Origin: a virus
Direction: 5' to 3' (one strand)
DNA length: 64,000 bases
IMG/VR virus record: IMGVR_UViG_3300009523_000001
Coordinates: 1 to 64,000 of that record
Part shown: positions 1 through 64,000 of the stretch, piece by piece
How positions within the stretch are numbered: position 1 is the first letter of the stretch
Layout: each line of letters opens with the position of its first letter
The notes under the pieces: generated by a model
What the model was told of the DNA's origin: nothing
The model's database searches: none
The model's input: the letters and a program-made list of their open reading frames with translations, nothing else
Made by a program: the position numbers and the translations under genes

Positions 1-2
1 AA

Positions 3-269
3 GGTGTACATTTCGATCTAGATGAGTCGGACCTGTTGGCTGTGTGGGTAGATACATGTCCAGTTTTTGGGATTAAGCTGCAATTCAATAGGAACAGGGC
101 GGATGACTCTATTTCTGTAGATCGTAGAGACAACACAAAAGGTTATATCCGCGGAAACGTGATGGTCATGTCGTGGAAGGCAAATAGGTTGAAAAGTGAC
201 GCGACAATCGAAGACCTTGATAGGTTGGTTCGGTTTATGCGAAGCGAGGAGGTTGACCCACTGTCATGA
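3..269 (+). CDS. Phage HNH-like endonuclease, 5'-truncated by the window edge
   Basis: Frame open from position 3; CPVFG...SISVDRRDNTKGYIRGNVMVMSWKANRLK motif typical of phage HNH-like proteins. Confidence 0.7.
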   Translation, partial: GVHFDLDESDLLAVWVDTCPVFGIKLQFNRNRADDSISVDRRDNTKGYIRGNVMVMSWKANRLKSDATIEDLDRLVRFMRSEEVDPLS

Positions 270-370
270 GCATTCAACCGCCGGTGCCACGAGTGCGACC
301 ATGCGCAGCGAGCCACGGCGCAGAACTGGCATCCGGTTCAAGTGGCAACAGCGAACATAGGAGGCTGCAC

Positions 371-943
371 ATGAAGATGTATTGGATCGATTTAGAAACT
401 TCAGGGCTCGTGCCCGAGAGCAACGATCTGCTCGAGATAGCCATCGCCGAGGCCGACCTCGAGCGTCCGTTCGACATCGGCCCCATTCGCAACTCTGTGT
501 TTCGGTTCGTCGACACCTCTCGGCTTAGCACCGACTTCGCGCGACGGTCCCACCGGGAGAGCGGACTGCTCGACGAGTGCGCTCGGTCCACGACGACCGT
601 GGCCGAGATCGAAGAGCATCTGCTGACGATCGTGCCCGAGCCAGAGGTCGCAAGCGGCGAGGACAAGCCGACACTTGCCGGGTCGACCGTGCACTTTGAC
701 CACGGGTTCTTGCGTGTCCACATGCCCCGGCTCGCTGCGCGGCTCTCGTACCGCCACTACGATGTCTCGGCGGTGAAGCTTTTCTGCCGGTCGCTCGGGA
801 TGACGAAGGTCATGAAGGCGGAAGCGCACCGGGCTCGCGCCGACATCCTGGAGTCCATCGAGCACGCGAAGCTGTGCGCGGAGTGGCTGCGAACGAAGCA
901 GCCGTGGGAGCGGCAACCGTGGGAATCGAAAGGAGATCGGTGA
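371..943 (+). CDS. orn: Oligoribonuclease (DEDDh 3'-5' exonuclease)
   Basis: WIDLETSGL, LAGSTVHFDHGFLRVHMPRL, YRHYDVS, HRARADILESI motifs; GGAGG RBS before ATG 371. Confidence 0.8.
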   Translation: MKMYWIDLETSGLVPESNDLLEIAIAEADLERPFDIGPIRNSVFRFVDTSRLSTDFARRSHRESGLLDECARSTTTVAEIEEHLLTIVPEPEVASGEDKPTLAGSTVHFDHGFLRVHMPRLAARLSYRHYDVSAVKLFCRSLGMTKVMKAEAHRARADILESIEHAKLCAEWLRTKQPWERQPWESKGDR

Positions 944-1146
944 TGGCGAGCTCTCCGTGCAAGGCGTGCGACGGCCACGGCTTCGTCATGGTCAACGCGC
1001 ACGGGCCCCAGGAACTGAAGTGCGAGGACTGCGGCGGCACCGGCGAGATTGAAGTCGAACCGGACGCTCACTGCATAACCACGGAGGACGGTGGCTGCGT
1101 CTCTCAGGATCCACGCTGCATGCACCAACCGAAGGATCGAGGATGA
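943..1146 (+). CDS. Small DnaJ-type zinc-finger protein
   Basis: CKACDGHG and CEDCGGTG (CxxCxGxG) repeats; TGATG coupling. Confidence 0.6.
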   Translation: MASSPCKACDGHGFVMVNAHGPQELKCEDCGGTGEIEVEPDAHCITTEDGGCVSQDPRCMHQPKDRG

Positions 1147-1415
1147 GCGCGAGATCGCTGTCCGCCGGCGAGCGCACCAAACTCGCTGAGATTCTAGGCG
1201 TCACCAACCCTCTTCCGATGGAAGCGATCCGAGAGGTGGGCGTCATGGCGGCATTTCTGGGTCCGGAGGAGCAGTGGAGCGACCTCGATCCGAACGCCCA
1301 GGTCGGGCTGCTGGTGGAGTGGTTTGTCTCGCGTGCAGCGGCCACGTACGGCCCGAGCGCAGCCATCGAACAGTTGACTAAGGAGATCGATTTTCTCCGG
1401 AAGGGAGTGATGTAA
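1143..1415 (+). CDS. Hypothetical protein
   Basis: ATGA overlap with upstream gene; protein-like composition. Confidence 0.6.
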   Translation: MSARSLSAGERTKLAEILGVTNPLPMEAIREVGVMAAFLGPEEQWSDLDPNAQVGLLVEWFVSRAAATYGPSAAIEQLTKEIDFLRKGVM

Positions 1416-1417
1416 AA

Positions 1418-1780
1418 ATGCCCAGCTTCAACATCAAGGTCTCGAACAACGACGAGGGAGAAAACCTCGGCGTGTACGAGTCCGATTACCTGCCGCGCGT
1501 CGGCGATCCGTTCGTGCTCTGGCATCCGCGCGTTTGCCAGAGGAAGGACGAACCGTTCTGCGCCATCGTGTCCGGAGTGACGCACGAGACAGTCAGCAAG
1601 GAACATCCGTACGGAAAGACCAATCCGGTCAACGCCAACGTGGTCGAGACGGTCGTGTGGTTGATGGAAGAGTATGCGGCCCCGGTCCTCTTCTGCGACT
1701 GCACCGAGGAGGAGCGGGTGAAGTACGAAGTGATCGACGGCACGTGCGAGAACTGCAATCACCCGAGGCACTCGTCGTGA
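1418..1780 (+). CDS. Hypothetical protein with C-terminal Cys cluster
   Basis: In operon; CDC...CENC. Confidence 0.6.
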   Translation: MPSFNIKVSNNDEGENLGVYESDYLPRVGDPFVLWHPRVCQRKDEPFCAIVSGVTHETVSKEHPYGKTNPVNANVVETVVWLMEEYAAPVLFCDCTEEERVKYEVIDGTCENCNHPRHSS

Positions 1781-1986
1781 CGACGACACCCGTCGCGTCG
1801 TGTCGGGCGTGCATCGTTGCGAACGACAAGGCCCCGCAGAAGAACGACGAGGTGTACGTCTTCTGCCTGGCGGAGTGCTTGACCCGGTCACTCAAGGACG
1901 TGCTGGAGAATCTCTGCATGCTCCACCGCGTCAAGCTCGGGGTTATGAAGGTGGTTGCCGAGCGCAGCAAAGGGAATCCCCAATGA
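1777..1986 (+). CDS. Hypothetical protein
   Basis: GTGA overlap start; fills the gap between coupled genes. Confidence 0.5.
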   Translation: MTTTPVASCRACIVANDKAPQKNDEVYVFCLAECLTRSLKDVLENLCMLHRVKLGVMKVVAERSKGNPQ

Positions 1987-3263
1987 CCACGACCGCTACT
2001 CACCTCCCGGTCTTCCGCAACGAGCATCTTAGCGTTTCACGTCTCCGCCGTTACGAGGAGTGTCCGCTCGCGTTCTACTACCAGTACGTCGACAAGCCGG
2101 AGCCGGCGCTCGACGCCGCCCGCGGCGAGCCCGCCGAGTTCGGAACGGTGCTGCACGACGCGCTGGAGCGCACCTACCAGTGGATCATGGACGAGGAGCA
2201 CGAGGGGGTCTTCCCCGAGGCGGAGCTCCTCGAGTTCTTCCGGCTCGCGTGGATCGACAGCGGCCTTGTTGGAGTGGGTCTCTACCAGGAGGGGCGGGAA
2301 ATCCTTCGTCGGTACGCGACCGACGTGGGGCGAGTCGACCACATGCGGACGCTCTCCGTCGAACGGGAGTTCAACCTGCTCGTGGGTCCGCCCGCGCATG
2401 GGTTCAAGGGGTGCCGACTGATCGACGCAAGCGAGAAGGCGCGGTGGGCTGAGGACGCCGACCACTTCGTTATCAACGGGTTCATGGATCGGGTCGACAA
2501 GCCCGAGCCGGGCATCGTCGAGATCATCGACTACAAGAGCGGGCGCTTACTTTTCTCCAAGGAGGAGCTCGCGGACGACCTCCAGATGTCCGTCTACGCG
2601 CTCGTCGCGCAGTGCCTCTACCCGTGGGCGACCGAGATCCGGATGTCCTTTCACATGCTCCGGCATGGGCTCCGGCAGATGACGGTGCGTACGGCCGAGG
2701 ACTTGGAGAGCGCTCGCCAGTACGTGCTCGCGCTCGGGACCCGCACCGAGAAGGGACCCTACAAGCCGAAGCTCAACACGCACTGCGGGACCTGTGACCA
2801 TCGCGCACGCTGCGAGGTCTACAAGCTCGCCGTCGAGCGGAAGCTCGAGGTGGTGGCGGTGAGCGCAAACGACCTCGAGACCCTCGCGATGGAGCGCGAG
2901 CGTGTCGCCAAGATCGCCAAGGCGGCCTACGCCCGGAAGGAGCACCTGGACGGCATCCTGAAGAACGCCATCGGCGAGAAGGAGAGTCTCGAGCTCGGGG
3001 GCGTCGTCTACCGGCTCGCGCAGTACTTCAACGCGAGCTACCCGATGCCCGAACTGCTCGCGCTCTTCCGGGAAGTCGGTGTGGACCTCACCCCCGCGCT
3101 GACAGTCGACAACACGGCGCTCGATGCGATAATGGGTAAGGTAGAGAACGACGAACGCATTCCACACAAGGTCCGCGATTTTTTGCGCGTGCGCGTGGCC
3201 GCCAAGTCCATCCAGACCCCGCAGAAACCTCGACTCGACGCCCGTCAGAAGAAGAAGGCATGA
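1983..3263 (+). CDS. PD-(D/E)XK nuclease, RecB/AddB/Cas4-like, with probable Fe-S cluster
   Basis: LSVSRLRRYEECP, GTVLHDALE, GFMDRVD...IIDYKSG, QMSVY, CGTCDHRARC. Confidence 0.85.
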   Translation: MTTTATHLPVFRNEHLSVSRLRRYEECPLAFYYQYVDKPEPALDAARGEPAEFGTVLHDALERTYQWIMDEEHEGVFPEAELLEFFRLAWIDSGLVGVGLYQEGREILRRYATDVGRVDHMRTLSVEREFNLLVGPPAHGFKGCRLIDASEKARWAEDADHFVINGFMDRVDKPEPGIVEIIDYKSGRLLFSKEELADDLQMSVYALVAQCLYPWATEIRMSFHMLRHGLRQMTVRTAEDLESARQYVLALGTRTEKGPYKPKLNTHCGTCDHRARCEVYKLAVERKLEVVAVSANDLETLAMERERVAKIAKAAYARKEHLDGILKNAIGEKESLELGGVVYRLAQYFNASYPMPELLALFREVGVDLTPALTVDNTALDAIMGKVENDERIPHKVRDFLRVRVAAKSIQTPQKPRLDARQKKKA

Positions 3264-3538
3264 AACTCTCGACGCTCGTTCGGACCGCCCGCTCCAAGCT
3301 GGGCCTGAACCTGCGCGACCTCGCGGAGGACGTCGGGGTGTCGGCGTCGTTTCTCTCGCGCATCGAGCGCGGCGAGCACGTCCGCATCAGCGCCCGGCGC
3401 CTCCTGCGGCTGGCGGAATCGCTCAAGCTCTCGGTCGATGAGGTCTTTCGGTGCGCCCGGCGACTGCCGCCCGACGTCGAGAAGTACGTGCTCGACAACC
3501 TGCACCGGGTCCGCCGGTCGATGGAGCGGGCAGCCTAG
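3260..3538 (+). CDS. XRE-family HTH regulator
   Basis: LNLRDLAEDVGVSASFLSRIERG. Confidence 0.85.
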   Translation: MKLSTLVRTARSKLGLNLRDLAEDVGVSASFLSRIERGEHVRISARRLLRLAESLKLSVDEVFRCARRLPPDVEKYVLDNLHRVRRSMERAA

Positions 3539-3561
3539 CGCGCGCGATTCACTTGGGTACG

Positions 3562-3945
3562 TTGACCAAGCGACTCATCCTCGACCCGTGCCCCCGGTGC
3601 GGAGTGACCCACTACCGGGCCGCGTGCGTGCTCGGTCGGTGCGAGGATTTGCTAGGATATGGTGCGGAGGGGAGGGGAGCTGCCCGCCGCGTGGCGCCGG
3701 CACCGCCCCGACCCGACCGTCCGCTCAACAGGAGTGAGATCGGTCGCCTCGGCGGTCGTGGGGCGCACGAGAGCGGGTCGGCCCACGAGTGGACGCCCGA
3801 GGAGGCGCGGGTGGCGGGCCGGAAAGGTGGGCTCGCGACGAGTTCTCGGAGCGTCCTCTCCGTCATCCGTCAGCTCGTCCAACGCGAGACTGAATCGCTG
3901 GCCGTGCGGGCACTGATGGCGCGAAAACAGGGGACCTGCGCCTGA
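3562..3945 (+). CDS. KGG-repeat (general stress protein-like) protein with N-terminal Cys motif; start uncertain
   Basis: SEIGRLGGRGAHESGSAHEWTPEEARVAGRKGG. Confidence 0.6.
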   Translation: MTKRLILDPCPRCGVTHYRAACVLGRCEDLLGYGAEGRGAARRVAPAPPRPDRPLNRSEIGRLGGRGAHESGSAHEWTPEEARVAGRKGGLATSSRSVLSVIRQLVQRETESLAVRALMARKQGTCA

Positions 3946-3963
3946 TCGTGTACGATTCCCGTT

Positions 3964-4638
3964 GTGCTCGCTCGCTGGACGCTCGCACTCTGCTTGCCGA
4001 TTCTCCTCGGCTGCGGAGCTACGTTCACCGCCTGGGGTCACGAGGCGGCGGTCGGTGCCATCGACGCGCTGACGAGTCCCGACGCGGGGGCGGCGCTCGC
4101 CACGGTGGGTGCCGAAGCGGCAAAGGCGGCAGCAAGCGCGGCGCGCGACGAGGCGCTGGGCCCGGCGACCGACGCGGACGTCCAGCGCATCCTCGCGGGA
4201 GCCGGCGCGACCGCCCGCGAGCAGGCGGATGACCTCGTGACGCTGGATCTCAGGCCGAGGCTCTTGCAAACGGTTCGGTTGGTGATCGACGAAGCGCTCG
4301 ACGAAGTGACGCTGCGGGAGATTTCGGCTCTGCGTGAGCAGATCGCGGGGCAGCCACTCCAGCAAGACCTCAACGCGCTGATCGATGCAGCGGCGCCTCA
4401 CCTGACCAAGGCCGTTCAGCAATCCATTGCCGGTGCGCTGGTGCCGATTCAGGTCGACGTGAACCAGGCCAAGGCGGCGGCGGACGCGGAGGCGGCGAAG
4501 TGGAAGCCTATCGCGATCGGGCTCGCGGTGGGAGCGGCGCTCTTGCTCGCCTGCCTCGCGCTCGCGGTTCGCATCATCGGGCACCACGCGCGAACGATTG
4601 CGGCGATGGCGCGATCGGTCGCTCCGCCCCGAGGCTAG
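3964..4638 (+). CDS. Lipoprotein with C-terminal transmembrane helix (unimolecular-spanin-like architecture)
   Basis: Signal peptide with lipobox LLGC; helical body; TM segment IAIGLAVGAALLLACLALAV. Confidence 0.65.
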   Translation: MLARWTLALCLPILLGCGATFTAWGHEAAVGAIDALTSPDAGAALATVGAEAAKAAASAARDEALGPATDADVQRILAGAGATAREQADDLVTLDLRPRLLQTVRLVIDEALDEVTLREISALREQIAGQPLQQDLNALIDAAAPHLTKAVQQSIAGALVPIQVDVNQAKAAADAEAAKWKPIAIGLAVGAALLLACLALAVRIIGHHARTIAAMARSVAPPRG

Positions 4639-4675
4639 AAAAGCTTGCTACGCTACCCAGTGGCGGAGGTGACAC

Positions 4676-4834
4676 ATGGCGACAATGGTCTGGCCGTTGC
4701 TCGTGGCGATCGTGGGCGGTGCAATCTGGGGCTTCTCGAAGCCAGGGAAGGTGATGGAGGTCGGGAAGATCACGTTCACCATCGGTCTCTTCTGGCTCGT
4801 GCACCTCTTGAGCGGTCGGGCGCTGCACATCTAG
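4676..4834 (+). CDS. 52-aa two-TM membrane protein (holin-like); not in the ORF track
   Basis: GGAGGT RBS; MATMVWPLLVAIVGGAIWGFSKPGKVMEVGKITFTIGLFWLVHLLSGRALHI. Confidence 0.65.
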   Translation: MATMVWPLLVAIVGGAIWGFSKPGKVMEVGKITFTIGLFWLVHLLSGRALHI

Positions 4835-5070
4835 GACGGCTCCGGCATCTCGATCGGTTCGTCGGTCTCGATGCTGTCGGTGGTGTCGTGGACGGCCTGC
4901 GCGATGGTCTCCCAGCTCATGCCGCAGTCCTTCTCCAGGTACGCCGAGTGGTGCGCGTTCCAGCCCTTGCCGTCCTCTGTCGGTCGCAGCGAGACGATGA
5001 CGACCGCCTCGGCGCCGAACTCTCGGGCGATTTCGCGAGCCTTGATCGAGATGGGGTCGGGAACAGGCAT
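4831..5070 (-). CDS. Hypothetical protein
   Basis: AAGGAG RBS; last gene of minus-strand operon. Confidence 0.55.
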   Translation of the reverse strand: MPVPDPISIKAREIAREFGAEAVVIVSLRPTEDGKGWNAHHSAYLEKDCGMSWETIAQAVHDTTDSIETDEPIEMPEPS

Positions 5071-5075
5071 AATCT

Positions 5076-5366
5076 TTACTCCTTGGTGGATTGGGATTTC
5101 ATCGCTCGTGAGAGTGTCGACCTAGTCACTTTGAGTTCGGCTGCGATGCGGTGGACAGACATTCCGTCGCGGCGCATCGCAGTGGCACGCTTCAATAGAT
5201 CCGCTCCGACGGTGCTTGGCCGTCCCCATCGCCGCCCCTGCCGTTCGAGTCTTTCTCGCCACGGCAGGTGCTTGAGCCGATTGTACGCGTCGAGCACGCG
5301 CAAGACGATCTTCCGTTCGACCTCGGCATCGGCTGCCACCATGTTGATGACGTCGCGATGATTCAT
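5076..5366 (-). CDS. Protein with resolvase-type C-terminal HTH
   Basis: GRRWGRP...GMSVHRIAAELKVTRSTLSR. Confidence 0.65.
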   Translation of the reverse strand: MNHRDVINMVAADAEVERKIVLRVLDAYNRLKHLPWRERLERQGRRWGRPSTVGADLLKRATAMRRDGMSVHRIAAELKVTRSTLSRAMKSQSTKE

Positions 5367-5923
5367 GACAACGGTTCGACGCCGAGTGCGGCACCGAGCA
5401 GGCGCGGGAGCAAGTGATCGCGCAGTTTGGTGGGTTTCCAGTCGAGCATTCGCGCGAACGCCTCGGTCAGGAGGCCCGGCATCTCCAGCGTCTCGATCGT
5501 CGGCACCTCGGCGCGGTTCGCGCAGCCGTTCGCGTCGGGGGCGACTACGTAGTGCGCGCGGCAGGACATCGGGCGAAGATCGTAGGTCAGGCAGCGGTTA
5601 TCTTCGAGCAGCGGGCACGCGAGGTGGGCTCGGTGGTAGGTGCGCAGGTCCGGCCAGGTGTCGTCGGGGTCCAGACCCGCTGCCCGCATCCCGGCGAGCC
5701 ACTGCCGGGTGCGCTCCAAGACCCGTGCTCGCTTGGCGGTCGGCATGCTCCGCACGCGCTCGGCGATTTCGTCGACCTCGGGCTTGACCGCCCATGCGAC
5801 ATCGAAACAGCATGCGCTGCACCCGTCGGCGCACGGGATACTGACCTCGGTGCGCGCGTGCCGGACGAGGCGAGCGACCGCGACATCGAACTCGCGGTAG
5901 GCGGCGCGGACGGGAGGGTTCAT
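5363..5923 (-). CDS. YkgJ/FliB-like CxxxCxxCC cysteine-cluster protein
   Basis: CADGCSACC, CPLLEDNRCLTYDLRPMSCR. Confidence 0.8.
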   Translation of the reverse strand: MNPPVRAAYREFDVAVARLVRHARTEVSIPCADGCSACCFDVAWAVKPEVDEIAERVRSMPTAKRARVLERTRQWLAGMRAAGLDPDDTWPDLRTYHRAHLACPLLEDNRCLTYDLRPMSCRAHYVVAPDANGCANRAEVPTIETLEMPGLLTEAFARMLDWKPTKLRDHLLPRLLGAALGVEPLS

Positions 5924-6390
5924 CGGCAGCGGCTCTTGTATCGGTTCCACGCCTCGACGGCTTGGAGCCACTCGAGTCGGGAACGGCGGTATCGCCGAAC
6001 AAACCAGGCCGAGGCCATAACGGAAACCAGGATGGGAATGGCGAGAGCGGATGACGCAGGCGCCAGGTCAGGGCAGGGCACGGGGGTGTTGCAGCCGACG
6101 ATGAGCGCAAGAAGAGCCGTCAAGCCAGTGCGAGCCCAGAATAGGCGCAAGCGATCGGCGCGACCCGCGCGCCCGTGCTCATGGAACCGTGGCGCGTCCG
6201 GCGACAGCTCGGAGCACTCTACGCACAGGTAGTGTCCGTCGGAGTGGCAGGTCCCTCGGCCGGTGTACCCCTTGCCATCGAAGGATTCGCACACTCCGTC
6301 GGGGTCCCGAATGCCGGGCGTACCGATGAGACCCGACTCCCCGTTCACGCTCCGACGCAGGGTCTCCCAAGCCGTCGGCAAACCGCTCAT
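5920..6390 (-). CDS. Hypothetical membrane protein, Cys-rich N-terminus
   Basis: ATGA coupling; two hydrophobic segments. Confidence 0.5.
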   Translation of the reverse strand: MSGLPTAWETLRRSVNGESGLIGTPGIRDPDGVCESFDGKGYTGRGTCHSDGHYLCVECSELSPDAPRFHEHGRAGRADRLRLFWARTGLTALLALIVGCNTPVPCPDLAPASSALAIPILVSVMASAWFVRRYRRSRLEWLQAVEAWNRYKSRCR

Positions 6391-7094
6391 GGCTTCCCCG
6401 ACAGCGGCTTGTCTGCGAGGTGGAGCTCCACCATCCGGTCGCACTCCTCGAATCGACCCTCGTACTCATCGCCGAATCGGAAACGCATTTGCTCGTAGGC
6501 GGCGATGAATCGGTGTAGGTCGGCCCGGTACGACTTTGTGTGGTTGTTGACGATGGCGGGGATGGCACTCGTCGTCCCGTCCAGCCGAGCCTTGGTGACG
6601 CGCTCCTCGGCGCGGAGCTTGGCCTGCTCCACGAGCAGCCAGTTGACGAGCGCAACCAGCCCGCTCTTGCTGTGCCGGTGCTGAACCATCTGCATCGCGG
6701 TGATGTACTCGTTATGCGATCCGCTTCGGGTCGGGAACGCCTCCTTGATGGCGTCAGTCCACTCGTCGGCGGCGTCCTCCCAGAGGCTGCGCGCGCGGAG
6801 CTCGTCCAGGACGGACCGCGTGCCGCGCGGCATCCCGAGGAGATCCACGATGGCATCGAGCTGCCGCATGTGTCCGCAGTTCTCGAGCGTGCAGGGGGAT
6901 CGCTCAGGGGTCTTGACTGGAGCAATCGCCGGAGCGACTGCCACGAGGGCGCTAGCAGCGTAGCTGTCCTCGGACCCGAACGTCGACCAGCCCGAATCGC
7001 CTTCGGAGGTTTGCCAGAAGTAAGCTAGCTGCACGTCGGCATCGGAATCATCCTTGGGTCGCACCCAGTATGCGCCAGGCGTGATGTTCGTCAT
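6387..7094 (-). CDS. Hypothetical protein
   Basis: AGGAGA RBS before ATG 7094; coupled to neighbours. Confidence 0.55.
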   Translation of the reverse strand: MTNITPGAYWVRPKDDSDADVQLAYFWQTSEGDSGWSTFGSEDSYAASALVAVAPAIAPVKTPERSPCTLENCGHMRQLDAIVDLLGMPRGTRSVLDELRARSLWEDAADEWTDAIKEAFPTRSGSHNEYITAMQMVQHRHSKSGLVALVNWLLVEQAKLRAEERVTKARLDGTTSAIPAIVNNHTKSYRADLHRFIAAYEQMRFRFGDEYEGRFEECDRMVELHLADKPLSGKP

Positions 7095-7462
7095 TTTTTC
7101 TCTCCTGTCCGCTCGATCAACACCATCCCCACCTCTTCCAGCAATCCGTCTCCTTTGCGCAGATTGCAACGCATGCACGCGATGACGAGGTTCTCCAGGG
7201 TCGTCTGGCCGCCGCGCGATCGGGGGACGACGTGTTCGATCGTTCGGGTGTTGTCTGGCCACGGACCGGTCTTCATGTACGGAGCCAGCACTGGCGCGTC
7301 AACGCAGACAATCCCGCAGTACTGGCAGCGGTAGCCATCGCGTGCGAAGACTGCCGCCCGGACGGTGACACCGAGTCGGACCTTGGCTCTTTTTCGCAGA
7401 TCGAGGGCATCGCCGGCGGGCCAGTCCACCCACACGTCTTCGTTTGCGCGCTTCAAGTCCAC
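7091..7462 (-). CDS. HNH endonuclease (McrA-like)
   Basis: VFARDGYRCQYCG...TIEHVVPRSRGG...NLVIACMRCNLRKG. Confidence 0.9.
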   Translation of the reverse strand: MDLKRANEDVWVDWPAGDALDLRKRAKVRLGVTVRAAVFARDGYRCQYCGIVCVDAPVLAPYMKTGPWPDNTRTIEHVVPRSRGGQTTLENLVIACMRCNLRKGDGLLEEVGMVLIERTGEKK

Positions 7463-7842
7463 CCTTCCTCCGGGTACCACGGCCACTCGCCGTTGCGCTG
7501 ATATCCCCACTCCTCGGCCGTCACCGGCCGCCACGTCTTGATCGACGGCAGCACTTCGCGGGAGCCAGGCCAGTCTCCCGGCCCGTCGTCCACCCACCCG
7601 AGGTCGCAGACGTAGACGCCGTCCCCGTTCGGGGCGGGGCCCATGTCGTAGCCGTTCTTCTCCGGGTCAAATCCGTCTTTGTCGGCACCATGCCCCGCCA
7701 TGACCTCGGCGAGATGCTTCCCCGCCTGCCACGCGAGCACGTACGGCTTGCCGTGCGCCACGACGACGAGCGCCTTGCCGGTGCGGGCAACCTCTCGCGT
7801 TTCCTTTTGCGCCGCCTCCAGCCTTCTTTTTGTTTCGCTCAT
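7453..7842 (-). CDS. Hypothetical protein
   Basis: MSETKRR start overlapping the upstream stop. Confidence 0.55.
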   Translation of the reverse strand: MSETKRRLEAAQKETREVARTGKALVVVAHGKPYVLAWQAGKHLAEVMAGHGADKDGFDPEKNGYDMGPAPNGDGVYVCDLGWVDDGPGDWPGSREVLPSIKTWRPVTAEEWGYQRNGEWPWYPEEGWT

Positions 7843-8072
7843 GGGATGGCCACCTTGTTCCGCTCGCCCCACGCGCGCAGGTTCTGCCGGAGCGTGACCC
7901 CTAGCCGGCGGATCTCCACCTGCCCGCTCGTCACGAGCCGCGCGAGCTGCTTGAGGGGCAGCACGGCGAGGACGTCGACCGGTCGAACGGGACGCGGTCG
8001 TGCTTCTCGTGCAGGAACGCAAGTGTGCGGCGCAGTTGCTTGCGTTGGCGCATGTGGCGCCGTCTGGACCAT
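7839..8072 (-). CDS. Hypothetical protein
   Basis: AAGGAG RBS. Confidence 0.45.
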   Translation of the reverse strand: MVQTAPHAPTQATAPHTCVPAREARPRPVRPVDVLAVLPLKQLARLVTSGQVEIRRLGVTLRQNLRAWGERNKVAIP

Positions 8073-8087
8073 CTCATGGGGATCTCC

Positions 8088-8759
8088 TTACTGTGGTGGC
8101 TCTCGTCGGGTGGTGCGTTTCGGAGCGCGTCGGGTCCGCGCGAAGTTCATGGTGGAGCGCAGTTCATTAGCCGTCTCCGGATCGCGTTTGGCGGCCCAGG
8201 CCACCGCAGCGTCAAGCTGCTGCGCCGGCAGGCTCTCGGCAGCTTGCTCGATCGCGGCGACGTCTTTCGGTCGGTCGGCCTTCGTCTTGACGAGCAGGAT
8301 GCCGCCGAGCGGAGCGATCGGGACCTGGACGCCGTAGTGGGTCTGCATGTGCGACAGCTCGATCATCTCCTGCTCGATCGGGTGCTGTGCTGCGAGAAGG
8401 TCCACACCGAGACCGAGCGGGCTGCGCAGTGGGATCATGGACCGCTCCTCGTGGATGTCGAAGAGCACCCCGTCGTCCATGTAGTGGACCGTCGCCCTGT
8501 CGGTCGGCACGTAGTCGTCTGTGCCTGCGTCGTAGAGCAGGGGCGTGTAGCCGAACGTCTCGACGAGCACGTCCGCGAAGTCTTCGAGGTTGGCCGTCGG
8601 CACGAGCGCGTCGGCGTCCTCGGTGTGTTTCGGTACGCCGTAGGCGATGAGGGCCTGACCACCGATGAGCGCCCACGGGACGCGCGCGTTGGTGGCGGCG
8701 CGCCGGATGTCGAGCAGAGCGTTCGTGACTGCGGGGTCGGAGGGGGGGATGTTGCTCAC
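8088..8759 (-). CDS. Pol-beta-superfamily nucleotidyltransferase (AbiEii/DUF6036-like)
   Basis: WALIGGQALIAYGVPKHTEDADALV; C-terminal K..A.RPKD motif. Confidence 0.75.
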   Translation of the reverse strand: MSNIPPSDPAVTNALLDIRRAATNARVPWALIGGQALIAYGVPKHTEDADALVPTANLEDFADVLVETFGYTPLLYDAGTDDYVPTDRATVHYMDDGVLFDIHEERSMIPLRSPLGLGVDLLAAQHPIEQEMIELSHMQTHYGVQVPIAPLGGILLVKTKADRPKDVAAIEQAAESLPAQQLDAAVAWAAKRDPETANELRSTMNFARTRRAPKRTTRREPPQ

Positions 8760-9166
8760 CGGGATCTCCTCTTCACGGGGGGTGGATTCGCGAGCAGTTT
8801 CTGGACAGCGTCCGTTGCCTGGATCAGGTCCGTGGCCAGCGTCTCGACGATGACGGCGTTGCCGTTCGTCAGGTACACCTCGGTCGGTTCGGCCGCCTGC
8901 TCGACGACGATGACCTCGAGCGCACCGAATCGGAAGTGCGTGCGGCGGCGAGCGGCTGGTCGATGCCGGTTGCCGGTGAGGCGGTCGCCGAACGCGAGCA
9001 TGCGGTCGACGGCGGTGATGGGGCGGACAGCTTGCCTGGACCGGTCCAGCGCGGCGCACGCGTTTGCGAGAGTGCCTCCGGCTGGCGCCGTGGGTCCGAT
9101 CGTCTTCGACCGAACCGTCCACCAGCGCATCGCTTGCGCGATCACTTCATTCTCTTCGGGTGTCAT
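8756..9166 (-). CDS. Hypothetical protein
   Basis: Coupled to the NTase gene. Confidence 0.5.
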   Translation of the reverse strand: MTPEENEVIAQAMRWWTVRSKTIGPTAPAGGTLANACAALDRSRQAVRPITAVDRMLAFGDRLTGNRHRPAARRRTHFRFGALEVIVVEQAAEPTEVYLTNGNAVIVETLATDLIQATDAVQKLLANPPPVKRRSR

Positions 9167-9173
9167 GGGGCAC

Positions 9174-9773
9174 TCATTCGTAGAAGGATCCAGCAGGAAT
9201 GGGGACGTACGGGATTGTGCTGTCTCCCGGGAACCACTGGTAGTTCGAGGGAGACAGCCCGACGAAGACGGCGGCTTCCTGGTCGGGGCGGCCGTTGGTC
9301 ACCCACTGGCTGTACCGGTGATTGCCCTCCAGCAGGAGGGGTGCCCGCACCGTGTGGCCCCAGAAGATCAACCCGTCGAGCGACACCGCATCGCTGGGCT
9401 TCATCGTGGACTCGAAGCCCCACTCGCGGACGATGCGCTGGCTGCTGGAAAAGAGGGCGCGACCCCGGTACCAGATCGTGTCCGGTGGGATCTCAACCCA
9501 GAGCCACCGCCGCATCCCGCAGAGGGCGCGTAGGCGCTTGCGGTTCTGCTCTCGGTCGTGGAGATCGGGCGCGTCGAGCGAGAGGCGGAGGCTCAGGCCG
9601 GTCACCGAGCGGACCGGTTTGCCAACCAGCTCGCGAAGCACTCGACCGAGTCGCCCGATCAGGCTCGGTTGTCTGTGGCTCTGACGCTCAAGAATCGGAA
9701 CTTCGGCCGTCAGCCACGCGCAGACGACTTCGTGGACGCTGCAGGGGACCAAGTCGGAGAAGCCGTTGATCAT
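9174..9773 (-). CDS. Hypothetical protein with ParB/Srx-like motif
   Basis: PLLLEGNHRY resembles the ParB/Srx (D/E)GxHR motif. Confidence 0.45.
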   Translation of the reverse strand: MINGFSDLVPCSVHEVVCAWLTAEVPILERQSHRQPSLIGRLGRVLRELVGKPVRSVTGLSLRLSLDAPDLHDREQNRKRLRALCGMRRWLWVEIPPDTIWYRGRALFSSSQRIVREWGFESTMKPSDAVSLDGLIFWGHTVRAPLLLEGNHRYSQWVTNGRPDQEAAVFVGLSPSNYQWFPGDSTIPYVPIPAGSFYE

Positions 9774-10120
9774 GGGATAACCCTCGGTACGCGGCCGGTT
9801 CCGGCGCACGTCGGGCAGGTGGTCTCTTCGAGCCGATCGCGCATCTTGCGATCAACGACCAGGTGGATCGGGCTCGCGCTGCCTGGAGCTCGCGCGTGCT
9901 GCGCCTCGTTCTCCGCGAGCGCGGCGGTGATGTCCTCCGCAGTCGTGCCCGGCCGGAAAGCCCACCGCTCGTCGCGGGGGCCGTCGGGCGCGAAGTGCGG
10001 GCAGCCTGCGAATGCGCAGAGATTTGGTAGCGCACCGTGGACGCACGGAACGGGATCGCTCACGGGACCGGGGTCGCTCCTTTTCGGAGACGGAGGGTCA
10101 TTGTGGCGCTTGGCGATCAT
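9770..10120 (-). CDS. Small Cys-rich protein
   Basis: CVHG..CAFAGCPH, CPTCAGTG. Confidence 0.45.
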   Translation of the reverse strand: MIAKRHNDPPSPKRSDPGPVSDPVPCVHGALPNLCAFAGCPHFAPDGPRDERWAFRPGTTAEDITAALAENEAQHARAPGSASPIHLVVDRKMRDRLEETTCPTCAGTGRVPRVIP

Positions 10121-10137
10121 GGTGCGTTGCCGGCGCC

Positions 10138-11489
10138 TCATCGGGGGATCCATGTGCGCTTCGTGATGAGTCGAATGCACCGCTCGCAGGTCACCCGATC
10201 GCGCGAATCGGTGCGTGAGCTGCGGGCGCCGCACCACGGCTCGCCGACGCACTCTCCCGCCACCTGGCCGTTCTTGATCCAGGGCTTGCGCGCGTGCATG
10301 ACTCTTTTCATGATCCCTCCGGGGGTGGCGGTTCAAAAGCCGCGAGCTTCGCGACGAGTTCTGCCAAGCGGAGCCGCGCGGCATCCGGATCGCCGGCGCG
10401 ACTAGAAGCGATGGACCGTACGTGCGTGAGGGCCGCGCTTGCGACCGCGCGAGCATCGTCGAACGTACGCCCAGCCACACCACACCGAGCGATGTAGCTG
10501 TCGAAGTAGGCTGCCAAGTTCTCGGCCACTTCGATTGGTACTGAAAAGTTGGTCACCATCACCCGACCTCCGCCAGCTTGTTCAGCTTCGCGCACTCGGG
10601 GCAGAGTCCGCCGCCCTGTGCGAGGAACTTCTTGAGCCACTTCTCGCCCTCGGCGTTCAGCCGGACGAATCCGCCGGTCGTCGCGCCGCAGAGTCGGGTG
10701 ACGGAGCGACCCCTCGGGAGGAGGTGGATGTTCTGCGGGAGGGCGTGGTGGCGTGTCATTGCGATGTGCCTTCCGCGAGTTTCGCCATTGCATCCTCGTA
10801 TGCGTGTTCAAAGGCATAACCGACAGAGGACCCATCTCCGCTACCCTCAAATCCGTTGACCTCTACACTGATCCACCACCACGTCAGTGTGCTGTTGCCG
10901 TCGGCGTGTCCCTTTTTCACCTTCGTCAGGAGAGAGAATTTTGTCATGGGCACCTCGTGGCGGTGTCGGGCTTCAGTGGGGCCCCGAGCGGCAAGTGGCC
11001 GACGTCCCAGCCGGCCGCTCGGAGTTGGGTTTCGCGGGCCTCGATGAGCTCGACCGGGACCCGTTCGCGGATCATGCCGTGCTTGCGGTGGCAGTAGGCG
11101 AACATGAGGACGGTGGTCATGGGGAGCTTCTCTCTGGCAGCACGGTCACCGCCCAGCCGGCCTTGCGGTAGACGCGGGTGGCGGCAGCGGCCGCCTGCGG
11201 GGAGGCGCACTCGTGGCGGTGGACGATGCCGGGCTTGGCGACCATCACGAGGTACTTCCGGGTTGCGGGAACCGTGTGGATCTGGATCGCGTTCATGGTT
11301 TCGGCTCCTTCAACCTTAGAGGTAGTCGATCAGAGCACCGCAACCGACGCAGCGATCGACCTCGTCGAACTCCTTGTGCTCGCACGTCTCTTCGATGGTC
11401 CGGTACTCGGCCTTCAAGACATTGAGCTGTCGACGAAGCTGGTTCATCTTCTTCTTGATCTCTCTCAACCGATTGGGTTGCCAGCTCAT
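10138..11489 (-). other. Run of seven very small coupled hypothetical genes (10138-10311, 10308-10559, 10559-10759, 10756-10947, 10944-11120, 11117-11296, 11316-11489)
   Basis: Consecutive start/stop overlaps and SD motifs; several Cys-pair motifs. Confidence 0.55.
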
Positions 11490-11499
11490 GGGATTTTTC

Positions 11500-11850
11500 T
11501 CAGGCCGCCAGGTGGGCGAGCCCCTCCTTGATGAGTGCCTCGATCGGTTCGCGGCCGACGCGGTCGCCGAGGCCGTCCACGAACCGGCGGACGGCCGGTA
11601 CCTTGAAGCCCATACCCACGAGCGCGGAGACGAGTCGCCCGGTCTCCAGGTCGACGTTCCGGGCGGGCGGGGGGACGACCCGGAGGTTCGGGCGTCCGGG
11701 CGCCGGGGCGGCTTGGGGGCGCGGCCGGACCACGGTAGCAGCTCGCAGGGCCAGGGCCGTGACGAGGCGCACCAAGGCGGCGCCCAGCTCGAGGACGGCG
11801 GAGATCAGAGATACCAGGGCGACGTACAAGCGGACGGTGGCGATTTTCAC
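11500..11850 (-). CDS. Protein with hydrophobic N-terminus and RuvA domain III-like C-terminus
   Basis: LVSALVGMGFK...IEALIKEGLAHL resembles the RuvA C-terminal helical domain; GGAGG RBS. Confidence 0.55.
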   Translation of the reverse strand: MKIATVRLYVALVSLISAVLELGAALVRLVTALALRAATVVRPRPQAAPAPGRPNLRVVPPPARNVDLETGRLVSALVGMGFKVPAVRRFVDGLGDRVGREPIEALIKEGLAHLAA

Positions 11851-12035
11851 GATGGACCTCCTTCGGAGGCGGCCGGAGGCCCACCGGTCGCACGGCAGTC
11901 CCTGCAAGCCACACGCTCACCGTCCATCCGGCAGCGCTCGCCGTGCGGGCAGTTGTGCGAGTGCAGTCGCTCGGTCCCACGCGCCGAGTGCGTGGCAGTG
12001 GCCGGCAGGCCACAGCGAGGGCAGGACGTCTTCAT
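11847..12035 (-). CDS. Small zinc-finger protein
   Basis: CPRCG, HNCPHGERC, CRDC. Confidence 0.5.
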   Translation of the reverse strand: MKTSCPRCGLPATATHSARGTERLHSHNCPHGERCRMDGERVACRDCRATGGPPAASEGGPS

Positions 12036-12532
12036 CGGACGCGCCCGAAGAGTAGGGGGTACTTCTTGCCCAGATCGCTGGACGGCCCGTCCCAGAAGTG
12101 GGACTCCGCCCGGATGGTCGCCGAAGCGGGAATGGGGAGCTGCTCGATGAGGATCGCTGCCGCCAGGCGGCACTTCTCGACCTCGGCGTGCAGCTTGTCG
12201 AGCTTGTCCTTGAGCGATTCCTCGGCCTCTACGCGCTCCGCGTAGTCGCGCGAGTCGGCGATCTCGAGGGCCTCGGCCATGCCCTCGGCCCACGGCTTGG
12301 AACCGTTCCAGCAGAGGGACACTCCGTTGTCGTAGGGAAGGCCGTTGCCCCAGATCCGGATGGTCCGGAGGCCGTAGTGATCGGGCTCCACGCTGACCGT
12401 GGTGCCGGGCAGTTCGGCCACGATGAAGGGCTTCACGCGGCGGGTGAATTGCGCGTGGTGGCGGAACTTCTCGAAGGCGCGGCGCAGGCCAAGGACGACG
12501 GCGATTTGCTGCTGGAGGAGTGGCTGATTCAT
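12032..12532 (-). CDS. Hypothetical protein, first gene of leftward operon
   Basis: Directly downstream of a sigma70-like promoter. Confidence 0.6.
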   Translation of the reverse strand: MNQPLLQQQIAVVLGLRRAFEKFRHHAQFTRRVKPFIVAELPGTTVSVEPDHYGLRTIRIWGNGLPYDNGVSLCWNGSKPWAEGMAEALEIADSRDYAERVEAEESLKDKLDKLHAEVEKCRLAAAILIEQLPIPASATIRAESHFWDGPSSDLGKKYPLLFGRVR

Positions 12533-12545
12533 GGGCGTTTCAATG

Positions 12546-12610
12546 AGTATAGCCATTCGGTGGATAAACGCAACCTTTTTTATTGACAATGACCACCCGT
12601 GTGTTACGTT
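12546..12610. promoter_or_regulatory. Back-to-back divergent sigma70-like promoters
   Basis: Minus strand TTGCGT-N16-TATACT (12546-12573); plus strand TTGACA-N16-TACGTT (12583-12610); AT-rich patch at the strand switch. Confidence 0.65.
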
Positions 12611-12636
12611 CAGTTCATCCCCCAGGGAGGTCCCCA

Positions 12637-14052
12637 ATGTTCACACCGAGCCCATTTCAAGTTGCCATCTTCGAAGACATCGCCAGCGGTACCGGCCACA
12701 CGGCTGTCAATGCGGTCGCCGGCAGCGGCAAGACCACGACGCTGGTCACCGGCCTGGGCCACGTGCCGGCCGGCTGCTCGACCCTCTTCATGGCTTTCAA
12801 CACGAAGATCATCGAGGAGCTGAAGCGTCGGGCGCCGAGGGGTGTCGAGGTTCGCGGGTTGCACTCCTATGGAGTCAACGCGGTCAACCGCGCGCTCGGC
12901 AACTTGCCGCTCAACAAGTTCCGGGTGGACGACTTGGCCTGCAAGTTCAGCGTGGACATCGCCAAGAACCCGGAGCTGCGCAAGGACATCACCGATTGCG
13001 TGTCGATGGCGAAGGCCAAGCTCGCGAGCGACGAGGCGGGTATCGACGCGATCATCGACGAGTTCGGCTACAACGGCGCGCAGAACGGCTCGCGCGACGG
13101 CTTCATCGCCAACGTGCTCCAGCTCCTCATGCAGTGTACGGGCACGGAGGACGGCTGCATCGACTACGACGACATGATCTGGTTGCCCATCGTGCGCAAC
13201 CTCCGGCAACGCCAGTTCGATCGCGTCTTCATCGACGAGACACAGGACCTGAATGCCGCGCAAATCGAGCTGACCCTGCGCGCCATCAAGCCGAACGGCC
13301 GCATCGTCGCGGTCGGCGACCCACGGCAGGCGATCTATCGGTTCCGTGGTGCCGACGAGCATGCGTTCGAGAACGTTGTCTCCAAGCTCAACGCCAAGGT
13401 GCTGCCGTTGTCGGTCTGCTACCGCTGCGCGAAGAGCATCGTGCAGGTGGCGCAGGCGATCGTGCCTGGCATCCAGGCCGCTCCGGACGCCGAAGTGGGG
13501 GAGGTCAAGTCGGTCCTCTACGAGGAGATGCGCAAGGCGGTGCAGCCGGGAGACTTCGTGCTTTCCCGCACGAACGCGCCGCTGGTCTCGCTCTGCCTGG
13601 GTCTGATCGCCGAAGGGCGGTCGGCGATGATCCAGGGCCGCGATGTCGGCCAGCAGCTCGCTGGGCTCGTCAAGAAGGCGAAGGCCACGAACGTGGAGGG
13701 GTTGCGGGATTACATCGAGGCGTGGGGCAAGAAGGAATGCGCCCGGCTTGCGGCGAAGCGACGCGACATCCAGCCGGTCGAGGACAAGGCGGCCTGCATT
13801 CTGGCCATCAGCGAGGGTGCGGCTTCCGTCAAGGACGTCCTCGACCGCATCGGGGCGCTGTTCGCCGATACCAACGAGAGCGGCCGGATCGTCCTCAGTT
13901 CGACGCACCGCGCGAAGGGTCTCGAGCGCGATCGGGTGTGGCTGCTCGAGGACACGTACCGCCGCCGACCGGGCGTGGAAGAGGACAACCTGTGGTATGT
14001 AGCCTGCACTCGCGCCCGCAAGTCGCTCATGCTGGTCGAGGGGCTCAAGTGA
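12637..14052 (+). CDS. Superfamily 1 (UvrD/Rep-like) helicase
   Basis: AVAGSGKTT, FIDETQD, VGDPRQAIYRFRGA, CYRC, STHRAKGLE, YVACTRA. Confidence 0.93.
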   Translation: MFTPSPFQVAIFEDIASGTGHTAVNAVAGSGKTTTLVTGLGHVPAGCSTLFMAFNTKIIEELKRRAPRGVEVRGLHSYGVNAVNRALGNLPLNKFRVDDLACKFSVDIAKNPELRKDITDCVSMAKAKLASDEAGIDAIIDEFGYNGAQNGSRDGFIANVLQLLMQCTGTEDGCIDYDDMIWLPIVRNLRQRQFDRVFIDETQDLNAAQIELTLRAIKPNGRIVAVGDPRQAIYRFRGADEHAFENVVSKLNAKVLPLSVCYRCAKSIVQVAQAIVPGIQAAPDAEVGEVKSVLYEEMRKAVQPGDFVLSRTNAPLVSLCLGLIAEGRSAMIQGRDVGQQLAGLVKKAKATNVEGLRDYIEAWGKKECARLAAKRRDIQPVEDKAACILAISEGAASVKDVLDRIGALFADTNESGRIVLSSTHRAKGLERDRVWLLEDTYRRRPGVEEDNLWYVACTRARKSLMLVEGLK

Positions 14053-14426
14053 GCCGGGGCTTCGTCCCCGTCCCCGCCTCCGCCATCCGGGAACGGTTGG
14101 CGGCGGCGAGGTTCCGCCTGATCTCCGCGCCACACGGCGAGGAGGTCTACGAGCGGCCGCACGACAAGGATGCTCGGTACACCGTCAAGGTCTACAGCTC
14201 GATCCAGCGCGGAGCTGATGAGGTCCGCGAGTGCGGGGAGGACGCGATCCGGGTCGTGGCCATCTTCCTCGACGGTCGGTTCCACTACCCGGCGCGCGAG
14301 GTCCCCATCTTCAAGGCGACCAGGGTGCACCGGACGGGGAGCGTCGAGGCCGTGCTCGATCGGATGATCGAGAGGGCGCGGGAGGCGTATGCCGCATGCA
14401 ACGGTCACCGAAACGGAGGTACCTAA
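14049..14426 (+). CDS. Hypothetical protein
   Basis: GTGA overlap with the helicase stop. Confidence 0.6.
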   Translation: MSRGFVPVPASAIRERLAAARFRLISAPHGEEVYERPHDKDARYTVKVYSSIQRGADEVRECGEDAIRVVAIFLDGRFHYPAREVPIFKATRVHRTGSVEAVLDRMIERAREAYAACNGHRNGGT

Positions 14427-14843
14427 ATGAATACTGAAACAGTTGTCGATCGGCCGGAACCGTTCAAGCACACATTCTCGCTCACCGTCGCGGTCGACGG
14501 GTTCTGGGTCGAGTACCTCACGCGGTGGCCGGACATCTTCGGACGGCAGTACGCCGGCACCTGGCTGCGCGGCGTCGAGCGGGACCGCACCGGGTGGCTC
14601 TGCTGGGAGGACGACGAGCGGCACCGGCGCGGCGAGGAGCCCGACCGCGAGGAGGCCCTGCGAGCGTGGCGTGACAACTTGCCGCTCCCGAAGGGCTGGT
14701 ACCGGCTGGACCGCGCGGCCGCTCTCCGCGCCTGGGAGGAGGGCGTCAAGCGCTGGGGCGTCGACTGGTACGAAGAGACGGACGCCAACCGCGAGGACGT
14801 CGTGGTGCAGCTCGCGCTGCTCGGGGAGATTCGATATGGCTGA
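14427..14843 (+). CDS. Hypothetical phage protein
   Basis: GGAGG RBS; C-terminal DVVVQLALLGEIRYG motif recalled from phage hypotheticals. Confidence 0.6.
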   Translation: MNTETVVDRPEPFKHTFSLTVAVDGFWVEYLTRWPDIFGRQYAGTWLRGVERDRTGWLCWEDDERHRRGEEPDREEALRAWRDNLPLPKGWYRLDRAAALRAWEEGVKRWGVDWYEETDANREDVVVQLALLGEIRYG

Positions 14844-15045
14844 CACGTATCTGCCAGGGGTCGATGAACTGCGCGCGTTTGTCCGCGCGACGGAGGCGTT
14901 GATGCTCGGGTTCAGTGCCGAGGAGGTAGGACATCTCGCCGACTACGTGGGCGAGCACGGGACCGACGGGAACGGCGGTGTGCGCGAGGACGCCGCGGTC
15001 GTCGAGTGCTTGCGCGTCATCGTCGATGCGATGGGGAGGAAGTAG
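14836..15045 (+). CDS. Hypothetical protein
   Basis: GGGGAG RBS. Confidence 0.5.
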   Translation: MADTYLPGVDELRAFVRATEALMLGFSAEEVGHLADYVGEHGTDGNGGVREDAAVVECLRVIVDAMGRK

Positions 15046-15047
15046 TC

Positions 15048-15998
15048 ATGGCGGATCGTGTCCCAGCCGTCACCGTCACCGGTGCGGGTGGTTCGCCGGG
15101 AACGGCGGACGGGGACGGGGCCAACGGGTGGATACGCATCGAGTGGGAGGAGCTAGTCATGCAGGGGAATACGGTTATTGAGTTGAGCTTGAAGCAGATT
15201 GCCAGCCGCGCCTGGCGTGATCGGACGTTAGCAAACGTCTACAAGACGGCGAGGAGACTGACTGGCAAGCAGGCGACCGTTCTGCTGAAGGTGCAGGCCA
15301 TTGTGGACATGGTCCGCAAAAACGCCAGGGGTGTCGATCCGACGGTTCAGGAGTCTTTTCTGCATGTGGACTCGATTCTTCGAGCCGGTCCGGTTGACGC
15401 TGATGACGCGGTGCTAGCCGCAGCGACGCTGTGTCTGTCCGTGGGAATCCGGTGCCGGATCGTTGGCGCACGGCGCGGACAGAGCTGGACTTGCTGGCTC
15501 GAATATCAGGATGGCTATCAGTGGGTCACCGTTGATGTGCTTGGCGGTGTACCTGTCGGTGCAGACGAGCAGCTCGTCGTCGAGTGTCAAGGAGGAGAGA
15601 TGGTCAAGGAGCGAGAGTACGCGGAGATCGAGCAGTACGACGTCGGACGCAGCACGTTCCACGCGTTCGGTCGTCACTGGCCGGTGAGTGATTTCATCGG
15701 CACGATCACAGACGTGGACGTCGGCAAGCGTGTCTACCGAGTGAGCGAGCACGCCGTCGGCGTGGAGAACGCCGAGCAGTTCAAGGCGCGGCGAGAGACG
15801 GAGGTACGGAGCCATACCCATGACAATGTCGCTTGGCTCGCAAACCTCATCTACAAGGCGCTGAATGCCCATCGGGCAGAGTTCGGTGCTCCAGACCTTG
15901 TGCGGCCACCGAATCCGAAGCAAGGCTACGCCATCGCGGTGCTCTTTGCGGACGGCAAGGACGTGGTCATTCGGTTCGAAGAGAGCGGAGGCAAGTGA
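15048..15998 (+). CDS. Mosaic protein with a degenerate transglutaminase-like domain
   Basis: DADDAVLAAATLCLSVGIRCRIV...WVTVD; in-frame internal RBS+ATG at 15159 and 15600. Confidence 0.5.
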   Translation: MADRVPAVTVTGAGGSPGTADGDGANGWIRIEWEELVMQGNTVIELSLKQIASRAWRDRTLANVYKTARRLTGKQATVLLKVQAIVDMVRKNARGVDPTVQESFLHVDSILRAGPVDADDAVLAAATLCLSVGIRCRIVGARRGQSWTCWLEYQDGYQWVTVDVLGGVPVGADEQLVVECQGGEMVKEREYAEIEQYDVGRSTFHAFGRHWPVSDFIGTITDVDVGKRVYRVSEHAVGVENAEQFKARRETEVRSHTHDNVAWLANLIYKALNAHRAEFGAPDLVRPPNPKQGYAIAVLFADGKDVVIRFEESGGK

Positions 15999-16171
15999 TG
16001 GTCTCCGTGGGCGCGTGTCCGTACTGCAAACTGAAAGTCCGATACGACAACGAGGCTCGGACCCTCGAGCACGAGGTCCCGGTATGCGTCAAGTTCGAGG
16101 CGCGTATCGCGAAGGACTTCCCGAGAGCGCACGCGGCCTGGGTTGCCGAACAAGCGGGAGGCAAGTGATGG
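15987..16171 (+). repeat. 15-bp direct repeat GGAGGCAAGTGATGG (15987-16001 and 16157-16171)
   Basis: Exact copies bracketing gene 15998-16168. Confidence 0.85.
15998..16168 (+). CDS. Small CPxC...HE.PVC protein (paralogue of 25649-25870)
   Basis: CPYCKLKV...HEVPVCVKFE. Confidence 0.6.
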   Translation: MVSVGACPYCKLKVRYDNEARTLEHEVPVCVKFEARIAKDFPRAHAAWVAEQAGGK

Positions 16172-17900
16172 CGTCCGACCGAGTCATGTACAAGGGCGGT
16201 TTGATCCGACTGATAGGCACGGTTCGGGGGTGCGAGCCGGCAGTCATGAAGGCGTTTGGCTGGCCGTGGCCGTGGCCGTTCGAGGTCCGTGACGGCGCGC
16301 GGCAGGTCATCGCCGTCTGCCTCGATCACGATACGGCCAACCAGGCGCTGCGCGATTTGCGCAAGAGCGAACAAGGAGGTGCGTGATGGCTGTCGAAGCG
16401 CGCAGGGGCTGTGGTTTTCGGAAAATAAATGGCCTCTACCTCGTGGGCGGTGGCCTCTCCGCCCCCTGCGATCGGATGCCGTACCGGCTCGACCGCTGCC
16501 CGACGTGCGGCGAGGGAGTGAAGTTCACCCGCGGGCACTCGTGGCTTCAGCCGGACTTCTTTCCGGTGCTCGTCTGCACGAACTTCGGAGAGAACCAGTG
16601 GGTGGTCACACCCAAGGGGCGCCGAGCGCTCAAGGAATGGAGCCGATCATGAGCCGGGGTCAGTTCTACAGGCGCACATCAACCAACATCCGCGCGGTGG
16701 ACAATGTCGAGCGCGAGTCGGCGGTCCGGGCTTATTGCGAGCAGATGGGCACCACCTGGGCGCTCCAGGTGCGCGGACCGATGAAGCTGCGCGGCGGTCG
16801 AGAGGGAAAGGACTTCGTCGTCGCGATAGCCCATCTCGATCGCGCCGAGTTGCAGGCGCTCCGCGACTCGATTGACCACTTCCTCGCGGGCGAAGACCTA
16901 CCGAACGAGGCGGACGAGACGAAGGTGTCGCCATGAGGGACCGCAAACCGATCGCGGTCGACAAGGTCCAGGCCGGCGGAGCCGAGGTCGAGGTCTTCTA
17001 CGACTTCCGCGAGCACGACTTCTTCTTCGAGGAGCCCGGCACGCGTAGTCGTGTACACGCTGAGACCTTCGTCGAGGTCTGGCGGCGACTGCACGAGGTC
17101 TACGAGAAGGCGGCGCCGCTCTGCTGGACGCCGGTGATCCTGGTCACGCTGCATGCCGCCTACGACGAGCAGGACCACTCGGTCCGCACCAAGCCAGTTG
17201 AGGGAGCGTCTGTCAGCTTCACGTTCCGCCGCTGCGAGCTGTCGCCGCTCCCTGACCGCGCGGAGGTCGTCGAGCGCATCGTCCGCGAGCGCGAGCGCAA
17301 TGGAGGCCGGACGGGTCGTGGCGGCTGGGGGAGCGATCAGGGGGGACCGATCGAGCGCGAGGGCTGCATCGAGCGCGAGCACGCGCTCGACTTCGAGGCG
17401 CGGGGCCCGAGCGAGTACGACCGGGAGGTGAGGGACAAGACGCTCGACCGGCCGCAGACCTACTCGAACGACGCCGACGTGGTGGAGCTGCCCTACGACG
17501 AGGACACCTGGCGCGGCCTGCTCGCGATGAAGGTCGCGGTCGACGAGCTGCACGCGAAGGTCAAGGCGCTGATCGGTCAGGCCGATTTCCGAGATCGGTT
17601 GAGACGATTCGCGCTAGGCACATCCGTTCCGCTACTGGGTGATGGCTCGGACGAGGCGAAGGTGTCGTCGTGATCGTTTTCCGCCATACGATGGATGCGC
17701 ACTCGTTCGACGTCGTGCGCGAACACGGTTCGTACGGCAGCATCAACCGTCTCGGTCGATCACCGCAAGGTCTTGTTGCCATGCTCCAGTGGCACCCGGG
17801 CTCTCCGCCACGGGTGGTGGTGGTGCACGACTACTCCAGCTTCACACTGGACGAGCTGGTCGAGATGATGGCGAAACTCAAGGAGATGTCGCGTGGCTGA
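16168..17900 (+). other. Coupled hypothetical genes 16168-16386, 16386-16652, 16649-16936, 16933-17673, 17670-17900
   Basis: Start/stop overlaps, protein-like translations. Confidence 0.6.
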
Positions 17901-17928
17901 CATCGCTCCGCTCGTCACGATCGAGAAT

Positions 17929-17957
17929 TTGACAACGATACACAATCGGTGTACACT
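17929..17957 (+). promoter_or_regulatory. Near-consensus sigma70 promoter with overlapping palindromic operator
   Basis: TTGACA-N17-TACACT; inverted repeat TACAC-N5-GTGTA at 17939-17953. Confidence 0.75.
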
Positions 17958-17983
17958 GTATGGACAAGGAAAGGCGACCGAGC

Positions 17984-18175
17984 ATGACTACGAAGGTCAA
18001 AAAGAACTCCAAGCTCCTCAAGGAGAACGTCATCAACGTGCGGTGCACCGATCAGCAGAAAGCTGCGATCGAGGATGCCGCAGGTCGCGACGGTCTCGGC
18101 GCAAGCACCTGGCTGCTCCTGCTCGGCCTCCGCGCATCACGTGCGGCGGAGTCGACTGGGAAGGAGACAAGGTGA
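17984..18175 (+). CDS. Ribbon-helix-helix protein (DUF1778/MobC-like)
   Basis: INVRCTDQQKAAIEDAAGRDGLGASTWL. Confidence 0.7.
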   Translation: MTTKVKKNSKLLKENVINVRCTDQQKAAIEDAAGRDGLGASTWLLLLGLRASRAAESTGKETR

Positions 18176-18588
18176 GCGTCTACTTCGCCCAACGACGACG
18201 AGGCGGTCTAATCAAGATCGGCTGGAGTCGCAGCGTACGTGGCCGGTTGACGGCGGTGAAAGCGAAAATGATCGGAGCGATTGCTGGAGATCGGGAGATT
18301 GAGAAAAAGCTCCATAAGCGTTTCGCTCATCTGCGAGTTCGAGGAGAGTGGTTCAAGCCTGGCGACGAGCTTTTGACGTTCATTCGAGTGGCGGCGCAAG
18401 AACATGAGCCAGACACGTCCGACGCGTTTCAGACTGCTTTCCGGATTCCTAATTTGTTGCTGAGTCGGGTTGATAAGATAGCTAATCAAATGAGTACACC
18501 TGGCAAGCGCATCAATCGTTCTGAGGCGATCCGTATGGCGCTCTATCGGGGCGTCGACCAACTCGAATCAGAGGGCAAGAAGCGATGA
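18172..18588 (+). CDS. T5orf172/GIY-YIG-like nuclease fused to C-terminal RHH domain
   Basis: VYFAQ...IKIGWS...EKKLHKRFAHLRVRGEWF; TAFRIP..LLSRVD..NRSEAIRMAL. Confidence 0.75.
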   Translation: MSVYFAQRRRGGLIKIGWSRSVRGRLTAVKAKMIGAIAGDREIEKKLHKRFAHLRVRGEWFKPGDELLTFIRVAAQEHEPDTSDAFQTAFRIPNLLLSRVDKIANQMSTPGKRINRSEAIRMALYRGVDQLESEGKKR

Positions 18589-19205
18589 GCCGCCGCCGCG
18601 CCGCCTTGCCCGAGGTCTCTCACCACCACCTACGCAAGCTCGAAATCCTCAACGAGACCGGCTACGACGGCCGGGCGATCCGATCGCTCGTCGTCCGCTG
18701 CCTGCGGTTTTACGGGATGCACGTTCGCGGCGCCGTGCGCGTCGTCTACTCGTCGGTGAGCAGGCACCACGGCTGCGCGGCGCTCGGGAGCAGCCCGGCG
18801 CTGTCGGGGCTCAACATGGCGCTCTCCCTGCCGCGCGACCCGGCCGAGCTCGACGTCGGGCAGTTCGCCCGCGTCGTGCGGCACGAGGTCTTGCACTGGC
18901 GCGGGGCGCAGCACGCCGACATGACGCCGGACATTCTTTATTGCCAGGGTCCGGCTCCGAGCTGGTCGGCCGGCGTCGTTCTCGAGCACGCCGAGGAGGA
19001 GGCCGTCGATCCGTTCGCCGTCCGCACCCAGAAGCTCGCGCACGCGCGCTCGATGCTCAAGCGGGCCGAGACGCGCGTGCGGCGGGCGGAAACGATCGCC
19101 AAGCGGTGGAAGCGGCGCGTGCAGGCGGCCGAGCGGGCGGCTGCGCGGGCGTTCGAAACGGCGGCTCCGTCGGTCGATGTGGCCGCCGACAAGGGGGAGT
19201 CGTGA
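18585..19205 (+). CDS. SprT-like zinc metalloprotease
   Basis: VVRHEVLHWRGAQH (HExxH); basic helical tail. Confidence 0.6.
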   Translation: MSRRRAALPEVSHHHLRKLEILNETGYDGRAIRSLVVRCLRFYGMHVRGAVRVVYSSVSRHHGCAALGSSPALSGLNMALSLPRDPAELDVGQFARVVRHEVLHWRGAQHADMTPDILYCQGPAPSWSAGVVLEHAEEEAVDPFAVRTQKLAHARSMLKRAETRVRRAETIAKRWKRRVQAAERAAARAFETAAPSVDVAADKGES

Positions 19206-21413
19206 GACGAGCACTCGCTCGATTCCGCGTGGACCCGTCCCGGGTGCGGGTAGCCATCCGCGCGGACGGCTCCGAGTGGCTCGCCACAGTCACCTCGAGA
19301 GAGACCGGTCGACGGGTCGAGGCGCGAGGCAGGCATCCGCGGAACGTCATCATGAAGGCGCTGCGCACAGCCGAGGCGGTAATGCTCGGCGGGGTCGACC
19401 TGGGGATGGAGTGGTCTTACGTGCACCCGTACGGAAGAGGTACGCGGTGTGGAGAGGGCTTGCACTGATGAAGAAGTCAGAGAACATCGACGCGAAGACC
19501 GTGGAATCGTTCGGTCGCTTCGCGGCGTCGGGGTACAAGCGGACGCTCTTCACGAAGGAGCTCTACCGTGATCTCTCTCGGACGTTCGAGTTCATCGCAC
19601 ACTTCGACATCGACGGGTTCTACAACGTGCGATTCAGCGGTCCAGCGGAACGGGTGGACACGTTCGCGATCATGGTCGACGAGGAGCAGCAACGACGGAC
19701 ACTGACTGATTTGGAGCAGCAGCTTCGGTCGGTGGTGGTCACTATGGGTCTGTATGGAGCCGCTGCAAATCAGCTCGCGGACGAGACAGAGCGAACGGAA
19801 CGCGCGGAGCTCGCCAGGCTGAAGGCGAAGTACGAAATGGATGAGAGGTTATCGTGAGCACATCCAACGAAACCAACATTCAGCTCCAAGCCATTCTCGA
19901 TGCTGCAAAGGCGATCGTGCAGTGCAAGCACGACGGCAACGGCCTATGCGATGGTGGCTATAGCCTATGCGGGTCTTGCGGAGCGGTCTCCAAATTCGGA
20001 GATCCCTGGGAGCTCTCTCCATCCGTCAAGCGGCTCGTCGATGCTCTTGAGGTGCTGCCGCCAATGCGAGACGTCCTGCCGGACACCATCGTCTCGTTCG
20101 ATGACGTGAAGGCGTTCACGACCGCAGTGTCCAAGCTCGCGTCGACCCGTGGCCTCGATTGCTTGGTCGCCGTGAGCGCACCACGGATCGGGTGGTACGT
20201 GCAGGGGGTGCCTGGCTTCGCCGCCCTCGGTCTCGCCCACCAAGCCGTGTGCTCCATGCAGAAATTCGTCGATGGGACCGGCAGCGGTCCCGAGTTGGTT
20301 CGCGTCCCAGTGTCGCCTGAGGAGACTCCTCTGCAATGAGCACGCACAAGCAGGATCTGCTGGAAGTCGTCGCGATGGCGCGCGAGTCGCTCGGGTCACA
20401 CATGCCAGACGAGGCGAGCGAACTTGACCTGTGGCTCGACCGAGTGAAGAGGCAGATCGAGAGCGGGAGCGTGCACGATCGGCTGCGCCGGCAGGTGAGC
20501 GGTTTTCGCGCCGCGATCGGTCTCGTCCGGGCGACCGCGGCCTCGCTCAAGACCTCACTCGGGATCATCCGCGCGTCCATCCTCACCATCGAAACGACGC
20601 TCGACGCGCTCGACGAGAAGCTGTCGGAGTCGGACGCGCGGCAGGTGGCGATCAACGAGGGGGACGGGGCGAGCGAGAATCCGACTTCAGAGAACGAAGA
20701 CGAACCGCCGGAGTCTGACCCCCGTGCAGAGTACGAAGCCATCGAACATGCAGGCGAGAGGGACCCAAGATCATCATGAAGACGGTCACGATCGGCGACG
20801 TTCTCACGAACGAACAGCTCGAACTCTGCCGCGCGCTCTATCCCGACCATCAACGCATTCGCGACGAGGTCATCAAGCCGAACATGGAGGCCATCAACCG
20901 CAATCTCGGCCAGGAGAACGACGCCGGCTACCTGGCATACGCGATCATCTACGCCATCGAGAGCGCTGGGAGCGCACCATCATGACCCCCAACGAGCTCT
21001 ACGCGCGCGACCCGGTGGAGGTCGTGCGGGACAACTTGGACCCGCTCAAGGGCTACAACTACGACCACCTCCCCGAAGTGGATGCGAACGTGGCCGACCT
21101 GGCCCCTATTGTCGAAGGTCTCCTGAAGGGTCGGTTCGAGCTCCGGTTCTACGGCCGGCGCAGTTCCGACGAGCGCCGGATCTGGTGGCTGTACGCGCTC
21201 TGGCTCGATGGCGCCCCCGTCATGATTCTCCAGAACGCGGGGCGGGAAGGTGATGATCACTCCCGGCGCATCGTGACCCACATGGGGCGACTGGCTCGCG
21301 TGGTGTCATTGCTCCGGGCTTACCTCCCCGCCGAGGCGACCGAGGTGGTGGACCCGACGAAGGAAGTGAAGGGGCTCGACGAGTTCTACGGCGACAGCTT
21401 GGGCGGCCCATGA
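19202..21413 (+). other. Coupled hypothetical genes 19202-19468, 19468-19857, 19854-20339, 20336-20779, 20776-20985, 20982-21413
   Basis: Start/stop overlaps throughout. Confidence 0.6.
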
Positions 21414-23692
21414 TCGCCGACATCGTCCACGCTCCGTCACCCGAGTCCGATCGCGCCGAGCAGGTTGGCGGCGAGCAGCCCGACACTCCGAAGGTCGGCC
21501 GCTGGTACTGGGTGAAGGACGAGGGAGGTGCCCCCTCGCTGGCGTGCGTGACCAAGCTCGGCTCGAACTACGTGGAGGTCACGTACATCGAGCACGAGTC
21601 GACGCAGCGACTCCACAACGACATCTTCTGGTCCCTCTGCGAGTTTGTCGAAGATCCGGAGGCGCTCCTGCGCGGCAACGCCGAGCGGTGCCGGCGCGAG
21701 CTCGACGGACTCATGGAGGAGGTCAAGTTCCTCACTGCGAAGCTCGGGGTCGCCCCCAGCCTGTCACTCGGTTCGGGCGAGGTCGCCGCGACGGCGATCA
21801 CGGTCGCGGCCGATCAGCCAGCCGCCGAGTACAAGACCGCGCTCGTGAAGGCCAAGGACGAGATGCTCCCGGAGCTGTTCGAGAAAATCAAGGGAAAGAG
21901 CGAGGAGTACAAGCACTGGCTGTCGGCGCAGGTCATCCCGATGAAGGCCGAGGCGCGTTCGCTCAAGCCGGCCATCCAGCGGGTCGAGGACCGCATCTTC
22001 TCCGTCGAGCTCTACGCGGGGCTCTGCGAGACGGTGAAGTGCGTCAAGGACGGCAAGCCCGCGGCGCTGACGGAGCCCGTGCACCTCTTTCAGCGGCGTC
22101 TGTGCATGGATGAGGAGTGCCTCGCGAACTACGACACGGGAGGCATGGAGTTCAAGGACATCCGCGCATTCGACCGCTGGCTCTGTCGGAAGGACAACCT
22201 CGACCGGGTGCTCCCGTTCCAGCGCACGGTCGTGGCGATGCGGGTCCGCCGGCACGACAAGGAGCGGGAGGCCGGAAGCATTCGCGAGTTCATCCGCTTC
22301 ATGGACTTGAAGCAGCTCGACACGCTGACGTTCCTCTACATCCGCAACGGCGCGCAGGTGCATCGGTTGTCGACCGAGATCGACTTCGGCGAGAAGCTCT
22401 TCCCGGACGCCGACCACCCGACACTCTCGGCTGGCGAGGGGCGGCTCTACGCCAAGGGCAGCGGCAAGGACTTCACGGTCATCGGCGAGAACGAGTACCG
22501 CGCGAGGGTCGAGAGCGACGAGCAGAAGGAGCGCGAGACCAAGCGACGGGTCGCGGAAGAGAACAAGAAACCGAAGGCTGAGCGCGAGTACGTCTCGAGC
22601 TTCTCCTACTTCGATCGGGCGGCCCGCGACTACGTGCCGTTCACCCGGGAGAGCGTCGAGTACGACGACATCGCGCGCCGGATCGCGCGCCAGATGGAGC
22701 AGCACAACCGCGTCGTGCTCGTGCTTCAAGGGCTGCTCGACCGGTCGCCTGCGCTGCACCCGCACCCGCCGTGGAGGCTTTACGACGCGGCAGGCTTCGG
22801 GCAGGCGCTGCGCCTGCATCGCGACTCGGATCGGGTGCTCGTGGCCGGCGACAGGCCCGACTTCGAGGCGTACCGGGCACGCGTCAACGCGCTGCTCGCG
22901 GTCGGCTCGGTGACGGTCGGTCAGGAAGTCGCCTGGGAGCGGCTGGAGGCGAGGAAGGAAAACGCTCGGCGGGACGCTCTCGGCCGCAGGGCTAGCGAAT
23001 GGCGGCCCGATCGCTACCAGCCGAGCGGCGATCCGGGACCGGGCCGATTCGCGCGGGTTGCGCGACTCGCGAAGAAGGACGGCCGCGCGTGGTACCGGTG
23101 GACCAAGGAGCGCAGCCGGGGCGGTGGCCCGCCGGTCGGCCGTACCTACGTCTGCAGGACGAGCCGCGTGCTCAACGTCGACGGCTACCAGGCTGGCGAC
23201 TACAAGCAGTTCTTCGCGGATCCGCGCACCCGCGAGGAGTACCTCGGGTGGGCGCCGCTGCTGCTCTCGGCCGAGGAGTACAAGGCGGGTCGGCACGAAG
23301 AGCCCCCTCCGCTCGCAGCGCCGCCGAAGCCGGTACCCAAGCCACAGTCGGACGGGCGAAGCGAGTACGCCCGGCGCAAGGCGGACAAGGCCTTGCTCGG
23401 CAAGGCTGTGCGGCTGGTCCGGTCCATCACGACCAGGGGCGGAACCAAGTACGCGAAGGGGTTGCTCTGGCGGGTGACGCACTTGTCGCGCGGGACCTTC
23501 ACGATCGACGGCATCCGACCGGACGGGTCCATCGAGCGGCCGAAGGAGCAAGACTACGGCTGCGAGCGGTCGATTCGCTGCGTGTCGCGGCACGACTTCG
23601 AGCTGGCGGTGGGGATTTCGGACGACCTGGAGTATGCGGCCAAGCCGGCGAAGCGGATCAAGGTGCGGGACGAGGAGGACGACGATGGTTGA
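21410..23692 (+). CDS. Large hypothetical protein (760 aa) with coiled-coil N-half
   Basis: Long ORF with GC3-biased codons, coupled on both sides; no recognised catalytic motif. Confidence 0.8.
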   Translation: MIADIVHAPSPESDRAEQVGGEQPDTPKVGRWYWVKDEGGAPSLACVTKLGSNYVEVTYIEHESTQRLHNDIFWSLCEFVEDPEALLRGNAERCRRELDGLMEEVKFLTAKLGVAPSLSLGSGEVAATAITVAADQPAAEYKTALVKAKDEMLPELFEKIKGKSEEYKHWLSAQVIPMKAEARSLKPAIQRVEDRIFSVELYAGLCETVKCVKDGKPAALTEPVHLFQRRLCMDEECLANYDTGGMEFKDIRAFDRWLCRKDNLDRVLPFQRTVVAMRVRRHDKEREAGSIREFIRFMDLKQLDTLTFLYIRNGAQVHRLSTEIDFGEKLFPDADHPTLSAGEGRLYAKGSGKDFTVIGENEYRARVESDEQKERETKRRVAEENKKPKAEREYVSSFSYFDRAARDYVPFTRESVEYDDIARRIARQMEQHNRVVLVLQGLLDRSPALHPHPPWRLYDAAGFGQALRLHRDSDRVLVAGDRPDFEAYRARVNALLAVGSVTVGQEVAWERLEARKENARRDALGRRASEWRPDRYQPSGDPGPGRFARVARLAKKDGRAWYRWTKERSRGGGPPVGRTYVCRTSRVLNVDGYQAGDYKQFFADPRTREEYLGWAPLLLSAEEYKAGRHEEPPPLAAPPKPVPKPQSDGRSEYARRKADKALLGKAVRLVRSITTRGGTKYAKGLLWRVTHLSRGTFTIDGIRPDGSIERPKEQDYGCERSIRCVSRHDFELAVGISDDLEYAAKPAKRIKVRDEEDDDG

Positions 23693-24191
23693 GAAACGCT
23701 GTTTCGAGGGGACGCTCGCCCACGAGGACGAATCGCATGCCCAGGACACGTACGTCGTGCTGAGTGAATCGCCGCCGCGCATCGCGTACTGGCAGGAGTG
23801 GGTGCGGGGGCTGCACGGCCGGCGTATTCGCATCACGGTCGAAGAGGTCGGCAACGCCAGGCGTCGCGTCTACCTCGAGTCGCCGTTCCGCGCCGACACG
23901 CCCGAAGGGTGCGAACGCAACCTCGAATACCTCTGGCGGAGCATGCGCGATTCGATGGATCGGACCGAGGCCCCGTTCGCCAGTCACGCCCTCTACACGC
24001 AGTTTCTGGACGAGGACGTTCCGGCGGAGCGCGAGATCGGGATCGCGTGCGGCCTCGCCTGGGCCGTCCAGGCGGAGGCCACGGTGGTCTACAGGGACCT
24101 CGGAATCACCGAGGGGATGCGGCGGGGGATCGACGCGGCGCAGGCGAGTGGTAGGCCGGTCGAGTACCGGACGATTGGAGAGCGAGCATGA
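23685..24191 (+). CDS. Nucleoside 2-deoxyribosyltransferase-like (DUF4406/DUF7768-type) protein
   Basis: VYLESPFR...EAPFASHALYTQFLDE...ERE.G...GITEGM. Confidence 0.65.
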   Translation: MVEKRCFEGTLAHEDESHAQDTYVVLSESPPRIAYWQEWVRGLHGRRIRITVEEVGNARRRVYLESPFRADTPEGCERNLEYLWRSMRDSMDRTEAPFASHALYTQFLDEDVPAEREIGIACGLAWAVQAEATVVYRDLGITEGMRRGIDAAQASGRPVEYRTIGERA

Positions 24192-24234
24192 TTCGATTGA
24201 TTCGTTGGTGCCTAGCCTTGGTCCGAGGCTGCGG

Positions 24235-24780
24235 ATGACCACCTGGATCACAGCGGACGAACACTACGGCCACACGAACATCATTCGTTATTGCGAGCGA
24301 CCGTTCTTCGATGCCGAGCACATGAAGCAGGAGCTCGTGGCCAGGCACAACGCCGTCGTCGGCCCGTCCGACCACGTGATCCACGTAGGCGATTTCGCGA
24401 TGAACGAGCAGCTCGTGTCCTCGATCCTGCCACAGCTCCACGGCCGGCACACCCTCGTCTTCGGCAACCACGATCGCTGCCACCCGTGCCGGAAGGATCA
24501 CGTAGCCGCCAAGGGGCGCTACCTCCGTGCAGGCTTTGTGGAGGTGGTCGAGAGCCTCGTCGTGGACGGGATGCTCGTGCACCACATGCCGTACTCGGGC
24601 GATGACCGGGAGAAGTACCACGCGTACCGACCGTATGACTACGGACGAGTGCTCCTGCACGGGCACATCCACGGGTTATGGAAGACGCGCGGCCGGATGA
24701 TCAACGTAGGGGTCGACGTGCGCGATTACGCGCCGGTGGCGCTCGAGGCGATCGTGGAGGAGGTCAAATGCCTCGGATGA
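24235..24780 (+). CDS. Calcineurin-like metallophosphoesterase
   Basis: ADEHYGH, VGDF, GNHD, LHGHIH, INVGVD. Confidence 0.9.
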   Translation: MTTWITADEHYGHTNIIRYCERPFFDAEHMKQELVARHNAVVGPSDHVIHVGDFAMNEQLVSSILPQLHGRHTLVFGNHDRCHPCRKDHVAAKGRYLRAGFVEVVESLVVDGMLVHHMPYSGDDREKYHAYRPYDYGRVLLHGHIHGLWKTRGRMINVGVDVRDYAPVALEAIVEEVKCLG

Positions 24781-27432
24781 ATCCATTGCTGCACGATTTT
24801 AGCCGCCTGAAGCGCGCACGCAACCGACTGGCCGGTCTCGTGGACGCCGTCGAGTCCACTGAACCCGATTCATATTTCACTCGGGCGCAAGTCGCCTTCC
24901 GGCGTCGTGTCCGCCTGGCGCAGGACGCGGTGCTTGGATCACGCGAATCGCTCCGCGAGAAGCTCGCAGCGGCGGCTGACGCGCTGGAGTGGTACGCGTC
25001 CCAACCCAACGGAGAGCGGGCTAAAGCGGTGCTCGGCTTCATAGAAGGGTCGGACGGAACCAACATGGGCCGTCGATGAAACGCGATTACGACCTCCTGG
25101 CCCGATCGGTACCGTGCCCCCGCTGCGGGGCGGCCAAGGGCGCCCGGTGCTTCGGCAGACCTCCCGGACCGTACCGGATCAAGCACACCTACTGCGCTCG
25201 CCGTGCTCTGGCTACAGAGACCCGCAGGGAGTCGAGGATCCCATGACAGAACCATCGCCTGCCAAGTGGCCGATCGCTACCGTGGTAGAAATAAGCGTTA
25301 TCGGCGTTTTCCCCGCGAGCGAGTATCCCGCACTCCAGACCCTCGTTGAGCAGTTCCAGGAGGAGTTGCATGCGCGGTTCGAGACGGCGGGCGGCCGGGA
25401 CGTCCATAACCGTTGGGTCGAGGTCCGGCAGGCCACCCGGGAGGAGGTCTTGCACTTCACGCCGCGCAAGCTGCACTACACCGAGGACGGCCGGCGGCAC
25501 GCCTGCGACACCGCGCACGTAGCCCGCCGCAACCTCACAACGAACCGCGAGGAGGTCACCTGCAAGCTCTGCCGGCGCAAGCTCGCCCTCGTCGAGGCGC
25601 CGTGACCCTTATCCGCGCGCAGCGGCGTGCCGTACCCTCGGAGGGCTCATGGCGACGCAGGTAAGCAAGTGCCCGTTCTGCCGGCTCGAGGTCCAGAAGG
25701 ACGACGCCGCGCAGGCCATCGCCCACGAGGGCCCCGTGTGCCCCGAGTTCGAGAAGCTCGCCACCAGCCAGGGCATCCCGGAGGTGCGCGAGGTCTGGCG
25801 GGAGGCGCTCCCGGCCCACTTCGCGGTACTGGCGAGTCGGGTGCGGAGGCGAAAGGAGAGCGGTCGATGAACAAACAGTGTGGGTGTGGGAGACAGTACG
25901 ACTCGGGTGAGTGGAAACTCTTGCCCTACGTTGGCGAGATAGACGACGAGGTAGAGCGGCTCGAACTTCGTAATTGCTCATGCAAGTCGACTTTGGCGAT
26001 TGTGCTGGGACCGAGCCTGATTGGCATGCAGCCGACGGAGGCGCCGTGAAGCCCTACCGCGTCGTCGCCCCAGACGGTTCCGAGCTCGGTCGGCTGCTCG
26101 CCAGGAGCCAAGACGACGCCGAGGAGCGGGCGGCGAGCATGTGGCCGGGGAAGCAGTTCACCGTGGAGGAGGTACGATGAAGACCAAGACGGTTACTCGC
26201 GCAGGAGGACGGCCAGTTGGTCACTGCATTTGCCTCTGCGAGCACTGCGAGGCGACGTTCGACCATCCGGCTGTCGAGGAGTGCGAGACCGCCGACGGGC
26301 ACTGTGAGCATTTGATGCACGCCGGCTGGCGGCCGGTGTGGGTGCGAGTCTCGCTGCAGGGGCCGGAAGGGGAACAGGACCGGCACATCTTCAGCAAGGG
26401 CGGGTGGATTTGCGTCCAGTGCGCGAAAACCTTCCTCGGGACGCGTCCGCTCCGGCCAAAGGAACGCCATTTGGATCGGGGGCGCCACCAGGAGGTGCGT
26501 ACCCGATGACAACCAAGCACCGTTACGGTTCCGTGAAGGGGCGCGTGTACCGGCGGACGCTCGCGCGGATGCGCGCCGGCAAACCGGGCGACTGGACGAC
26601 GGATCGTGCCGATCACGATCGGGTCGTCGTCAGGCGGCTCCTGTCGCGAGTCGGATACGGGGGCCGTAAGGGGCACCGCGCGTTCTTGCGACTTTGGCGG
26701 ATGGGGATTCGTCCTCCCGCGACGCGGATCACCTTGGCCATCAAGGGGTTCGAGTTTCGGAAGTTGGATCACCCCGTCTACTGCGAGAGCGGCGTTACAC
26801 TCGGTCGCAGACAGGGATGCGTGTGCGTCCCAGAGCCTGAACCGTGCGATGACTGCGTGCGGTTCGAGCGTGAGATGGCCGCAAACTGTCCACCGAGCGA
26901 GCCGTGAGCGCGTTCATCGTTGAGGTCAGCGGTCCGTGGCCAGAGTGGAGGCCAGCGGTCACCCCGCCTCCGCGGAACCAAGATGGTACCCTAAGCGCCA
27001 TATCGCCCGAGCGGGCAAGCACGTTCTCACTCCGATCGGATGCCGACCATCTCCTGGCAACGCTTGCAGGAATGAGCGAGAACGCTCCGTTCGCATTTCG
27101 CGTACGGGAGATAGCGTGAGCCCCTTCGTTCTCTGGCTGGACCAGACCCTCGGCCCGCCGTGGAGCGGGCTCGTCATGATCGCCCTCGTCGGGTCGCTCT
27201 CGGCGTTCTCCGCGTACGTGGCCATTCAGACCATTCATTACGTTTACCGAGACAAGCCGTGAGTGATCTCGCCAAACTGGTGGACTGGTTGCGAAGGCTC
27301 GAGGCCGTCGCCGACGCCGTTCGGTCTTGGAGGTCGAGCTGCCTGCAACCGTTCTCGAACCGACTTGGACTCGGCATCCTCGAGAGCGTCATCGGCCAGA
27401 ACCTCGTCGAGATCCTTGGAAGACCCGAATGA
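24768..27432 (+). other. Run of small coupled hypothetical genes, many Cys-rich (24768-25079, 25076-25246, 25243-25605, 25649-25870, 25867-26049, 26046-26180, 26177-26509, 26506-26907, 26904-27119, 27116-27262, 27259-27432)
   Basis: Overlapping starts/stops; CxxC motifs. Confidence 0.55.
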
Positions 27433-27797
27433 AAGCGTCACACTGCGGCGGCTTCCGACTGGTGAAGGGCAATCCGCCAAGGATCGTGGAGATCCACGGC
27501 AACGCGTGTCGGTCCGCCGAGGGACTCTGCGCGTGTTCGTGCAAGCGGTGCGTGGCAGCGCGCAATTGCAAGCACGAGCACACGTACCTCTCGATGGGGT
27601 CGATGACTCCGATGTTCCCCGAGCTCGGTCCCGTCCTCGCGCTTGGCGCGCCCCTGCCCGAACTCGAACCGCAGACCGTGACGGCGAAACTGCGCCGCGC
27701 GGACGACCCGGTGCCAACGGCGACGTCGTGGCGAGCGGAGGTGTGCATGGACTGCGGGATGCGGGTGGCCGGTACGAAGCAAGAAGGAGTTTTCTGA
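27429..27797 (+). CDS. SWIM-type zinc-finger protein
   Basis: CSC...CKH motif. Confidence 0.5.
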   Translation: MKASHCGGFRLVKGNPPRIVEIHGNACRSAEGLCACSCKRCVAARNCKHEHTYLSMGSMTPMFPELGPVLALGAPLPELEPQTVTAKLRRADDPVPTATSWRAEVCMDCGMRVAGTKQEGVF

Positions 27798-27800
27798 GGC

Positions 27801-28187
27801 ATGCAATTCTGCTCACGGCACTGGGATGCGCTGCGGGATGCTATCCGGCAGCGGGGTCTCTTCGATCTCGTGTCGAAGTCCGGCGAGGAAATCACCGGCA
27901 AGCAATTTGAGGAGCTGCAGTCCGGCCAGGTGACCCGGACAACTTTCGACCCGCTGATGGTGGCGCACAACGCCATCGTCTCGCGAGCGTTGGACATCGC
28001 CGGGCTTAGCCTCCTCGTGACAAACGAGGACGGCACCGACCGGTGTCCACTCTGCTGGCTCAAGACCGGCCACGACGAGCAGTGCAAGATTGAGGGTTGC
28101 ACGCACTCGTTCGAGCCGTGGATCGGTTTCGCGGCCGACGACGTGCGCAAGGAAGCCATCCGTCTCGGGCTGATGGCCGAAGCGTGA
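27801..28187 (+). CDS. Hypothetical protein
   Basis: MQFCSRHW...CPLC; good codon usage. Confidence 0.65.
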   Translation: MQFCSRHWDALRDAIRQRGLFDLVSKSGEEITGKQFEELQSGQVTRTTFDPLMVAHNAIVSRALDIAGLSLLVTNEDGTDRCPLCWLKTGHDEQCKIEGCTHSFEPWIGFAADDVRKEAIRLGLMAEA

Positions 28188-28198
28188 GGGAGCACTCC

Positions 28199-28828
28199 AT
28201 GACCCAGCGTGAAGACGACCTCAAGCTGCTCAACGTCCTGCTCAAGGAGCACTCGAGCGAGCTGACCGACGCCGAGACCGAGGTGCTCGTCGGCATGCGG
28301 TTCGACCTGACGGCGTACGACGAGGGGATGTTCCTGCAGCTCACCGACAAGCAGCGCACGATGGTTACGGCGGTCCGCGAGCGGCTGCGAACCATGACCC
28401 AGCGCACGTCCGACCTCACGCTCTTGAACGAATTGCTCAACAGCCACGTCGACGAACTGACCGACGTCGAGATGGAGGCGTTCGCCAGCATGCGGTTCGA
28501 TCTGCAGGCGTACGGTGGCATTCTCGGGCCCGAGTCGGCGAGCGGTCGCCGGTTCCAGCAGTTGACCGCGGACCAGCGCGTGTGGGTGGTGAGCGCCCAC
28601 GAGCGCATTGTGGGCAAACCGTCGACCCGGCTGACGGCCGGGGAGATCCCGCGCGGTCGCGAGGTCCCGTTGCCACCGGTGCTCCAGAACTTGCCCAGGC
28701 GTCCCCCGCCGCTGCCTAAGCCGGTCTCGAACGGGCCGCCGCGCGCGAGCCGCCGGCACTGCGGGCGCACCGACGAGGGGTGCTACGCGTTCGTGAACGG
28801 GGACTGCACGTGCGGGTGCTGCTCGTAG
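28199..28828 (+). CDS. Hypothetical protein with tandem ~65-aa internal duplication
   Basis: MTQR..DL.LLN.LL..H..ELTD.E.E....MRFDL.AY...F.QLT..QR occurs twice. Confidence 0.7.
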   Translation: MTQREDDLKLLNVLLKEHSSELTDAETEVLVGMRFDLTAYDEGMFLQLTDKQRTMVTAVRERLRTMTQRTSDLTLLNELLNSHVDELTDVEMEAFASMRFDLQAYGGILGPESASGRRFQQLTADQRVWVVSAHERIVGKPSTRLTAGEIPRGREVPLPPVLQNLPRRPPPLPKPVSNGPPRASRRHCGRTDEGCYAFVNGDCTCGCCS

Positions 28829-28853
28829 CAAGACGAAAACGTCGTATCGCTCC

Positions 28854-28882
28854 TTGATCCCACCACGGGATCGCGCTACAGT
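28854..28882 (+). promoter_or_regulatory. higBA promoter with palindromic operator
   Basis: TTGATC-N17-TACAGT; GATCCC-N5-GGGATC at 28856-28872. Confidence 0.7.
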
Positions 28883-28894
28883 TCTCCGTGGCTG

Positions 28895-29221
28895 ATGCGA
28901 CTGTACGAACGGCGGACAGTCATCCAGTTCGCACGCCGCTACATCGATGCTGCGCAACCGTTATTTGCTTGGCTCAAGGAGATTGAGGATGCCCATTACG
29001 AGAATCCCGCGCAGCTCCGACAACGACACGGATCCGCAGACTTCGTGGGCGACAAAGTCATCTTCGACATCGGTGGCAATAAGTACAGGCTCGTGGTCAG
29101 CGTTCGCTACGCAAACCTAAAACGCCAGCCATCCCTCAACGGCATTGTCTTTATCCTCTTCCTCGGCACGCATGAACAATACGACAAAATCGATGTCGCA
29201 AAACTGACGAGGCCTCAATGA
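28895..29221 (+). CDS. higB: HigB-family toxin (RelE superfamily)
   Basis: SADFVGDKVIFDIGGNKYRLV...FLGTHEQYDKID. Confidence 0.9.
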   Translation: MRLYERRTVIQFARRYIDAAQPLFAWLKEIEDAHYENPAQLRQRHGSADFVGDKVIFDIGGNKYRLVVSVRYANLKRQPSLNGIVFILFLGTHEQYDKIDVAKLTRPQ

Positions 29222-29592
29222 GTGTCCGCCCCATCCGCACGCAAGCCGACTACGAGCGCGGCCTCCGTGAGATCAATCGTCTCTGGGACGCGCGTCCCGG
29301 TTCGGTGGAGGAGGACGAACTGGAAGCGATCGGCGCGCTCGTTGAGGCGTACGAGAAGCGTGTCTACCCCGTACCCGACCCCGATCCCATTGAGGCGATC
29401 AAGTTCAGGATGGAGCAAGGGGGTCTCACGAGTACCGATCTCTTGCCGATCTTCGGCACGCGCGGTCGCCTCTCGGAGGTGCTGAACCGCAGGCGCCCGT
29501 TGACGTTGGACATGATCCGACAGCTCCACTACCGTCTCGGGATCCCGCTGCAGTCCCTCGTGACCAGGCCGAGTCGGGCTGCATCCGTTTGA
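29218..29592 (+). CDS. higA: HigA-family antitoxin (HTH)
   Basis: PIRTQADY, LVEAYE, PDPIEAIKFRMEQ, SEVLNRRRPLTL.MIR.LH. Confidence 0.9.
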   Translation: MSVRPIRTQADYERGLREINRLWDARPGSVEEDELEAIGALVEAYEKRVYPVPDPDPIEAIKFRMEQGGLTSTDLLPIFGTRGRLSEVLNRRRPLTLDMIRQLHYRLGIPLQSLVTRPSRAASV

Positions 29593-29629
29593 GCCGCTGG
29601 CGCTGCTGGCTGGATGGGCCTGATCCATA

Positions 29630-30043
29630 ATGGGATCCGATCTGTACGTGAGCGTGGAGTGTCGCCGCCACGGCAACCACTTCGGAGACCTGTTCGAGGG
29701 CCCCTCGACGTGCCTCGCGAGAGGGATCGTCGTCGACGCGTTCGGCGACTGCGACCCAGAGTCGCCGATCGCGCAATTCCCAGGTTACCTCACGCACGCC
29801 GAATGGACGAAGATGCAAAGCCACGAGGAGTGCCCCTGGCGGCTCGACGAGCCGTACTGGGTCCGCAAGGTGACGGGCGCCGAGTTCGTGGGCATCGTCC
29901 GCGAACGGCGGTGGAGGACCCTGCAAGACGGCGATTTCGCCGACACCGAGTGCGATCCCGAGCTGCGGGCGTTCGCGGCGATGGTCGAATCGCTGCTCGC
30001 TGACGGGCTCGACGTGAACGTGTGGTGCTGGCACTCGCAATAA
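29630..30043 (+). CDS. Hypothetical phage protein
   Basis: MGSDLYVSVE N-terminus typical of phage hypotheticals. Confidence 0.6.
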   Translation: MGSDLYVSVECRRHGNHFGDLFEGPSTCLARGIVVDAFGDCDPESPIAQFPGYLTHAEWTKMQSHEECPWRLDEPYWVRKVTGAEFVGIVRERRWRTLQDGDFADTECDPELRAFAAMVESLLADGLDVNVWCWHSQ

Positions 30044-30047
30044 GAGG

Positions 30048-30269
30048 ATGGGCTACAAGAACCCCATCCAGCAACGTGCCGAGCGGCTCGCGAAAAACAA
30101 GCCGCACGAGAAACGCGTGCTCGTCTGCTTAGGGTGTGTGACGTCCACCGACTTCGTGTTCGGCGGCGTGCACAGCGACCGGGCGTGCGGGCGGTGCGGC
30201 AAGGAGCCGCTCGGCGAGGGGGCGGTCGTCGCGTCGTCCCCGTGGGCGGGTGGGATCGCGTTTGGGTAA
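30048..30269 (+). CDS. Small CxxC protein
   Basis: CLGC...CGRC. Confidence 0.5.
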   Translation: MGYKNPIQQRAERLAKNKPHEKRVLVCLGCVTSTDFVFGGVHSDRACGRCGKEPLGEGAVVASSPWAGGIAFG

Positions 30270-30290
30270 GGCTGTGGTATCCTCTGGGGC

Positions 30291-30536
30291 ATGGACCAGA
30301 CCCTCCTCACCAAGGTGCTCGCCGGCGGCTTCGGACTCGTCTGCACGATGATTCTTGCGATGACCGGCAAGATCGACGGACCGACGGCGATGCAGGCCGT
30401 CACCACGATCACCGGCGTCTTCCTCGGGTCGGCGGCCGTGCTCGGCGTCGGTCAGGCGGTCGCGGGCGCGATGAACCGCAAGGCACCGGAAGCCAAGCCG
30501 GAAGTGAAATCGAGCACGTCCGCGGTTCACGCGTGA
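30291..30536 (+). CDS. Two-TM small membrane protein (holin-like)
   Basis: Two hydrophobic helices, charged tail; TGnTATCCT 7 nt upstream. Confidence 0.6.
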   Translation: MDQTLLTKVLAGGFGLVCTMILAMTGKIDGPTAMQAVTTITGVFLGSAAVLGVGQAVAGAMNRKAPEAKPEVKSSTSAVHA

Positions 30537-30997
30537 GCGAGGACGACCTCCGCGAGGAGATCCGCAAGCTGAGCCGGTCGCTGCACGGTGTCGGCAAACC
30601 GTGGTACGCCAGGTCGCCCTGGAAGGAAATCGTCGCCCACGCGGCGGCCGTGGTGACGGCCGTGGGCATCGGCCTCGTCGTGCACAAATGGACCGGCGCG
30701 CCCGTGGTCATCGAGGCGAAGAATGCGGCGCCGGCGGCCGCCTCGATCGCGGAGATCACCTCGGCAATGGATCGCGTAGAGATCGAGCTGGCGCTGCTGG
30801 ACGCCGCCGCACCGGTGTCCACCGCGGTCGCCGCCGAGCCGATCCTTCGGTCCGTGGTCCGACCCGTTCGGGTCGACAACCGGACGGCTGCGGCGCCGGC
30901 GGCCGCTCCGGCGGCCATCCCTCCGCCCGCGGCTACAACCGCAAAACCGGCCGTCGTTCGGTCGGTCCAGGTCGGTGCGGTGCGGGTGGGGGACTAG
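30533..30997 (+). CDS. Single-TM membrane protein, Ala/Pro-rich
   Basis: GTGA overlap; TM AAAVVTAVGIGLVV. Confidence 0.55.
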   Translation: MSEDDLREEIRKLSRSLHGVGKPWYARSPWKEIVAHAAAVVTAVGIGLVVHKWTGAPVVIEAKNAAPAAASIAEITSAMDRVEIELALLDAAAPVSTAVAAEPILRSVVRPVRVDNRTAAAPAAAPAAIPPPAATTAKPAVVRSVQVGAVRVGD

Positions 30998-30998
30998 T

Positions 30999-32798
30999 TC
31001 ATTCTTCGTCCGCTTCCGGACTCCCACCCCCGCCGCGCGTCCGGATGCCGGCAGCGATCTGCCGGATCTTCCGGTACCCGTCCGCGCACTTGGCCATGTT
31101 GCGCGTGAGCGCCGCTGCGAAGCTCTCGTCGTGGTAACTCATGTTGTCGGCGATGTGCGTCGCCTCGTGGATCGCGGCAGCGTACAGCCACTTCAAGTCC
31201 GAGTCCTGCGCGGGCCGCAGGAGCTCCTGGCGCGTCCGGACGTCCTTGAAGGGGTTCAGCATGATCCAGGACTCGTCGCGCCCCTCCTTGTCCTCGTCGG
31301 TGATGGCTTGCGCGCCGTGGTCGGTCGAGAACACGAATCCGGCGCCGAAGTGCCGGTCGCTGCCGAGCTGCATCATCACGTACCGGCACAGCTCGACCCA
31401 TGTTTTGGCGAGCTTGAGCACGGTGGGCGTCATCGTCGCTGGGAAGAATTTGCGTGGGACCCGGTAGCCCTCGATCTCGTTGACCAGGAAGAAGTCCGGC
31501 TCCCAGACAAGCTGCTTGATGGCCGCTTCGAGGTGGTTGGGTCCCAGGAACTTCTGGTCGAGCAAGATGGTGGAGACGGTCGGCGATGGCATCGACTGCA
31601 GCCGATCCTCCTCGCCCTGCGCGTAGCTGCCCATCGAGGCGATGATGATCTCGGTGCTCCGGGTCGGCAGCTCCCCGGCGCCGTAGGGGCCGATCTGGTC
31701 GAGCGCCCTTGATGCCCGTTCCTTCGCGCGAAACTTCCCGGTCCCCTCGAACTTCTGCCGGATGAGGCCCTGCTTGTTCTTGAGCGCGGAGAGGTTGTCC
31801 TTCGCGATCCGTTCGGCCAGCTTGTCGACGGCGTCGCGCACGTGGTAGTCGCGGAACCCGTCGCGGTTCGCGGTCAATAGCTCGATGGACGGCGCGGTCA
31901 GCTCGGCGACGAGGAAGCCGGGGATGGTGCCGATGTACGACGAGAACATGAAGAGACCGCGGGCGCGCACGTAGAGGTACGACTGCGTCTCGCCGGTCGA
32001 CGGGGTGAAGTAGATGTCGGCCTTGTCCGGCACGCTGTCGACCATTCGGCCGCCGGTGAGGTCGGCTTTGGCCGGTGCGCCGTTGACCGTGAACCGGATG
32101 CCGGGCAAGTTGCACTTCTGGAGGAACCCGAGCGCAACGGGCGCGTCGGTCAGCTTGTCCGGCGGCATCACGACTTCGAGCCGGGTTCCTGTTCGCGCGG
32201 GCCCGCGCACGACCGTGTAGTCGATTCCGGCCCCCTCCACGACCGTGTCGCGGCTGTGGACCTTCCAGGAGATCCACGGCAGGAGCAGCAGCTCCTTGGC
32301 CTTGCCGAACCCACCCGCGGCGCCGCTCGGTCCGGTCTTGGTGGTGGCGCCGAGCACGAGGAACTTCGTGAGGATGGTCTCCTCGTCCATCCCCTTGCCG
32401 TCGTCCTCGCAGGAGACGAGCATTGTGCCGTCGTCCTGCTTGATGGCGCCGAGCGCCACATTCTTTCCGCCGGCGTCGACCGCGTTCTGGACGGCTTCCC
32501 GCCACCACTTGAGCGGCCAATCGTTGTAGTCCTTGAGCGCGGTGATGAAGAACTCGGGACCGATGGTGATGATCCGACGCTCGGACTGCTCGTGCAGCAC
32601 GCGCCGCTCAGGCTCGGTCGTCACCTCGACGGTGACCGTGCGCCCGTGGTCGTCGTAGACCTCGCCGCGGAAGAGGGCGTAGCCACCCTCCACGATCGCC
32701 ATCATCGGGAAGTACGCCTCGCTGCCCGAGTGAACGACGTAGAGTCCCGGCAGCGCGTCCAGCGCGTCCTGAGCGGTCTCGAGGAGGGTGGCCTTCAT
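30999..32798 (-). CDS. GHKL (MORC/Hsp90-like) ATPase fused to C-terminal zincin-like metallopeptidase
   Basis: REAVQNAVDA, EDDGKGM, GGFGKA, GTRLEV; AAIHEATH...HDESF. Confidence 0.8.
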   Translation of the reverse strand: MKATLLETAQDALDALPGLYVVHSGSEAYFPMMAIVEGGYALFRGEVYDDHGRTVTVEVTTEPERRVLHEQSERRIITIGPEFFITALKDYNDWPLKWWREAVQNAVDAGGKNVALGAIKQDDGTMLVSCEDDGKGMDEETILTKFLVLGATTKTGPSGAAGGFGKAKELLLLPWISWKVHSRDTVVEGAGIDYTVVRGPARTGTRLEVVMPPDKLTDAPVALGFLQKCNLPGIRFTVNGAPAKADLTGGRMVDSVPDKADIYFTPSTGETQSYLYVRARGLFMFSSYIGTIPGFLVAELTAPSIELLTANRDGFRDYHVRDAVDKLAERIAKDNLSALKNKQGLIRQKFEGTGKFRAKERASRALDQIGPYGAGELPTRSTEIIIASMGSYAQGEEDRLQSMPSPTVSTILLDQKFLGPNHLEAAIKQLVWEPDFFLVNEIEGYRVPRKFFPATMTPTVLKLAKTWVELCRYVMMQLGSDRHFGAGFVFSTDHGAQAITDEDKEGRDESWIMLNPFKDVRTRQELLRPAQDSDLKWLYAAAIHEATHIADNMSYHDESFAAALTRNMAKCADGYRKIRQIAAGIRTRGGGGSPEADEE

Positions 32799-33736
32799 CG
32801 CGGCCGATGCCGTGGACGCGACACCCGCGCCCGCGACTGCGCCACCCTGTAGTAGCTGGGGGAAGCCTCGCTCATCCTGGACGCGAATCGGACGTACCCG
32901 CGCGCGCGGTCGGCCTCCCTTTTCGCCTCGCTGTAGTCGGTGAAGGGTCCGGCGACGGTGCGGCCCTTGGGGTCAACCGCAATGTAGTCGCGGACGACGG
33001 GGCGGCGGTGTTCGGCGACGGCTTCCACCGGCGCGATCCGGTACCCCTCGTACTGGAGAGCGTGGTCGACGCTGAAGCTGTGGTTTCTGTGCATCCAGGC
33101 CCAGATCGCGTTCTCGGTGCCCCGCAAGACTTCCTTGCCGTCGCGGGTGAGCACGTACTGGCCGATGGGTGACCGCGGGTAGGCTCCGCTCGGTGACTTG
33201 CGCGCGTGGTGGCGTCTCGCTTCGTGCGCGAGTTCGCTCTTCGGCGTGCCGCGCACCTCGTCGAGGTTCTCCAGGATCAGGTCGGCCAGTCCCTGCCGGA
33301 CGTTCGGACTCTTCAGCTCCTCGTCGAAGGCGCCGAAGAAGGCGTCGCTGACCTCTTCGTAGGTGATGCCGTAGTGGTCGCGGACCCAGTCGGCGCTCCC
33401 GCTGCCGAACACGCCCTTCGCCCCGCTGAGCTCGAGAACGGTGCTCGCATCCATGTCGCGCTTCGTGTCCCACTCGAGCTGCTGGAGCATGTTCCGGGCG
33501 ACCTTGCGCGCGTCGGCGGGCGACTCGAGTGGGATGACGCTGTTGGGGTCGCGCTGGCGCATCCGCTCGGCCTCGACCATCTGCTCCCACACCCAGTCGC
33601 GGAAATAGTCGCCGTTCAACTGCTCCTGGGCGTAGTCGGTGCCGGCCTTGGAGGCGTCGACCAGAATCTGTTCACCCTCTTGCTTGGGGGTGGGCTCGCG
33701 GGCGGCGCGGCGCTTGGCTTTCGGTTTGCGGGTCAT
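32795..33736 (-). CDS. Mosaic multidomain protein with xxE-RR linkers
   Basis: RRAAREP, AHEARRHH, VAEHRRP, MSEAS; basic termini. Confidence 0.75.
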   Translation of the reverse strand: MTRKPKAKRRAAREPTPKQEGEQILVDASKAGTDYAQEQLNGDYFRDWVWEQMVEAERMRQRDPNSVIPLESPADARKVARNMLQQLEWDTKRDMDASTVLELSGAKGVFGSGSADWVRDHYGITYEEVSDAFFGAFDEELKSPNVRQGLADLILENLDEVRGTPKSELAHEARRHHARKSPSGAYPRSPIGQYVLTRDGKEVLRGTENAIWAWMHRNHSFSVDHALQYEGYRIAPVEAVAEHRRPVVRDYIAVDPKGRTVAGPFTDYSEAKREADRARGYVRFASRMSEASPSYYRVAQSRARVSRPRHRPR

Positions 33737-35394
33737 CGGCGGCTCCGTATGCGTTCGCGGGTTGTGTGCGTGAAGTTCGGTGGGACCGTCTTGACGATCG
33801 CCGCCAGGTACTCGGAGAGGTGCCGCGCGACCACCTCGGGCGATCCGGTTCGTGCGCGAAATGGAACGGTTCGGCGAAAGACGTTGTTGCTCTGGTCGAC
33901 CTTGACCTTCGCAACGGGAACGGTCGGGTCGTACGCGAAGCCTCGGATGTGGAACGACGCGCGGTTGTTCTCGGCCTCGGCGCCCCCGCCTGCGTCCCCC
34001 ACGCCGGGCGGCAGGTTGATGAAGTTCACGTAGACGCTGCCGCCGCCCCGCTCGCCGGCGAGGCTCGGATCGAAGCGAACGCGTGCCTGCCGATCGAAGC
34101 GCTGCAGCTTCGACGAAAGAAGCTCGATGAAGGCGTCGGCGGACATGGGTTCGAGGCCGATGTGGCGGGCCTCGGCCACTGCAGGCAGTTTCCTCATGCC
34201 TGGCAGCTTCCTGACGAAGTGCTTGCTTCCACGCGAATGTTCGTACTCGTTGGGTCGAGGCGCACGACCCGATTGGTCGATCTCGATCGAACGCAGATCG
34301 AATGCAGCGCCGCCCAGTTCGTCCTCGAGACGACGCTTTGCTTGTCGCTCAGAGGTGGCCCAGATCCACCCGTCGATGGTGCCGTGCGTGGTTGTGAACG
34401 AGACTCGGTAGGGTTGCTCTCGCCGCGCCTCATCCACCTCGCCGCTCTCATCCTCCTGCCAGCTCGCCGCGTACCCGTCCACTGTTTCCCAGACCCACTG
34501 GATGTCCTTGACCATCTCCGGGAGATCGGAGGTGGTCGGGTAGGTGAAGTGTCCGATGTTCTCGTAGCGGGCGGTCTCCGACAGCCCCTCGTCCCCAAAG
34601 AAGTCGACGGCGACCGAGGCATCGTCGAAGAGGGAGACGACGACAACGACCTTCTGGCTGTACTCGGGACTGTGCGTCGTGAACTGCGCCGCCTCGTTGT
34701 GCTCGCTCCAGCGGAAGCCGCCGGGGATGTCCTTCGGCGTCGAGCCGTTCAATTGCTGCGACAGTTCGTTGGCCAGTTGCAGCGATCCGCCGATGCCCGG
34801 CCCTTCCGGCTCGCGGCGGCCGCGTGGGCGCGCCTCACCGACCGTGCGGCCGCTGCGAGCAGCGTCCTTCGCATCGGCCGCGGTGGGGTACCGACCAAGC
34901 TTCCTCGTCTGCACACCGGTCGTCGGGTTGACCGCCCACAGGATCCAGTCGCCGCCTGCAGACGGGTCGACGAGGAAGTGGCTGACCCCGTCGACCGTAC
35001 CGACGAAACTATCGCGGTGGTGATGCCACTCGAGATCACTCGCGGCTCCAGGTATCTTTGGCGGTGCGCGGCGCCGGCCCGCCTCGCTCGCTCGCCCTCC
35101 GACCCGCCGCGTGTGCGACCCGATCGGCTCGGCGCCGGCGGGCAGCCGGGTCACGACGGCGCGGTCGCCTGTGGCTGGAAAGTGCCAATACCCTCGTTCT
35201 TGCCACGGGCTCGCCGACTCGTACCGCCCGTCGGTGCGCGGGAAGAAGAGCGTCATCTGCCGGCCGGCGACGAGGATGTGGCTGGCGCCGTCGACCGTCT
35301 TGGCGTGCTCGATCAATTCGGGGAGCGTGGTGAAGTCGGCGACGCGGTGGTGGGGGGAGCGCAGGGGGCGGCGAGAGGGGCGGCGTCGTGTCAT
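33733..35394 (-). CDS. Mosaic protein (about 5 domains) with xxE-(A)RR linkers
   Basis: ASEAGRRR, VGEARPRGRR, VDEARRE, VAEARH separating unrelated segments. Confidence 0.8.
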   Translation of the reverse strand: MTRRRPSRRPLRSPHHRVADFTTLPELIEHAKTVDGASHILVAGRQMTLFFPRTDGRYESASPWQERGYWHFPATGDRAVVTRLPAGAEPIGSHTRRVGGRASEAGRRRAPPKIPGAASDLEWHHHRDSFVGTVDGVSHFLVDPSAGGDWILWAVNPTTGVQTRKLGRYPTAADAKDAARSGRTVGEARPRGRREPEGPGIGGSLQLANELSQQLNGSTPKDIPGGFRWSEHNEAAQFTTHSPEYSQKVVVVVSLFDDASVAVDFFGDEGLSETARYENIGHFTYPTTSDLPEMVKDIQWVWETVDGYAASWQEDESGEVDEARREQPYRVSFTTTHGTIDGWIWATSERQAKRRLEDELGGAAFDLRSIEIDQSGRAPRPNEYEHSRGSKHFVRKLPGMRKLPAVAEARHIGLEPMSADAFIELLSSKLQRFDRQARVRFDPSLAGERGGGSVYVNFINLPPGVGDAGGGAEAENNRASFHIRGFAYDPTVPVAKVKVDQSNNVFRRTVPFRARTGSPEVVARHLSEYLAAIVKTVPPNFTHTTRERIRSRR

Positions 35395-35900
35395 ACCCAG
35401 CTCCGCACGATCTCGTACGTGACCTTGATGACCCTGCCCTTGTCCTTGACCGAGAGCAGGTCGACGTTGCCGCGCTCGTTCACGTAGAAGACGTTGGGGA
35501 AGTAGTTCGAGTCGTGCATCGCCTGCACGCCGACCTTGAGCGCCTTGTCGAAGTCGTCGAAGGTGCCGAGACTCTTCCCGCTGAAGGTTACCGAATAGCC
35601 GCCTCGCCGCGCACCGATGGTCAGTCCATCATCTATTTCCGACTGGTCGAGCTCCTCGTCCTCTTGTTCCTCGTCATCTTCTTCAGGCTCTTCGTCCTCG
35701 TCGTTTTCTCGTACGGTGCGTCGGCCGCCGGGCTCCCCGTAGACCGCCGACGAGAATCGCTCGACATCGAAGGAAGGATTGTCCTCTCGGAACAGGCGCG
35801 CGAACTCCTCGGCGAGCCGCTGCCGCTCGCGCGGATCGCGGACTCCGTTCAGGATGCGCGCGATCTCGATGTAGTGCCGCTTGGTGAAGGCCGCCATCAA
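35391..35900 (-). CDS. Two-domain mosaic protein
   Basis: TKRHY..IA...DNPSFDVERF domain, RRTVRE linker, acidic domain with YFPNVFYVNERGN. Confidence 0.8.
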   Translation of the reverse strand: MMAAFTKRHYIEIARILNGVRDPRERQRLAEEFARLFREDNPSFDVERFSSAVYGEPGGRRTVRENDEDEEPEEDDEEQEDEELDQSEIDDGLTIGARRGGYSVTFSGKSLGTFDDFDKALKVGVQAMHDSNYFPNVFYVNERGNVDLLSVKDKGRVIKVTYEIVRSWV

Positions 35901-36985
35901 CGTCTCCTTTTCTGTCCTGGACGAAGCGCTCCGTGGAACCCACGAGGCATCGGCAACGGCACCCGCTGTCCCCTCGCCCCGGCCTGCGCCATGCTGTCGA
36001 GCGTTCGCTGCGCGACGGCGGCGTCGTGACCGGACCAGTACACGCTCGCCCGGGTGCCGTCCGGCTTCGTCACAACGTAGGAGTGGCCGACGAGCTCGAC
36101 CTTCGAGCCGCGCGGGATGTCACGCCAGTTGATGTTGGTGGTCGGGAGGTCGGCTTCGCCGGCGTAGCGGGGTCGAGGGGGTGAACGTACCTCGCCGGCG
36201 CGCGGAGAGGCACTTCCTGCTGGATAGTCGTGCTCGAGGTAATAGCGGAGACCCGCTACGATGGTACGGAGGTCGCGCGCGTCTTTTTTCGTCCAGCCGT
36301 GCTCCCCGCGTTCGGCCTTCGGGATATAGCTCTCGGCTTGCGCGATGGCACCCTCGACCCACTTGGGATCGGGGTACACGTGGCCGCCGTAGTAGTAGCT
36401 GCCGACCGGGCCGATGCCGCCATCGCCGTCCCCGCCCCAGGGGGACATCATCTCTCCGAGACGCTTGCGATCAATAAACCGCGCCTTGATGGATGCAGAC
36501 CGTGCTTCCAGTCTCGAGCGGATCATCGGCCGGCGAGCCTCGCTGACAGCGGGAGCCGGCTTGCGGTGGCTGCGGTACCAGTCGGGCGGGGGACCGTGGA
36601 TGAAAACCTCCCCGTCGGCGTCGGGGTCGCCGAGGTACAGGTCGAACTCGCCGTACGACTGCGCGGCCTCCTGGAGGGGATCTTGGAACTCCTCGTCGAT
36701 CGTGTCTTCGTCGAAGAAGCCGCTTCCTGCGCCACCGCGACTCAGCCAGAAGTCGTGTCCGGCTCGCGCATCATCGATCCCGCTCTCGGAGAGCAGCTCG
36801 GCGTATCGCTCCTGGAAGTCGGCGCAGTCCTCGATCATCAGCTCCATCGTCTCGGGCGCGATGTCGTCGATGCCGTAGTTCGCGTCGAGCGGTTCACCGC
36901 CCTGCTCGTCGCTGTTGTCTGTCGTGCTCCAGAGTGCGGCTTCGATGTACGCGCGGGTGAAGCTGTCGAGTCGTTGCGGGGGCAT
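35897..36985 (-). CDS. Mosaic protein, N-terminal AGHDFWL-type acidic phage domain
   Basis: AYIEAALW...AGHDFWLSRGGAGSGFFD; linkers VSEARRP, AGEVR, AGEAD. Confidence 0.8.
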   Translation of the reverse strand: MPPQRLDSFTRAYIEAALWSTTDNSDEQGGEPLDANYGIDDIAPETMELMIEDCADFQERYAELLSESGIDDARAGHDFWLSRGGAGSGFFDEDTIDEEFQDPLQEAAQSYGEFDLYLGDPDADGEVFIHGPPPDWYRSHRKPAPAVSEARRPMIRSRLEARSASIKARFIDRKRLGEMMSPWGGDGDGGIGPVGSYYYGGHVYPDPKWVEGAIAQAESYIPKAERGEHGWTKKDARDLRTIVAGLRYYLEHDYPAGSASPRAGEVRSPPRPRYAGEADLPTTNINWRDIPRGSKVELVGHSYVVTKPDGTRASVYWSGHDAAVAQRTLDSMAQAGARGQRVPLPMPRGFHGALRPGQKRRR

Positions 36986-37437
36986 CAGCGTCTCCTCGGT
37001 GGCGGTCGGCGCGCGGATCGTCCGCGCGGTATCGGTCGTCTGGGCGGTTCCTCGCGCACGGTCGGCCGCCTGGGTGGTGGGACGTGCGGCGCTGACCGCA
37101 CGGGGGGCCGCCGGGAAGGGGCTTCCCGCGCCATTGGGTTCCGTCGTCGCGCCTCCTCGACCTCCTCCTCCTCGTCGCCGATGAGCCCCTGGATAAGGTC
37201 TTCGACGTCGCGAGTGTCCTGGATGGCGTTCAGGGTGTCCCCTAACAGTTCGGCTTCTTTCCAGCCGAGGTTGAACGTCTCGTAGCCCATGTCTGCCGCT
37301 TGGTCGCCGCCAGGTAGGCTCGCCAGGATGCGCCAGAACAGAGTCGGGAAGTCCTCCGGACCGTGATCGTAATTGGGAAGCCAGGACTGCAGCTCGCCGA
37401 TGAGGTCGGCGATGGGTTTGCGCGGTTTGCTCGGCAT
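36985..37437 (-). CDS. Acidic domain with Arg/Pro-rich tail
   Basis: VEEARRRNPMAREAPSRR...VREEPPRR. Confidence 0.7.
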   Translation of the reverse strand: MPSKPRKPIADLIGELQSWLPNYDHGPEDFPTLFWRILASLPGGDQAADMGYETFNLGWKEAELLGDTLNAIQDTRDVEDLIQGLIGDEEEEVEEARRRNPMAREAPSRRPPVRSAPHVPPPRRPTVREEPPRRPIPRGRSARRPPPRRR

Positions 37438-38501
37438 TATCTTCTCCTCGTGCGCGTTCGACGTCGCGCTTCCTCGGTCCTGGATTCCTCTTTGCGTTTC
37501 GCCCAGACGTACGTCATGCCCGACGAGCTGCCCGGGATCTCTTCTTGCCATCCGTCGACGGACTTGGCGGCTTCCTCTACCTGCTCGCGCGACCGGTCGA
37601 GCTCCTTGGCGACGGCGTCTACGACGTGCTCGGCGTACGCGTAGCCCTCGGTCGACGGCACGCGGCCGCCCGACTTGTCGAGGTACTCGTAGCCGTTCTT
37701 GTCGAGCCAGTCGGTGAGCTCGTCGGTGCCAACTTCGCTCCAGAGGTCGTTGTGCTTGTACCCGAACACCTCCGCCCAGTGTGGGCCGACGATCAGGTCT
37801 CCGTTGACCGCCACCGCGTCGCCGAAATTCGCCTCGACGACGATCGACTCGGGATCGAACCCTGCGTCCTCCAGGTCACCCGCGAGCTGGTCGCCGGGCG
37901 TGCCCCAGCCCTCCGCCGCACTCTGGTCGACCATTCGCTCGATCGTTTCCTCGAGCGCCACCTTGATCTCGCCGTAGCCGAGCACGTCGTCGCGGAACGC
38001 CTCGTCCTCGTCCGCGAGGTACTCCGACCCCGAGATTTTGCCGCCCCACCACTTCACCTTCTCGGGGATGTTGATGTCACCAGACCATCCAGAGGGCCCA
38101 GGGTCACCGCGTCCGTAGTCGAGCAGTGCCTCCGCGATAGCGATGGCTCGATGCTCTGGTTCCATCTCTTCGAGCGCGTCTCTGGCTAGACCGACGGCCT
38201 GCATGGCGCTCTGGACTTCCTCGCTGCTCGGGTCGAGGTCGCTGAGATCGAAGTACCCCTCCTTCGTCCAGAATGGGAAACCCACATCGGCGGCTTCCCT
38301 GTCGCCGACGTTGTTGCGGACTGGGTCGATCCGAATTAGCTCAATGGCGTTCCCGTCGCCGGTGGCGATCGTACCGCCTGACGCTCCAGGGTCCATGTCC
38401 CCACCGATCTGCTCCCAGTCCATCGTCGGGATGATGATCTCGAGCGGTTCGTCGCCCGGCTCGATGCCGGGGAGGTGTTGCTGCCTTCGTCGGGAAGCCA
38501 T
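37437..38501 (-). CDS. Acidic hypothetical protein with basic termini
   Basis: MASRRR start; ends TEEARRRTRTRRR. Confidence 0.75.
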   Translation of the reverse strand: MASRRRQQHLPGIEPGDEPLEIIIPTMDWEQIGGDMDPGASGGTIATGDGNAIELIRIDPVRNNVGDREAADVGFPFWTKEGYFDLSDLDPSSEEVQSAMQAVGLARDALEEMEPEHRAIAIAEALLDYGRGDPGPSGWSGDINIPEKVKWWGGKISGSEYLADEDEAFRDDVLGYGEIKVALEETIERMVDQSAAEGWGTPGDQLAGDLEDAGFDPESIVVEANFGDAVAVNGDLIVGPHWAEVFGYKHNDLWSEVGTDELTDWLDKNGYEYLDKSGGRVPSTEGYAYAEHVVDAVAKELDRSREQVEEAAKSVDGWQEEIPGSSSGMTYVWAKRKEESRTEEARRRTRTRRR

Positions 38502-38920
38502 CAGTCCGACCCTCCCATGTCTTCCACCCCGAAGGCTTCCGCGATCTCCTCGGTGGTCGGCACCGAGACGCGTGCCACGCCGACGTTGACGTGAGCGGCC
38601 CAGAGCCGCTTGCGACCGGTCTTCCACGCCTCCACCTCGCGGTCGGTGGGCGGCACGTTGTCGTCGTCGACCATGAACTCGCAGGTGAGTCGGCCGTCGA
38701 ACGCGGCCCAGTTGTCTCGTTCCTGGGGGAGTCCGTAGGTGCTGGAGAGTTTCTTGATGAGCGCGGCCGGGCTAGTCGCCTTGACGAAGATACTCTCGGA
38801 CAGGACGGTCTGCGAGTTGTCCTGCTCACCGTGTTCGTAGCTGTCCTCGACCGATTCCCACTCGATGTAGGTCGCCGCCCAGTTATTGTCGGTCTCTCGC
38901 ATCCGTCTTCGAGTAGCCAT
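38501..38920 (-). CDS. Hypothetical protein
   Basis: Starts MATRRRMRE. Confidence 0.7.
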   Translation of the reverse strand: MATRRRMRETDNNWAATYIEWESVEDSYEHGEQDNSQTVLSESIFVKATSPAALIKKLSSTYGLPQERDNWAAFDGRLTCEFMVDDDNVPPTDREVEAWKTGRKRLWAAHVNVGVARVSVPTTEEIAEAFGVEDMGGSD

Positions 38921-39624
38921 TAGTTCACCCTCCAGTAAACCAGCCCGCCATCGGTCGTGTACGACTGGCCGTCGTACGACGACAGGAAGTGCGACGCTCC
39001 GTCGGTGTCGACGGCCTCTTCGGCGGCGGCGTCGATGTCGATGCCGGCGATCCGGATGGCCTCTTTGACGGCGTTCTCCTTGCCGTAAATGTTCTCGAGA
39101 TACTCCATCGGGTCTTGGAGTTCGCTCTCGGTCAGCCGCTCGGCCAGTTCTTCGATCTGAGAATCGTCGGGCGATTCGAGCTCTCCGTCCTCGTTCTCCT
39201 CTGGCATGTCGAGCCCCTGCGCTTCCCACTCGCGCCAGAAGTCGCGGTCGCGCTCGTCGCGCAACCTCTCTTCGTTGCTGTCTCGCGTGTCGCCCCATAG
39301 ATCGCGCTTCAATCGGTCCGTGTCGATGTGCGACTCGATGAAGTCCTTGTTGAAGATTTCCGGCTGATCGTCGAGATCTTGCTTGACGATCTCGAGCGCA
39401 AGCTCCCGCTCATCGTCTTCGCTGGCGACGACCTTCCATTCCTTGCCGTGCTTGCCGCCGCGGATGGTGATCTCGTACGCCTGGACGCTGAAGCCGGATC
39501 GATCGTCTTGGATCTTCAGCTCGTCCGGGTCGATGTCGAGTTCCTTCGCCATCTCGGCGAGTACGGCGTCCTCGTCGCCGAAGTCGACCGTGTCGGATTC
39601 GTGGATAAATCGGCGGACCATCAC
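38920..39624 (-). CDS. Highly acidic protein (possible DNA mimic / antirestriction)
   Basis: Very D/E-rich; C-terminal IDIDAAAEEAVDTDG.SHFLSSYDG; starts MMVRRFIHE. Confidence 0.7.
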   Translation of the reverse strand: MMVRRFIHESDTVDFGDEDAVLAEMAKELDIDPDELKIQDDRSGFSVQAYEITIRGGKHGKEWKVVASEDDERELALEIVKQDLDDQPEIFNKDFIESHIDTDRLKRDLWGDTRDSNEERLRDERDRDFWREWEAQGLDMPEENEDGELESPDDSQIEELAERLTESELQDPMEYLENIYGKENAVKEAIRIAGIDIDAAAEEAVDTDGASHFLSSYDGQSYTTDGGLVYWRVN

Positions 39625-39989
39625 TCATCTCCTTCGAGGTCGGCAAACTCCTCTTCGATTTCAGCCCACGCTTCTTCGGCTTCGGCTAGGTCGTCGTACC
39701 ACTCGACCTCGACAATACCGTCCGATCGCTCGAAGAGGATGACCGCCAGACTCTCGTCGAGGAGTTCTTCCTCCTCCTTGGTGAGCCGGTCTTTGGCCTC
39801 GGCCGCATCCTCGAGAATGCGCTCGACCGTGTCTCGATCGAGCGCCATGAAGCCGTACCAGCCGCCCCCCTCGGGGTAGCTCTCTTCGTGGTCGGCGCCG
39901 AAGTCGATCGTCGCACCATGCACGTAGCTGTCGATGATCGTGCTGTACTTGCCGGGGCCGTACGATCGGATTCCTTCCGCTTTCGCCAT
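39621..39989 (-). CDS. Acidic hypothetical phage protein
   Basis: GPGKY...GWYG...SDGIVEVEWYD..AEAEEAW. Confidence 0.7.
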   Translation of the reverse strand: MAKAEGIRSYGPGKYSTIIDSYVHGATIDFGADHEESYPEGGGWYGFMALDRDTVERILEDAAEAKDRLTKEEEELLDESLAVILFERSDGIVEVEWYDDLAEAEEAWAEIEEEFADLEGDE

Positions 39990-39990
39990 C

Positions 39991-40395
39991 TCACGCCTCC
40001 CACTTGATCCACTTGGGATCGAATTTCGTCGGGAGCTGCGCGGTCGACACCCCGATCGAGATTAGGATTTTGCGCAGGTCGTTGTATTCTTCGGCCGCGA
40101 CCTCCTCGATGTACACCTTGCCGTCGCTTTCTACGCCCCAGAGACCGCCGCTCGTGAGCGTCTGGAGGACACCCTGGATGTCGACGTCGGTCTCCGCGCG
40201 CACACCGACGAATGAGAAGTCGCCGCGCTCGTACTGTTTCCGGCGGTCCTCGTCTTGGTCCTTGTACTCGGGGTCACCGCTGTCGAAGAACGATGTGTCC
40301 GGGTCCTCGTCGTGCATCACGCGCACACGAATCTCCTGCACCGTCGGTGCGGACTTCTTGCGCGTGGCTTCGACGACTCGCTTGCGCGACGTCAT
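39991..40395 (-). CDS. Hypothetical phage protein, first gene of the mosaic operon
   Basis: TAAGGAGG RBS; MTSRKRVVEATRKK; FVGVRAE...GLWGVESD. Confidence 0.75.
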   Translation of the reverse strand: MTSRKRVVEATRKKSAPTVQEIRVRVMHDEDPDTSFFDSGDPEYKDQDEDRRKQYERGDFSFVGVRAETDVDIQGVLQTLTSGGLWGVESDGKVYIEEVAAEEYNDLRKILISIGVSTAQLPTKFDPKWIKWEA

Positions 40396-40459
40396 TCGGG
40401 AACCTCCTTATCTTGTCGAGCCCATCCTCTCACGGCACCGAGGTGCGTGCAAGGGCGAC

Positions 40460-40502
40460 AAAAAACCAAGGCCGCCATGCTGGTCCAGCGCGGCGGCCTC
40501 GG
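40460..40502 (-). terminator. Rho-independent terminator
   Basis: Minus strand CCGAGGCCGCC...GGCGGCCTTGG hairpin followed by T6. Confidence 0.7.
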
Positions 40503-40575
40503 CCCCATCCAGGAGGTACCCGTTACATGCCCACGACCAGCGTACGCCTGTGCGCGGCCGTGGCAAGATTATTTC

Positions 40576-40953
40576 GTGAGCGTCCTCGTTTATCGCGCCG
40601 GCAGCCGGCTCGGCGATCTCGCGATCGACGAGTGCACGATCCGCAGCGTACGGGACGCGGAGGGCCGCGCGTGGTGGCAGCTCTGGGCGTACGTCCGCCG
40701 GGCGGACACCGGACAGCCGTTCTACGTGGGGGTGCCCGTCAACCCCCACGGCCCGTACCTGGACGTCGGCCCGAGCGGCCGGCATTCGTGGGGGTTGAAT
40801 CCCGTCTCGGAGCGCGATTGGCAAATCTCGCCGTCGATCGACGTGGTCGGCGACGAGCGGCCGGACGGGACACGCGAGCCGAGCCCCTGGCACGAGACGC
40901 CCACGATCGTGGGAGTACCGGACGGCGAACGGTGGATCACGGAGGCTCCGTGA
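40576..40953 (+). CDS. DUF6527-like protein (divergent)
   Basis: SWGL...WQISPSI...WH; start uncertain. Confidence 0.5.
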   Translation: MSVLVYRAGSRLGDLAIDECTIRSVRDAEGRAWWQLWAYVRRADTGQPFYVGVPVNPHGPYLDVGPSGRHSWGLNPVSERDWQISPSIDVVGDERPDGTREPSPWHETPTIVGVPDGERWITEAP

Positions 40954-40989
40954 AGCGGCGCCGCCGTCACGAACCAGGACAGGTTCTGC

Positions 40990-41019
40990 TTGCCAAATTG
41001 ACTGTGCCTGCGTCATAAT
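40990..41019 (+). promoter_or_regulatory. Sigma70-like promoter for the TA cluster
   Basis: TTGCCA-N18-CATAAT, 6 nt before ATG 41026. Confidence 0.55.
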
Positions 41020-41025
41020 TGCAGC

Positions 41026-41205
41026 ATGAGTGCTGAACTCACGCCACATCAGGAACGCGAAGTTGCAGTAGCTGCCGGTTGTGATCCTCGATCGGTGCGC
41101 GCGCATCTTGCGGGTCGACCGCAACGATCAACCATTGCCGCCCGCATCGCGACCGCGCTTGTTCAGTTAGGATACACTCAAGCAAAGAGGCGTTCGCGTG
41201 GCTGA
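41026..41205 (+). CDS. 59-aa LacI-like HTH protein; not in the ORF track
   Basis: EVAVAAGCDPRSVRAHLAG...IATALVQLGY. Confidence 0.6.
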   Translation: MSAELTPHQEREVAVAAGCDPRSVRAHLAGRPQRSTIAARIATALVQLGYTQAKRRSRG

Positions 41206-41467
41206 ATTGTCGCGCTTTTACGGCATCGTCGTCGCCATCTATTTCCGCGGCGAGATAGGCCGACACAATCGGCCACACGTGCACGTCACCTACAGCGGGG
41301 ATTCGGCGCAGGTGGCGCTCGACGGCGAGATTTTGGCTGGTTGGTTGCCGAAAACGGCACATCGCCTCGTCAAGCAGTGGCTACGGCTGCACGCGGACGA
41401 AGTGGAGACGGAATGGACGCACGCTCGGCAGGGACAACGGGTGCGTGGAATCGAGCCGCTGGAATGA
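41198..41467 (+). CDS. DUF4160 family toxin
   Basis: LSRFYGIVVAIYF...HNRPHVHV.Y...G.LP....LV..W..LH..E. Confidence 0.85.
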   Translation: MAELSRFYGIVVAIYFRGEIGRHNRPHVHVTYSGDSAQVALDGEILAGWLPKTAHRLVKQWLRLHADEVETEWTHARQGQRVRGIEPLE

Positions 41468-41721
41468 AGAAGGGCGTACTTCTTCGTTTGGCGGAAGTGA
41501 TCGGACCGACCGAGGTGCGACTCTTTTTTTCGGACGGCACCGTCGTAGAGCGCTCCTTGCCAGGTGTGAGCAAGCTCCGAAGCGTTCGCATCGTTGACGA
41601 CGGGCTCGGTCTCGATCCAGGAGACGGTAAAGGCGAGATGAGCGCTCACATGCTAAATCGCCCGTGCAAGGGGCGTCGCGTTTATCATGTTGGGGAAGCG
41701 AGAAGGCGTCCAGTCCGATGA
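41464..41721 (+). CDS. DUF2442-like antitoxin
   Basis: VRLFFSDGT; position directly after the DUF4160 gene. Confidence 0.6.
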   Translation: MKKGVLLRLAEVIGPTEVRLFFSDGTVVERSLPGVSKLRSVRIVDDGLGLDPGDGKGEMSAHMLNRPCKGRRVYHVGEARRRPVR

Positions 41722-41906
41722 TCCGCAAGCCTTGGCCGAAAGACAGAACGCTTCCGAACTTCGACTCGTACGAGGACGAGCTTGCGTTCTGGAACCGATA
41801 CTATGTTCCGTGGAATGATGATGCGTACTCGGAAGCCGTAGGCGGACCGCCAGCCGGTGTTCAGCCAGTGGAAGAGCAGTCGGTCATTCGACGCCGGAGG
41901 CCGTGA
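41718..41906 (+). CDS. CopG/BrnA-antitoxin-like N-terminal fragment
   Basis: LPNFDSYEDELAFWN. Confidence 0.5.
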   Translation: MIRKPWPKDRTLPNFDSYEDELAFWNRYYVPWNDDAYSEAVGGPPAGVQPVEEQSVIRRRRP

Positions 41907-42157
41907 TGCGGTCCAAGATCCGACGCCGTTACAACCTGCGGTCGTTGCGAATGGCGCTCGGCAAGACGCAGATCGACGTCTCGCGCGCAGCGAGGATGGC
42001 GCAGGGCGACGTGTCACTTCTCGAGTCGCGTCGGGATGTCAAGCTCTCAACGCTCGCGCGCTACGCCGCTGCCATCGGTGGCGCTACCGAGGTAGCGGTT
42101 GTTATCGATGGTCGACGCTACCTGCTCGACTTGTTCGACGGAGGCGCCAGAACATGA
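41903..42157 (+). CDS. XRE-family HTH protein (antitoxin-like)
   Basis: LRSLRMALGKTQ...VSLLESRRDVKLSTLARYAAAIGG. Confidence 0.8.
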   Translation: MMRSKIRRRYNLRSLRMALGKTQIDVSRAARMAQGDVSLLESRRDVKLSTLARYAAAIGGATEVAVVIDGRRYLLDLFDGGART

Positions 42158-42363
42158 GTCGCGTTCCATCTCGCGAGGAGTTGTCGCGGGTGTTGGTGAT
42201 GTACGGCGCGTTCGCTTCAAGCGGTCGGATCATGGACGAAGACGATGATCAGGCAACTCTCGAGCACCTCCAGCGGCTGCGCGCTAAGCTCGACGACGAG
42301 CGCGGAGAAGCGATCGAGCGGGTGATCCGTGGGCTGCGCAGTCTGATGACTACGGCTTCCTGA
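42154..42363 (+). CDS. Hypothetical protein
   Basis: GGAGG RBS; ATGA overlap. Confidence 0.5.
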   Translation: MSRVPSREELSRVLVMYGAFASSGRIMDEDDDQATLEHLQRLRAKLDDERGEAIERVIRGLRSLMTTAS

Positions 42364-42506
42364 GTGCCCGCCGTGTGCGGAACGCGTGACGCATGGCCCA
42401 CTCGAACACGGCGACGAGGTCCGCCGCCTCGTCCTCGGTAAACGTGACATGGTGTCGATTCTTCCGTCGATCATGCCGAGGCGCTGGCGTGAGCTAATCT
42501 GACAGG

Positions 42507-42773
42507 GTGGAGTGCACGAAGGACCCGATCGAGGGCTGCGGATCCGGGGTCCGGGTCGAACGCCGCTACCTCGACGGAGTTCTCGAGGGCATCGCCTGGT
42601 GGCACCTCTGCCACGGGGTCGAGTGCGAGGACTTCATGGGCACAGAGCCCCCGTGGCAGGACGGGTGGGTCGTAGAGCAGGTCCACCCGCTCACGCTGTC
42701 GCCCTCGATCCTCTGCCGTGCCTGCCAATTCCACGGGCACATCCGCGAAGGGAAGTGGATCCCGGTATCATGA
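42507..42773 (+). CDS. DUF6527 family protein
   Basis: W...PLTLSPSILCRACQFHGHIREGKW. Confidence 0.7.
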   Translation: MECTKDPIEGCGSGVRVERRYLDGVLEGIAWWHLCHGVECEDFMGTEPPWQDGWVVEQVHPLTLSPSILCRACQFHGHIREGKWIPVS

Positions 42774-43291
42774 GCACCGATCCGAGCGCCCGCGATTTCG
42801 ACGTCCCAATTCGATTCCTCGTCGAGACGATCGACAAGCATCCGTGCCCGTACCCCGACTGCACGATCGCGGGCTGCACCACGAGCATCCCGACGTACCG
42901 AACGCTGGACGGTACGGTGGTCGACAAAGTCCCGGGCGATGTTTTCTTCCATCGCGCGCACGCGCTCGACGAAGCCGAGGGGGCATGCGCCTGGACCCAC
43001 TGCGACGGACAGCACCTCTTCGTCGTGACCCCTGCGAAGGACGAGTGGGGGATCGGCACACCGGAGTACGGCTGGCTATGGCACATCTGGAATCTCGACG
43101 CACGCGCGGCAAATTGTACCCTGCCGGCCGACACCCTGCATCGGTGCTGGTGCCGGAGCGGGGACCCGCGGGTCCCCGGATCACTGCACGTGGCCAAGGA
43201 CCCCGGACCGACGTGCAGCGCGGGCGGCGGTTCGTTCGGCCACCCCCAGTGGCACGGGGTGCTGCACCAGGGACGGCTCAGGACCGCGTGA
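42770..43291 (+). CDS. Cys/His-rich DUF6527-related protein
   Basis: WNLD.RA.NC...HRCW.R.G...TC.AG.GS...WHG.L..G.L. Confidence 0.55.
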   Translation: MSTDPSARDFDVPIRFLVETIDKHPCPYPDCTIAGCTTSIPTYRTLDGTVVDKVPGDVFFHRAHALDEAEGACAWTHCDGQHLFVVTPAKDEWGIGTPEYGWLWHIWNLDARAANCTLPADTLHRCWCRSGDPRVPGSLHVAKDPGPTCSAGGGSFGHPQWHGVLHQGRLRTA

Positions 43292-43523
43292 TGGAACGGT
43301 TGTCGCGGGGACGCAGGCGGCCGGCCAAGGACCGTAGAGGAAACGCAGCCCCAGCCTACGCTCCATCCGGTCGATTTGAAGTGCGCGCACCGCCTACCGT
43401 GCCTCGGGAGAAAGGACCCTCGAGCCCGAATTGGATCGAGGGAGGAAGCCCGAGGGTTCGAGGCGGCGCGCGCGCGACGAAGCGTAGCCGGTCAAGGGTC
43501 TCTTGGGATACCGTAAGGTCTCC

Positions 43524-43703
43524 ATGCGAACACTCATTTGCCGCCGCTGCCACCGGCTCCGCCTTGTCAATGCGACACGCACGTGCGCGGCGTGCGAGAA
43601 GGATCTTCGAGCGCAGGAGCGGCCGCGCGCGGCGGCGGCGCCAGCGCAAGTCGATGGCCCTGCGCCGCCCGGCACCGGGGTCGAGGACGCGACGCACGAC
43701 TAG
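43524..43703 (+). CDS. Small zinc-ribbon protein
   Basis: CRRC...CAAC. Confidence 0.45.
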   Translation: MRTLICRRCHRLRLVNATRTCAACEKDLRAQERPRAAAAPAQVDGPAPPGTGVEDATHD

Positions 43704-44260
43704 CGCGTCGCCGCGTCTTCGAAGAAATAAGCTGTCAGGTCCACGTCCACCCAGCGAAACCCGTGGTCGGTCATGTCCTTCTCCATTTGGGACCGAGACC
43801 ACCCGAACATCTTTCTGCCCTCGAGCGCGCTGACGAGGCCCGTCCGATCGCGGCCGTGCGAGCAGTGGAAAGCGACCACGTAGCCTTGCGTCCATGCGTA
43901 GTGGATGACTTGCACTGCGCCCATGACCTGCTCTACGGACGGTTTGATCAGGACGGACCACGGTTTGTCGTCCTCGGGCGGCATCGGGAATTTGAGAACC
44001 TTCCAGCCGAGCGTGGTGGCAGGATCGTCGGATCCCTCCTCGTCGTCGTTGAGCTTGACGATGACGACCCGCTCGCCGCTCGGGGCGATGCGCGCCGCGA
44101 GCTCCTTCCATGCCGCCTCGTTCGGTGGTTGGCCCATCCGCCACATGCGTGGGGCGAAGGAGACGAGGTTCGGGGTGCCTGCCGGCGTCACGGTCTCGTG
44201 AAACCCGAATCCACATCCGAAGAGGGCCAGGACGGACAGCACGAACCGGGGCAGCTTCAT
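43700..44260 (-). CDS. Tyrosine/dual-specificity phosphatase with lipoprotein signal
   Basis: HCSHGRDRTG (CX5R); N-terminal MKLPRFVLSVLALFGC. Confidence 0.85.
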   Translation of the reverse strand: MKLPRFVLSVLALFGCGFGFHETVTPAGTPNLVSFAPRMWRMGQPPNEAAWKELAARIAPSGERVVIVKLNDDEEGSDDPATTLGWKVLKFPMPPEDDKPWSVLIKPSVEQVMGAVQVIHYAWTQGYVVAFHCSHGRDRTGLVSALEGRKMFGWSRSQMEKDMTDHGFRWVDVDLTAYFFEDAATR

Positions 44261-44312
44261 GGGGTGCACTCCGCGAGGGCGGCCAGCAGCCAGGCCAGCA
44301 ACCGGAGGGGGT

Positions 44313-44720
44313 TCACGGCCTGCCCTCGACCATCGCACGGAAGTAAGGGTTCGTCAGGCCATCGCGGAGTTCTCGGATGCGGCGGACGGCGCGGTCCCGC
44401 GGCACCCCGAGCTCGACGAGCGCCAGGCCCGCAATGACCCCGGAACGGTTGCGGCCCTGCCAGCAAGTAACGATCACGCGATGTCCGATCCGCACATGGT
44501 CCGCCACCGTTCGCGCGGCGCTCCGGATGCGCAGGCGAGTCACCTTGTCCGGCGGGGGCCCATCGTCGAGCGGCACGTGCAGCACGCGGTAGCCGGGCAG
44601 ATCCGGCTGGTATTCCTCGGCCGCGAGCACGACGACGTCGAAGGGGATGCGTGCGCGAGGAGGCGGGGCGCTCCCCTGCGCGAGCCGGCCGCCGGAGAGG
44701 AGGTAGTGGTAGCCGCTCAT
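44313..44720 (-). CDS. Dual-specificity phosphatase (cytoplasmic)
   Basis: PLDD; VTCWQGRNRSG (CX5R). Confidence 0.85.
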   Translation of the reverse strand: MSGYHYLLSGGRLAQGSAPPPRARIPFDVVVLAAEEYQPDLPGYRVLHVPLDDGPPPDKVTRLRIRSAARTVADHVRIGHRVIVTCWQGRNRSGVIAGLALVELGVPRDRAVRRIRELRDGLTNPYFRAMVEGRP

Positions 44721-44740
44721 TCGGGAACTTTACCACCTCT

Positions 44741-46072
44741 TCAAGAATCGGCGTAGAAGACGCAGTTGTTCGGCGCCTCGAAGAGCAGCACCCAGTCGTT
44801 GTCACCAGCGGCGTTGGTGCCTGGAGTGGCGGCGAACGTGTGGCTGCCCGACGTCCCGAGTGTTCCGTTGACGGCCGATTGCACGCTACCGCTTGTGGGG
44901 TCCATCCAAAAGGCGCCGACGCGACGAGTGAACCCGGATAGGGCAACGGTCAACGATTCATTGGTGGGCACGTAGATGGCGCCCCATGAGCCGTCGGAGG
45001 CTTGCGCAGCGCTCGCGAAAGCGGCCCCGCTGTAGCTGCCGCCGTTGGTCAAGAAGGTGAATCCTGTATCGGGCACGAGGAGCCACCAGGCACGCGAAGC
45101 CATGAGGTTGTTGACGACGTTGCTGCCAAGGGCGCCTGTTGTTCCGAGCAACGTCGGCCAGCTCGTGAGAAACTCCCAGAGCGGCTTTGGGGCCACGGAA
45201 CCGCCGCTACCAAAGGTGTATCCCATTCCTCCGTTGAGTAGCGACTCCCAATTTTCCTGACGAATAAGCTGTTCGGTGCCGGAGTTATCGAACTCGTAGC
45301 AGCTTTCGATCATGAACGACGGTCGTGATTGACCGGTATACGACGACTGCATGTTCGTGTGGATCCACGGATGCCCATTTTGGACATCTGTGTACACACT
45401 GTCTACCGTGAGCCAGGATTGGCCACCCCACTCTGTGCTCGCGTTGGTACCGTCTGCGCAGTGGGCCGTCATCAGATGAGTCGAATCGGCCGCGACGATC
45501 GCGGTCGCTATGGCGATCGTCGAGCTCGTGTCGGCTGGATTATAATCACCGCCCATAACGTAAATAATGTTTGGAAAGCTCGTGTATCTTGACCCGAAGA
45601 AGTTGCCATAGGCTGTTCGTTTAGCACCGCTGTTCGCCTGGAGATCAGTGTACCAGCCTTGGTTACCCCCGTTGAACCCGAGGTATGCTGGGAATAGAAG
45701 TACCATCATTCCGTAGGTCGCGCATGTGTTGATTGCCAAGTCCCACTGATCGAAATAGGCTGTATTCCATGTGGAGAAATCGGCCAATTGGGATCGATTG
45801 GTGTACGTGCTCCCGTCGGTGGCTTTCAAAAACGGCTGATCTCCGTTGAGGTTGGCCGCCGTACTCCCGTCCGGTCCAACGGGCGCCATATACAGCAACG
45901 TGGTGTTGAACCCCCGAGCGATCCGATCCTGCACGTACTGTGTGATGCCGGAGCTATTTAGTGAAATGCCGATGTTCCAACCGGAGTCTCCACGCATCTG
46001 AAACGGTACTCCGAATTGATCGACAAGATACCGTTTTCCAGTAGGGATGACGAGTGGAAATCTGCTTGCCAT
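44741..46072 (-). CDS. GH140/apiosidase-like (DUF4038) glycoside hydrolase with C-terminal collagen-binding-like domain; probable virion receptor-binding enzyme
   Basis: RYLVD..G.PF...GD..W, RGFN, PNIIY.MGGD, IES.YE, W.DP..G, DWVLL; lower GC than flanks. Confidence 0.75.
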   Translation of the reverse strand: MASRFPLVIPTGKRYLVDQFGVPFQMRGDSGWNIGISLNSSGITQYVQDRIARGFNTTLLYMAPVGPDGSTAANLNGDQPFLKATDGSTYTNRSQLADFSTWNTAYFDQWDLAINTCATYGMMVLLFPAYLGFNGGNQGWYTDLQANSGAKRTAYGNFFGSRYTSFPNIIYVMGGDYNPADTSSTIAIATAIVAADSTHLMTAHCADGTNASTEWGGQSWLTVDSVYTDVQNGHPWIHTNMQSSYTGQSRPSFMIESCYEFDNSGTEQLIRQENWESLLNGGMGYTFGSGGSVAPKPLWEFLTSWPTLLGTTGALGSNVVNNLMASRAWWLLVPDTGFTFLTNGGSYSGAAFASAAQASDGSWGAIYVPTNESLTVALSGFTRRVGAFWMDPTSGSVQSAVNGTLGTSGSHTFAATPGTNAAGDNDWVLLFEAPNNCVFYADS

Positions 46073-46755
46073 TAGTCGCTACCAAAGAAAATACAATTCG
46101 CGGCTGACGATTGTAGGGCCAACGCCACCATCGCCCAGATGTCCGATGTGTTTTGAGACATCGTCACGGCTTGGGATCCGACGGCAGCTCCTGCCTTGGT
46201 AGCTAGGAATGCACCATTGTTATCGATCCCTGCGCCAGGCACCTTTTGGGTATATCCTGCCTCAGCGGCCGTGATGTGCGATCCGACGATACCTGTCTCA
46301 ATAATCAAGTCGTTACTGGCTACCGGCACGACTGTGGCGCTCATCCCTTGCGCCGTTCCTCCCGACGCAGCCCCGCCAAACCCTACAGCATCGAATATTG
46401 CCGATGTCGTTTCGACGATCCACAGATCAGGGAAGTCGCCGCCGCCAGTGCCCCAGTTGACAGTCACCGTATTGGCGCCGGCCTTTATGTTGGAGGCCAG
46501 GTAGGCGTGTATCGAGCACCCTGACGCCACGTTTACGAAAGTACCAACCAGTGAGTATTTGTTGCTGGCACCCCCGCCGGGTGCGTCACTCACTGAGGTG
46601 TTGGTAAGGTTCGCTCGCGTGTCGAATGATGTGACAATAACCGCGATTGCATTGCCAGTGACGTTGTTGGATCCGAACGCTTGCGCAAGCGTAGCAACTC
46701 CAGTTCCGGCGCCGTCGCTGTTGACCGCCCCCTGAACGAATGTGGGTCCAGCCAC
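46072..46755 (-). CDS. Probable virion fibre/decoration protein (beta-rich, G/A/S/T-rich)
   Basis: FVQ...GNAIAV.V...GANTVTV pattern; structural-gene context. Confidence 0.6.
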   Translation of the reverse strand: MAGPTFVQGAVNSDGAGTGVATLAQAFGSNNVTGNAIAVIVTSFDTRANLTNTSVSDAPGGGASNKYSLVGTFVNVASGCSIHAYLASNIKAGANTVTVNWGTGGGDFPDLWIVETTSAIFDAVGFGGAASGGTAQGMSATVVPVASNDLIIETGIVGSHITAAEAGYTQKVPGAGIDNNGAFLATKAGAAVGSQAVTMSQNTSDIWAMVALALQSSAANCIFFGSD

Positions 46756-46758
46756 GAT

Positions 46759-47133
46759 CTATCCGAAGTTGGGGCTTAGGATTCCCCAGTAATTCGTCCC
46801 GTCCCACTTGAAGGTGATGATGTCCACAGCGGCCGCTGTGCTCGTCAGCGTCGGCGCCGCGCTTCCGGTCCACTTGACCGTGCCCGGCCACGTCGCCGTG
46901 AATCCACCGTTCTGGGTGAGGTAGATCGTCAAGTTCTCGTTGGTGACAGGGCCGATGGGGGCGGTGAATACGAACGTGCACGTAGCACTAAGGGTGATCT
47001 TGTGGGTCGCCCCCTTCGTCCAGTCGACTGTGAAGTTCGCACCCGAGTTCCCGTCGGCGACGGGAGCTGCTTGCCCGACGGCCAACGCGTTGGCGAGCGT
47101 GGCGTTGACGATGGGGGTAGCGGGAGCGGCCAT
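46759..47133 (-). CDS. Tail-fibre-like domain protein
   Basis: VDWTKG...WPGTVKW.G..APTLTST..AVDII.F..DGTNYWG. Confidence 0.7.
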   Translation of the reverse strand: MAAPATPIVNATLANALAVGQAAPVADGNSGANFTVDWTKGATHKITLSATCTFVFTAPIGPVTNENLTIYLTQNGGFTATWPGTVKWTGSAAPTLTSTAAAVDIITFKWDGTNYWGILSPNFG

Positions 47134-47137
47134 ATTT

Positions 47138-49308
<2,171 letters not shown>

Positions 49309-49364
49309 GTCGTCGCAGTGCGCGAGATGGGCATACCGCGGGATGCCCAGCGGAGGCCGCTAAC

Positions 49365-49511
49365 TCATGGAATCGGCGGCTGTGTTCGCGATGCAGCCTT
49401 CGCGAGCCGCTCAAGCTGCGCTTCGTCGAGCGTGGCTCGGAGGGCGACTGCGCGGGGATTGGTTTCGTCCAACGGCTGCATGCGCGGCGGGATGTACGGT
49501 CGGCGGATCAT
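49365..49511 (-). CDS. Possible 48-aa peptide
   Basis: GGAAGAG before ATG; MIRRPYIPPRMQPL... Confidence 0.3.
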   Translation of the reverse strand: MIRRPYIPPRMQPLDETNPRAVALRATLDEAQLERLAKAASRTQPPIP

Positions 49512-49567
49512 GGCAGTCTCTTCCACGGAGGAGAACGTACCACCGGTCGCCGGCGGCGGGGTAGCGG

Positions 49568-49597
49568 TTGCGCGCCTCACGGCCGCTCAGGTAGTCT
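49568..49597 (+). promoter_or_regulatory. Promoter for tmRNA
   Basis: TTGCGC-N18-TAGTCT, 10 nt upstream of the mature 5' end. Confidence 0.6.
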
Positions 49598-49607
49598 TCT
49601 CCCATTC

Positions 49608-49965
49608 GGGGTCGAAAGGATTCGACGGAGGAGAAGAACAGTCGTCTGCGTGCGACCGGCGCTCGACCCGGTCTTGATCAAGCGAGCCGTTTTTATCTGC
49701 GAACGACAACGCGCACCTCATCGCGGCCTAGAAATCCGCGGTGCGTCCCGGCAGCGAGGATCTCGAGTACCTGCCGGGGCGTCAATACACGAGACAGACA
49801 GCGCCCAGCCATCGGGTGGCTGAGGACTTCAGGGTGGCCGAGCGGCGGAATGCTCGCACGCGAAACACCGCGAGGCCGTCGGGAGCCTCAGACCGACTAC
49901 GCACGTGAAGAGGATGATTGCGGCGCTCTTGCGGACCGGGCTCTCGGATGCCCGCGACTCCACCA
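49608..49965 (+). ncRNA. ssrA: tmRNA (transfer-messenger RNA), tag ANDNAHLIAA
   Basis: Acceptor stem GGGGTCG/CGACTCC with G3-U70 pair, discriminator A and encoded CCA; 5' GGATTCGAC motif; helix 2 CAGTCGTC-TGCGTGCG pairs with CGCACGTG..GATGATTG; tag ORF 49699-49731. Confidence 0.93.
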
Positions 49966-50076
49966 AGGCTGGTCAGCGCGAACGCATGGAGAAGAGCGAA
50001 TGCAACCCGTGGGAGGCCCCGTAAAGGGGCCGTTACCACCACGGCCGTCGCTCTCATGGGGTAGGGTGGCCAATTC

Positions 50077-50301
50077 ATGCCTTGGGCGAAGGAGATCACG
50101 CGCAAGCTGTCCTGCATCATCTGCGGGGAACCGATCACGGCTTACTCGACCACCTCGCCGCATCCGGAGGCCCCCGAGATGGTCCAGCTCCTCTCCGACC
50201 AGGCGTGGATCGGCATCGAGGGTCCTGCGTACGAGGGTGAATCGCCGAAGTTGCTCGTCGTGTGCTCGGTAAGGTGCCTAGACGAACTGCTTGAGGAGTG
50301 A
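50077..50301 (+). CDS. Small zinc-binding hypothetical protein
   Basis: CIICG...CSVRC. Confidence 0.55.
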   Translation: MPWAKEITRKLSCIICGEPITAYSTTSPHPEAPEMVQLLSDQAWIGIEGPAYEGESPKLLVVCSVRCLDELLEE

Positions 50302-50302
50302 C

Positions 50303-51177
50303 TTAGAACTGCTCACGCGGCAAGCCGTGGAATCGCTCGTAGTGTGCCATCCATGACTCGAGCTCCGCCCGCGTCATCGATCCCTGCCCTCGGCAGCCGC
50401 CCCACACGCGGGACGGACACCCTTCGAAGGTGTGCTCCCCGCAGCAGCAGCCGCACCCCGCCATTTCGCAGAGCCGGTCGACGTCGCCGGCCCACATCGC
50501 TTCCTCGAGCTCGCGCGCGAATGCTTGTTCGTCGCCTTCGCGGCCGGCGAGCCGCACGGCCTCTTCGAACGCCCACGGGTGATCGCGCAGCAGTGAGTTC
50601 ACCCTAGACCTCGCACGTGCAGACATACCCGCACGACCAGCACTCGAACCACCACCAGACTTCCGAGTCCATCGCGTCCACTGCCTCTCTTCGTGCGTGT
50701 GCGAGCTCCACGAAGGACACGGGGGACGGCCGATCGCAGCAGCATCGGATGCGGCAGCGGCGCCCACCGCGTGAACGGCTCATGGCAGTGGGATCTCCCG
50801 AACGCGACTCGCGACCGCCGCGAGGGTTTGCGCCAGATTGCGCATCTCGTCGCCGGTTAGCCGGCGCTCGGTGAAGAGGCGTTTGGCTGCGCGCTCCACG
50901 ATGGCGACGTCGGTTTCTTCGACAAGGTACTGCCTCACCACGACAGCTCCCGCGTGTACGCCTGGAGCTGCGGCTCGAACCGTCCGAGCAGGATGCGCGC
51001 AGGCGTCGTCGTCGTTCGCCCGCACCACGGGCAGGTGCCGGCGCGCGCGAGCTCTGCGGCGCGCTCGCGACCCATGAGGTTGTCCCACCCGCGCGCCGTT
51101 CGGTTGCAGAGCAGGCCGAGTGCGGTCTCCGTTTGCTTGCGACAGCAAGGGCACCGTCCATTTCCCCATTCGCTCAT
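50303..51177 (-). other. Small hypothetical genes (50303-50602, 50780-50938, 50935-51177)
   Basis: Protein-like translations, Cys-rich, partial coupling. Confidence 0.5.
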
Positions 51178-51282
51178 GGCGGGCAGCTATCGCAAGAGCG
51201 CGGCCAACAGGAAGATCGCGGAGTTGCGAGCGGTTTCGGGTCGTGTGAGGAGAAGAACCGTTACGGATCGGAAGATTCCTTC

Positions 51283-51933
51283 TCATGCCGCCTGGGTGAA
51301 GTAGGGCGTCTCTCCGAGCAGATCCGGGGCCACGTCGTTCGGATCGAACGGCAGACCGAGGATCCTGATCGTCGCGCGCTGGACGATCGCCGTCCCGCGT
51401 TTGGCCACTTTGCGTTTGGCGAGGTCGGACCAGTACGCATCTGCATCGTGCAGGTCGTAGAGATCGACGGCGGTCAGCGCGTCGTCGTACCCGGCGTAGC
51501 CGCCGGCTCGGAAACCTTCCTCGACGAGCACGTGGCAGTACGGGTTGTAGTAGGCGATGGCTTCCGCTTCCGTCACGGGGCTCGCCATCCCCTCGGCATC
51601 GAACCATCCGTGCGTTCCGGGCGCGTAGCCCGCGGCCTTGGCCCACCCCACGGAGGTCAGCGCATCCGCCTCGGGGTTGCACGCCGCCGGATGCCAGCCT
51701 GGGTCGCGCGGATGTTGGATGAACCCAGCGAGGAAGCGCGCCGGGTGCGTGAGGATCCGTTCGAGCTCATCCGGGTCGATGTCGTCCTTGGGGTTGTTGC
51801 CCGGCAGCGGCGTGTAGCGGAGGATCCCTCCGTAGCCCTGGTTGGCGATGGCGTCGAGGATCGATCCGTTCGTGATCTTTGTGTCGGTGTCGACCATCGT
51901 GCAGGTCGGTGCGCGCACAGCGATAAATGTCAT
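51283..51933 (-). CDS. DUF1906 / GH25-like (Rv2525c-like) peptidoglycan hydrolase, endolysin candidate
   Basis: VDT...GY.GILRY...ELERI...WFDAEG...GFRAGGY.G; TACACT 6 nt upstream. Confidence 0.75.
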   Translation of the reverse strand: MTFIAVRAPTCTMVDTDTKITNGSILDAIANQGYGGILRYTPLPGNNPKDDIDPDELERILTHPARFLAGFIQHPRDPGWHPAACNPEADALTSVGWAKAAGYAPGTHGWFDAEGMASPVTEAEAIAYYNPYCHVLVEEGFRAGGYAGYDDALTAVDLYDLHDADAYWSDLAKRKVAKRGTAIVQRATIRILGLPFDPNDVAPDLLGETPYFTQAA

Positions 51934-52017
51934 GGGGTCAGTGTATCCCAAAGCAGGACGTCGATGGTCGCCACACCGGTTCTGACGATCATCGCGACGG
52001 TGAGGAAGAGAGCACGA

Positions 52018-52398
52018 TCACCAATCCGGTGTGCGGCGGATTAGGTCGACCAACGAGTCCAGGCCAATCGGCTTGCCGAGCATGATGTGGTGCAGCCCCT
52101 CGAAGGCGTTCTCTCTCGCCTTGGAACGGACGTCCTCGGGAGGCATGGCGCTCGTGATGATGATCGGGATCTCCTTCCATTTGTCGTCGTTTCGCATCAG
52201 CCGCGCGACGTCGATCCCGGAGAGCTCCATCTCTCCGGGGTCGATGTCGAGCAAGACCAACTCCGGCGATTCGCCGGCGAGCAGGCGCACGGCTCCGGCG
52301 CAGGTGGACGTGGAGGACACGTCGTGGCCGCATCCACGGAGAAACGTGGCGAGCGCCTGACGGGTGGATGGATCGTCTTCGACGATGAGGATCCTCAT
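52018..52398 (-). CDS. Single-domain response regulator (CheY-like receiver)
   Basis: RILIVEDD, LVLLDI, IPIIITSA, KP; AAGGAG RBS. Confidence 0.9.
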   Translation of the reverse strand: MRILIVEDDPSTRQALATFLRGCGHDVSSTSTCAGAVRLLAGESPELVLLDIDPGEMELSGIDVARLMRNDDKWKEIPIIITSAMPPEDVRSKARENAFEGLHHIMLGKPIGLDSLVDLIRRTPDW

Positions 52399-52474
52399 CT
52401 CCTTGATTCTGTCAGAAAAAAGCCCACCCGGACACCATGTCCAGGCGGGCTCCAGGCTGCGAAGATCCGGAAAG

Positions 52475-53161
52475 CTAAGGCGCGGTAGCGCCCGCAGCAA
52501 TCCCCGGCGCCGGATGCGCTGCGAGCCACTTTGCGCAATCGGGGTACCCGGTCCACGGATGGTTCTTCGGCAACGACCACGACGAAGTCGGCTCGTGGAC
52601 GAGCATGTCAAGCGCGGTTGCCGCGCTGAACCGATCGGCATGGTCTCGTCGTTCCCAAATCTGCCAGTATCCAGCGGCTTTTCCGTTGTCTTGGTCGCCG
52701 AGTTTCGACGGGTTGCTCGAGATTCGTGTCTCCTTGTGTGCGATGCATGCGAGCGTCACCGCGTACTTCCATGCCGCATCCGGTCCGAACTGCGCCAGCT
52801 CCCCGGCCCGCGCCCGCACGGCGCCGAGCACGTCGTGGGTGAAGGCGTCGAGCCGCACCGTGCGTGTCGCCGTTGGCTCTCCACCCACCCGAATCCCGCG
52901 ACTGACATGCGGCGTGTCCATGTAGGCGTCGCTCAGTTGCTCGACCCGCCCGCGCAGCGGCGCGAACCACGGGTCGTCCTCTGGTTGTGACGGTTGTGCA
53001 ACGGGCGGTTCGACCGTCGGCGGCGTGTCGATGGTGGCGGTTTGGGCTGCTGGTTCGGCTGTGGGTGGCGGCGATCCCGCGTGAACCGAGGGGGTCGCGA
53101 GCGGGATCGTGAGACCCGCCAAACAGAGTGTGAGACCGAGTAGCAGGGTTGTTTTCAGCAT
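52475..53161 (-). CDS. Secreted protein with lytic-transglycosylase-like domain
   Basis: Signal peptide, Pro-rich linker, IAHKETR...DNGKAAGYWQI. Confidence 0.55.
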   Translation of the reverse strand: MLKTTLLLGLTLCLAGLTIPLATPSVHAGSPPPTAEPAAQTATIDTPPTVEPPVAQPSQPEDDPWFAPLRGRVEQLSDAYMDTPHVSRGIRVGGEPTATRTVRLDAFTHDVLGAVRARAGELAQFGPDAAWKYAVTLACIAHKETRISSNPSKLGDQDNGKAAGYWQIWERRDHADRFSAATALDMLVHEPTSSWSLPKNHPWTGYPDCAKWLAAHPAPGIAAGATAP

Positions 53162-53232
53162 CCGGCGAGCCTGCCCTGGGTCCGCGCGCAAGGTCAAGCT
53201 GTCTCTGCTGGATGCGGTAAGGTTCCAAGGTC

Positions 53233-53532
53233 ATGCCCGACGTCCCGCTCGCCGACACGTGCGTGTGCGGGTCGTCGTATTGGCACCGGCCCGCCGGCAG
53301 TGTGGAGGCAACCGTCCGGACGGGCACGAGCAGCGGGAGTCTCGAAGCATCGCGGTTTCTCTGGTGCCGCAAGTGCGGGGCGATCCGTGCCGTCTTCGAA
53401 TCGCACTGGCAGATTCCGCTCGACCGCGCTGGCGACGTCCCGCACTCGGTGCCGCTCGAAACCGATGAGGTGCCGACCCGGCCAGGCACGCCGGGCGCGA
53501 AGAAGACCCCCGTGGGTACCAAGAAGGAGTAG
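53233..53532 (+). CDS. Hypothetical zinc-binding protein
   Basis: CVCG..YWH...CRKCG. Confidence 0.55.
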   Translation: MPDVPLADTCVCGSSYWHRPAGSVEATVRTGTSSGSLEASRFLWCRKCGAIRAVFESHWQIPLDRAGDVPHSVPLETDEVPTRPGTPGAKKTPVGTKKE

Positions 53533-53558
53533 CTACGGTTGCTGCTCTCGTACAACGC

Positions 53559-55172
53559 TCAATGGGAGAGAATGTAACCCGATCCGGTGTTCGGATCGAG
53601 CAGCGATCCGGCATCGACCAGGGCCGCGATCGTGATCGGCTGACCTAGCCCGAACGTCCCGGTCGTCTGGTTGAAGCTATTTCCGGTACCGGTCGAACCA
53701 CCGCCGAACGACAGGGGACCGTTCGTGAGAAGCGTGGACGCCCACGCGGCGGCGCCGAATGAGTTGTAGAAGTTGCCACCTGAGTTGGCGTTCATGGAGT
53801 AAAGGCCCCACTCGGAGTTGCTATTCAGGACAACCGTTCCGTTCTCCTCCACATTGAATTGGCCCGCTCCCATGTATACGCCGGCGTAGGATGCGACACA
53901 CCCCAACGTACTGGCGGACACGGAAGAACTCGGCAGTAGGATCGTCTGGCCATTGACGGCAGTTGTGCCGGATGTGCAGACAAACTCCGACCGAGAGGCC
54001 CCTGCGACGAATCCTGTATTGCCGGAGACCGCGGTGACTATCCCGGTCACGTCTGTACCTTCGGCCTGCGCGATGCCCGTTCCGCCCCGAATGTTCAATG
54101 TGCCGCTTACATTGGACAGGACAAGCAGAGATGAGAGCGCATAGTTCGTGAAGCTGTAGTTGCCACTGATCTGGGCCATCGCGACGGCCGAGACTCCAAC
54201 GTTGCCATGACCGGACCACTCTCCGACGTTGGCCAAGGACGGGTTCTCCAGTACGATCGTATCGCCTTGCGCCCACGAGCTGTTGGTGCTCACGCCTAGA
54301 GACGGCGGAACGAAGTTCAGTGGCTGCTCCACGGTCGCCGATCCAGCGTCGACGGACAGAATGTACGCGTAGGATTGGCGGCCGGCGGCGGTCGTGTTCT
54401 CGAGGAGCTGGCCAGGTGCCGCGCCATCCGGCATACCGGCAACCGTGAGCAGAGTTCCGCCCTCGACGATGACTGGCTGCGTGACCACCCCTGCCTCGAA
54501 TGTCGTGACCGTCTGCGGCGTCACGAAGAGAGCGGATCCACCTAGGGTGGAGGCATCTTGGCTCGTTGCGTAATTTGGCGTGAAGAAGATGACGTCGGTG
54601 TTCGGGATCTGGGGCGTCAGGAGGTAGAATGCCGTGAACTGCAGCAACGTCGGCGACTGCGTACCCAGTCTATGGGTAATGATTTCGCCGAACGTCGCGC
54701 ACGGCAGCGCGATCGTCGTGCATGGGTTGGTGTCCGACCCGGTGGAGGCAACGTACCACGCGGAGATTCCCCAGGCGGGCGGGAAGATCGGATTGAAGGC
54801 GCCAGCAGATCGCGGGCGCAGCGGCTTGGGCTTCTTGCATCTCCATTTCCCGTCAAATGCAATGCACGCGTCGTAGTCGATGACCGTCTGCGGGCGTTGG
54901 TCGACGTACGGTGCGGCCTCGGATTCGACCAACGCCCCCTGCGAGAGTCGGTAGATCCTAGCAAACACCGCATTCGGCGCGTCGGCCAGGATTCCGGCGT
55001 CGGACACCTGTGCTTCCGCCGATTTCTGAGCGTCGGACGACTCAGTGACTGGACTGCACGCGAGGAGCGCGAGGGACACGAGCGCAACAAAAGTGCGGGA
55101 CATCAACCGATTTTCTTCCATCGCCCGAATGTACTCTCGCGCGTACCGTCTGCGATCGATGACGTAGCTCAT
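53559..55172 (-). CDS. Large beta-rich fibre/adhesin-like protein; alternative start at 55103 gives a lipoprotein
   Basis: WYVASTGSDTNPCTT..PCAT motif of beta-helix adhesins; MSRTFVALVSLALLAC lipobox. Confidence 0.7.
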   Translation of the reverse strand: MSYVIDRRRYAREYIRAMEENRLMSRTFVALVSLALLACSPVTESSDAQKSAEAQVSDAGILADAPNAVFARIYRLSQGALVESEAAPYVDQRPQTVIDYDACIAFDGKWRCKKPKPLRPRSAGAFNPIFPPAWGISAWYVASTGSDTNPCTTIALPCATFGEIITHRLGTQSPTLLQFTAFYLLTPQIPNTDVIFFTPNYATSQDASTLGGSALFVTPQTVTTFEAGVVTQPVIVEGGTLLTVAGMPDGAAPGQLLENTTAAGRQSYAYILSVDAGSATVEQPLNFVPPSLGVSTNSSWAQGDTIVLENPSLANVGEWSGHGNVGVSAVAMAQISGNYSFTNYALSSLLVLSNVSGTLNIRGGTGIAQAEGTDVTGIVTAVSGNTGFVAGASRSEFVCTSGTTAVNGQTILLPSSSVSASTLGCVASYAGVYMGAGQFNVEENGTVVLNSNSEWGLYSMNANSGGNFYNSFGAAAWASTLLTNGPLSFGGGSTGTGNSFNQTTGTFGLGQPITIAALVDAGSLLDPNTGSGYILSH

Positions 55173-55239
55173 CCGGCTCCGTCTGGTAGTTTCGCAGTGC
55201 GCCCTTGACGGGTCAAGTGCGAGTTTTCCCAGCTAGAAC
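55134..55239. repeat. Copy 2 of the duplicated gene-start module
   Basis: Palindrome TTGACGGGTCAA at 55205-55216; matches 49204-49308. Confidence 0.8.
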
Positions 55240-55657
55240 ACTGTTGCCGCGCAAGGCACGGAGCATCCGACAGTCTAGCGGATGCTTCAGTGCGCGTGCT
55301 GCGAACAGTCTCCGCACCGTCCGCATACGACGCAGACGAGCACCTGCAGGCCGTTCGCTTGGTTCTGGCAGTCATCGCCCGAGCACGCCGCGACGATGGG
55401 GTCGACGAGCCCCTGGGGTCGTGCACGCAACCAACGGTGAGAACTCCGTAAGGAGCACCAGTACAAACCATCTCACAAAATGACTGCCCATCCGACACCT
55501 CCCGCATTCACGGTTCCTGTTGCCACACGTGCGGTCCGTCCTCGGTCCATGATGCGGCTCATGGTGCGGTACTCAGGCTACCACTAGGATCCGTGACCGG
55601 ACTAAGTAATACCTGAGACATACTTAGGTATGTCGGTTACGGTCTGGATTGCCAGCG

Positions 55658-58600
55658 TCAAGTCTGGGTCGAGATGAGGCGATCGACGGCGGCTGAATCG
55701 AAGAACGCCAGGTGCGCCGAGGCGTCGTTCACCCCGAAGCTGACCACCAACCGATCGCCGTCGCGAGCCAACCCGGCGGCGAATTCGATGCCCTTGCGCT
55801 CGAAGTAAAACGGCTCGGAGATGCTCCGGATCTCGAGCTTCTCGGTCAGCCGGACGAACCGGTGAAGGTAGATCCGTCCAGGGGTGTGGACGACCTCGTG
55901 CACGAGGCAGAGGAAACTGTCTCCGTGCGGGATGACCTGCGATCCGCCGCGCAGCTCAGTCAGATTTTCGTCAAGATCGGTGATGCGGAACCGCTCGGTG
56001 GTTTTCTCCGGCGCGCAGTCGATCACGATCGTTGGGTCGCACAGGTAGAGGAAACTGCCGGGTTGCCCGAGGATCGGCATCCAGTTCTTCTGCGCGCGGT
56101 CGTGCTCGTAGTCGCGAATGACGCGGACGTCCGTGATCTTCCACTCGTGGTCGATCGTGAGAATGCACTGTTCGCATCGTCCATCGCCTAGATCGCGGAC
56201 GACGGCCGACGCGCGAAACTTGTCGCCGTCGAGCCAGAGCCGGCAGTCCTCGAACCCTTCGACCGGGTAGCTCGTACGCGGGAGGCCTGTCGCGTCGGTC
56301 AGGAGTGTGGGCGATCCGGTCGGCTTCCACGTCTTGTTCATCTCGAGGATCCAGTTTTTGGTGCGGATGATGCCGCTGCCGTCGATCGTGGGGTACTGCC
56401 CCTCGGCGACCGTGTAGTTCACGGTGCGGACCAGCACGAGCCGCCGGTCGCCCACGACGAGCACCGACGGGTTCATCGGCGCGTACCCATCGTCCGATTT
56501 CCAGTCGATCGCGCGCAGCTCGGCGCCGCAGAGCTCGCGCGCGGTCTTGACGTAGTGAACGAAATTCCCTCGGGCCTCGCCGCGCACGTTGGCGTCCCGG
56601 TCGATGGTCAGTCGGGCGCACGCGTCGTAGCCGGCCTGCCGGCGCGCGGGGAGCTTGCTGTAGAACCCGCTGATGGCGACATCGGGCGCGTTTTTGCGTT
56701 CGTAGACATCCTTCTCGACGAAGAGGATTTCGTCCGGGCAGGGCATCCGTGCGACCTGTTCGGCGAGGAGGATCGCCGCATCGCTCTTGCCGTGCTCGCG
56801 CCACCACCGCGCGAGCAGCGCCAGCGGTTCCGCGCGGGTGGGTCGGAAGTTGTAGGCGTCGAAGCAGGCGAGGACGAGCGCCGGCTCGTCGTTCAACGCG
56901 GCATGGCTGCGCGCGATGCCGTAGTGCGATGCCCAGACTTCTTCGTCCCACCCGCCGGCGGCAATCCGGCGCGTGTACCACTGGATGGCCTCCTGCTGCC
57001 GTCCCATCTCGCGGTAGGTGTTCGCGAGGTAGAACATATAACGGGCGTTGTCCGGCTCCCGGGTGAGGCCGTCCATGAGCAGGCGGATGTCCCGATCGCC
57101 CTTGTCGCCCTTCGACCCGCCGTCGTTGCGGTCGTCGATGGAGCACGAGTCGAGGTTCGGCGGGGTGTCGCCGGGAACAGAGAGAAACTCGTGAGTGACG
57201 CCGACGTACTGCGCGACCACGTCGCGCCGAACGAGCCGCGTATTCCAGTAGTGAAGGGCTCCGGTCAACTGCTGGAGCCGGTACGCGGGCGCGGTGAGCG
57301 CCCGCTTGTCCAGCGACCCCCGGAGCACCATGTCGGCGTCGATAAGCAGGGCGTAGTCCCATCCGTCGTACGCTCGTGCTGCCTCGAGCGACTCGTTTCT
57401 GGCCTGGGCGAAGTTCTTGAACGTGGTGCGGACCAATTTGCCGGGGACTTGGTGCTCTTTGAAAAACCGCTGGATCGTCTCGAATGTCCCGTCGGTCGAT
57501 CCGGTGTCGGTGATGACCCACTTGTCGATGAAGGGCAGCGCGGCCGAGAGGCACCGCTCGATGATGGCGCTCTCGTTCTTGACGATCATCACGAGGCAGA
57601 TCCGGGTGACCGTCGATTTCTCCTCCTTGTGCTTGCCGCGGGCGGCGGTGGCACGGCGTTCAAGCCGATTCATGGGGGTGTCTCCGTCACGTGGAATATC
57701 GATGATGCTGTCGTCGTGGTCGGCCTGGTACCAGTCGAACCGCTGGCCCTCTCGTTCCATCTCAGCCCAGGTGTTGACCTCCCAGGTGATCTGCTGCATC
57801 CGCCGGAAAACGGCGTGGTAGCGCTCGACGAGCTCGGGGATCGATTCGCGGTCGACGAGCAGAAAGCCACCGCAGAATCGCCAGTTCACGTCGTCGTCGG
57901 TCGCGCGCGCTGCGGCGGTCTCCTTATTCCAGCAGCCCGGTGCAAGTACGCATACAGACGGGGGATGGAGCGCACGCAGTCGGTCGAGGAAGCTCGCCGG
58001 ATTCTTGACGACCTTCATCACCGCGAAGTCGATCCAGGCGAAATGCGAAGAGGAGTCGTCGAGCTCGCGGGCGAGCGCAAGGAGATCGAGCTTGGCGTTG
58101 ATGAGCAAGAGGGAACCGCGCGCGTCCTTTTCTGACGAGCGGGTGCCCGGAAGCGTTCGGGTGCCGTCGTCGTGCTGGAACGGCCACAACGATTCGAGGT
58201 CGGTCAGTTCCACTTGAACGTTCGGGTGCTTGGGCGCTCGCTCGGCGAGCTGCCGGTCGAGAAAGAGGAGGATCGGCAGGCCGCTCGCGGCGAGCTCGGA
58301 GAACCATCGAAAATACGCGTCTTCGTCCACGGTTCGATCCCGCAGCCGGAAGAACGCTGAGACAAAACGGGTGCTGGAGATCGGACGTTTCAGCAGGGTG
58401 AGCACATCATCCATCCGGGTCGGTCTTTCGGGACGTTTCTTCTGAGACGATCCGCGCTCTCTGGCGAGTGCGTGGAGCCGCTCGTTCCACTCAACGCCCT
58501 CGCGGGTCACCATCTCCGCGAGCTCCGGCAGCCGACTCGAGCTGACCTTTTCCGCGTGCCATGCGACGACGTCGCGCAACGTGACCGATTGGAAGCCCGC

Positions 58601-60358
58601 TTCGGCGAGCACGGTTTGGATCCACGTGTCGCCGTACCAGAGGCGCAGCTCCGGCGGGATCGGGAACGCGATCGTGACCGCTTCCCGTGTCAGGGCGAAA
58701 AACGCTCCGGCCGTGTGCTTTGGGTCGTTGGTCGATTCTCCGGACGGCCGCACGGCGCCGGCGGCTTCGGCTTCGGTGCCGACCCGTCGACCCACCCAGA
58801 CCTCTCGCCGGCCGCGCGCGCGGTCGAACCGCTGGAGCAGCGATGAAGACCATCCTGGACTGACGACGAGGTCGGCGTTCGCAATGACGAGGATCTCGGC
58901 GTTCGACTCGAGAAACCGTGCGGCAAGCTGATTCCAGGCGGGGTTGACGTAGACGTTCTCCGGATTGCGCAGGACCGTAATGGTGGCCCCCATTTCGTCG
59001 AGCGCCGATTTGACAGCCGGCGCGCCGCCGTTGTCGATCGCCACGACGTCGACCCCCGGCTCGCAGAACGACCGGAGCGCGCGCACGAGGAGATCGTGAT
59101 CCTCCGCGAAGCACGGTACGCCGAGTACGATGCGGGTGCGCTGGGTGCGCGTCAGCACCGTGAGGCCGTTGTTGTTGTGCAGGCGGACCTCGATCCCCCA
59201 TTCCGGATGCGCCGCAATGAATTCTTCGACCGCGGGCCAGAGGCCGGGACCGACGTCGCCCTCGTCGCGGGTGCCGTAGGTCTCCGTGTCGTGCAGCACG
59301 ATGTGCTTGCGTACTTTCGGTCCGTGCAGGGCGAGCTCCTGCCGGAGCTGCGCGTAGGTGTGGATCGTGTCGATGAACAGAAGATCGGTCTCGTCGATGC
59401 CGACCGACAGCGAGCTCACTCGCTGGAAATCAAAATCGATCCCCGCTTCTGTGGCCACCTTCTTCTGAAGATTCACCTTGTCCCGGATGTCGTAACAGCG
59501 CATCCGCTTCGGCCGGCCGTGGAGCAGACCCCATGTCGACAGACCGACCCCCAACTCCGTCACGCGTTCGCAGTCTTTGGCGTACATCGAGAGCATCGGG
59601 ATGTGCTCGTGGATGTCCGACGGGGTGTCCCGGGCAGCGACGTACTGGCGTTCGATCTCTCCAAGACTTCTGCAGGCTTTGCTGAGCCGAGACCACGCAA
59701 CCCGGTCGTGCGCCGTCATGGAATGAAACTCGGGCACGTGGCCGCCGCTGACGAATCCCTCGTGCCACACGGCCATGCCGTAAAGCGTTCGCTGCCGAAA
59801 GCCAGCCTCCGAGAGCAGCGAATGGATCCAGTCATCGCCGCAGTGGATGAGCAGCTCCGGCGGGATCGGGAACGCGATGGACACCGCCTCCCGCGTCATT
59901 GCAAAGAAGGCGCCGCTGACCGATCGGCCCGACGAACCATCGACCGTATCGATGGATGCGGTCTGCGCGCGCGAGGCTTCGTTCACGCTCGAGAGGGCTC
60001 GTCCGAACCAGAACTCTCGGTCGCCCTTGGACCGCGAGTGGTCGCGGCGCAGCAGCAGGGAGGCGGACCAGTGAGGGGCTGCGATGAGGTCCGCGTTCGC
60101 GAGGACGAGGATCTCCGAGTCGGATGCGAGGAAATGCGCGGCAAGCTGGTTCCACGCCGGGTTCACGTAGATGTTCGTTGGGTTGCGGAGGATTTCGATG
60201 GACGGTTCCATTTCGGCCAGCACGGCCTTCACGTCGGTCGCCGCACCGTTGTCCACGGCCACGACGGCGACCTCGTCCTCCAGGAAGGATCGAAGGGCGC
60301 GCGTCAGCAGCTCGCGAGGCTCCGCGAAGCAGGGGACACCCAGCAAGATGCGCGGCAT
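55658..60358 (-). CDS. Giant multi-enzyme fusion: GT2-like + SAM methyltransferase + GT2-like + HtrL/YibB-like GT + GT2-TPR + beta-propeller glycosidase-like domain
   Basis: Two VA(V/I)DNG..N.YVNPAWNQ..NAD domains; DLLFIDT.H.Y; FAWIDF..WRFCGGF; MIVKNE..DTGSTD..IDAD; EDCRL, KNWMP, LRGG, IEFAAGL. Confidence 0.85.
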   Translation of the reverse strand: MPRILLGVPCFAEPRELLTRALRSFLEDEVAVVAVDNGAATDVKAVLAEMEPSIEILRNPTNIYVNPAWNQLAAHFLASDSEILVLANADLIAAPHWSASLLLRRDHSRSKGDREFWFGRALSSVNEASRAQTASIDTVDGSSGRSVSGAFFAMTREAVSIAFPIPPELLIHCGDDWIHSLLSEAGFRQRTLYGMAVWHEGFVSGGHVPEFHSMTAHDRVAWSRLSKACRSLGEIERQYVAARDTPSDIHEHIPMLSMYAKDCERVTELGVGLSTWGLLHGRPKRMRCYDIRDKVNLQKKVATEAGIDFDFQRVSSLSVGIDETDLLFIDTIHTYAQLRQELALHGPKVRKHIVLHDTETYGTRDEGDVGPGLWPAVEEFIAAHPEWGIEVRLHNNNGLTVLTRTQRTRIVLGVPCFAEDHDLLVRALRSFCEPGVDVVAIDNGGAPAVKSALDEMGATITVLRNPENVYVNPAWNQLAARFLESNAEILVIANADLVVSPGWSSSLLQRFDRARGRREVWVGRRVGTEAEAAGAVRPSGESTNDPKHTAGAFFALTREAVTIAFPIPPELRLWYGDTWIQTVLAEAGFQSVTLRDVVAWHAEKVSSSRLPELAEMVTREGVEWNERLHALARERGSSQKKRPERPTRMDDVLTLLKRPISSTRFVSAFFRLRDRTVDEDAYFRWFSELAASGLPILLFLDRQLAERAPKHPNVQVELTDLESLWPFQHDDGTRTLPGTRSSEKDARGSLLLINAKLDLLALARELDDSSSHFAWIDFAVMKVVKNPASFLDRLRALHPPSVCVLAPGCWNKETAAARATDDDVNWRFCGGFLLVDRESIPELVERYHAVFRRMQQITWEVNTWAEMEREGQRFDWYQADHDDSIIDIPRDGDTPMNRLERRATAARGKHKEEKSTVTRICLVMIVKNESAIIERCLSAALPFIDKWVITDTGSTDGTFETIQRFFKEHQVPGKLVRTTFKNFAQARNESLEAARAYDGWDYALLIDADMVLRGSLDKRALTAPAYRLQQLTGALHYWNTRLVRRDVVAQYVGVTHEFLSVPGDTPPNLDSCSIDDRNDGGSKGDKGDRDIRLLMDGLTREPDNARYMFYLANTYREMGRQQEAIQWYTRRIAAGGWDEEVWASHYGIARSHAALNDEPALVLACFDAYNFRPTRAEPLALLARWWREHGKSDAAILLAEQVARMPCPDEILFVEKDVYERKNAPDVAISGFYSKLPARRQAGYDACARLTIDRDANVRGEARGNFVHYVKTARELCGAELRAIDWKSDDGYAPMNPSVLVVGDRRLVLVRTVNYTVAEGQYPTIDGSGIIRTKNWILEMNKTWKPTGSPTLLTDATGLPRTSYPVEGFEDCRLWLDGDKFRASAVVRDLGDGRCEQCILTIDHEWKITDVRVIRDYEHDRAQKNWMPILGQPGSFLYLCDPTIVIDCAPEKTTERFRITDLDENLTELRGGSQVIPHGDSFLCLVHEVVHTPGRIYLHRFVRLTEKLEIRSISEPFYFERKGIEFAAGLARDGDRLVVSFGVNDASAHLAFFDSAAVDRLISTQT

Positions 60359-61611
60359 CACGAAGCTCGGAAAATGAGGACGTTGTCCCCGTACCACGGC
60401 ATTCGAGTGAGTTTCGTCCACTCGGCTTTCACGGCGGCAGTCCTCGTTTCGTCAACCGAGAAGCCCTCCGCGCCGAACTTCGTGATCCAGTACGTCGGCG
60501 GTTGGCAATTGATATGATCGTGGCCCCCTTGGCCGATCGGTGCGGCTGTCAGCAGGATCGAACCACCCGGCGCGCATGCCCTGCAGAGCTTGCACACGAG
60601 CGTGTCTGCGTCCTCTACCGGCAGGTGCTCGGCCACCTCCATGCACGTCACGAGGTCGTAGGGAGGCGACGCCCCAAAGGCCGCATCGCCCGCCGTGATG
60701 TCCTCCTGCCATAGGTAAAGTCGGACGGCGGCGTCTGCCCGGTCGAAGGCGGCCGTGGAGCCTTCTAGCCCCCACGCATCCACGCCCAGTTCGCGCAATC
60801 GGCCCACGAATTGCCCCGGACCGGCCCCCACGTCGAGGACCCTCTGGGGCGAGAGCAGACGAAAGACCATCTCTGCGGCGGTTCGGATGTCCGCTTTCTG
60901 GAGACCCTGGTATGCGTCGAAGAAGTGGGCGTCGTAGATGCCGTCCAGGTTGCGGCGCGAACGGTGGTAACTCGCCAGGCGCGGGTACCTGCGCTTGCTC
61001 CGGAAGAACCGATCCGCCGCCAAGGTGGGCGCTCCTCCGGAAGGGTCGGTTCCGGATTCCCCGTACATGACCAAGACGTCCTCGACCCACCGCGTGCGGT
61101 CCCATCCCGCCATCTCGACCATCGGGAACATCGTGGCGTGATCGACCGCGCGTCCTGTCCATGTGCCGTCCGGGAGCTTCAGGTCGGAGGGGTCGATGCG
61201 CTGGAAGAGGCCTGCCCGGAACGTCTTCAGGTGCGAGCACCGCCACGGGGCCGTACGCACGTCTTCGTCCGGTGCGTAGGGGGCGTTCGTCGCGTGGGTG
61301 CGACCGTCCTCGGTCGCGAAGGACCCGTAGGTGAGCCACACGGCCGGGTCCTCATAGAGGCGGGCGATTCGCGCCGCAACGGTCGTGTGCGCAAACCAGT
61401 CGTCCCCGTCAAGCTGCAAGACAACGGCATCCGGATCGAGGTCAGAAACCGAGTCGACGAGGTTCTCCGAGTGCGTCTTCGGAGTCGGCTGCGACGCGGC
61501 TTCGATGAAGATGTGCCGCACCGGGACCGTCTGGGCTGCGACCGAGTGGCGGCATCGGTCGGTGGGCGACGCGCGAAAGCAAGTCGAGACGACAACAAGT
61601 TGCGCGCTCAT
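60358..61611 (-). CDS. GT2 glycosyltransferase fused to class I SAM methyltransferase
   Basis: LDGDDW, WLTYGS, SHLKTFR; VLDVGAGPG, EVAEH, GQGG..HIN. Confidence 0.85.
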   Translation of the reverse strand: MSAQLVVVSTCFRASPTDRCRHSVAAQTVPVRHIFIEAASQPTPKTHSENLVDSVSDLDPDAVVLQLDGDDWFAHTTVAARIARLYEDPAVWLTYGSFATEDGRTHATNAPYAPDEDVRTAPWRCSHLKTFRAGLFQRIDPSDLKLPDGTWTGRAVDHATMFPMVEMAGWDRTRWVEDVLVMYGESGTDPSGGAPTLAADRFFRSKRRYPRLASYHRSRRNLDGIYDAHFFDAYQGLQKADIRTAAEMVFRLLSPQRVLDVGAGPGQFVGRLRELGVDAWGLEGSTAAFDRADAAVRLYLWQEDITAGDAAFGASPPYDLVTCMEVAEHLPVEDADTLVCKLCRACAPGGSILLTAAPIGQGGHDHINCQPPTYWITKFGAEGFSVDETRTAAVKAEWTKLTRMPWYGDNVLIFRAS

Positions 61612-62159
61612 GGCACCTCGACGTACCACACCGGGTAATAGAGCCCGTTTGTGAATTGGCTTCCGCGCCAGATGTTGAAATGATCAAACGCTTCGATAAC
61701 GGCTCGAACCAGGCCGGGATACTCCCAGGTGAAATCGTGCCCCGCGAGGACCCCGCCCGATTTGATCTTCGGACCCCAGGCAACGATGTCATTCTGGACA
61801 TCCGAATGTTCATGGCCGGCGTCGAGGAACACGAAGTCGAGAGACTTATCGGCGTAGAAGCTGGCCGCTTCCCAGGATGCGCCGAGATGCACCTGATCGA
61901 TTGCATGCGCGATCGGATCGAGCGCGCGGCGGATTCCGTCCGTGCCCAGGTCGTTGAACCCCTGATCCACGAGATCGAGCGTGGCGCCCTTGTCGGCGCG
62001 AGAGAGCTCCACACCGAGAAACGCCGCGCTCCGACCGGCAAAGACCCCCACCTCGACGCAGCGTGCCTTCTCTGGCACTCGCTTGGCAATCCAGGCGTAG
62101 AAGTCTTCGAACGTAAAGTACCCAGGCAGGGTTTTGTAGAAGTGCTCGATCGTTTTCAT
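61608..62159 (-). CDS. Class I SAM methyltransferase (Methyltransf_24-like)
   Basis: VEVGVFAGRS, SLDFVFLDAGH, GGVLAGHD. Confidence 0.88.
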   Translation of the reverse strand: MKTIEHFYKTLPGYFTFEDFYAWIAKRVPEKARCVEVGVFAGRSAAFLGVELSRADKGATLDLVDQGFNDLGTDGIRRALDPIAHAIDQVHLGASWEAASFYADKSLDFVFLDAGHEHSDVQNDIVAWGPKIKSGGVLAGHDFTWEYPGLVRAVIEAFDHFNIWRGSQFTNGLYYPVWYVEVP

Positions 62160-62725
62160 AACCGAACGCACCAGCAGGGGAAGAAGTGCCCCTGCATCTG
62201 CGCATCTCCACCGTCGGTGATCCCGGGCCAGACCTCGAAGCGGGCGAACCGCTCGTTGACGGCACGGACGACGCCGAACTCTGGATTCTGCCAGTGGATG
62301 TAGTCGTGTCCGGCGAGCAGGCCACCCTTTTTGACCTTGGGTCGCCATGCGTCAATGTCTCTGGAGATGCTATCGCGGTCGTGGTTCGCGTCGAGGAAGA
62401 CGAAGTCGAGCGACTCATCGGGATAACGGGCTGCGACATTCCACGAGCAACCCTTTTGGATTCTCCACGCCACGGGAATCTTGGCGAGCCGGCCCATCAC
62501 GGTTTCTGGAGGGCTGTCGTGAAACTGGTCGACGAGATCCACCTGAGCCGAGACGCCTCGGTTGACCAGCTCCACCCCCAAGAAGGCGGCGGATTGCCCG
62601 TGGTAGATGCCGACCTCCACGAGGTGCGGCGACGGCTTGCCGATCATCTCTCCGGCCACCCACGCGTAGAAGTCCGGGAACGTGAAGAAGCCCGGGATCT
62701 CTTTGAAATAGTGCTCCATGCCCAT
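62156..62725 (-). CDS. Class I SAM methyltransferase (paralogue of 61608-62159)
   Basis: VEVGIYHGQS, SLDFVFLDANH, GGLLAGHD. Confidence 0.88.
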   Translation of the reverse strand: MGMEHYFKEIPGFFTFPDFYAWVAGEMIGKPSPHLVEVGIYHGQSAAFLGVELVNRGVSAQVDLVDQFHDSPPETVMGRLAKIPVAWRIQKGCSWNVAARYPDESLDFVFLDANHDRDSISRDIDAWRPKVKKGGLLAGHDYIHWQNPEFGVVRAVNERFARFEVWPGITDGGDAQMQGHFFPCWCVRL

Positions 62726-63687
62726 CAGCCTCCGAACACTTCGCGGGCGATCTCGGTTACGGCGAGCTGCACCGCTTCATCGGACGAGCGAGTCACGCGA
62801 AACCCGAGCGCCGCCAACTTGTCCGGCTTCAGGCACGAGTGGGGGACGTCCCCTCGCCACCCTTGCACGTCCGTGCCGAACGCGATGCGCGCGGACGGGT
62901 TCGGCGAGGCCGCAACGCACAGCTCGGCAATCCGCGCCACGCTCGTCGAGTTGGGCGGCGCAATGTTGTAGATTGCCGGCCGTAGCGCTCCACCCTGTGT
63001 GTGATCGAGCACGAAGAGCAAGCCCGCCACGCAGTCGCGGACGTGCAGGTACGGCTTGGACTGGTGGCCGTCGCCGAGCACGTCGAGATGGTCTGGATGA
63101 TCCTTGAGCTTCTTGCAGAAATCGAGAAGGACGCCGTGCGTGCCACGCGAGCCCACGACGTTGCCAAACCGACAGATAACCCCTTCGAGGGCGAAGCACT
63201 CCACGAAGGCGGCGAGCATCGCCTCGCTCGCGAGCTTGCTGGCGCCGTAGAGCGAGATGGGCAGGTGCCCGAGATCCCGTTCTCCGCACGGAACAGAGAC
63301 GTTGCCGTACACGGTTCCGCTCGACGCGAGCACGAATCGCTTCACGCAGCCGAGGCGGGCGGCCTCGAGCGCGTTGTACGTGGCGATCGTCCCCTGTTCG
63401 AGGTCGAGCCGGGTGTTCGTGAGGCCGTGGCGCGCTTCGGGGTTGGCGGCGAGATGGAAGACGACGTCGTGACCCTGCATGGCCACAGCGAGCGCAGGCA
63501 AGTCGAGTGCATCCCCGCACACAAGGGTCGCCCGGCCGGAAGCGATCGGTTCGGCGAGAAACGCCGACTTGCCGACGCTCAGGTTGTCGAACACGGTGAC
63601 GGGACCGCGCTCGACGAGCTGGTCCACCAGGTGGCTTCCGATGAAGCCGGCGCCGCCGATGACGAACGAATGCACTCTTTTACCCAT
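62725..63687 (-). CDS. NAD-dependent epimerase/dehydratase (UDP-glucose 4-epimerase-like)
   Basis: GGAGFIG, SSGTVYG, YGASK, RFGNVVG. Confidence 0.92.
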   Translation of the reverse strand: MGKRVHSFVIGGAGFIGSHLVDQLVERGPVTVFDNLSVGKSAFLAEPIASGRATLVCGDALDLPALAVAMQGHDVVFHLAANPEARHGLTNTRLDLEQGTIATYNALEAARLGCVKRFVLASSGTVYGNVSVPCGERDLGHLPISLYGASKLASEAMLAAFVECFALEGVICRFGNVVGSRGTHGVLLDFCKKLKDHPDHLDVLGDGHQSKPYLHVRDCVAGLLFVLDHTQGGALRPAIYNIAPPNSTSVARIAELCVAASPNPSARIAFGTDVQGWRGDVPHSCLKPDKLAALGFRVTRSSDEAVQLAVTEIAREVFGG

Positions 63688-63749
63688 CGCCGGCCGCGTA
63701 CGGCGGCTGCATGGCCATCCTCTCGAGGTCCGAACGGCGCATTCCGGCT

Positions 63750-63779
63750 ACCGTAAACCGGACTGTCACCCACCGTCAA
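63750..63779 (-). promoter_or_regulatory. Possible promoter for the glycosylation operon
   Basis: TTGACG-N18-TACGGT on the minus strand. Confidence 0.4.
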
Positions 63780-63847
63780 TCGGGAGATACTTAGCTGCGA
63801 CCGACGATGAAACTCACCCGATTCCCCAGAGGTGGATAATCACCCGA

Positions 63848-64000
63848 TCACCAGAGGATGTAGGCTTGCTCGGCGCCGGTTTGGCCCGAGTTGGCGGTGT
63901 ACTTCCACCGCGCCACTTCGCCGCTCGTGGACAAGGAAACGCTGGTGGCGCTGAAGTCGCCCGGAGCAGCCGGGTTCTCGATCGTGATCGGCGGGCTCGG
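63848..64000 (-). CDS. C-terminal end of a gene running off the window (structural-like)
   Basis: Open frame PSPPITIENPAAPGDFSATSVSLSTSGEVARWKY...YILW*. Confidence 0.55.
   Translation of the reverse strand, partial: PSPPITIENPAAPGDFSATSVSLSTSGEVARWKYTANSGQTGAEQAYILW

Follow-up and report, generated by a model that had tools for sequence, protein, structure and literature searches.

A recurring Glu-Ala-Arg-Arg junction that resembles a cutting or tagging site in a mosaic operon of a peat virus-like element

The operon described here lies in a ~117-kb uncultivated virus-like element from peat, an IMG/VR virus record that CheckV rates as 100% complete (G000 is the element's own record; G001–G005 are five related records of 109–125 kb), and we refer to the first 64,000 nucleotides of G000 as the window. 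Eleven co-directional minus-strand ORFs occupy positions 30999–40395 (Table 1), and their stop/start junctions, taken in order from gene 1 to gene 11, are +1, -4, -4, -7, -1, -1, -4, -4, -4 and -4 nt; junction spacings of +1 to -7 nt indicate translational coupling, and the 11 coupled genes proposed in an earlier sequence-only reading were thus borne out. That reading had also listed 20 motif strings and four domain strings, all of which we located by eye in the printed translations, and had called the products mostly acidic, which holds for p1–p5, p7 and p8 (pI 4.1–5.2), whereas p9 and p10 have a pI of 9.2. A scan for promoters and terminators returned sites no more numerous than in shuffled sequence.

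Table 1. Coordinates of the operon genes and their internal features (window positions; aa, amino acids)
Feature	Position	Strand	Length (aa)	Description
Gene 1	39991..40395	-	134	Acidic single module; basic N-terminal leader with Val-Val-Glu-Ala site (40363-40377)
Gene 2	39621..39989	-	122	pI 4.1, very acidic
Gene 3	38920..39624	-	234	Net charge -42, very acidic
Gene 4	38501..38923	-	140	Acidic; short basic leader
Gene 5	37437..38507	-	356	Length from chosen start (ORF open to 38627); acidic body
Gene 5 end	37464-37478			Junction motif, then Arg-rich tail
Gene 6	36985..37437	-	150	ORF open to 37551; one module
Gene 6 end	37147-37161			Junction motif, then 55-aa Arg/Pro-rich tail
Gene 7	35897..36985	-	362	N-terminal module (aa 4-119) = phrog_1915
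Gene 7 remainder	36533-36547			Junction motif, then more modules and Arg-rich end
Gene 8	35391..35900	-	169	Pair of small modules with an acidic run between them
Gene 9	33733..35394	-	553	Five modules with four junction motifs between them
Gene 9 modules				About aa 15-103, 108-186, 200-321, 325-407, 411-545
Gene 9 junction motifs	35077-35091, 34828-34842, 34423-34437, 34165-34179
Gene 10	32795..33736	-	313	Basic leader, module 1, junction motif (33215-33229)
Gene 10 remainder	33005-33019			phrog_38200 small module (aa 193-239), variant junction at this position, last module, basic tail
Gene 11	30999..32798	-	599	GHKL-type ATPase (aa about 100-157, HATPase_c_3) and conserved C-terminal domain
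Gene 11 C-terminal domain	31155-31169; 31131-31133			Invariant His-Glu-x-Thr-His; further His 8 residues on

No Pfam family matched p1–p10 at E≤0.01 except for one sub-threshold DUF2226 match; gene 1, which has homologues in G001–G005, gave no match in Pfam and PHROG profile searches, and gene 2 gave nothing above cut-off in the same searches. Several domains had been taken for ones that also occur as stand-alone small phage genes, and this is so for the p7 N-domain (phrog_1915), which has relatives in 42 phage records and which in Caulobacter phage CcrBL9 has a homologue that forms a gene of its own inside the terminal repeat; HMM searches add parts of p8 and p10, the N-module of gene 8 matching positions 682–774 of the 1237-position profile phrog_2922. 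It is not so by tblastn in cultured phages, where p3, p8, p9 and p10 gave no stand-alone relatives (gene 8 had no match in phages and plasmids).

The operon is syntenic yet mosaic in all five related 109–125 kb records examined. Homologues of gene 3 (52–69%) occur in L012, G001–G003 and G005; other modules replace the C-terminal half of gene 5 in relatives, the middle module of gene 10 is swapped out in L015, L026 and G001, and p7 and p10 are mosaic from locus to locus. For p9 we collected 405 cluster representatives at E≤1e-3; these match single modules, in many orders, and also occur as stand-alone proteins of 80–130 aa, and among 150 representatives the module architectures comprised E, A, AC, C, B, D, ACE, ABC and others. 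Judged from these comparisons, the domains of the operon, mostly acidic, small and of unknown families, are shuffled, duplicated, fused and split among relatives. A search for p9 gave no match in the MAG that carries a gene 11 relative, nor in 201 genomes of that MAG's class. Assemblies of the operon region from peat DNA runs were broken into variant contigs, a weak observation; contigs from four DNA runs show many variant pieces over the operon and joints whose short sides measure 20–45 letters, too weak a basis for a claim of module polymorphism.

The sequence-only reading had proposed that a motif recurs throughout these proteins, and this holds in a stricter form than the one it gave. The loose motif [small/hydrophobic]-x-Glu is not enriched (151 vs. 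139.6 ± 8.2, a count reached by 51/500 shuffles), whereas [hydrophobic]-x-Glu-[Ala/Ser] is (28 vs. 12.6 ± 3.5, reached by 0/500 shuffles), and the strict motif, namely a hydrophobic or small residue, any residue, Glu, Ala, Arg and Arg, is strongly over-represented. Over the 3,132 aa of the window operon there are eight copies of Glu-Ala-Arg vs. 2.2 ± 1.5 in 1000 shuffles and five of Glu-Ala-Arg-Arg vs. 0.2 ± 0.4; in 124 other, crudely called ORFs of the contig (26,072 aa), Glu-Ala-Arg is not enriched (10 vs. 14.2 ± 3.9 expected) and Glu-Ala-Arg-Arg is found twice. The enrichment extends to the related operons, where 27 non-redundant ORFs (left from 32 after contained or ≥90% identical ones were dropped) hold 27 copies of the strict core vs. 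6.5 ± 2.5 (0/500 shuffles reach this), and to the 150 cluster representatives (131 vs. 39.4 ± 6.6). Each of the remaining five orders of Glu, Ala and Arg occurs 1–4 times in the window operon, and other residue orders are at or below expectation in both the operon and the representatives; together with the shuffles, these five orders rule out pure composition. A DNA-level signal, such as a recombination site or repeat, was rejected because codons at 26 motif sites vary as the background does (GAG 65% vs. 67%, with all four Ala codons and five Arg codons in use) and because internal motif sites are not ribosome-binding-site-like. The motif is thus selected at the amino-acid level rather than at the DNA level.

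These data bear on the possibility that the motif has no function of its own and is an ancestral linker cassette that travelled with the modules when these recombined at domain borders, so that its enrichment reflects common descent. Many motif sites are indeed orthologous across relatives, the motif fades with distance (the G004 operon holds 0–1 junction copy, essentially none, and G005 about one), and the variant contigs from peat runs lend this some weak weight. However, the residues are conserved across freely varying synonymous codons, other residue orders show no excess, unrelated module pairs are joined, and the motif is present in 76/150 representatives clustered at 50% identity; we therefore consider common descent on its own an improbable account.

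The position of the motif is as distinctive as its frequency. In p9, 139/208 internal homology break-points fall within 10 aa of a motif Glu, vs. 16.4% expected, which upholds the claim that these are mosaic multi-module proteins with the motif at module boundaries, and hydrophobic-x-Glu-[Ala/Ser]-Arg is concentrated outside module cores (95 vs. 13.9 ± 3.6) and not inside them (2 vs. 3.2 ± 1.7), although no depletion of the motif inside the cores is detectable (11 vs. 7.1 ± 2.8). This one junction links differing partner domains in L012, L015, L024, L026 and G001–G003. Basic stretches flank the Glu-Ala-Arg(-Arg) junction, in keeping with the Arg-rich linkers noted earlier. Basic N-terminal leaders, which had been put forward as a further feature, are not significantly commoner in operon genes (10/34) than in other ORFs (158/716, p=0.30, with starts crudely called). 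The junction motif is common but not universal at module ends, which counts against the interpretation that we favor below: in distant relatives, the share of internal module ends with Glu-[Ala/Ser/Thr]-[Arg/Lys] no more than 7 aa away is 11/45 for module A, 14/30 for C, 2/6 for B and 4/19 for E, against a background of 5.9% of windows. So do the near-absence of the motif from the G004 operon and the gene 1 leader of G002, in which Asp-Val stands in place of Glu-Ala.

We tentatively favor, as possible rather than probable, the interpretation that the operon encodes a shuffling set of effector domains in which the motif unit serves as a cleavable basic tag or junction. A domain typically closes with hydrophobic/small-x-Glu, after which come Ala-Arg-Arg and a basic stretch that is often rich in Pro, and this unit stands both between domains and as a C-terminal tail. 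In our interpretation, the basic stretch may tie the protein to nucleic acid or to the particle interior, an element-encoded endopeptidase would then cut the Glu-Ala bond and free the individual domains, and the freed domains may serve host take-over or counter-defence early in infection. In favor of such cleavable tags we count the enrichment seen in all three nested data sets, its specificity to residue order and the place of the motif outside module cores. That particle formation by the element draws on its IMG/VR classification and on a weak jelly-roll lead (see below) counts against them.

The same junctions could instead be linkers that are never cut, Glu-Ala-Arg-Arg being the last turn of a domain's C-terminal helix and the basic stretch a flexible spacer that anchors the acidic domains on nucleic acid, or offsets their charge, within intact polyvalent proteins. 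The residues of the motif core, Glu, Ala and Arg, strongly favor helices, Pro often follows the motif by 2–3 residues, the stretches after it are hydrophilic (hydropathy percentiles 4–39 in 7/8 cases, the 15 aa after the gene 6 motif lying at the 4th), and half or more of the module ends lack the motif. Against a permanent linker stand the absence of Glu-Ala-Arg enrichment from the other ORFs of this GC-rich genome, and the modules that exist as separate genes too, so that covalent linkage is not needed. Moreover, the motif is retained as a C-terminal tail where no domain comes after, and a tag therefore fits better than a mere spacer. According to Iyer et al. (PMC5512222), several polyvalent proteins move, or are packaged, without being cut; on balance, we regard an uncut linker as a serious but doubtful alternative.

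A tag need not be removed, and the motif with its basic tail could serve as an address for a packaging or export machine and stay in place. Basic C-terminal tails are commoner in operon genes than in other ORFs (12/34 vs. 126/716 in six genomes, Fisher p=0.02), many protein ends carry the motif in their tail, and the motif unit is shared with a putative core protein. However, many tags are internal rather than terminal, and some of the Arg codons at gene ends serve at the same time as ribosome-binding site for the gene that follows. Nor was a secretion, conjugation or packaging ATPase recognised in G000 by Pfam, the sole Walker-A ORF being a UvrD-like helicase (apart from a chance match in a transposase ORF), and no Pfam match to a type IV secretion or coupling-protein apparatus was found in the element. 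A targeting tag that is never removed thus seems unlikely to us.

The original proposal was more specific: a T4- or phiKZ-type tailed phage in which an S77/S80-like prohead protease matures head-internal cargo. The sites do resemble each other in sequence. In T4, gp21 cuts the Glu-Ala bond after L/I-x-Glu and strips targeting propeptides from injected internal proteins (PMC9026906), and the SPN3US protease gp245 cleaves behind Ala-x-Glu, with a preference for Val at P4 (PMC10052503). The sites of T4 gp21, phiKZ gp175 and SPN3US gp245 share with ours a P3 that is hydrophobic or small, a Glu at P1 and a small P1' residue, lie in N-terminal leaders and C-terminal tails with several per protein, and belong to cargo that includes injected host-modifying proteins, as may be the case here. 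Glu followed by a small residue is likewise what we see at the borders, and the likeness is one of sequence. The operon site, in contrast, precedes an Arg-rich stretch and divides whole domains, whereas theirs, as described there, removes a propeptide. A six-frame search of G000 gave 0 matches at E≤1 to Peptidase_S77 (PF03420) and S78 (PF04586), profiles that gp175-type divergent proteases could escape, and G000 likewise gave 0 matches at E≤1 to Phage_capsid, Phage_portal, Terminase_6N and TerL_ATPase (PF05065, PF04860, PF03237, PF03354); no capsid, portal or terminase match came from the 90 ORFs scanned against Pfam and the 76 scanned against PHROG, and PHROG gave no structural match except one transglycosylase domain. 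Since S77/S78, an HK97 capsid, a portal and a terminase are all unrecognisable in a record rated 100% complete, the analogy with T4 and phiKZ fails as membership, and we hold the proposal in its literal form to be highly improbable.

It had also been stated that the window holds no such protease, which is correct for S77/S78, and two genes in the window qualify it: gene 11, with its His-Glu-x-x-His...His, and a weak transglutaminase-like paralogue at 15006–15998. The N-terminal part of gene 11 is a GHKL-type ATPase (HATPase_c_3, 28.8 bits vs. a cut-off of 25, E=1.4e-6), its Bergerat-fold ATP-binding motifs being invariant in 10 and nearly so in 61 homologues. Its C-terminal domain matched neither a Pfam family at E≤10 nor a PDB profile; in it His544, Glu545, His548 and His556, a candidate for the His-Glu-x-x-His and third ligand of zincin metallopeptidases, are invariant in 61 sequences. 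Gene 11 is an accessory last gene, found in 25 metagenome loci and missing from G001–G004 (4/5 operon-bearing relatives), and because of this absence it is unlikely to be a general processing enzyme.

A more plausible protease candidate lies outside the window. A transglutaminase-like Cys-His-Asp gene (G000 83725–84405; Transglut_core 21.4 bits, below the Pfam cut-off of 23, E=3.3e-4) has Cys113, His147 and Asp163 invariant in 21 homologues and is syntenic in 24/29 loci; its product, which may be a peptidase or a cross-linking enzyme, is the most plausible candidate, gene 11 being at most accessory. The gene lies just upstream of one that encodes a protamine-like basic protein of 1,128 aa, itself followed by a possible jelly-roll capsid gene, so that the basic protein is encoded between the two. 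The basic protein carries eight copies of a related motif, [Val/Ala]-x-[Glu/Gln]-[Ala/Ser]-Arg-Arg-(Arg)-Pro, which is found in 4/6 related genomes, although Glu or Gln precedes Ala-Arg-Arg-Pro at only 30/56 sites, and five to six of the copies in G000, which make up one 48-nt tandem repeat, do not count as independent. We asked whether motif load co-varies between operon and basic protein in the six genomes; it does not do so cleanly, because G001, with the motif in the operon and none in the basic protein, is a counter-example. The possible capsid gene (438 aa) is a lead only: Atlas feature matches point to jelly-roll coat clusters (scores 0.83–0.87), and its AlphaFold2 model (mean pLDDT 50.5) gave no Foldseek match at E≤0.001 and a best VIA Z of 6.3 to generic beta-sandwiches, under the stated noise level.

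Two further comparisons can be drawn. Adenovirus core-protein precursors (pVII, pre-Mu) are cut by a viral cysteine protease, and here too an Arg-rich basic protein with repeated short sites has a candidate capsid gene and a candidate papain-like-fold cysteine peptidase encoded nearby; however, protease clan, site and host domain of life differ, the only fitting protein is the basic one outside the window, and the likeness is one of gene content. RNA-virus polyproteins are cut by 3C-like proteases at Gln or Glu before a small residue, and they share with our proteins domain strings, Gln or Glu at P1 and Ala, Ser or Gly at P1', Gln and Glu alternating in the basic protein; this, on the contrary, is a DNA element with prokaryotic gene coupling, and Pfam finds no chymotrypsin-like protease. 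A far-reaching interpretation, which we regard as a long shot, is that the element is a dsDNA virus of bacteria, from a lineage not yet described and apparently outside HK97, with a polyprotein-like strategy, in which dozens of shuffling effector domains would share the protamine-like, Glu/Gln-delimited tags of a genome-condensing core protein, co-condense with DNA and be released by a transglutaminase-fold cysteine peptidase cutting after Glu or Gln, thereby combining adenovirus-like core maturation with an injected counter-defence arsenal.

Polyvalent proteins (Iyer, Burroughs, Anand, de Souza, Aravind 2017, PMC5512222) are among the closest described systems. They occur in phages and conjugative elements, hold 2–15 unrelated domains per polypeptide, and are predicted to be delivered together with DNA and to act in host conflict, a zincin-like peptidase being proposed to process some of them. 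Like them, the operon places unrelated small domains in one chain and varies to an extreme degree among relatives, with p9 having five modules and p7 and p10 being mosaic; its architecture is of their multi-domain, reshuffled kind. The differences are that modules are spread here over about ten coupled genes rather than one giant protein, and that a defined junction motif is absent from the available parts of their description (PMC5512222). Their hallmark Pfam domains (zincin MPTase, ArdC-N, MuF, helicases, methylases, ARTs, LPD) were found neither in 10 window proteins nor in 15 operon proteins of G001–G004, and their context (a portal/terminase/MuF head module or conjugation apparatus) was not found in the element by Pfam and PHROG. 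Our literature search found no description of such a system, nor the four-letter motif paired with 'cleavage site' and 'phage' (supplements aside).

Should the junction be a processing or tagging site, as its sequence suggests, it would offer a simple handle to find and delimit hundreds of unknown viral effector domains, p9 alone accounting for the 405 cluster representatives above and the examined operon modules having no curated family, and it would be the first such junction rule for polyvalent-type proteins. The 109–125 kb record family is itself of interest, as standard capsid, portal and terminase genes are not recognisable in it, and terminal repeats are present in two of its records.

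The 11 ORFs of the operon carry the strong GC3 bias typical of real genes, and because successive stop and start codons overlap or lie almost end to end (junctions of +1, -4, -4, -7, -1, -1, -4, -4, -4 and -4 nt), we regard them as one translationally coupled operon. The sequence-only reading had called its products mostly acidic, which held for genes 1-5, 7 and 8 (pI 4.1-5.2) and not for genes 9 and 10, whose products are net basic solely because of their linkers and tails. A Pfam scan recognised no family in genes 1-10, and an NCBIfam search of the operon added nothing to that result; among PHROGs profiles, the N-terminal 120 residues of gene 7 matched phrog_1915 (E=3e-19), the N-terminal 95 of gene 8 matched an internal part of a 1,237-position profile, and a 47-residue piece of gene 10 matched phrog_38200. 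Gene 11 carries an N-terminal GHKL ATPase domain (Pfam HATPase_c_3, 28.8 bits) and is one of a widespread family, at least 141 proteins strong, that shares its two-domain architecture and occurs on contigs up to 273 kb. In this family the C-terminal domain has an invariant His-Glu-x-Thr-His and one more invariant His, and it found no relative in Pfam or PDB; a language-model atlas placed it beside functionally uncharacterised viral proteins of 150-166 aa, and it seems to exist in that stand-alone form as well.

Reading the translations by eye, we found every motif string that had been listed for the operon. In its loose form (small/hydrophobic-x-Glu) the motif was no commoner than in shuffled sequences (151 vs. 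139.6 ± 8.2), and the proposed enrichment applies to the strict core, which is richer in the operon than in the contig's other ORFs: Glu-Ala-Arg occurs 8 times in 3,132 operon residues (2.2 ± 1.5 expected from shuffles) and 10 times in 26,072 residues of the other ORFs, as crudely called. Glu-Ala-Arg-Arg occurs 5 times vs. 0.2 expected, the same three residues in five other orders 1-4 times each, and hydrophobic-x-Glu-[Ala/Ser] 28 times vs. 12.6 ± 3.5 expected. At 26 motif sites the codons are chosen as in the background, and conservation therefore lies in the protein. The final 2-3 Arg codons of several genes overlap the ribosome-binding site of the next gene; at internal motif sites the Arg codons are ordinary CGN, which rules out that these sites are relics of ribosome-binding sites.

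Searching metagenome contigs with gene 11 gave 25 loci; the genes upstream of it can be recognised there as this operon, with some modules missing, duplicated or swapped. Public peat (X5, X7) and lake (X9, X10) runs covered the operon in short variant pieces only (85-100% likeness), which suggests many strains side by side and would explain the shortness of most related metagenome loci. In 27 non-redundant ORFs of the related operons, Glu-Ala-Arg again exceeded expectation (27 vs. 6.5 ± 2.5), as did Glu-Ala-Arg-Arg (12 vs. 0.6 ± 0.7), and the position two residues before the Glu (P3) was Val or Ala in 18 of 35 unique contexts. All five related records fetched whole (G001-G005) have the operon, with gene order kept and module content different, and gene 11 was found in one of them, as a fragment; 15 further operon proteins of relatives gave no Pfam family. 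The motif load drops with distance, to 5-6 in G003, about 1 in G005 and 0-1 in G004. That the unit is a linker cassette inherited along with the modules and devoid of function is, in our view, unlikely.

The placement of the motif at domain boundaries, as first suggested, was borne out by gene 9. An HMMER search with its product gave 405 proteins at E<=0.001 among 1.84 billion cluster representatives, and the aligned stretches sort into five blocks, each of which is also found alone, reordered and as a separate protein of 80-130 residues; 139 of 208 internal block ends fall no more than 10 residues from one of the four motif Glu, against an expectation of 16.4%. Among 150 representatives clustered at 50% identity, Glu-Ala-Arg occurred 131 times vs. 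39.4 ± 6.6 expected, with the surplus entirely outside the module cores (full motif with hydrophobic P3: 95 vs. 13.9 ± 3.6 outside; 2 vs. 3.2 ± 1.7 inside). The motif is not universal: in distant relatives only 24-47% of the internal ends of modules A and C have it, with a background of 5.9%. A unit placed in this way might simply end a helix and serve as a spacer, uncut, a rather unlikely reading that we nonetheless rank second.

Our first, still tentative, choice is that Glu-Ala-Arg-Arg is a putative cleavable basic tag, a reading that fits three facts: a residue-specific unit ends unrelated modules, it persists as a C-terminal tail where no module comes after it, and it occurs in a putative DNA-condensing protein. 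A cut by an endopeptidase at the motif would free the domains from the tag. T4 gp21, which cuts the Glu-Ala bond after L/I-x-Glu and so strips the targeting peptides from internal proteins that are injected, is described in PMC9026906, and like cleavage after Ala-x-Glu by SPN3US gp245 in PMC10052503. The T4 case is a precedent for the operon tag; however, the machinery here must differ, and the proposed prohead-protease system of the T4/phiKZ type found no counterpart, since the 117,665-bp record (G000) matched none of Peptidase_S77, S78, Phage_capsid (HK97), Phage_portal, Terminase_6N and TerL_ATPase at E<=1. Its sole credible Walker-A ORF is a UvrD-like helicase. A tag that targets the domains and is never cleaved is improbable in our estimate.

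For the cleavable tag, the best candidate protease, judged from sequence, would be a transglutaminase-fold protein whose Cys113, His147 and Asp163 are kept in 21 of 21 homologues. Vasohibins cut after a Glu. They are among the true peptidases described within transglutaminase-type folds (PMC4866520, PMC6937246). The candidate is encoded beside the basic protein in a syntenic block ordered as a RadC-like JAB gene, three unknown genes (one product being Pro/Gln-rich, 617 aa), the transglutaminase-like gene, the basic protein, the 438-aa protein and the 198- and 328-aa proteins. IMG/VR contigs as long as 125 kb hold 29 relatives of the 438-aa protein, for which weak leads point to a possible jelly-roll capsid identity. 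The basic protein (1,128 aa in G000; its length in relatives ranges from 457 to about 1,200 aa) has a conserved N-domain and then a protamine-like region with 8 copies of [Val/Ala]-x-[Glu/Gln]-[Ala/Ser]-Arg-Arg-(Arg)-Pro, 5-6 of which belong to one 48-nt tandem repeat (5.6 copies, 68% matches) coding for 16-residue Arg-rich units. Operon and basic protein are not cleanly linked, since G001 carries the motif in the former and lacks it in the latter.

By analogy, the operon domains may be host take-over or anti-defence effectors, as we infer from their acidity, their mosaicism and the position of the gene 7 N-domain homologue in Caulobacter phage CcrBL9, within the terminal repeat. The mosaicism resembles that of the polyvalent proteins described by Iyer et al. 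(PMC5512222).

Features located on the record and in its window
Feature	Coordinates	Strand	Remarks
Operon, 11 genes	window 30999-40395	-	
Syntenic block	G000:C1 77446-91347 (L002/L003)		outside the window; kept in most of 29 IMG/VR loci
Transglutaminase-like gene	G000 83725-84405		
Basic protein, 1,128 aa	G000:C1 84856-88242 (L003:1856-5242)		
438-aa protein	G000 88338-89654		
Second transglutaminase-core protein	window 15006-15998	+	Pfam E=7e-10
Long collagen-like Gly-x-y repeat ORFs	window 47138-49252; G000:C1 about 64260-68654; also 63848-64255	- (first two)	
GT2 glycosyltransferase gene and other enzyme genes	window 55658-60421, 62156-63687, 44741-46072	-	
HigB-like toxin and overlapping HigA-like antitoxin gene	window 28895-29592	+	HigB: Pfam E=1.5e-22
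Two adjacent small ORFs	window 43700-44720	-	weak tyrosine/dual-specificity phosphatase matches
Accessory mobile/defence-type cluster	G000:C1 97772-98706, 99818-100717, 103817-107219		

The record is a single contig whose first 64 kb make up the window, listed in IMG/VR as a 'linear' virus with a CheckV completeness estimate of 100%; its five relatives are IMG/VR virus records of 109-125 kb, each 100% complete by CheckV, two with direct terminal repeats. It holds phage-like replication and recombination genes, toxin-antitoxin pairs, an integrase, a restriction-modification pair, collagen-like repeat proteins and one large glycosyltransferase, which is 59-76% identical in G001 and G002 and therefore a gene of the element, not of the host. 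The second transglutaminase-core protein is weakly paralogous (BLASTP E=1e-4) to the transglutaminase-like protein encoded next to the basic protein. The HigB/HigA-like pair lies directly upstream of the operon region and is absent from G001 and G002. The collagen-like ORFs, which may encode fibre proteins, have a conserved N-terminal start in common; gene calls there are ambiguous because GC is very high in all frames. The glycosyltransferase is a 1,587-aa protein (three GT2 glycosyltransferase domains, TPR repeats), listed above together with genes for a methyltransferase, an NAD-dependent epimerase and an apiosidase-like glycoside hydrolase. The accessory cluster contains a nucleotidyltransferase/HepT pair, a tyrosine recombinase, a DDE transposase and an N4/N6 DNA methylase with an adjoining ORF, and one of the two phosphatase-like ORFs is 77% identical to its G001 counterpart.

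Follow-up and report, generated by a model that had tools for sequence, protein, structure and literature searches.

A phage-borne tmRNA gene with an eight-nucleotide T-loop that belongs to a recurrent viral class

The stretch of DNA analysed here (hereafter the window; 64,000 nt, positions 1 to 64,000 of IMG/VR record IMGVR_UViG_3300009523_000001) forms part of a virus record of 117,665 bp that CheckV rates as 100% complete. The Rfam tmRNA model RF00023 matched the window over its full length (model positions 1–374, 374/374) with a score of 68.9 bits (gathering score 47, E 9.7e-25), and the ends of the match were exactly those of the complete one-piece tmRNA described in the first-pass annotation (Table 1). 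A repeat search led to the same place. PK1–PK4 could be placed in the Rfam alignment, with low posterior probability across PK2–PK4. The alanine-type acceptor also proved to be as described, with a 7-bp stem, a G3.U70 pair, discriminator A and an encoded CCA, and all seven pairs are retained both in this phage and in a related phage. Translation of the mRNA-like domain returned the expected tag, encoded by a resume codon, a short open frame and a stop, and ending in a hydrophobic residue followed by Ala-Ala. These features, with the phage genes on both flanks and the related phage genome described below, support an intact-looking tmRNA gene carried by a phage.

Table 1. Features of the tmRNA locus and its surroundings, in window coordinates unless marked as record coordinates
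Feature	Position	Strand	Details and evidence
One-piece tmRNA gene (ssrA-like)	49608..49965	+	358 nt, encoded CCA; Rfam RF00023
Acceptor stem, 5' strand	49608..49614	+	GGGGTCG; pairs with 49955-49961; G3 forms G.U with T at 49959
D-loop analogue	49615..49626	+	3-nt spacer AAA (49615-49617), then GGATTCGAC; Rfam alignment, 1-nt deletion here
Tag reading frame	49699..49731	+	GCG AAC GAC AAC GCG CAC CTC ATC GCG GCC TAG; resume codon GCG to TAG, ANDNAHLIAA; translation
T-arm	49933..49954	+	GGAC, stem CGGGC (49937-49941), loop TCTCGGAT (49942-49949), stem GCCCG (49950-49954); sequence, fold
Acceptor 3' strand, discriminator A, CCA	49955..49965	+	CGACTCC; sequence, pair table
TAGTCT hexamer	49592..49597	+	11-16 nt upstream of G1; aligned to TAGGCT in related phage
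Hairpin	50015..50031	+	GGCCCC-GTAAA-GGGGCC, no T-run, ~50 nt downstream of tmRNA; fold
Tail fibre protein, upstream neighbour (context)	47138..49243	-	701 aa; PHROGs, best phrog_6320, E 3.6e-37
Tail-fibre gene	46759..47220	-	PHROGs
Apiosidase-like glycoside hydrolase	44741..46072		nearest enzyme to tmRNA
Integrase	record 99818-100717		~50 kb from tmRNA

Elements outside the folded domains were less uniform. The bases before the resume codon are U-rich (GCCGTTTTTATCT), as had been noted, and this stretch is not conserved, since the closest relative reads GCAACGTTCGATT at the same place. The claim that the gene has its own promoter found no backing, a sigma-70 consensus scan of positions 49250–50350 returning 0 sites; the sole promoter-like element common to the window and the related phage by alignment is the TAGTCT/TAGGCT hexamer, possibly a −10-like element. 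The downstream hairpin received no call as an intrinsic terminator in terminator scoring and may possibly serve in 3' processing or termination. No RNA run was listed among the sequencing runs containing this DNA, a result that carries no information on expression.

Of the fibre and lysis genes said to surround the tmRNA, the former were recovered as two tail-fibre genes directly upstream, whereas no PHROGs or Pfam match near the tmRNA pointed to lysis. The reported absence of smpB extends to the whole 117.7 kb record, with 0 SmpB matches, while an integrase, thought to be lacking nearby, does exist at some distance. Exonucleases, a helicase, an HNH endonuclease, a baseplate hub and the integrase are distributed on both sides of the tmRNA gene, the last three lying farther downstream. 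A Pfam match was obtained for only 3 of 26 large ORFs, the best helicase match to an isolate had 37.5% identity, and a 599-aa ORF had no match. No toxin or defence context was found for the tmRNA gene, and the first-pass proposals that it counters RNase-type toxins and that its altered loop evades host nucleases or modification enzymes stay conjectural.

A related phage genome (G811; 124,600 bp, direct terminal repeats, 100% complete) carries a tmRNA gene with 81% identity to that of the window over 450 nt, between flanks of 65–81% identity. The two genes differ by compensatory, both-sided changes in acceptor columns 5:356 (UA/AU) and 6:355 (CG/UA), in P2 columns 35:316 and in the first pseudoknot stem (49:64), the covariation support amounting to these four pairs because the subfamily has two sequences only. 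Structural domains are 81–94% identical, compared with 33–52% for the pre-resume, tag and post-tag segments; PK2–PK4 reach 93%, at which level their covariation is unreadable. The tag of the related phage is ANDNGNTDHTAKVAA followed by a stop; both tags are open, begin ANDN and finish in a hydrophobic residue and Ala-Ala, and they differ in length and sequence. The T-stem of the related phage contains one mismatch (CTGGC/GCCCG). Taken as a pattern of substitution, these differences suggest that the tmRNA structure is under selection in these phages. A subfamily pattern run over metagenome contigs gave one match, attributable to chance and lying within a coding region.

These data bear on two readings in which the gene would not be a working phage tmRNA. 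tmRNA genes are described as frequent integration sites (PMC11915505), the record encodes an integrase, and its downstream genes include glycosyltransferases, methyltransferases, an epimerase and a response-regulator receiver (PHROGs, Pfam) that could be cellular, so that the locus might be taken for a host ssrA at a prophage–chromosome junction in a record mixing phage and host DNA. This reading is largely refuted and barely credible, because phage genes flank the tmRNA and the related phage shares both the gene and its neighbours: the gene is located 49.6 kb into the 117.7 kb record, at no phage/cellular boundary and with the integrase far from adjacent, and in the related genome the tmRNA and both flanks lie inside the terminal repeats. 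Moreover, most large ORFs on either side have no Pfam family, and none of the cellular genomes scanned was found to have the T-arm as part of a tmRNA.

Integrases of the kind encoded in this record often target tmRNA 3' ends. Together with the rejection of the gene by ARAGORN, its modest Rfam score and the missing promoter, this might indicate a decaying or non-coding remnant (an attP-type copy or a pseudogene) that is uncharged and adds no tag. We regard such a remnant as very improbable: an attP copy needs the 3' part alone, but this gene is complete, its acceptor stem paired and its G3.U70, CCA and open tag frame in place; the four helix pairs are maintained by compensatory changes between two diverged phages; their differing tag frames have both stayed open with the same kind of start and end; and PK2–PK4 are more alike than the adjoining DNA.

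The T-arm reads GGAC-CGGGC-TCTCGGAT-GCCCG, in agreement with the first-pass annotation, and folds into a 5-bp stem with a C:G-closed loop of 8 nt (−12.4 kcal/mol). It thus departs from the 7-nt T-psi-C-type loop, although it keeps the UC dinucleotide and the following purine (T-N-TC-R-N-AT). A 7-nt loop is typical of the tmRNA family and needed by ARAGORN, but it is no functional definition, cellular lineages varying in loop sequence; we treat the RNA as a variant within the family, given that it agrees with the family in whole-model score, acceptor and tag. A sequencing error in the T-loop, which the annotation had asked to be checked against reads, can be excluded: three studies, with runs from peat, soil and lake water, yielded contigs that show zero substitutions or indels at positions 49932–49965. 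Other viral contigs, moreover, contain this loop, and one of them has a T-arm identical to that of the window in a very different tmRNA body. RNAalifold proposed a pairing of GGAUUCGA with the T-loop; since the canonical loop TTCGAAT is equally complementary, we attribute this pairing to energy minimisation and reject it as artefactual.

Pattern searches of IMG/VR placed this loop in a class, defined here by a T-loop T-N-TC-R-N-AT with complementary positions 2 and 6, a pyrimidine:purine closing pair and a 3-nt D-loop spacer. With a first pattern, GGAC-N5-TCTCGGAT-N12-ACCA, in which the closing pair was left free, 26 of 32 viral matches had all five stem pairs (nine stem sequences), and the closing pair was C:G or T:A in every one of the 26; those tested with Rfam were all tmRNAs except one (L050). 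A second pattern, which allowed any base at loop positions 2 and 6, gave 94 matches, 92 of them with 5/5 stems, distributed over the loops TATCGTAT (49), TCTCGGAT (26), TATCATAT (8), TTTCGAAT (7) and TCTCAGAT (2). Positions 2 and 6 were Watson-Crick partners in 92/92 (A:T 57, C:G 28, T:A 7), a covariation that represents few independent events because three loop types underlie it. GGAC, CC-ACCA and, in the second pattern, the pyrimidine:purine closing pair were imposed by the search. The window tmRNA belongs to this class by its loop TCTCGGAT, with C2:G6 and a C:G closing pair, and by the 3 nt that separate its acceptor 5' strand from the GG of the D-loop analogue.

The class takes in both one-piece and two-piece tmRNAs, among them standard, alpha-type and beta-type permuted forms, and the enlarged T-loop goes with a shortened D-loop analogue. 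The D-loop spacer was 3 nt in 80 of 82 located class loci, compared with one of 22 tmRNAs having a 7-nt loop (4 nt in 17, 5 nt in three, 6 nt in one); among 82 viral tmRNAs with a 7-nt loop, spacers of 3, 4 and 5 nt occurred 12, 50 and 20 times, respectively. Seventeen other large records with a tmRNA of this class were also searched for SmpB, and 0 had a match. The window tmRNA had no BLASTN match among 50,697 phage records, and four other class representatives revealed no isolate with a loop of 8 nt: an unannotated tmRNA of Flavobacterium phage FpV4, reached through L207, has a canonical loop, L195 gave a 43-nt match in Xanthomonas phage Kintu, L192 matched tRNAs only and L203 nothing. The loop of the window is therefore one form of a recurrent 8-nt class and no peculiarity of a single phage. 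Its recurrence as a class, in company with a shortened D-loop analogue, suggests that the elbow was redesigned in a structurally coherent way and did not arise as an ad hoc escape mutation.

The expectation that standard scanners may miss the gene held for ARAGORN, which at lowered thresholds also returned wrong permuted or shifted models only (at -ps60 the tag ANDNAHLIAA was read as well, though within a wrong gene model), but not for Infernal with Rfam. Across the class, ARAGORN recovers 3 of 73 members, whereas covariance-model searches recover the genes. Since tmRNAs were called with ARAGORN in two phage surveys (PMC9004378 and PMC7162821, as far as their accessible text describes), the published frequency of tmRNA in phage genomes (~2.3%, 402/18,146; PMC9004378) is probably an underestimate, with the practical consequence that phage tmRNAs would be undercounted in ARAGORN-based surveys.

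The elbow was also sought in cells. No tmRNA with the general 8-nt pattern was found in 1,099 sampled cellular genomes (Pseudomonadota 401, Actinomycetota 301, Bacteroidota 151, Acidobacteriota 71, Bacillota 46, Verrucomicrobiota 43, Planctomycetota 43 and Chloroflexota 43); the sole match, from the unpublished genome G1051, lacks a T-stem and is a chance occurrence. A comparable canonical pattern matched in 43 of 61 genomes. The exact 18-nt T-arm matched 30 times in a search of 185,579 species (one genome each), never with a tmRNA 3' end, and the body of the window tmRNA shows no special similarity to the Acidobacteriota or Rubrivivax tmRNAs compared. A motif search of the available part of the supplement of PMC11915505, which contains gapped alignments and may hold relevant sequences all the same, was unreliable, its one match not being a T-arm. 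The limited literature searched contained no relevant report of an enlarged tmRNA T-loop.

It is possible, if doubtful, that the 8-nt T-loop and short D-loop are simply the normal elbow of one or more unsampled bacterial lineages, copied by phages, in which case the gene would still work and the variant would be uninformative on phage biology. Lineage-specific T-loops do exist in cells, as in the alphaproteobacterial GGCRGWA, of which phage Melnitz has the same type; the sample covers 1,099 of ~200,000 species, with Patescibacteria and Cyanobacteria among the groups outside it; and bacterial genes with 8-nt loops could be under-recorded because the tmRNA database, by the description in PMC11915505, rests on a pipeline of ARAGORN and BLASTN matches. 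Against copying from hosts stand the negative searches of the sampled phyla and of the exact T-arm, and the different loop of the alphaproteobacterial hosts examined. A host origin would moreover require several lineages with the same elbow, because standard, alpha-type and beta-type permuted forms all occur in the class.

Collectively, the reading we favour, with a probability of about 0.72, is that of a functional tmRNA owned by the phage, charged by the host, delivered by SmpB and EF-Tu to tag unfinished proteins, and built on a variant elbow. The RNA would be transcribed during infection and mature like host tmRNA, with RNase P producing the 5' end and the CCA already encoded. Host alanyl-tRNA synthetase would then add alanine via the G3.U70 pair, and host SmpB and EF-Tu would bring the RNA to stalled ribosomes, the SmpB presumably being that of the host because the phage has no smpB. 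Translation would resume on the tmRNA frame and append (A)ANDNAHLIAA to the unfinished protein, upon which the ribosome would be released and the tagged product marked for host proteases. The elbow itself is a specific natural variant, with an 8-base T-loop paired 2:6, a pyrimidine:purine closing pair in place of the standard G:C and a D-loop analogue one base shorter. The gain to the phage is most likely that ribosomes stay available while host and phage nucleases fragment mRNA.

Two stronger versions of the role of the elbow deserve mention. One holds that it gives the RNA an edge in competing for limiting host SmpB or for the ribosome, so that host trans-translation is damped or taken over and its tag replaced. 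A phage without SmpB must draw on the host pool, a tmRNA-like RNA of mycobacteriophage DS6A inhibits endogenous tmRNA in E. coli (as related in PMC11915505), the elbow is the part altered in a coordinated way, and the tag region changes fastest among relatives. We nevertheless consider such competition quite unlikely, given that the tag resembles an ordinary degradation tag (ANDN...IAA) and that neutral compensation could equally explain the coordinated changes. The other version, a virus-specific redesign that one-piece and two-piece phage tmRNAs have both retained for its effect on RNA handling in the infected cell, appears unlikely; such a redesign might, for example, surpass host tmRNA in binding limiting host SmpB or allow escape from a host enzyme recognising the standard T-loop, which might be a nuclease or one of the m5U54/psi55 modification enzymes.

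Phage tmRNAs are known already. The present one belongs to a structurally coherent natural variant of the tRNA-like part, in which the T-loop has gained a base, the D-loop analogue has lost one, the closing pair is reversed and the intraloop pair covaries. For research on trans-translation it provides a natural double-mutant cycle with which to examine elbow recognition by SmpB, EF-Tu, the ribosome and enzymes of processing or modification. Should the variant turn out to occur in viruses only, it would represent a rare instance of a universal translation RNA adapted specifically in phages, and if it confers a virus-specific advantage in handling, phages could take over ribosome rescue and protein tagging.

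The window tmRNA resembles the standard one-piece SsrA, which works with SmpB (RF00023), in its full model match, 7-bp acceptor with G3.U70, discriminator A and CCA, GGAUUCGAC D-loop analogue, long P2, first pseudoknot stem, GCG resume codon and ANDN...Ala-Ala tag. It differs in its T-loop (8 nt, TCTCGGAT, compared with 7 nt, TTCRANY), its closing pair (C:G and not G:C), its D-loop spacer (3 nt instead of the usual 4), its U-rich pre-resume sequence and its location in a phage genome without smpB; the elbow of its class was not seen among the cellular tmRNAs examined. Methylophilales phage Melnitz (PMC9004378) likewise is a large phage with a complete tmRNA and, in the portion of that account considered here, no stated requirement for SmpB. 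Unlike that of the window, however, its tmRNA is two-piece, has a 7-nt loop of alphaproteobacterial type (GGCAGTA) closed by G:C, and is found by ARAGORN. Roles proposed for phage tmRNA in the same source are to keep the hijacked translation machinery running or to tag proteins. Translation-rescue genes are also described from huge, uncultured phages (PMC7162821), where, in the survey as cited, tmRNAs occur together with SmpB, whereas the phage studied here and 17 other large records of the class carry the tmRNA without it.

RF00023, the Rfam tmRNA model, matched the gene end to end (model positions 1–374) at 68.9 bits (E = 9.7e-25; gathering score, 47), and was the sole Rfam family above threshold in the entire 64 kb window. 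The acceptor stem with its G3·U70 pair, the encoded CCA, the tag ANDNAHLIAA and the 8-nt T-loop, all proposed in the first-pass annotation, were each legible directly in the sequence. Phage tmRNAs as such are already known; we regard this one as a genuine phage-borne tmRNA, probably functional (estimated probability about 0.7).

Coordinates of the tmRNA gene, its parts and other loci mentioned in the text (window positions unless stated)
Feature	Coordinates	Strand	Sequence or details
tmRNA gene	49608-49965	+	
Acceptor stem			GGGGTCG/CGACTCC; G3 faces T (G3·U70); then discriminator A and encoded CCA; read from sequence
D-loop analogue			AAA-GGATTCGAC; read from sequence
Tag frame	49699-49731	+	GCG AAC GAC AAC GCG CAC CTC ATC GCG GCC TAG; ANDNAHLIAA*
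T-arm			GGAC-CGGGC-TCTCGGAT-GCCCG; fold with 5-bp stem and 8-nt loop
Tail-fibre ORFs	47138-49243; 46759-47220	-	PHROGs, best E 3.6e-37
Integrase	record 99818-100717		
Integrase and transposase-like ORF	record 99818-105046 (L004:1818-7046)		far part of record
Response-regulator receiver ORF	52018-52641	-	PF00072, E 4.7e-13
Sugar-modification block	55658-63687	-	
Weak phosphatase-like ORFs	43700-44720	-	two, adjacent/overlapping
Sites where other viral 8-nt-class tmRNAs adjoin tRNA genes	L064:534-982; L059:723-796; L057:964-1033		three tRNA genes in a row at L064
FpV4 tmRNA	L283:501-915; KT876724.1, about 81.7-82.4 kb of record	reverse	

The source is a 117,665 bp IMG/VR virus record with a CheckV completeness of 100%, of which the window forms the first 64 kb. 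Tail-fibre families matched the ORFs immediately upstream of the tmRNA, in agreement with the fibre genes noted at first reading, while the lysis genes noted alongside them could not be identified near the tmRNA. The record also encodes a DNA polymerase exonuclease subunit, an exonuclease, a helicase, an HNH endonuclease, a DNA repair protein, a baseplate-hub-like protein, an integrase, a transposase and a DNA methyltransferase; no tRNA genes were found in it. The earlier remark that no integrase lies nearby holds for the adjacent genes, although the record does carry one ~ 50 kb from the tmRNA. Just 3 of 26 large ORFs could be given a Pfam family, a proportion more in keeping with a novel phage than with a chromosome. 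A related viral record, G811 (124,600 bp, direct terminal repeats, rated 100% complete), carries a tmRNA with 81% identity over 450 nt and shares segments on either side of it (65–81% identity). Since the terminal repeats of that phage genome enclose the gene together with both flanks, the possibility raised at first pass that this is host ssrA at an att junction was ruled out. The promoter proposed for the gene did not emerge from a sigma-70 scan, and a TAGTCT/TAGGCT hexamer was the only upstream element common to the window and G811.

Several other features of the genome were recorded. The integrase and transposase-like ORF towards the far end of the record may indicate that the phage is temperate or carries an insertion element. 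Downstream of the tmRNA lies a sugar-modification block. Its products are a 1,587-aa protein that combines TPR repeats with several family-2 glycosyltransferase domains, three proteins with a SAM-methyltransferase domain and one NAD-dependent epimerase/dehydratase. These genes are unusual phage cargo, with a possible role in modifying the virion or the surface of the host. A phage ORF contains a response-regulator receiver domain, and two further ORFs gave weak tyrosine or dual-specificity phosphatase matches, below or near Pfam cut-offs, one of them being conserved in G811.

When the window tmRNA was co-folded with the G811 copy (two sequences), four pairs showed both-sided compensatory changes: in the acceptor, U-A to A-U and C-G to U-A; in P2, U-A to C-G; and in the first pseudoknot stem, C-G to G-C. 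Identity was 94% in the 5′ tRNA-like part, 85% in P2b-PK1, 93% in PK2-PK4, 81% in the P2 3′ strand and 91% in the T-arm and acceptor, but fell to 33% ahead of the resume codon, 52% over the tag frame and 48% beyond it. Both tag frames are open (ANDNAHLIAA* and ANDNGNTDHTAKVAA*), beginning with ANDN and ending in a hydrophobic residue followed by Ala-Ala. Compensatory pairs, conserved structure and divergent yet open tags are together the pattern of a working tmRNA with a fast-evolving tag, and not the one expected of a pseudogene. The U-rich stretch previously noted before the resume codon is present in the window but absent from G811. Soil and lake-water contigs (runs X9 and X10; 49645-49740) follow the tmRNA as far as its first tag codons and depart from it thereafter, one of them continuing, in our reading, as ANDNALAVAA*; this hints at a population in which related phage tmRNAs carry other tags.

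Contigs from three studies (peat, run X7; soil, X9; lake water, X10) span 49932-49965, and none is listed with a substitution or indel there; this agreement excludes a sequencing error in the T-loop. The exact 22-nt arm recurred in a single further viral contig of 160.7 kb, whose tmRNA (132.9 bits) has a body very unlike that of the window. A pattern that specified nothing beyond GGAC, the TCTCGGAT loop and ACCA, and so left the closing pair free, retrieved 32 viral loci. The T-stem was perfect in 26 of these, with nine different stem sequences, and the closing pair was C:G or T:A in all 26. Rfam assigned stem-perfect loci to both tmRNA architectures, the standard one-piece and the permuted (alpha-type or beta-type); it gave no match for one valid locus (L050) or for three tested loci without a paired stem. 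Some viral tmRNAs with the 8-nt loop directly adjoin tRNA genes, as in phage tRNA arrays.

To avoid conservation imposed by search design, a second pattern (GGAC-N4-Y-TNTCRNAT-R-N9-CCACCA) placed no constraint on loop positions 2 and 6 while fixing the Y:R closing pair. It matched 94 viral loci, 92 of them with perfect stems, among which the loops were TATCGTAT (49), TCTCGGAT (26), TATCATAT (8), TTTCGAAT (7) and TCTCAGAT (2). Positions 2 and 6 were Watson-Crick in 92/92 (A:T 57, C:G 28, T:A 7) over 44 distinct arm-plus-acceptor sequences, a covariation that, with three loop types, reflects few independent events. TTTCGAAT is the canonical TTCGAAT preceded by an additional T, so that the 8-nt loop is most simply read as a standard T-loop enlarged by a single-base insertion, its intraloop pair free to covary; that pair probably corresponds to 54·58 in tRNA numbering. 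In a pattern-unbiased sample (any 17–18 nt between GGAC and CATCTCC-ACCA), at least 76 stem-valid loci with 7-nt loops and at least six with 8-nt loops were seen among the matches listed.

The D-loop analogue was compared by the length of the spacer from the acceptor 5′ strand to the GG of GGNUUYGA. Among 93 loci of the 8-nt class with a valid arm (the window and L189–L282), 82 had an identifiable acceptor 5′ strand, and most of the other 11 had short flanks; the spacer was 3 nt in 80 of the 82 and 4 nt in one (L244), with one ambiguous 10-nt match. In 22 unique 7-nt-loop tmRNAs it was 4 nt in 17, 5 nt in three, and 6 nt and 3 nt in one each; these comprised two phage sequences (FpV4, Melnitz) and 20 cellular ones (18 of 20 Pseudomonadota loci, and one each from an Acidobacteriota and a Rubrivivax genome). 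The viral comparison set with canonical 7-nt loops comprised 112 tmRNAs with valid arms, and in the 82 where the 5′ strand could be located the spacer was 3 nt in 12, 4 nt in 50 and 5 nt in 20. As these mostly have 4–5 nt, the short spacer tracks the 8-nt loop and not viral origin as such. Together with the reversed closing pair it amounts to a concerted remodelling of the elbow, the site at which the T-loop docks with the D-loop. The D-loop motif of the class is often GGGATCGAC, GGAATCGAC or GGTATCGAC instead of the usual GGATTCGAC (L203, L208, L215, L257 and many permuted members), which may be a further co-variation with loop type.

The absence of smpB noted at first pass extends to the whole 117,665 bp record (PF01668 search), and no SmpB was found in 17/17 other large records carrying the class, eight of them ≥ 90% complete and three with terminal repeats; RNAs of this class would therefore have to use host SmpB. 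The prediction that standard scanners may miss the gene proved true of ARAGORN but not of Rfam. ARAGORN reported nothing in the whole window, nor in the excised region at the default threshold, -ps or -ps80, and -ps60 yielded wrong models only. It called tmRNAs in 3 of 73 class loci with ≥ 380 nt on both sides, compared with 6 of 9 controls with 7-nt loops. In earlier work, ARAGORN was used in the Melnitz survey (tmRNA in 402 of 18,146 phage genomes; PMC9004378) and in a huge-phage study (PMC7162821), and supplied candidates, along with BLASTN hits, to a tmRNA database pipeline (PMC11915505). Phage tmRNAs of the 8-nt class are thus likely undercounted. In the FpV4 group (Flavobacterium psychrophilum phages), a tmRNA with a canonical TTCGACT loop and no encoded CCA (RF00023, 58.2 bits) was likewise missed by ARAGORN, at a site without an annotated feature.

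Cellular genomes were searched at three levels. The exact 18-nt arm gave 30 matches over 185,579 species (one genome each), none at a tmRNA 3′ end; a TCTCGGAT-only pattern gave one match, without a T-stem, in 401 Alphaproteobacteria-class and 401 Rubrivivax-class genomes; and the general 8-nt pattern gave one, also without a T-stem (G1051, flagged unpublished), in 1,099 distinct genomes, by inferred phylum Pseudomonadota 401, Actinomycetota 301, Bacteroidota 151, Acidobacteriota 71, Bacillota 46, and Verrucomicrobiota, Planctomycetota and Chloroflexota 43 each. The analogous canonical pattern, run as a positive control, was found in 43 of 61 Pseudomonadota genomes, the misses appearing to be Alphaproteobacteria. 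These scans are samples, and the elbow was not found in those searched. A host-derived origin of the 8-nt elbow is a serious, if less likely, rival.

Judged from the sequences compared, the elbow of this class, with its 8-nt loop, covarying intraloop pair, reversed closing pair and shortened D-loop analogue, is a new variant; it is common to about ninety viral contigs of one-piece and permuted architectures. No description of an enlarged tmRNA T-loop was found in the limited literature collection searched, and earlier suggestions that the RNA counters RNase-based defence and that its loop evades host nucleases are speculation. Three alphaproteobacterial host tmRNAs with readable 3′ ends have the arm GGAC-CCGGG-GGCRGWA-CCCGG, whose loop is of the type found in the two-piece tmRNA of the Methylophilales phage Melnitz and is unlike the 8-nt loops seen in alpha-type tmRNAs of viruses.
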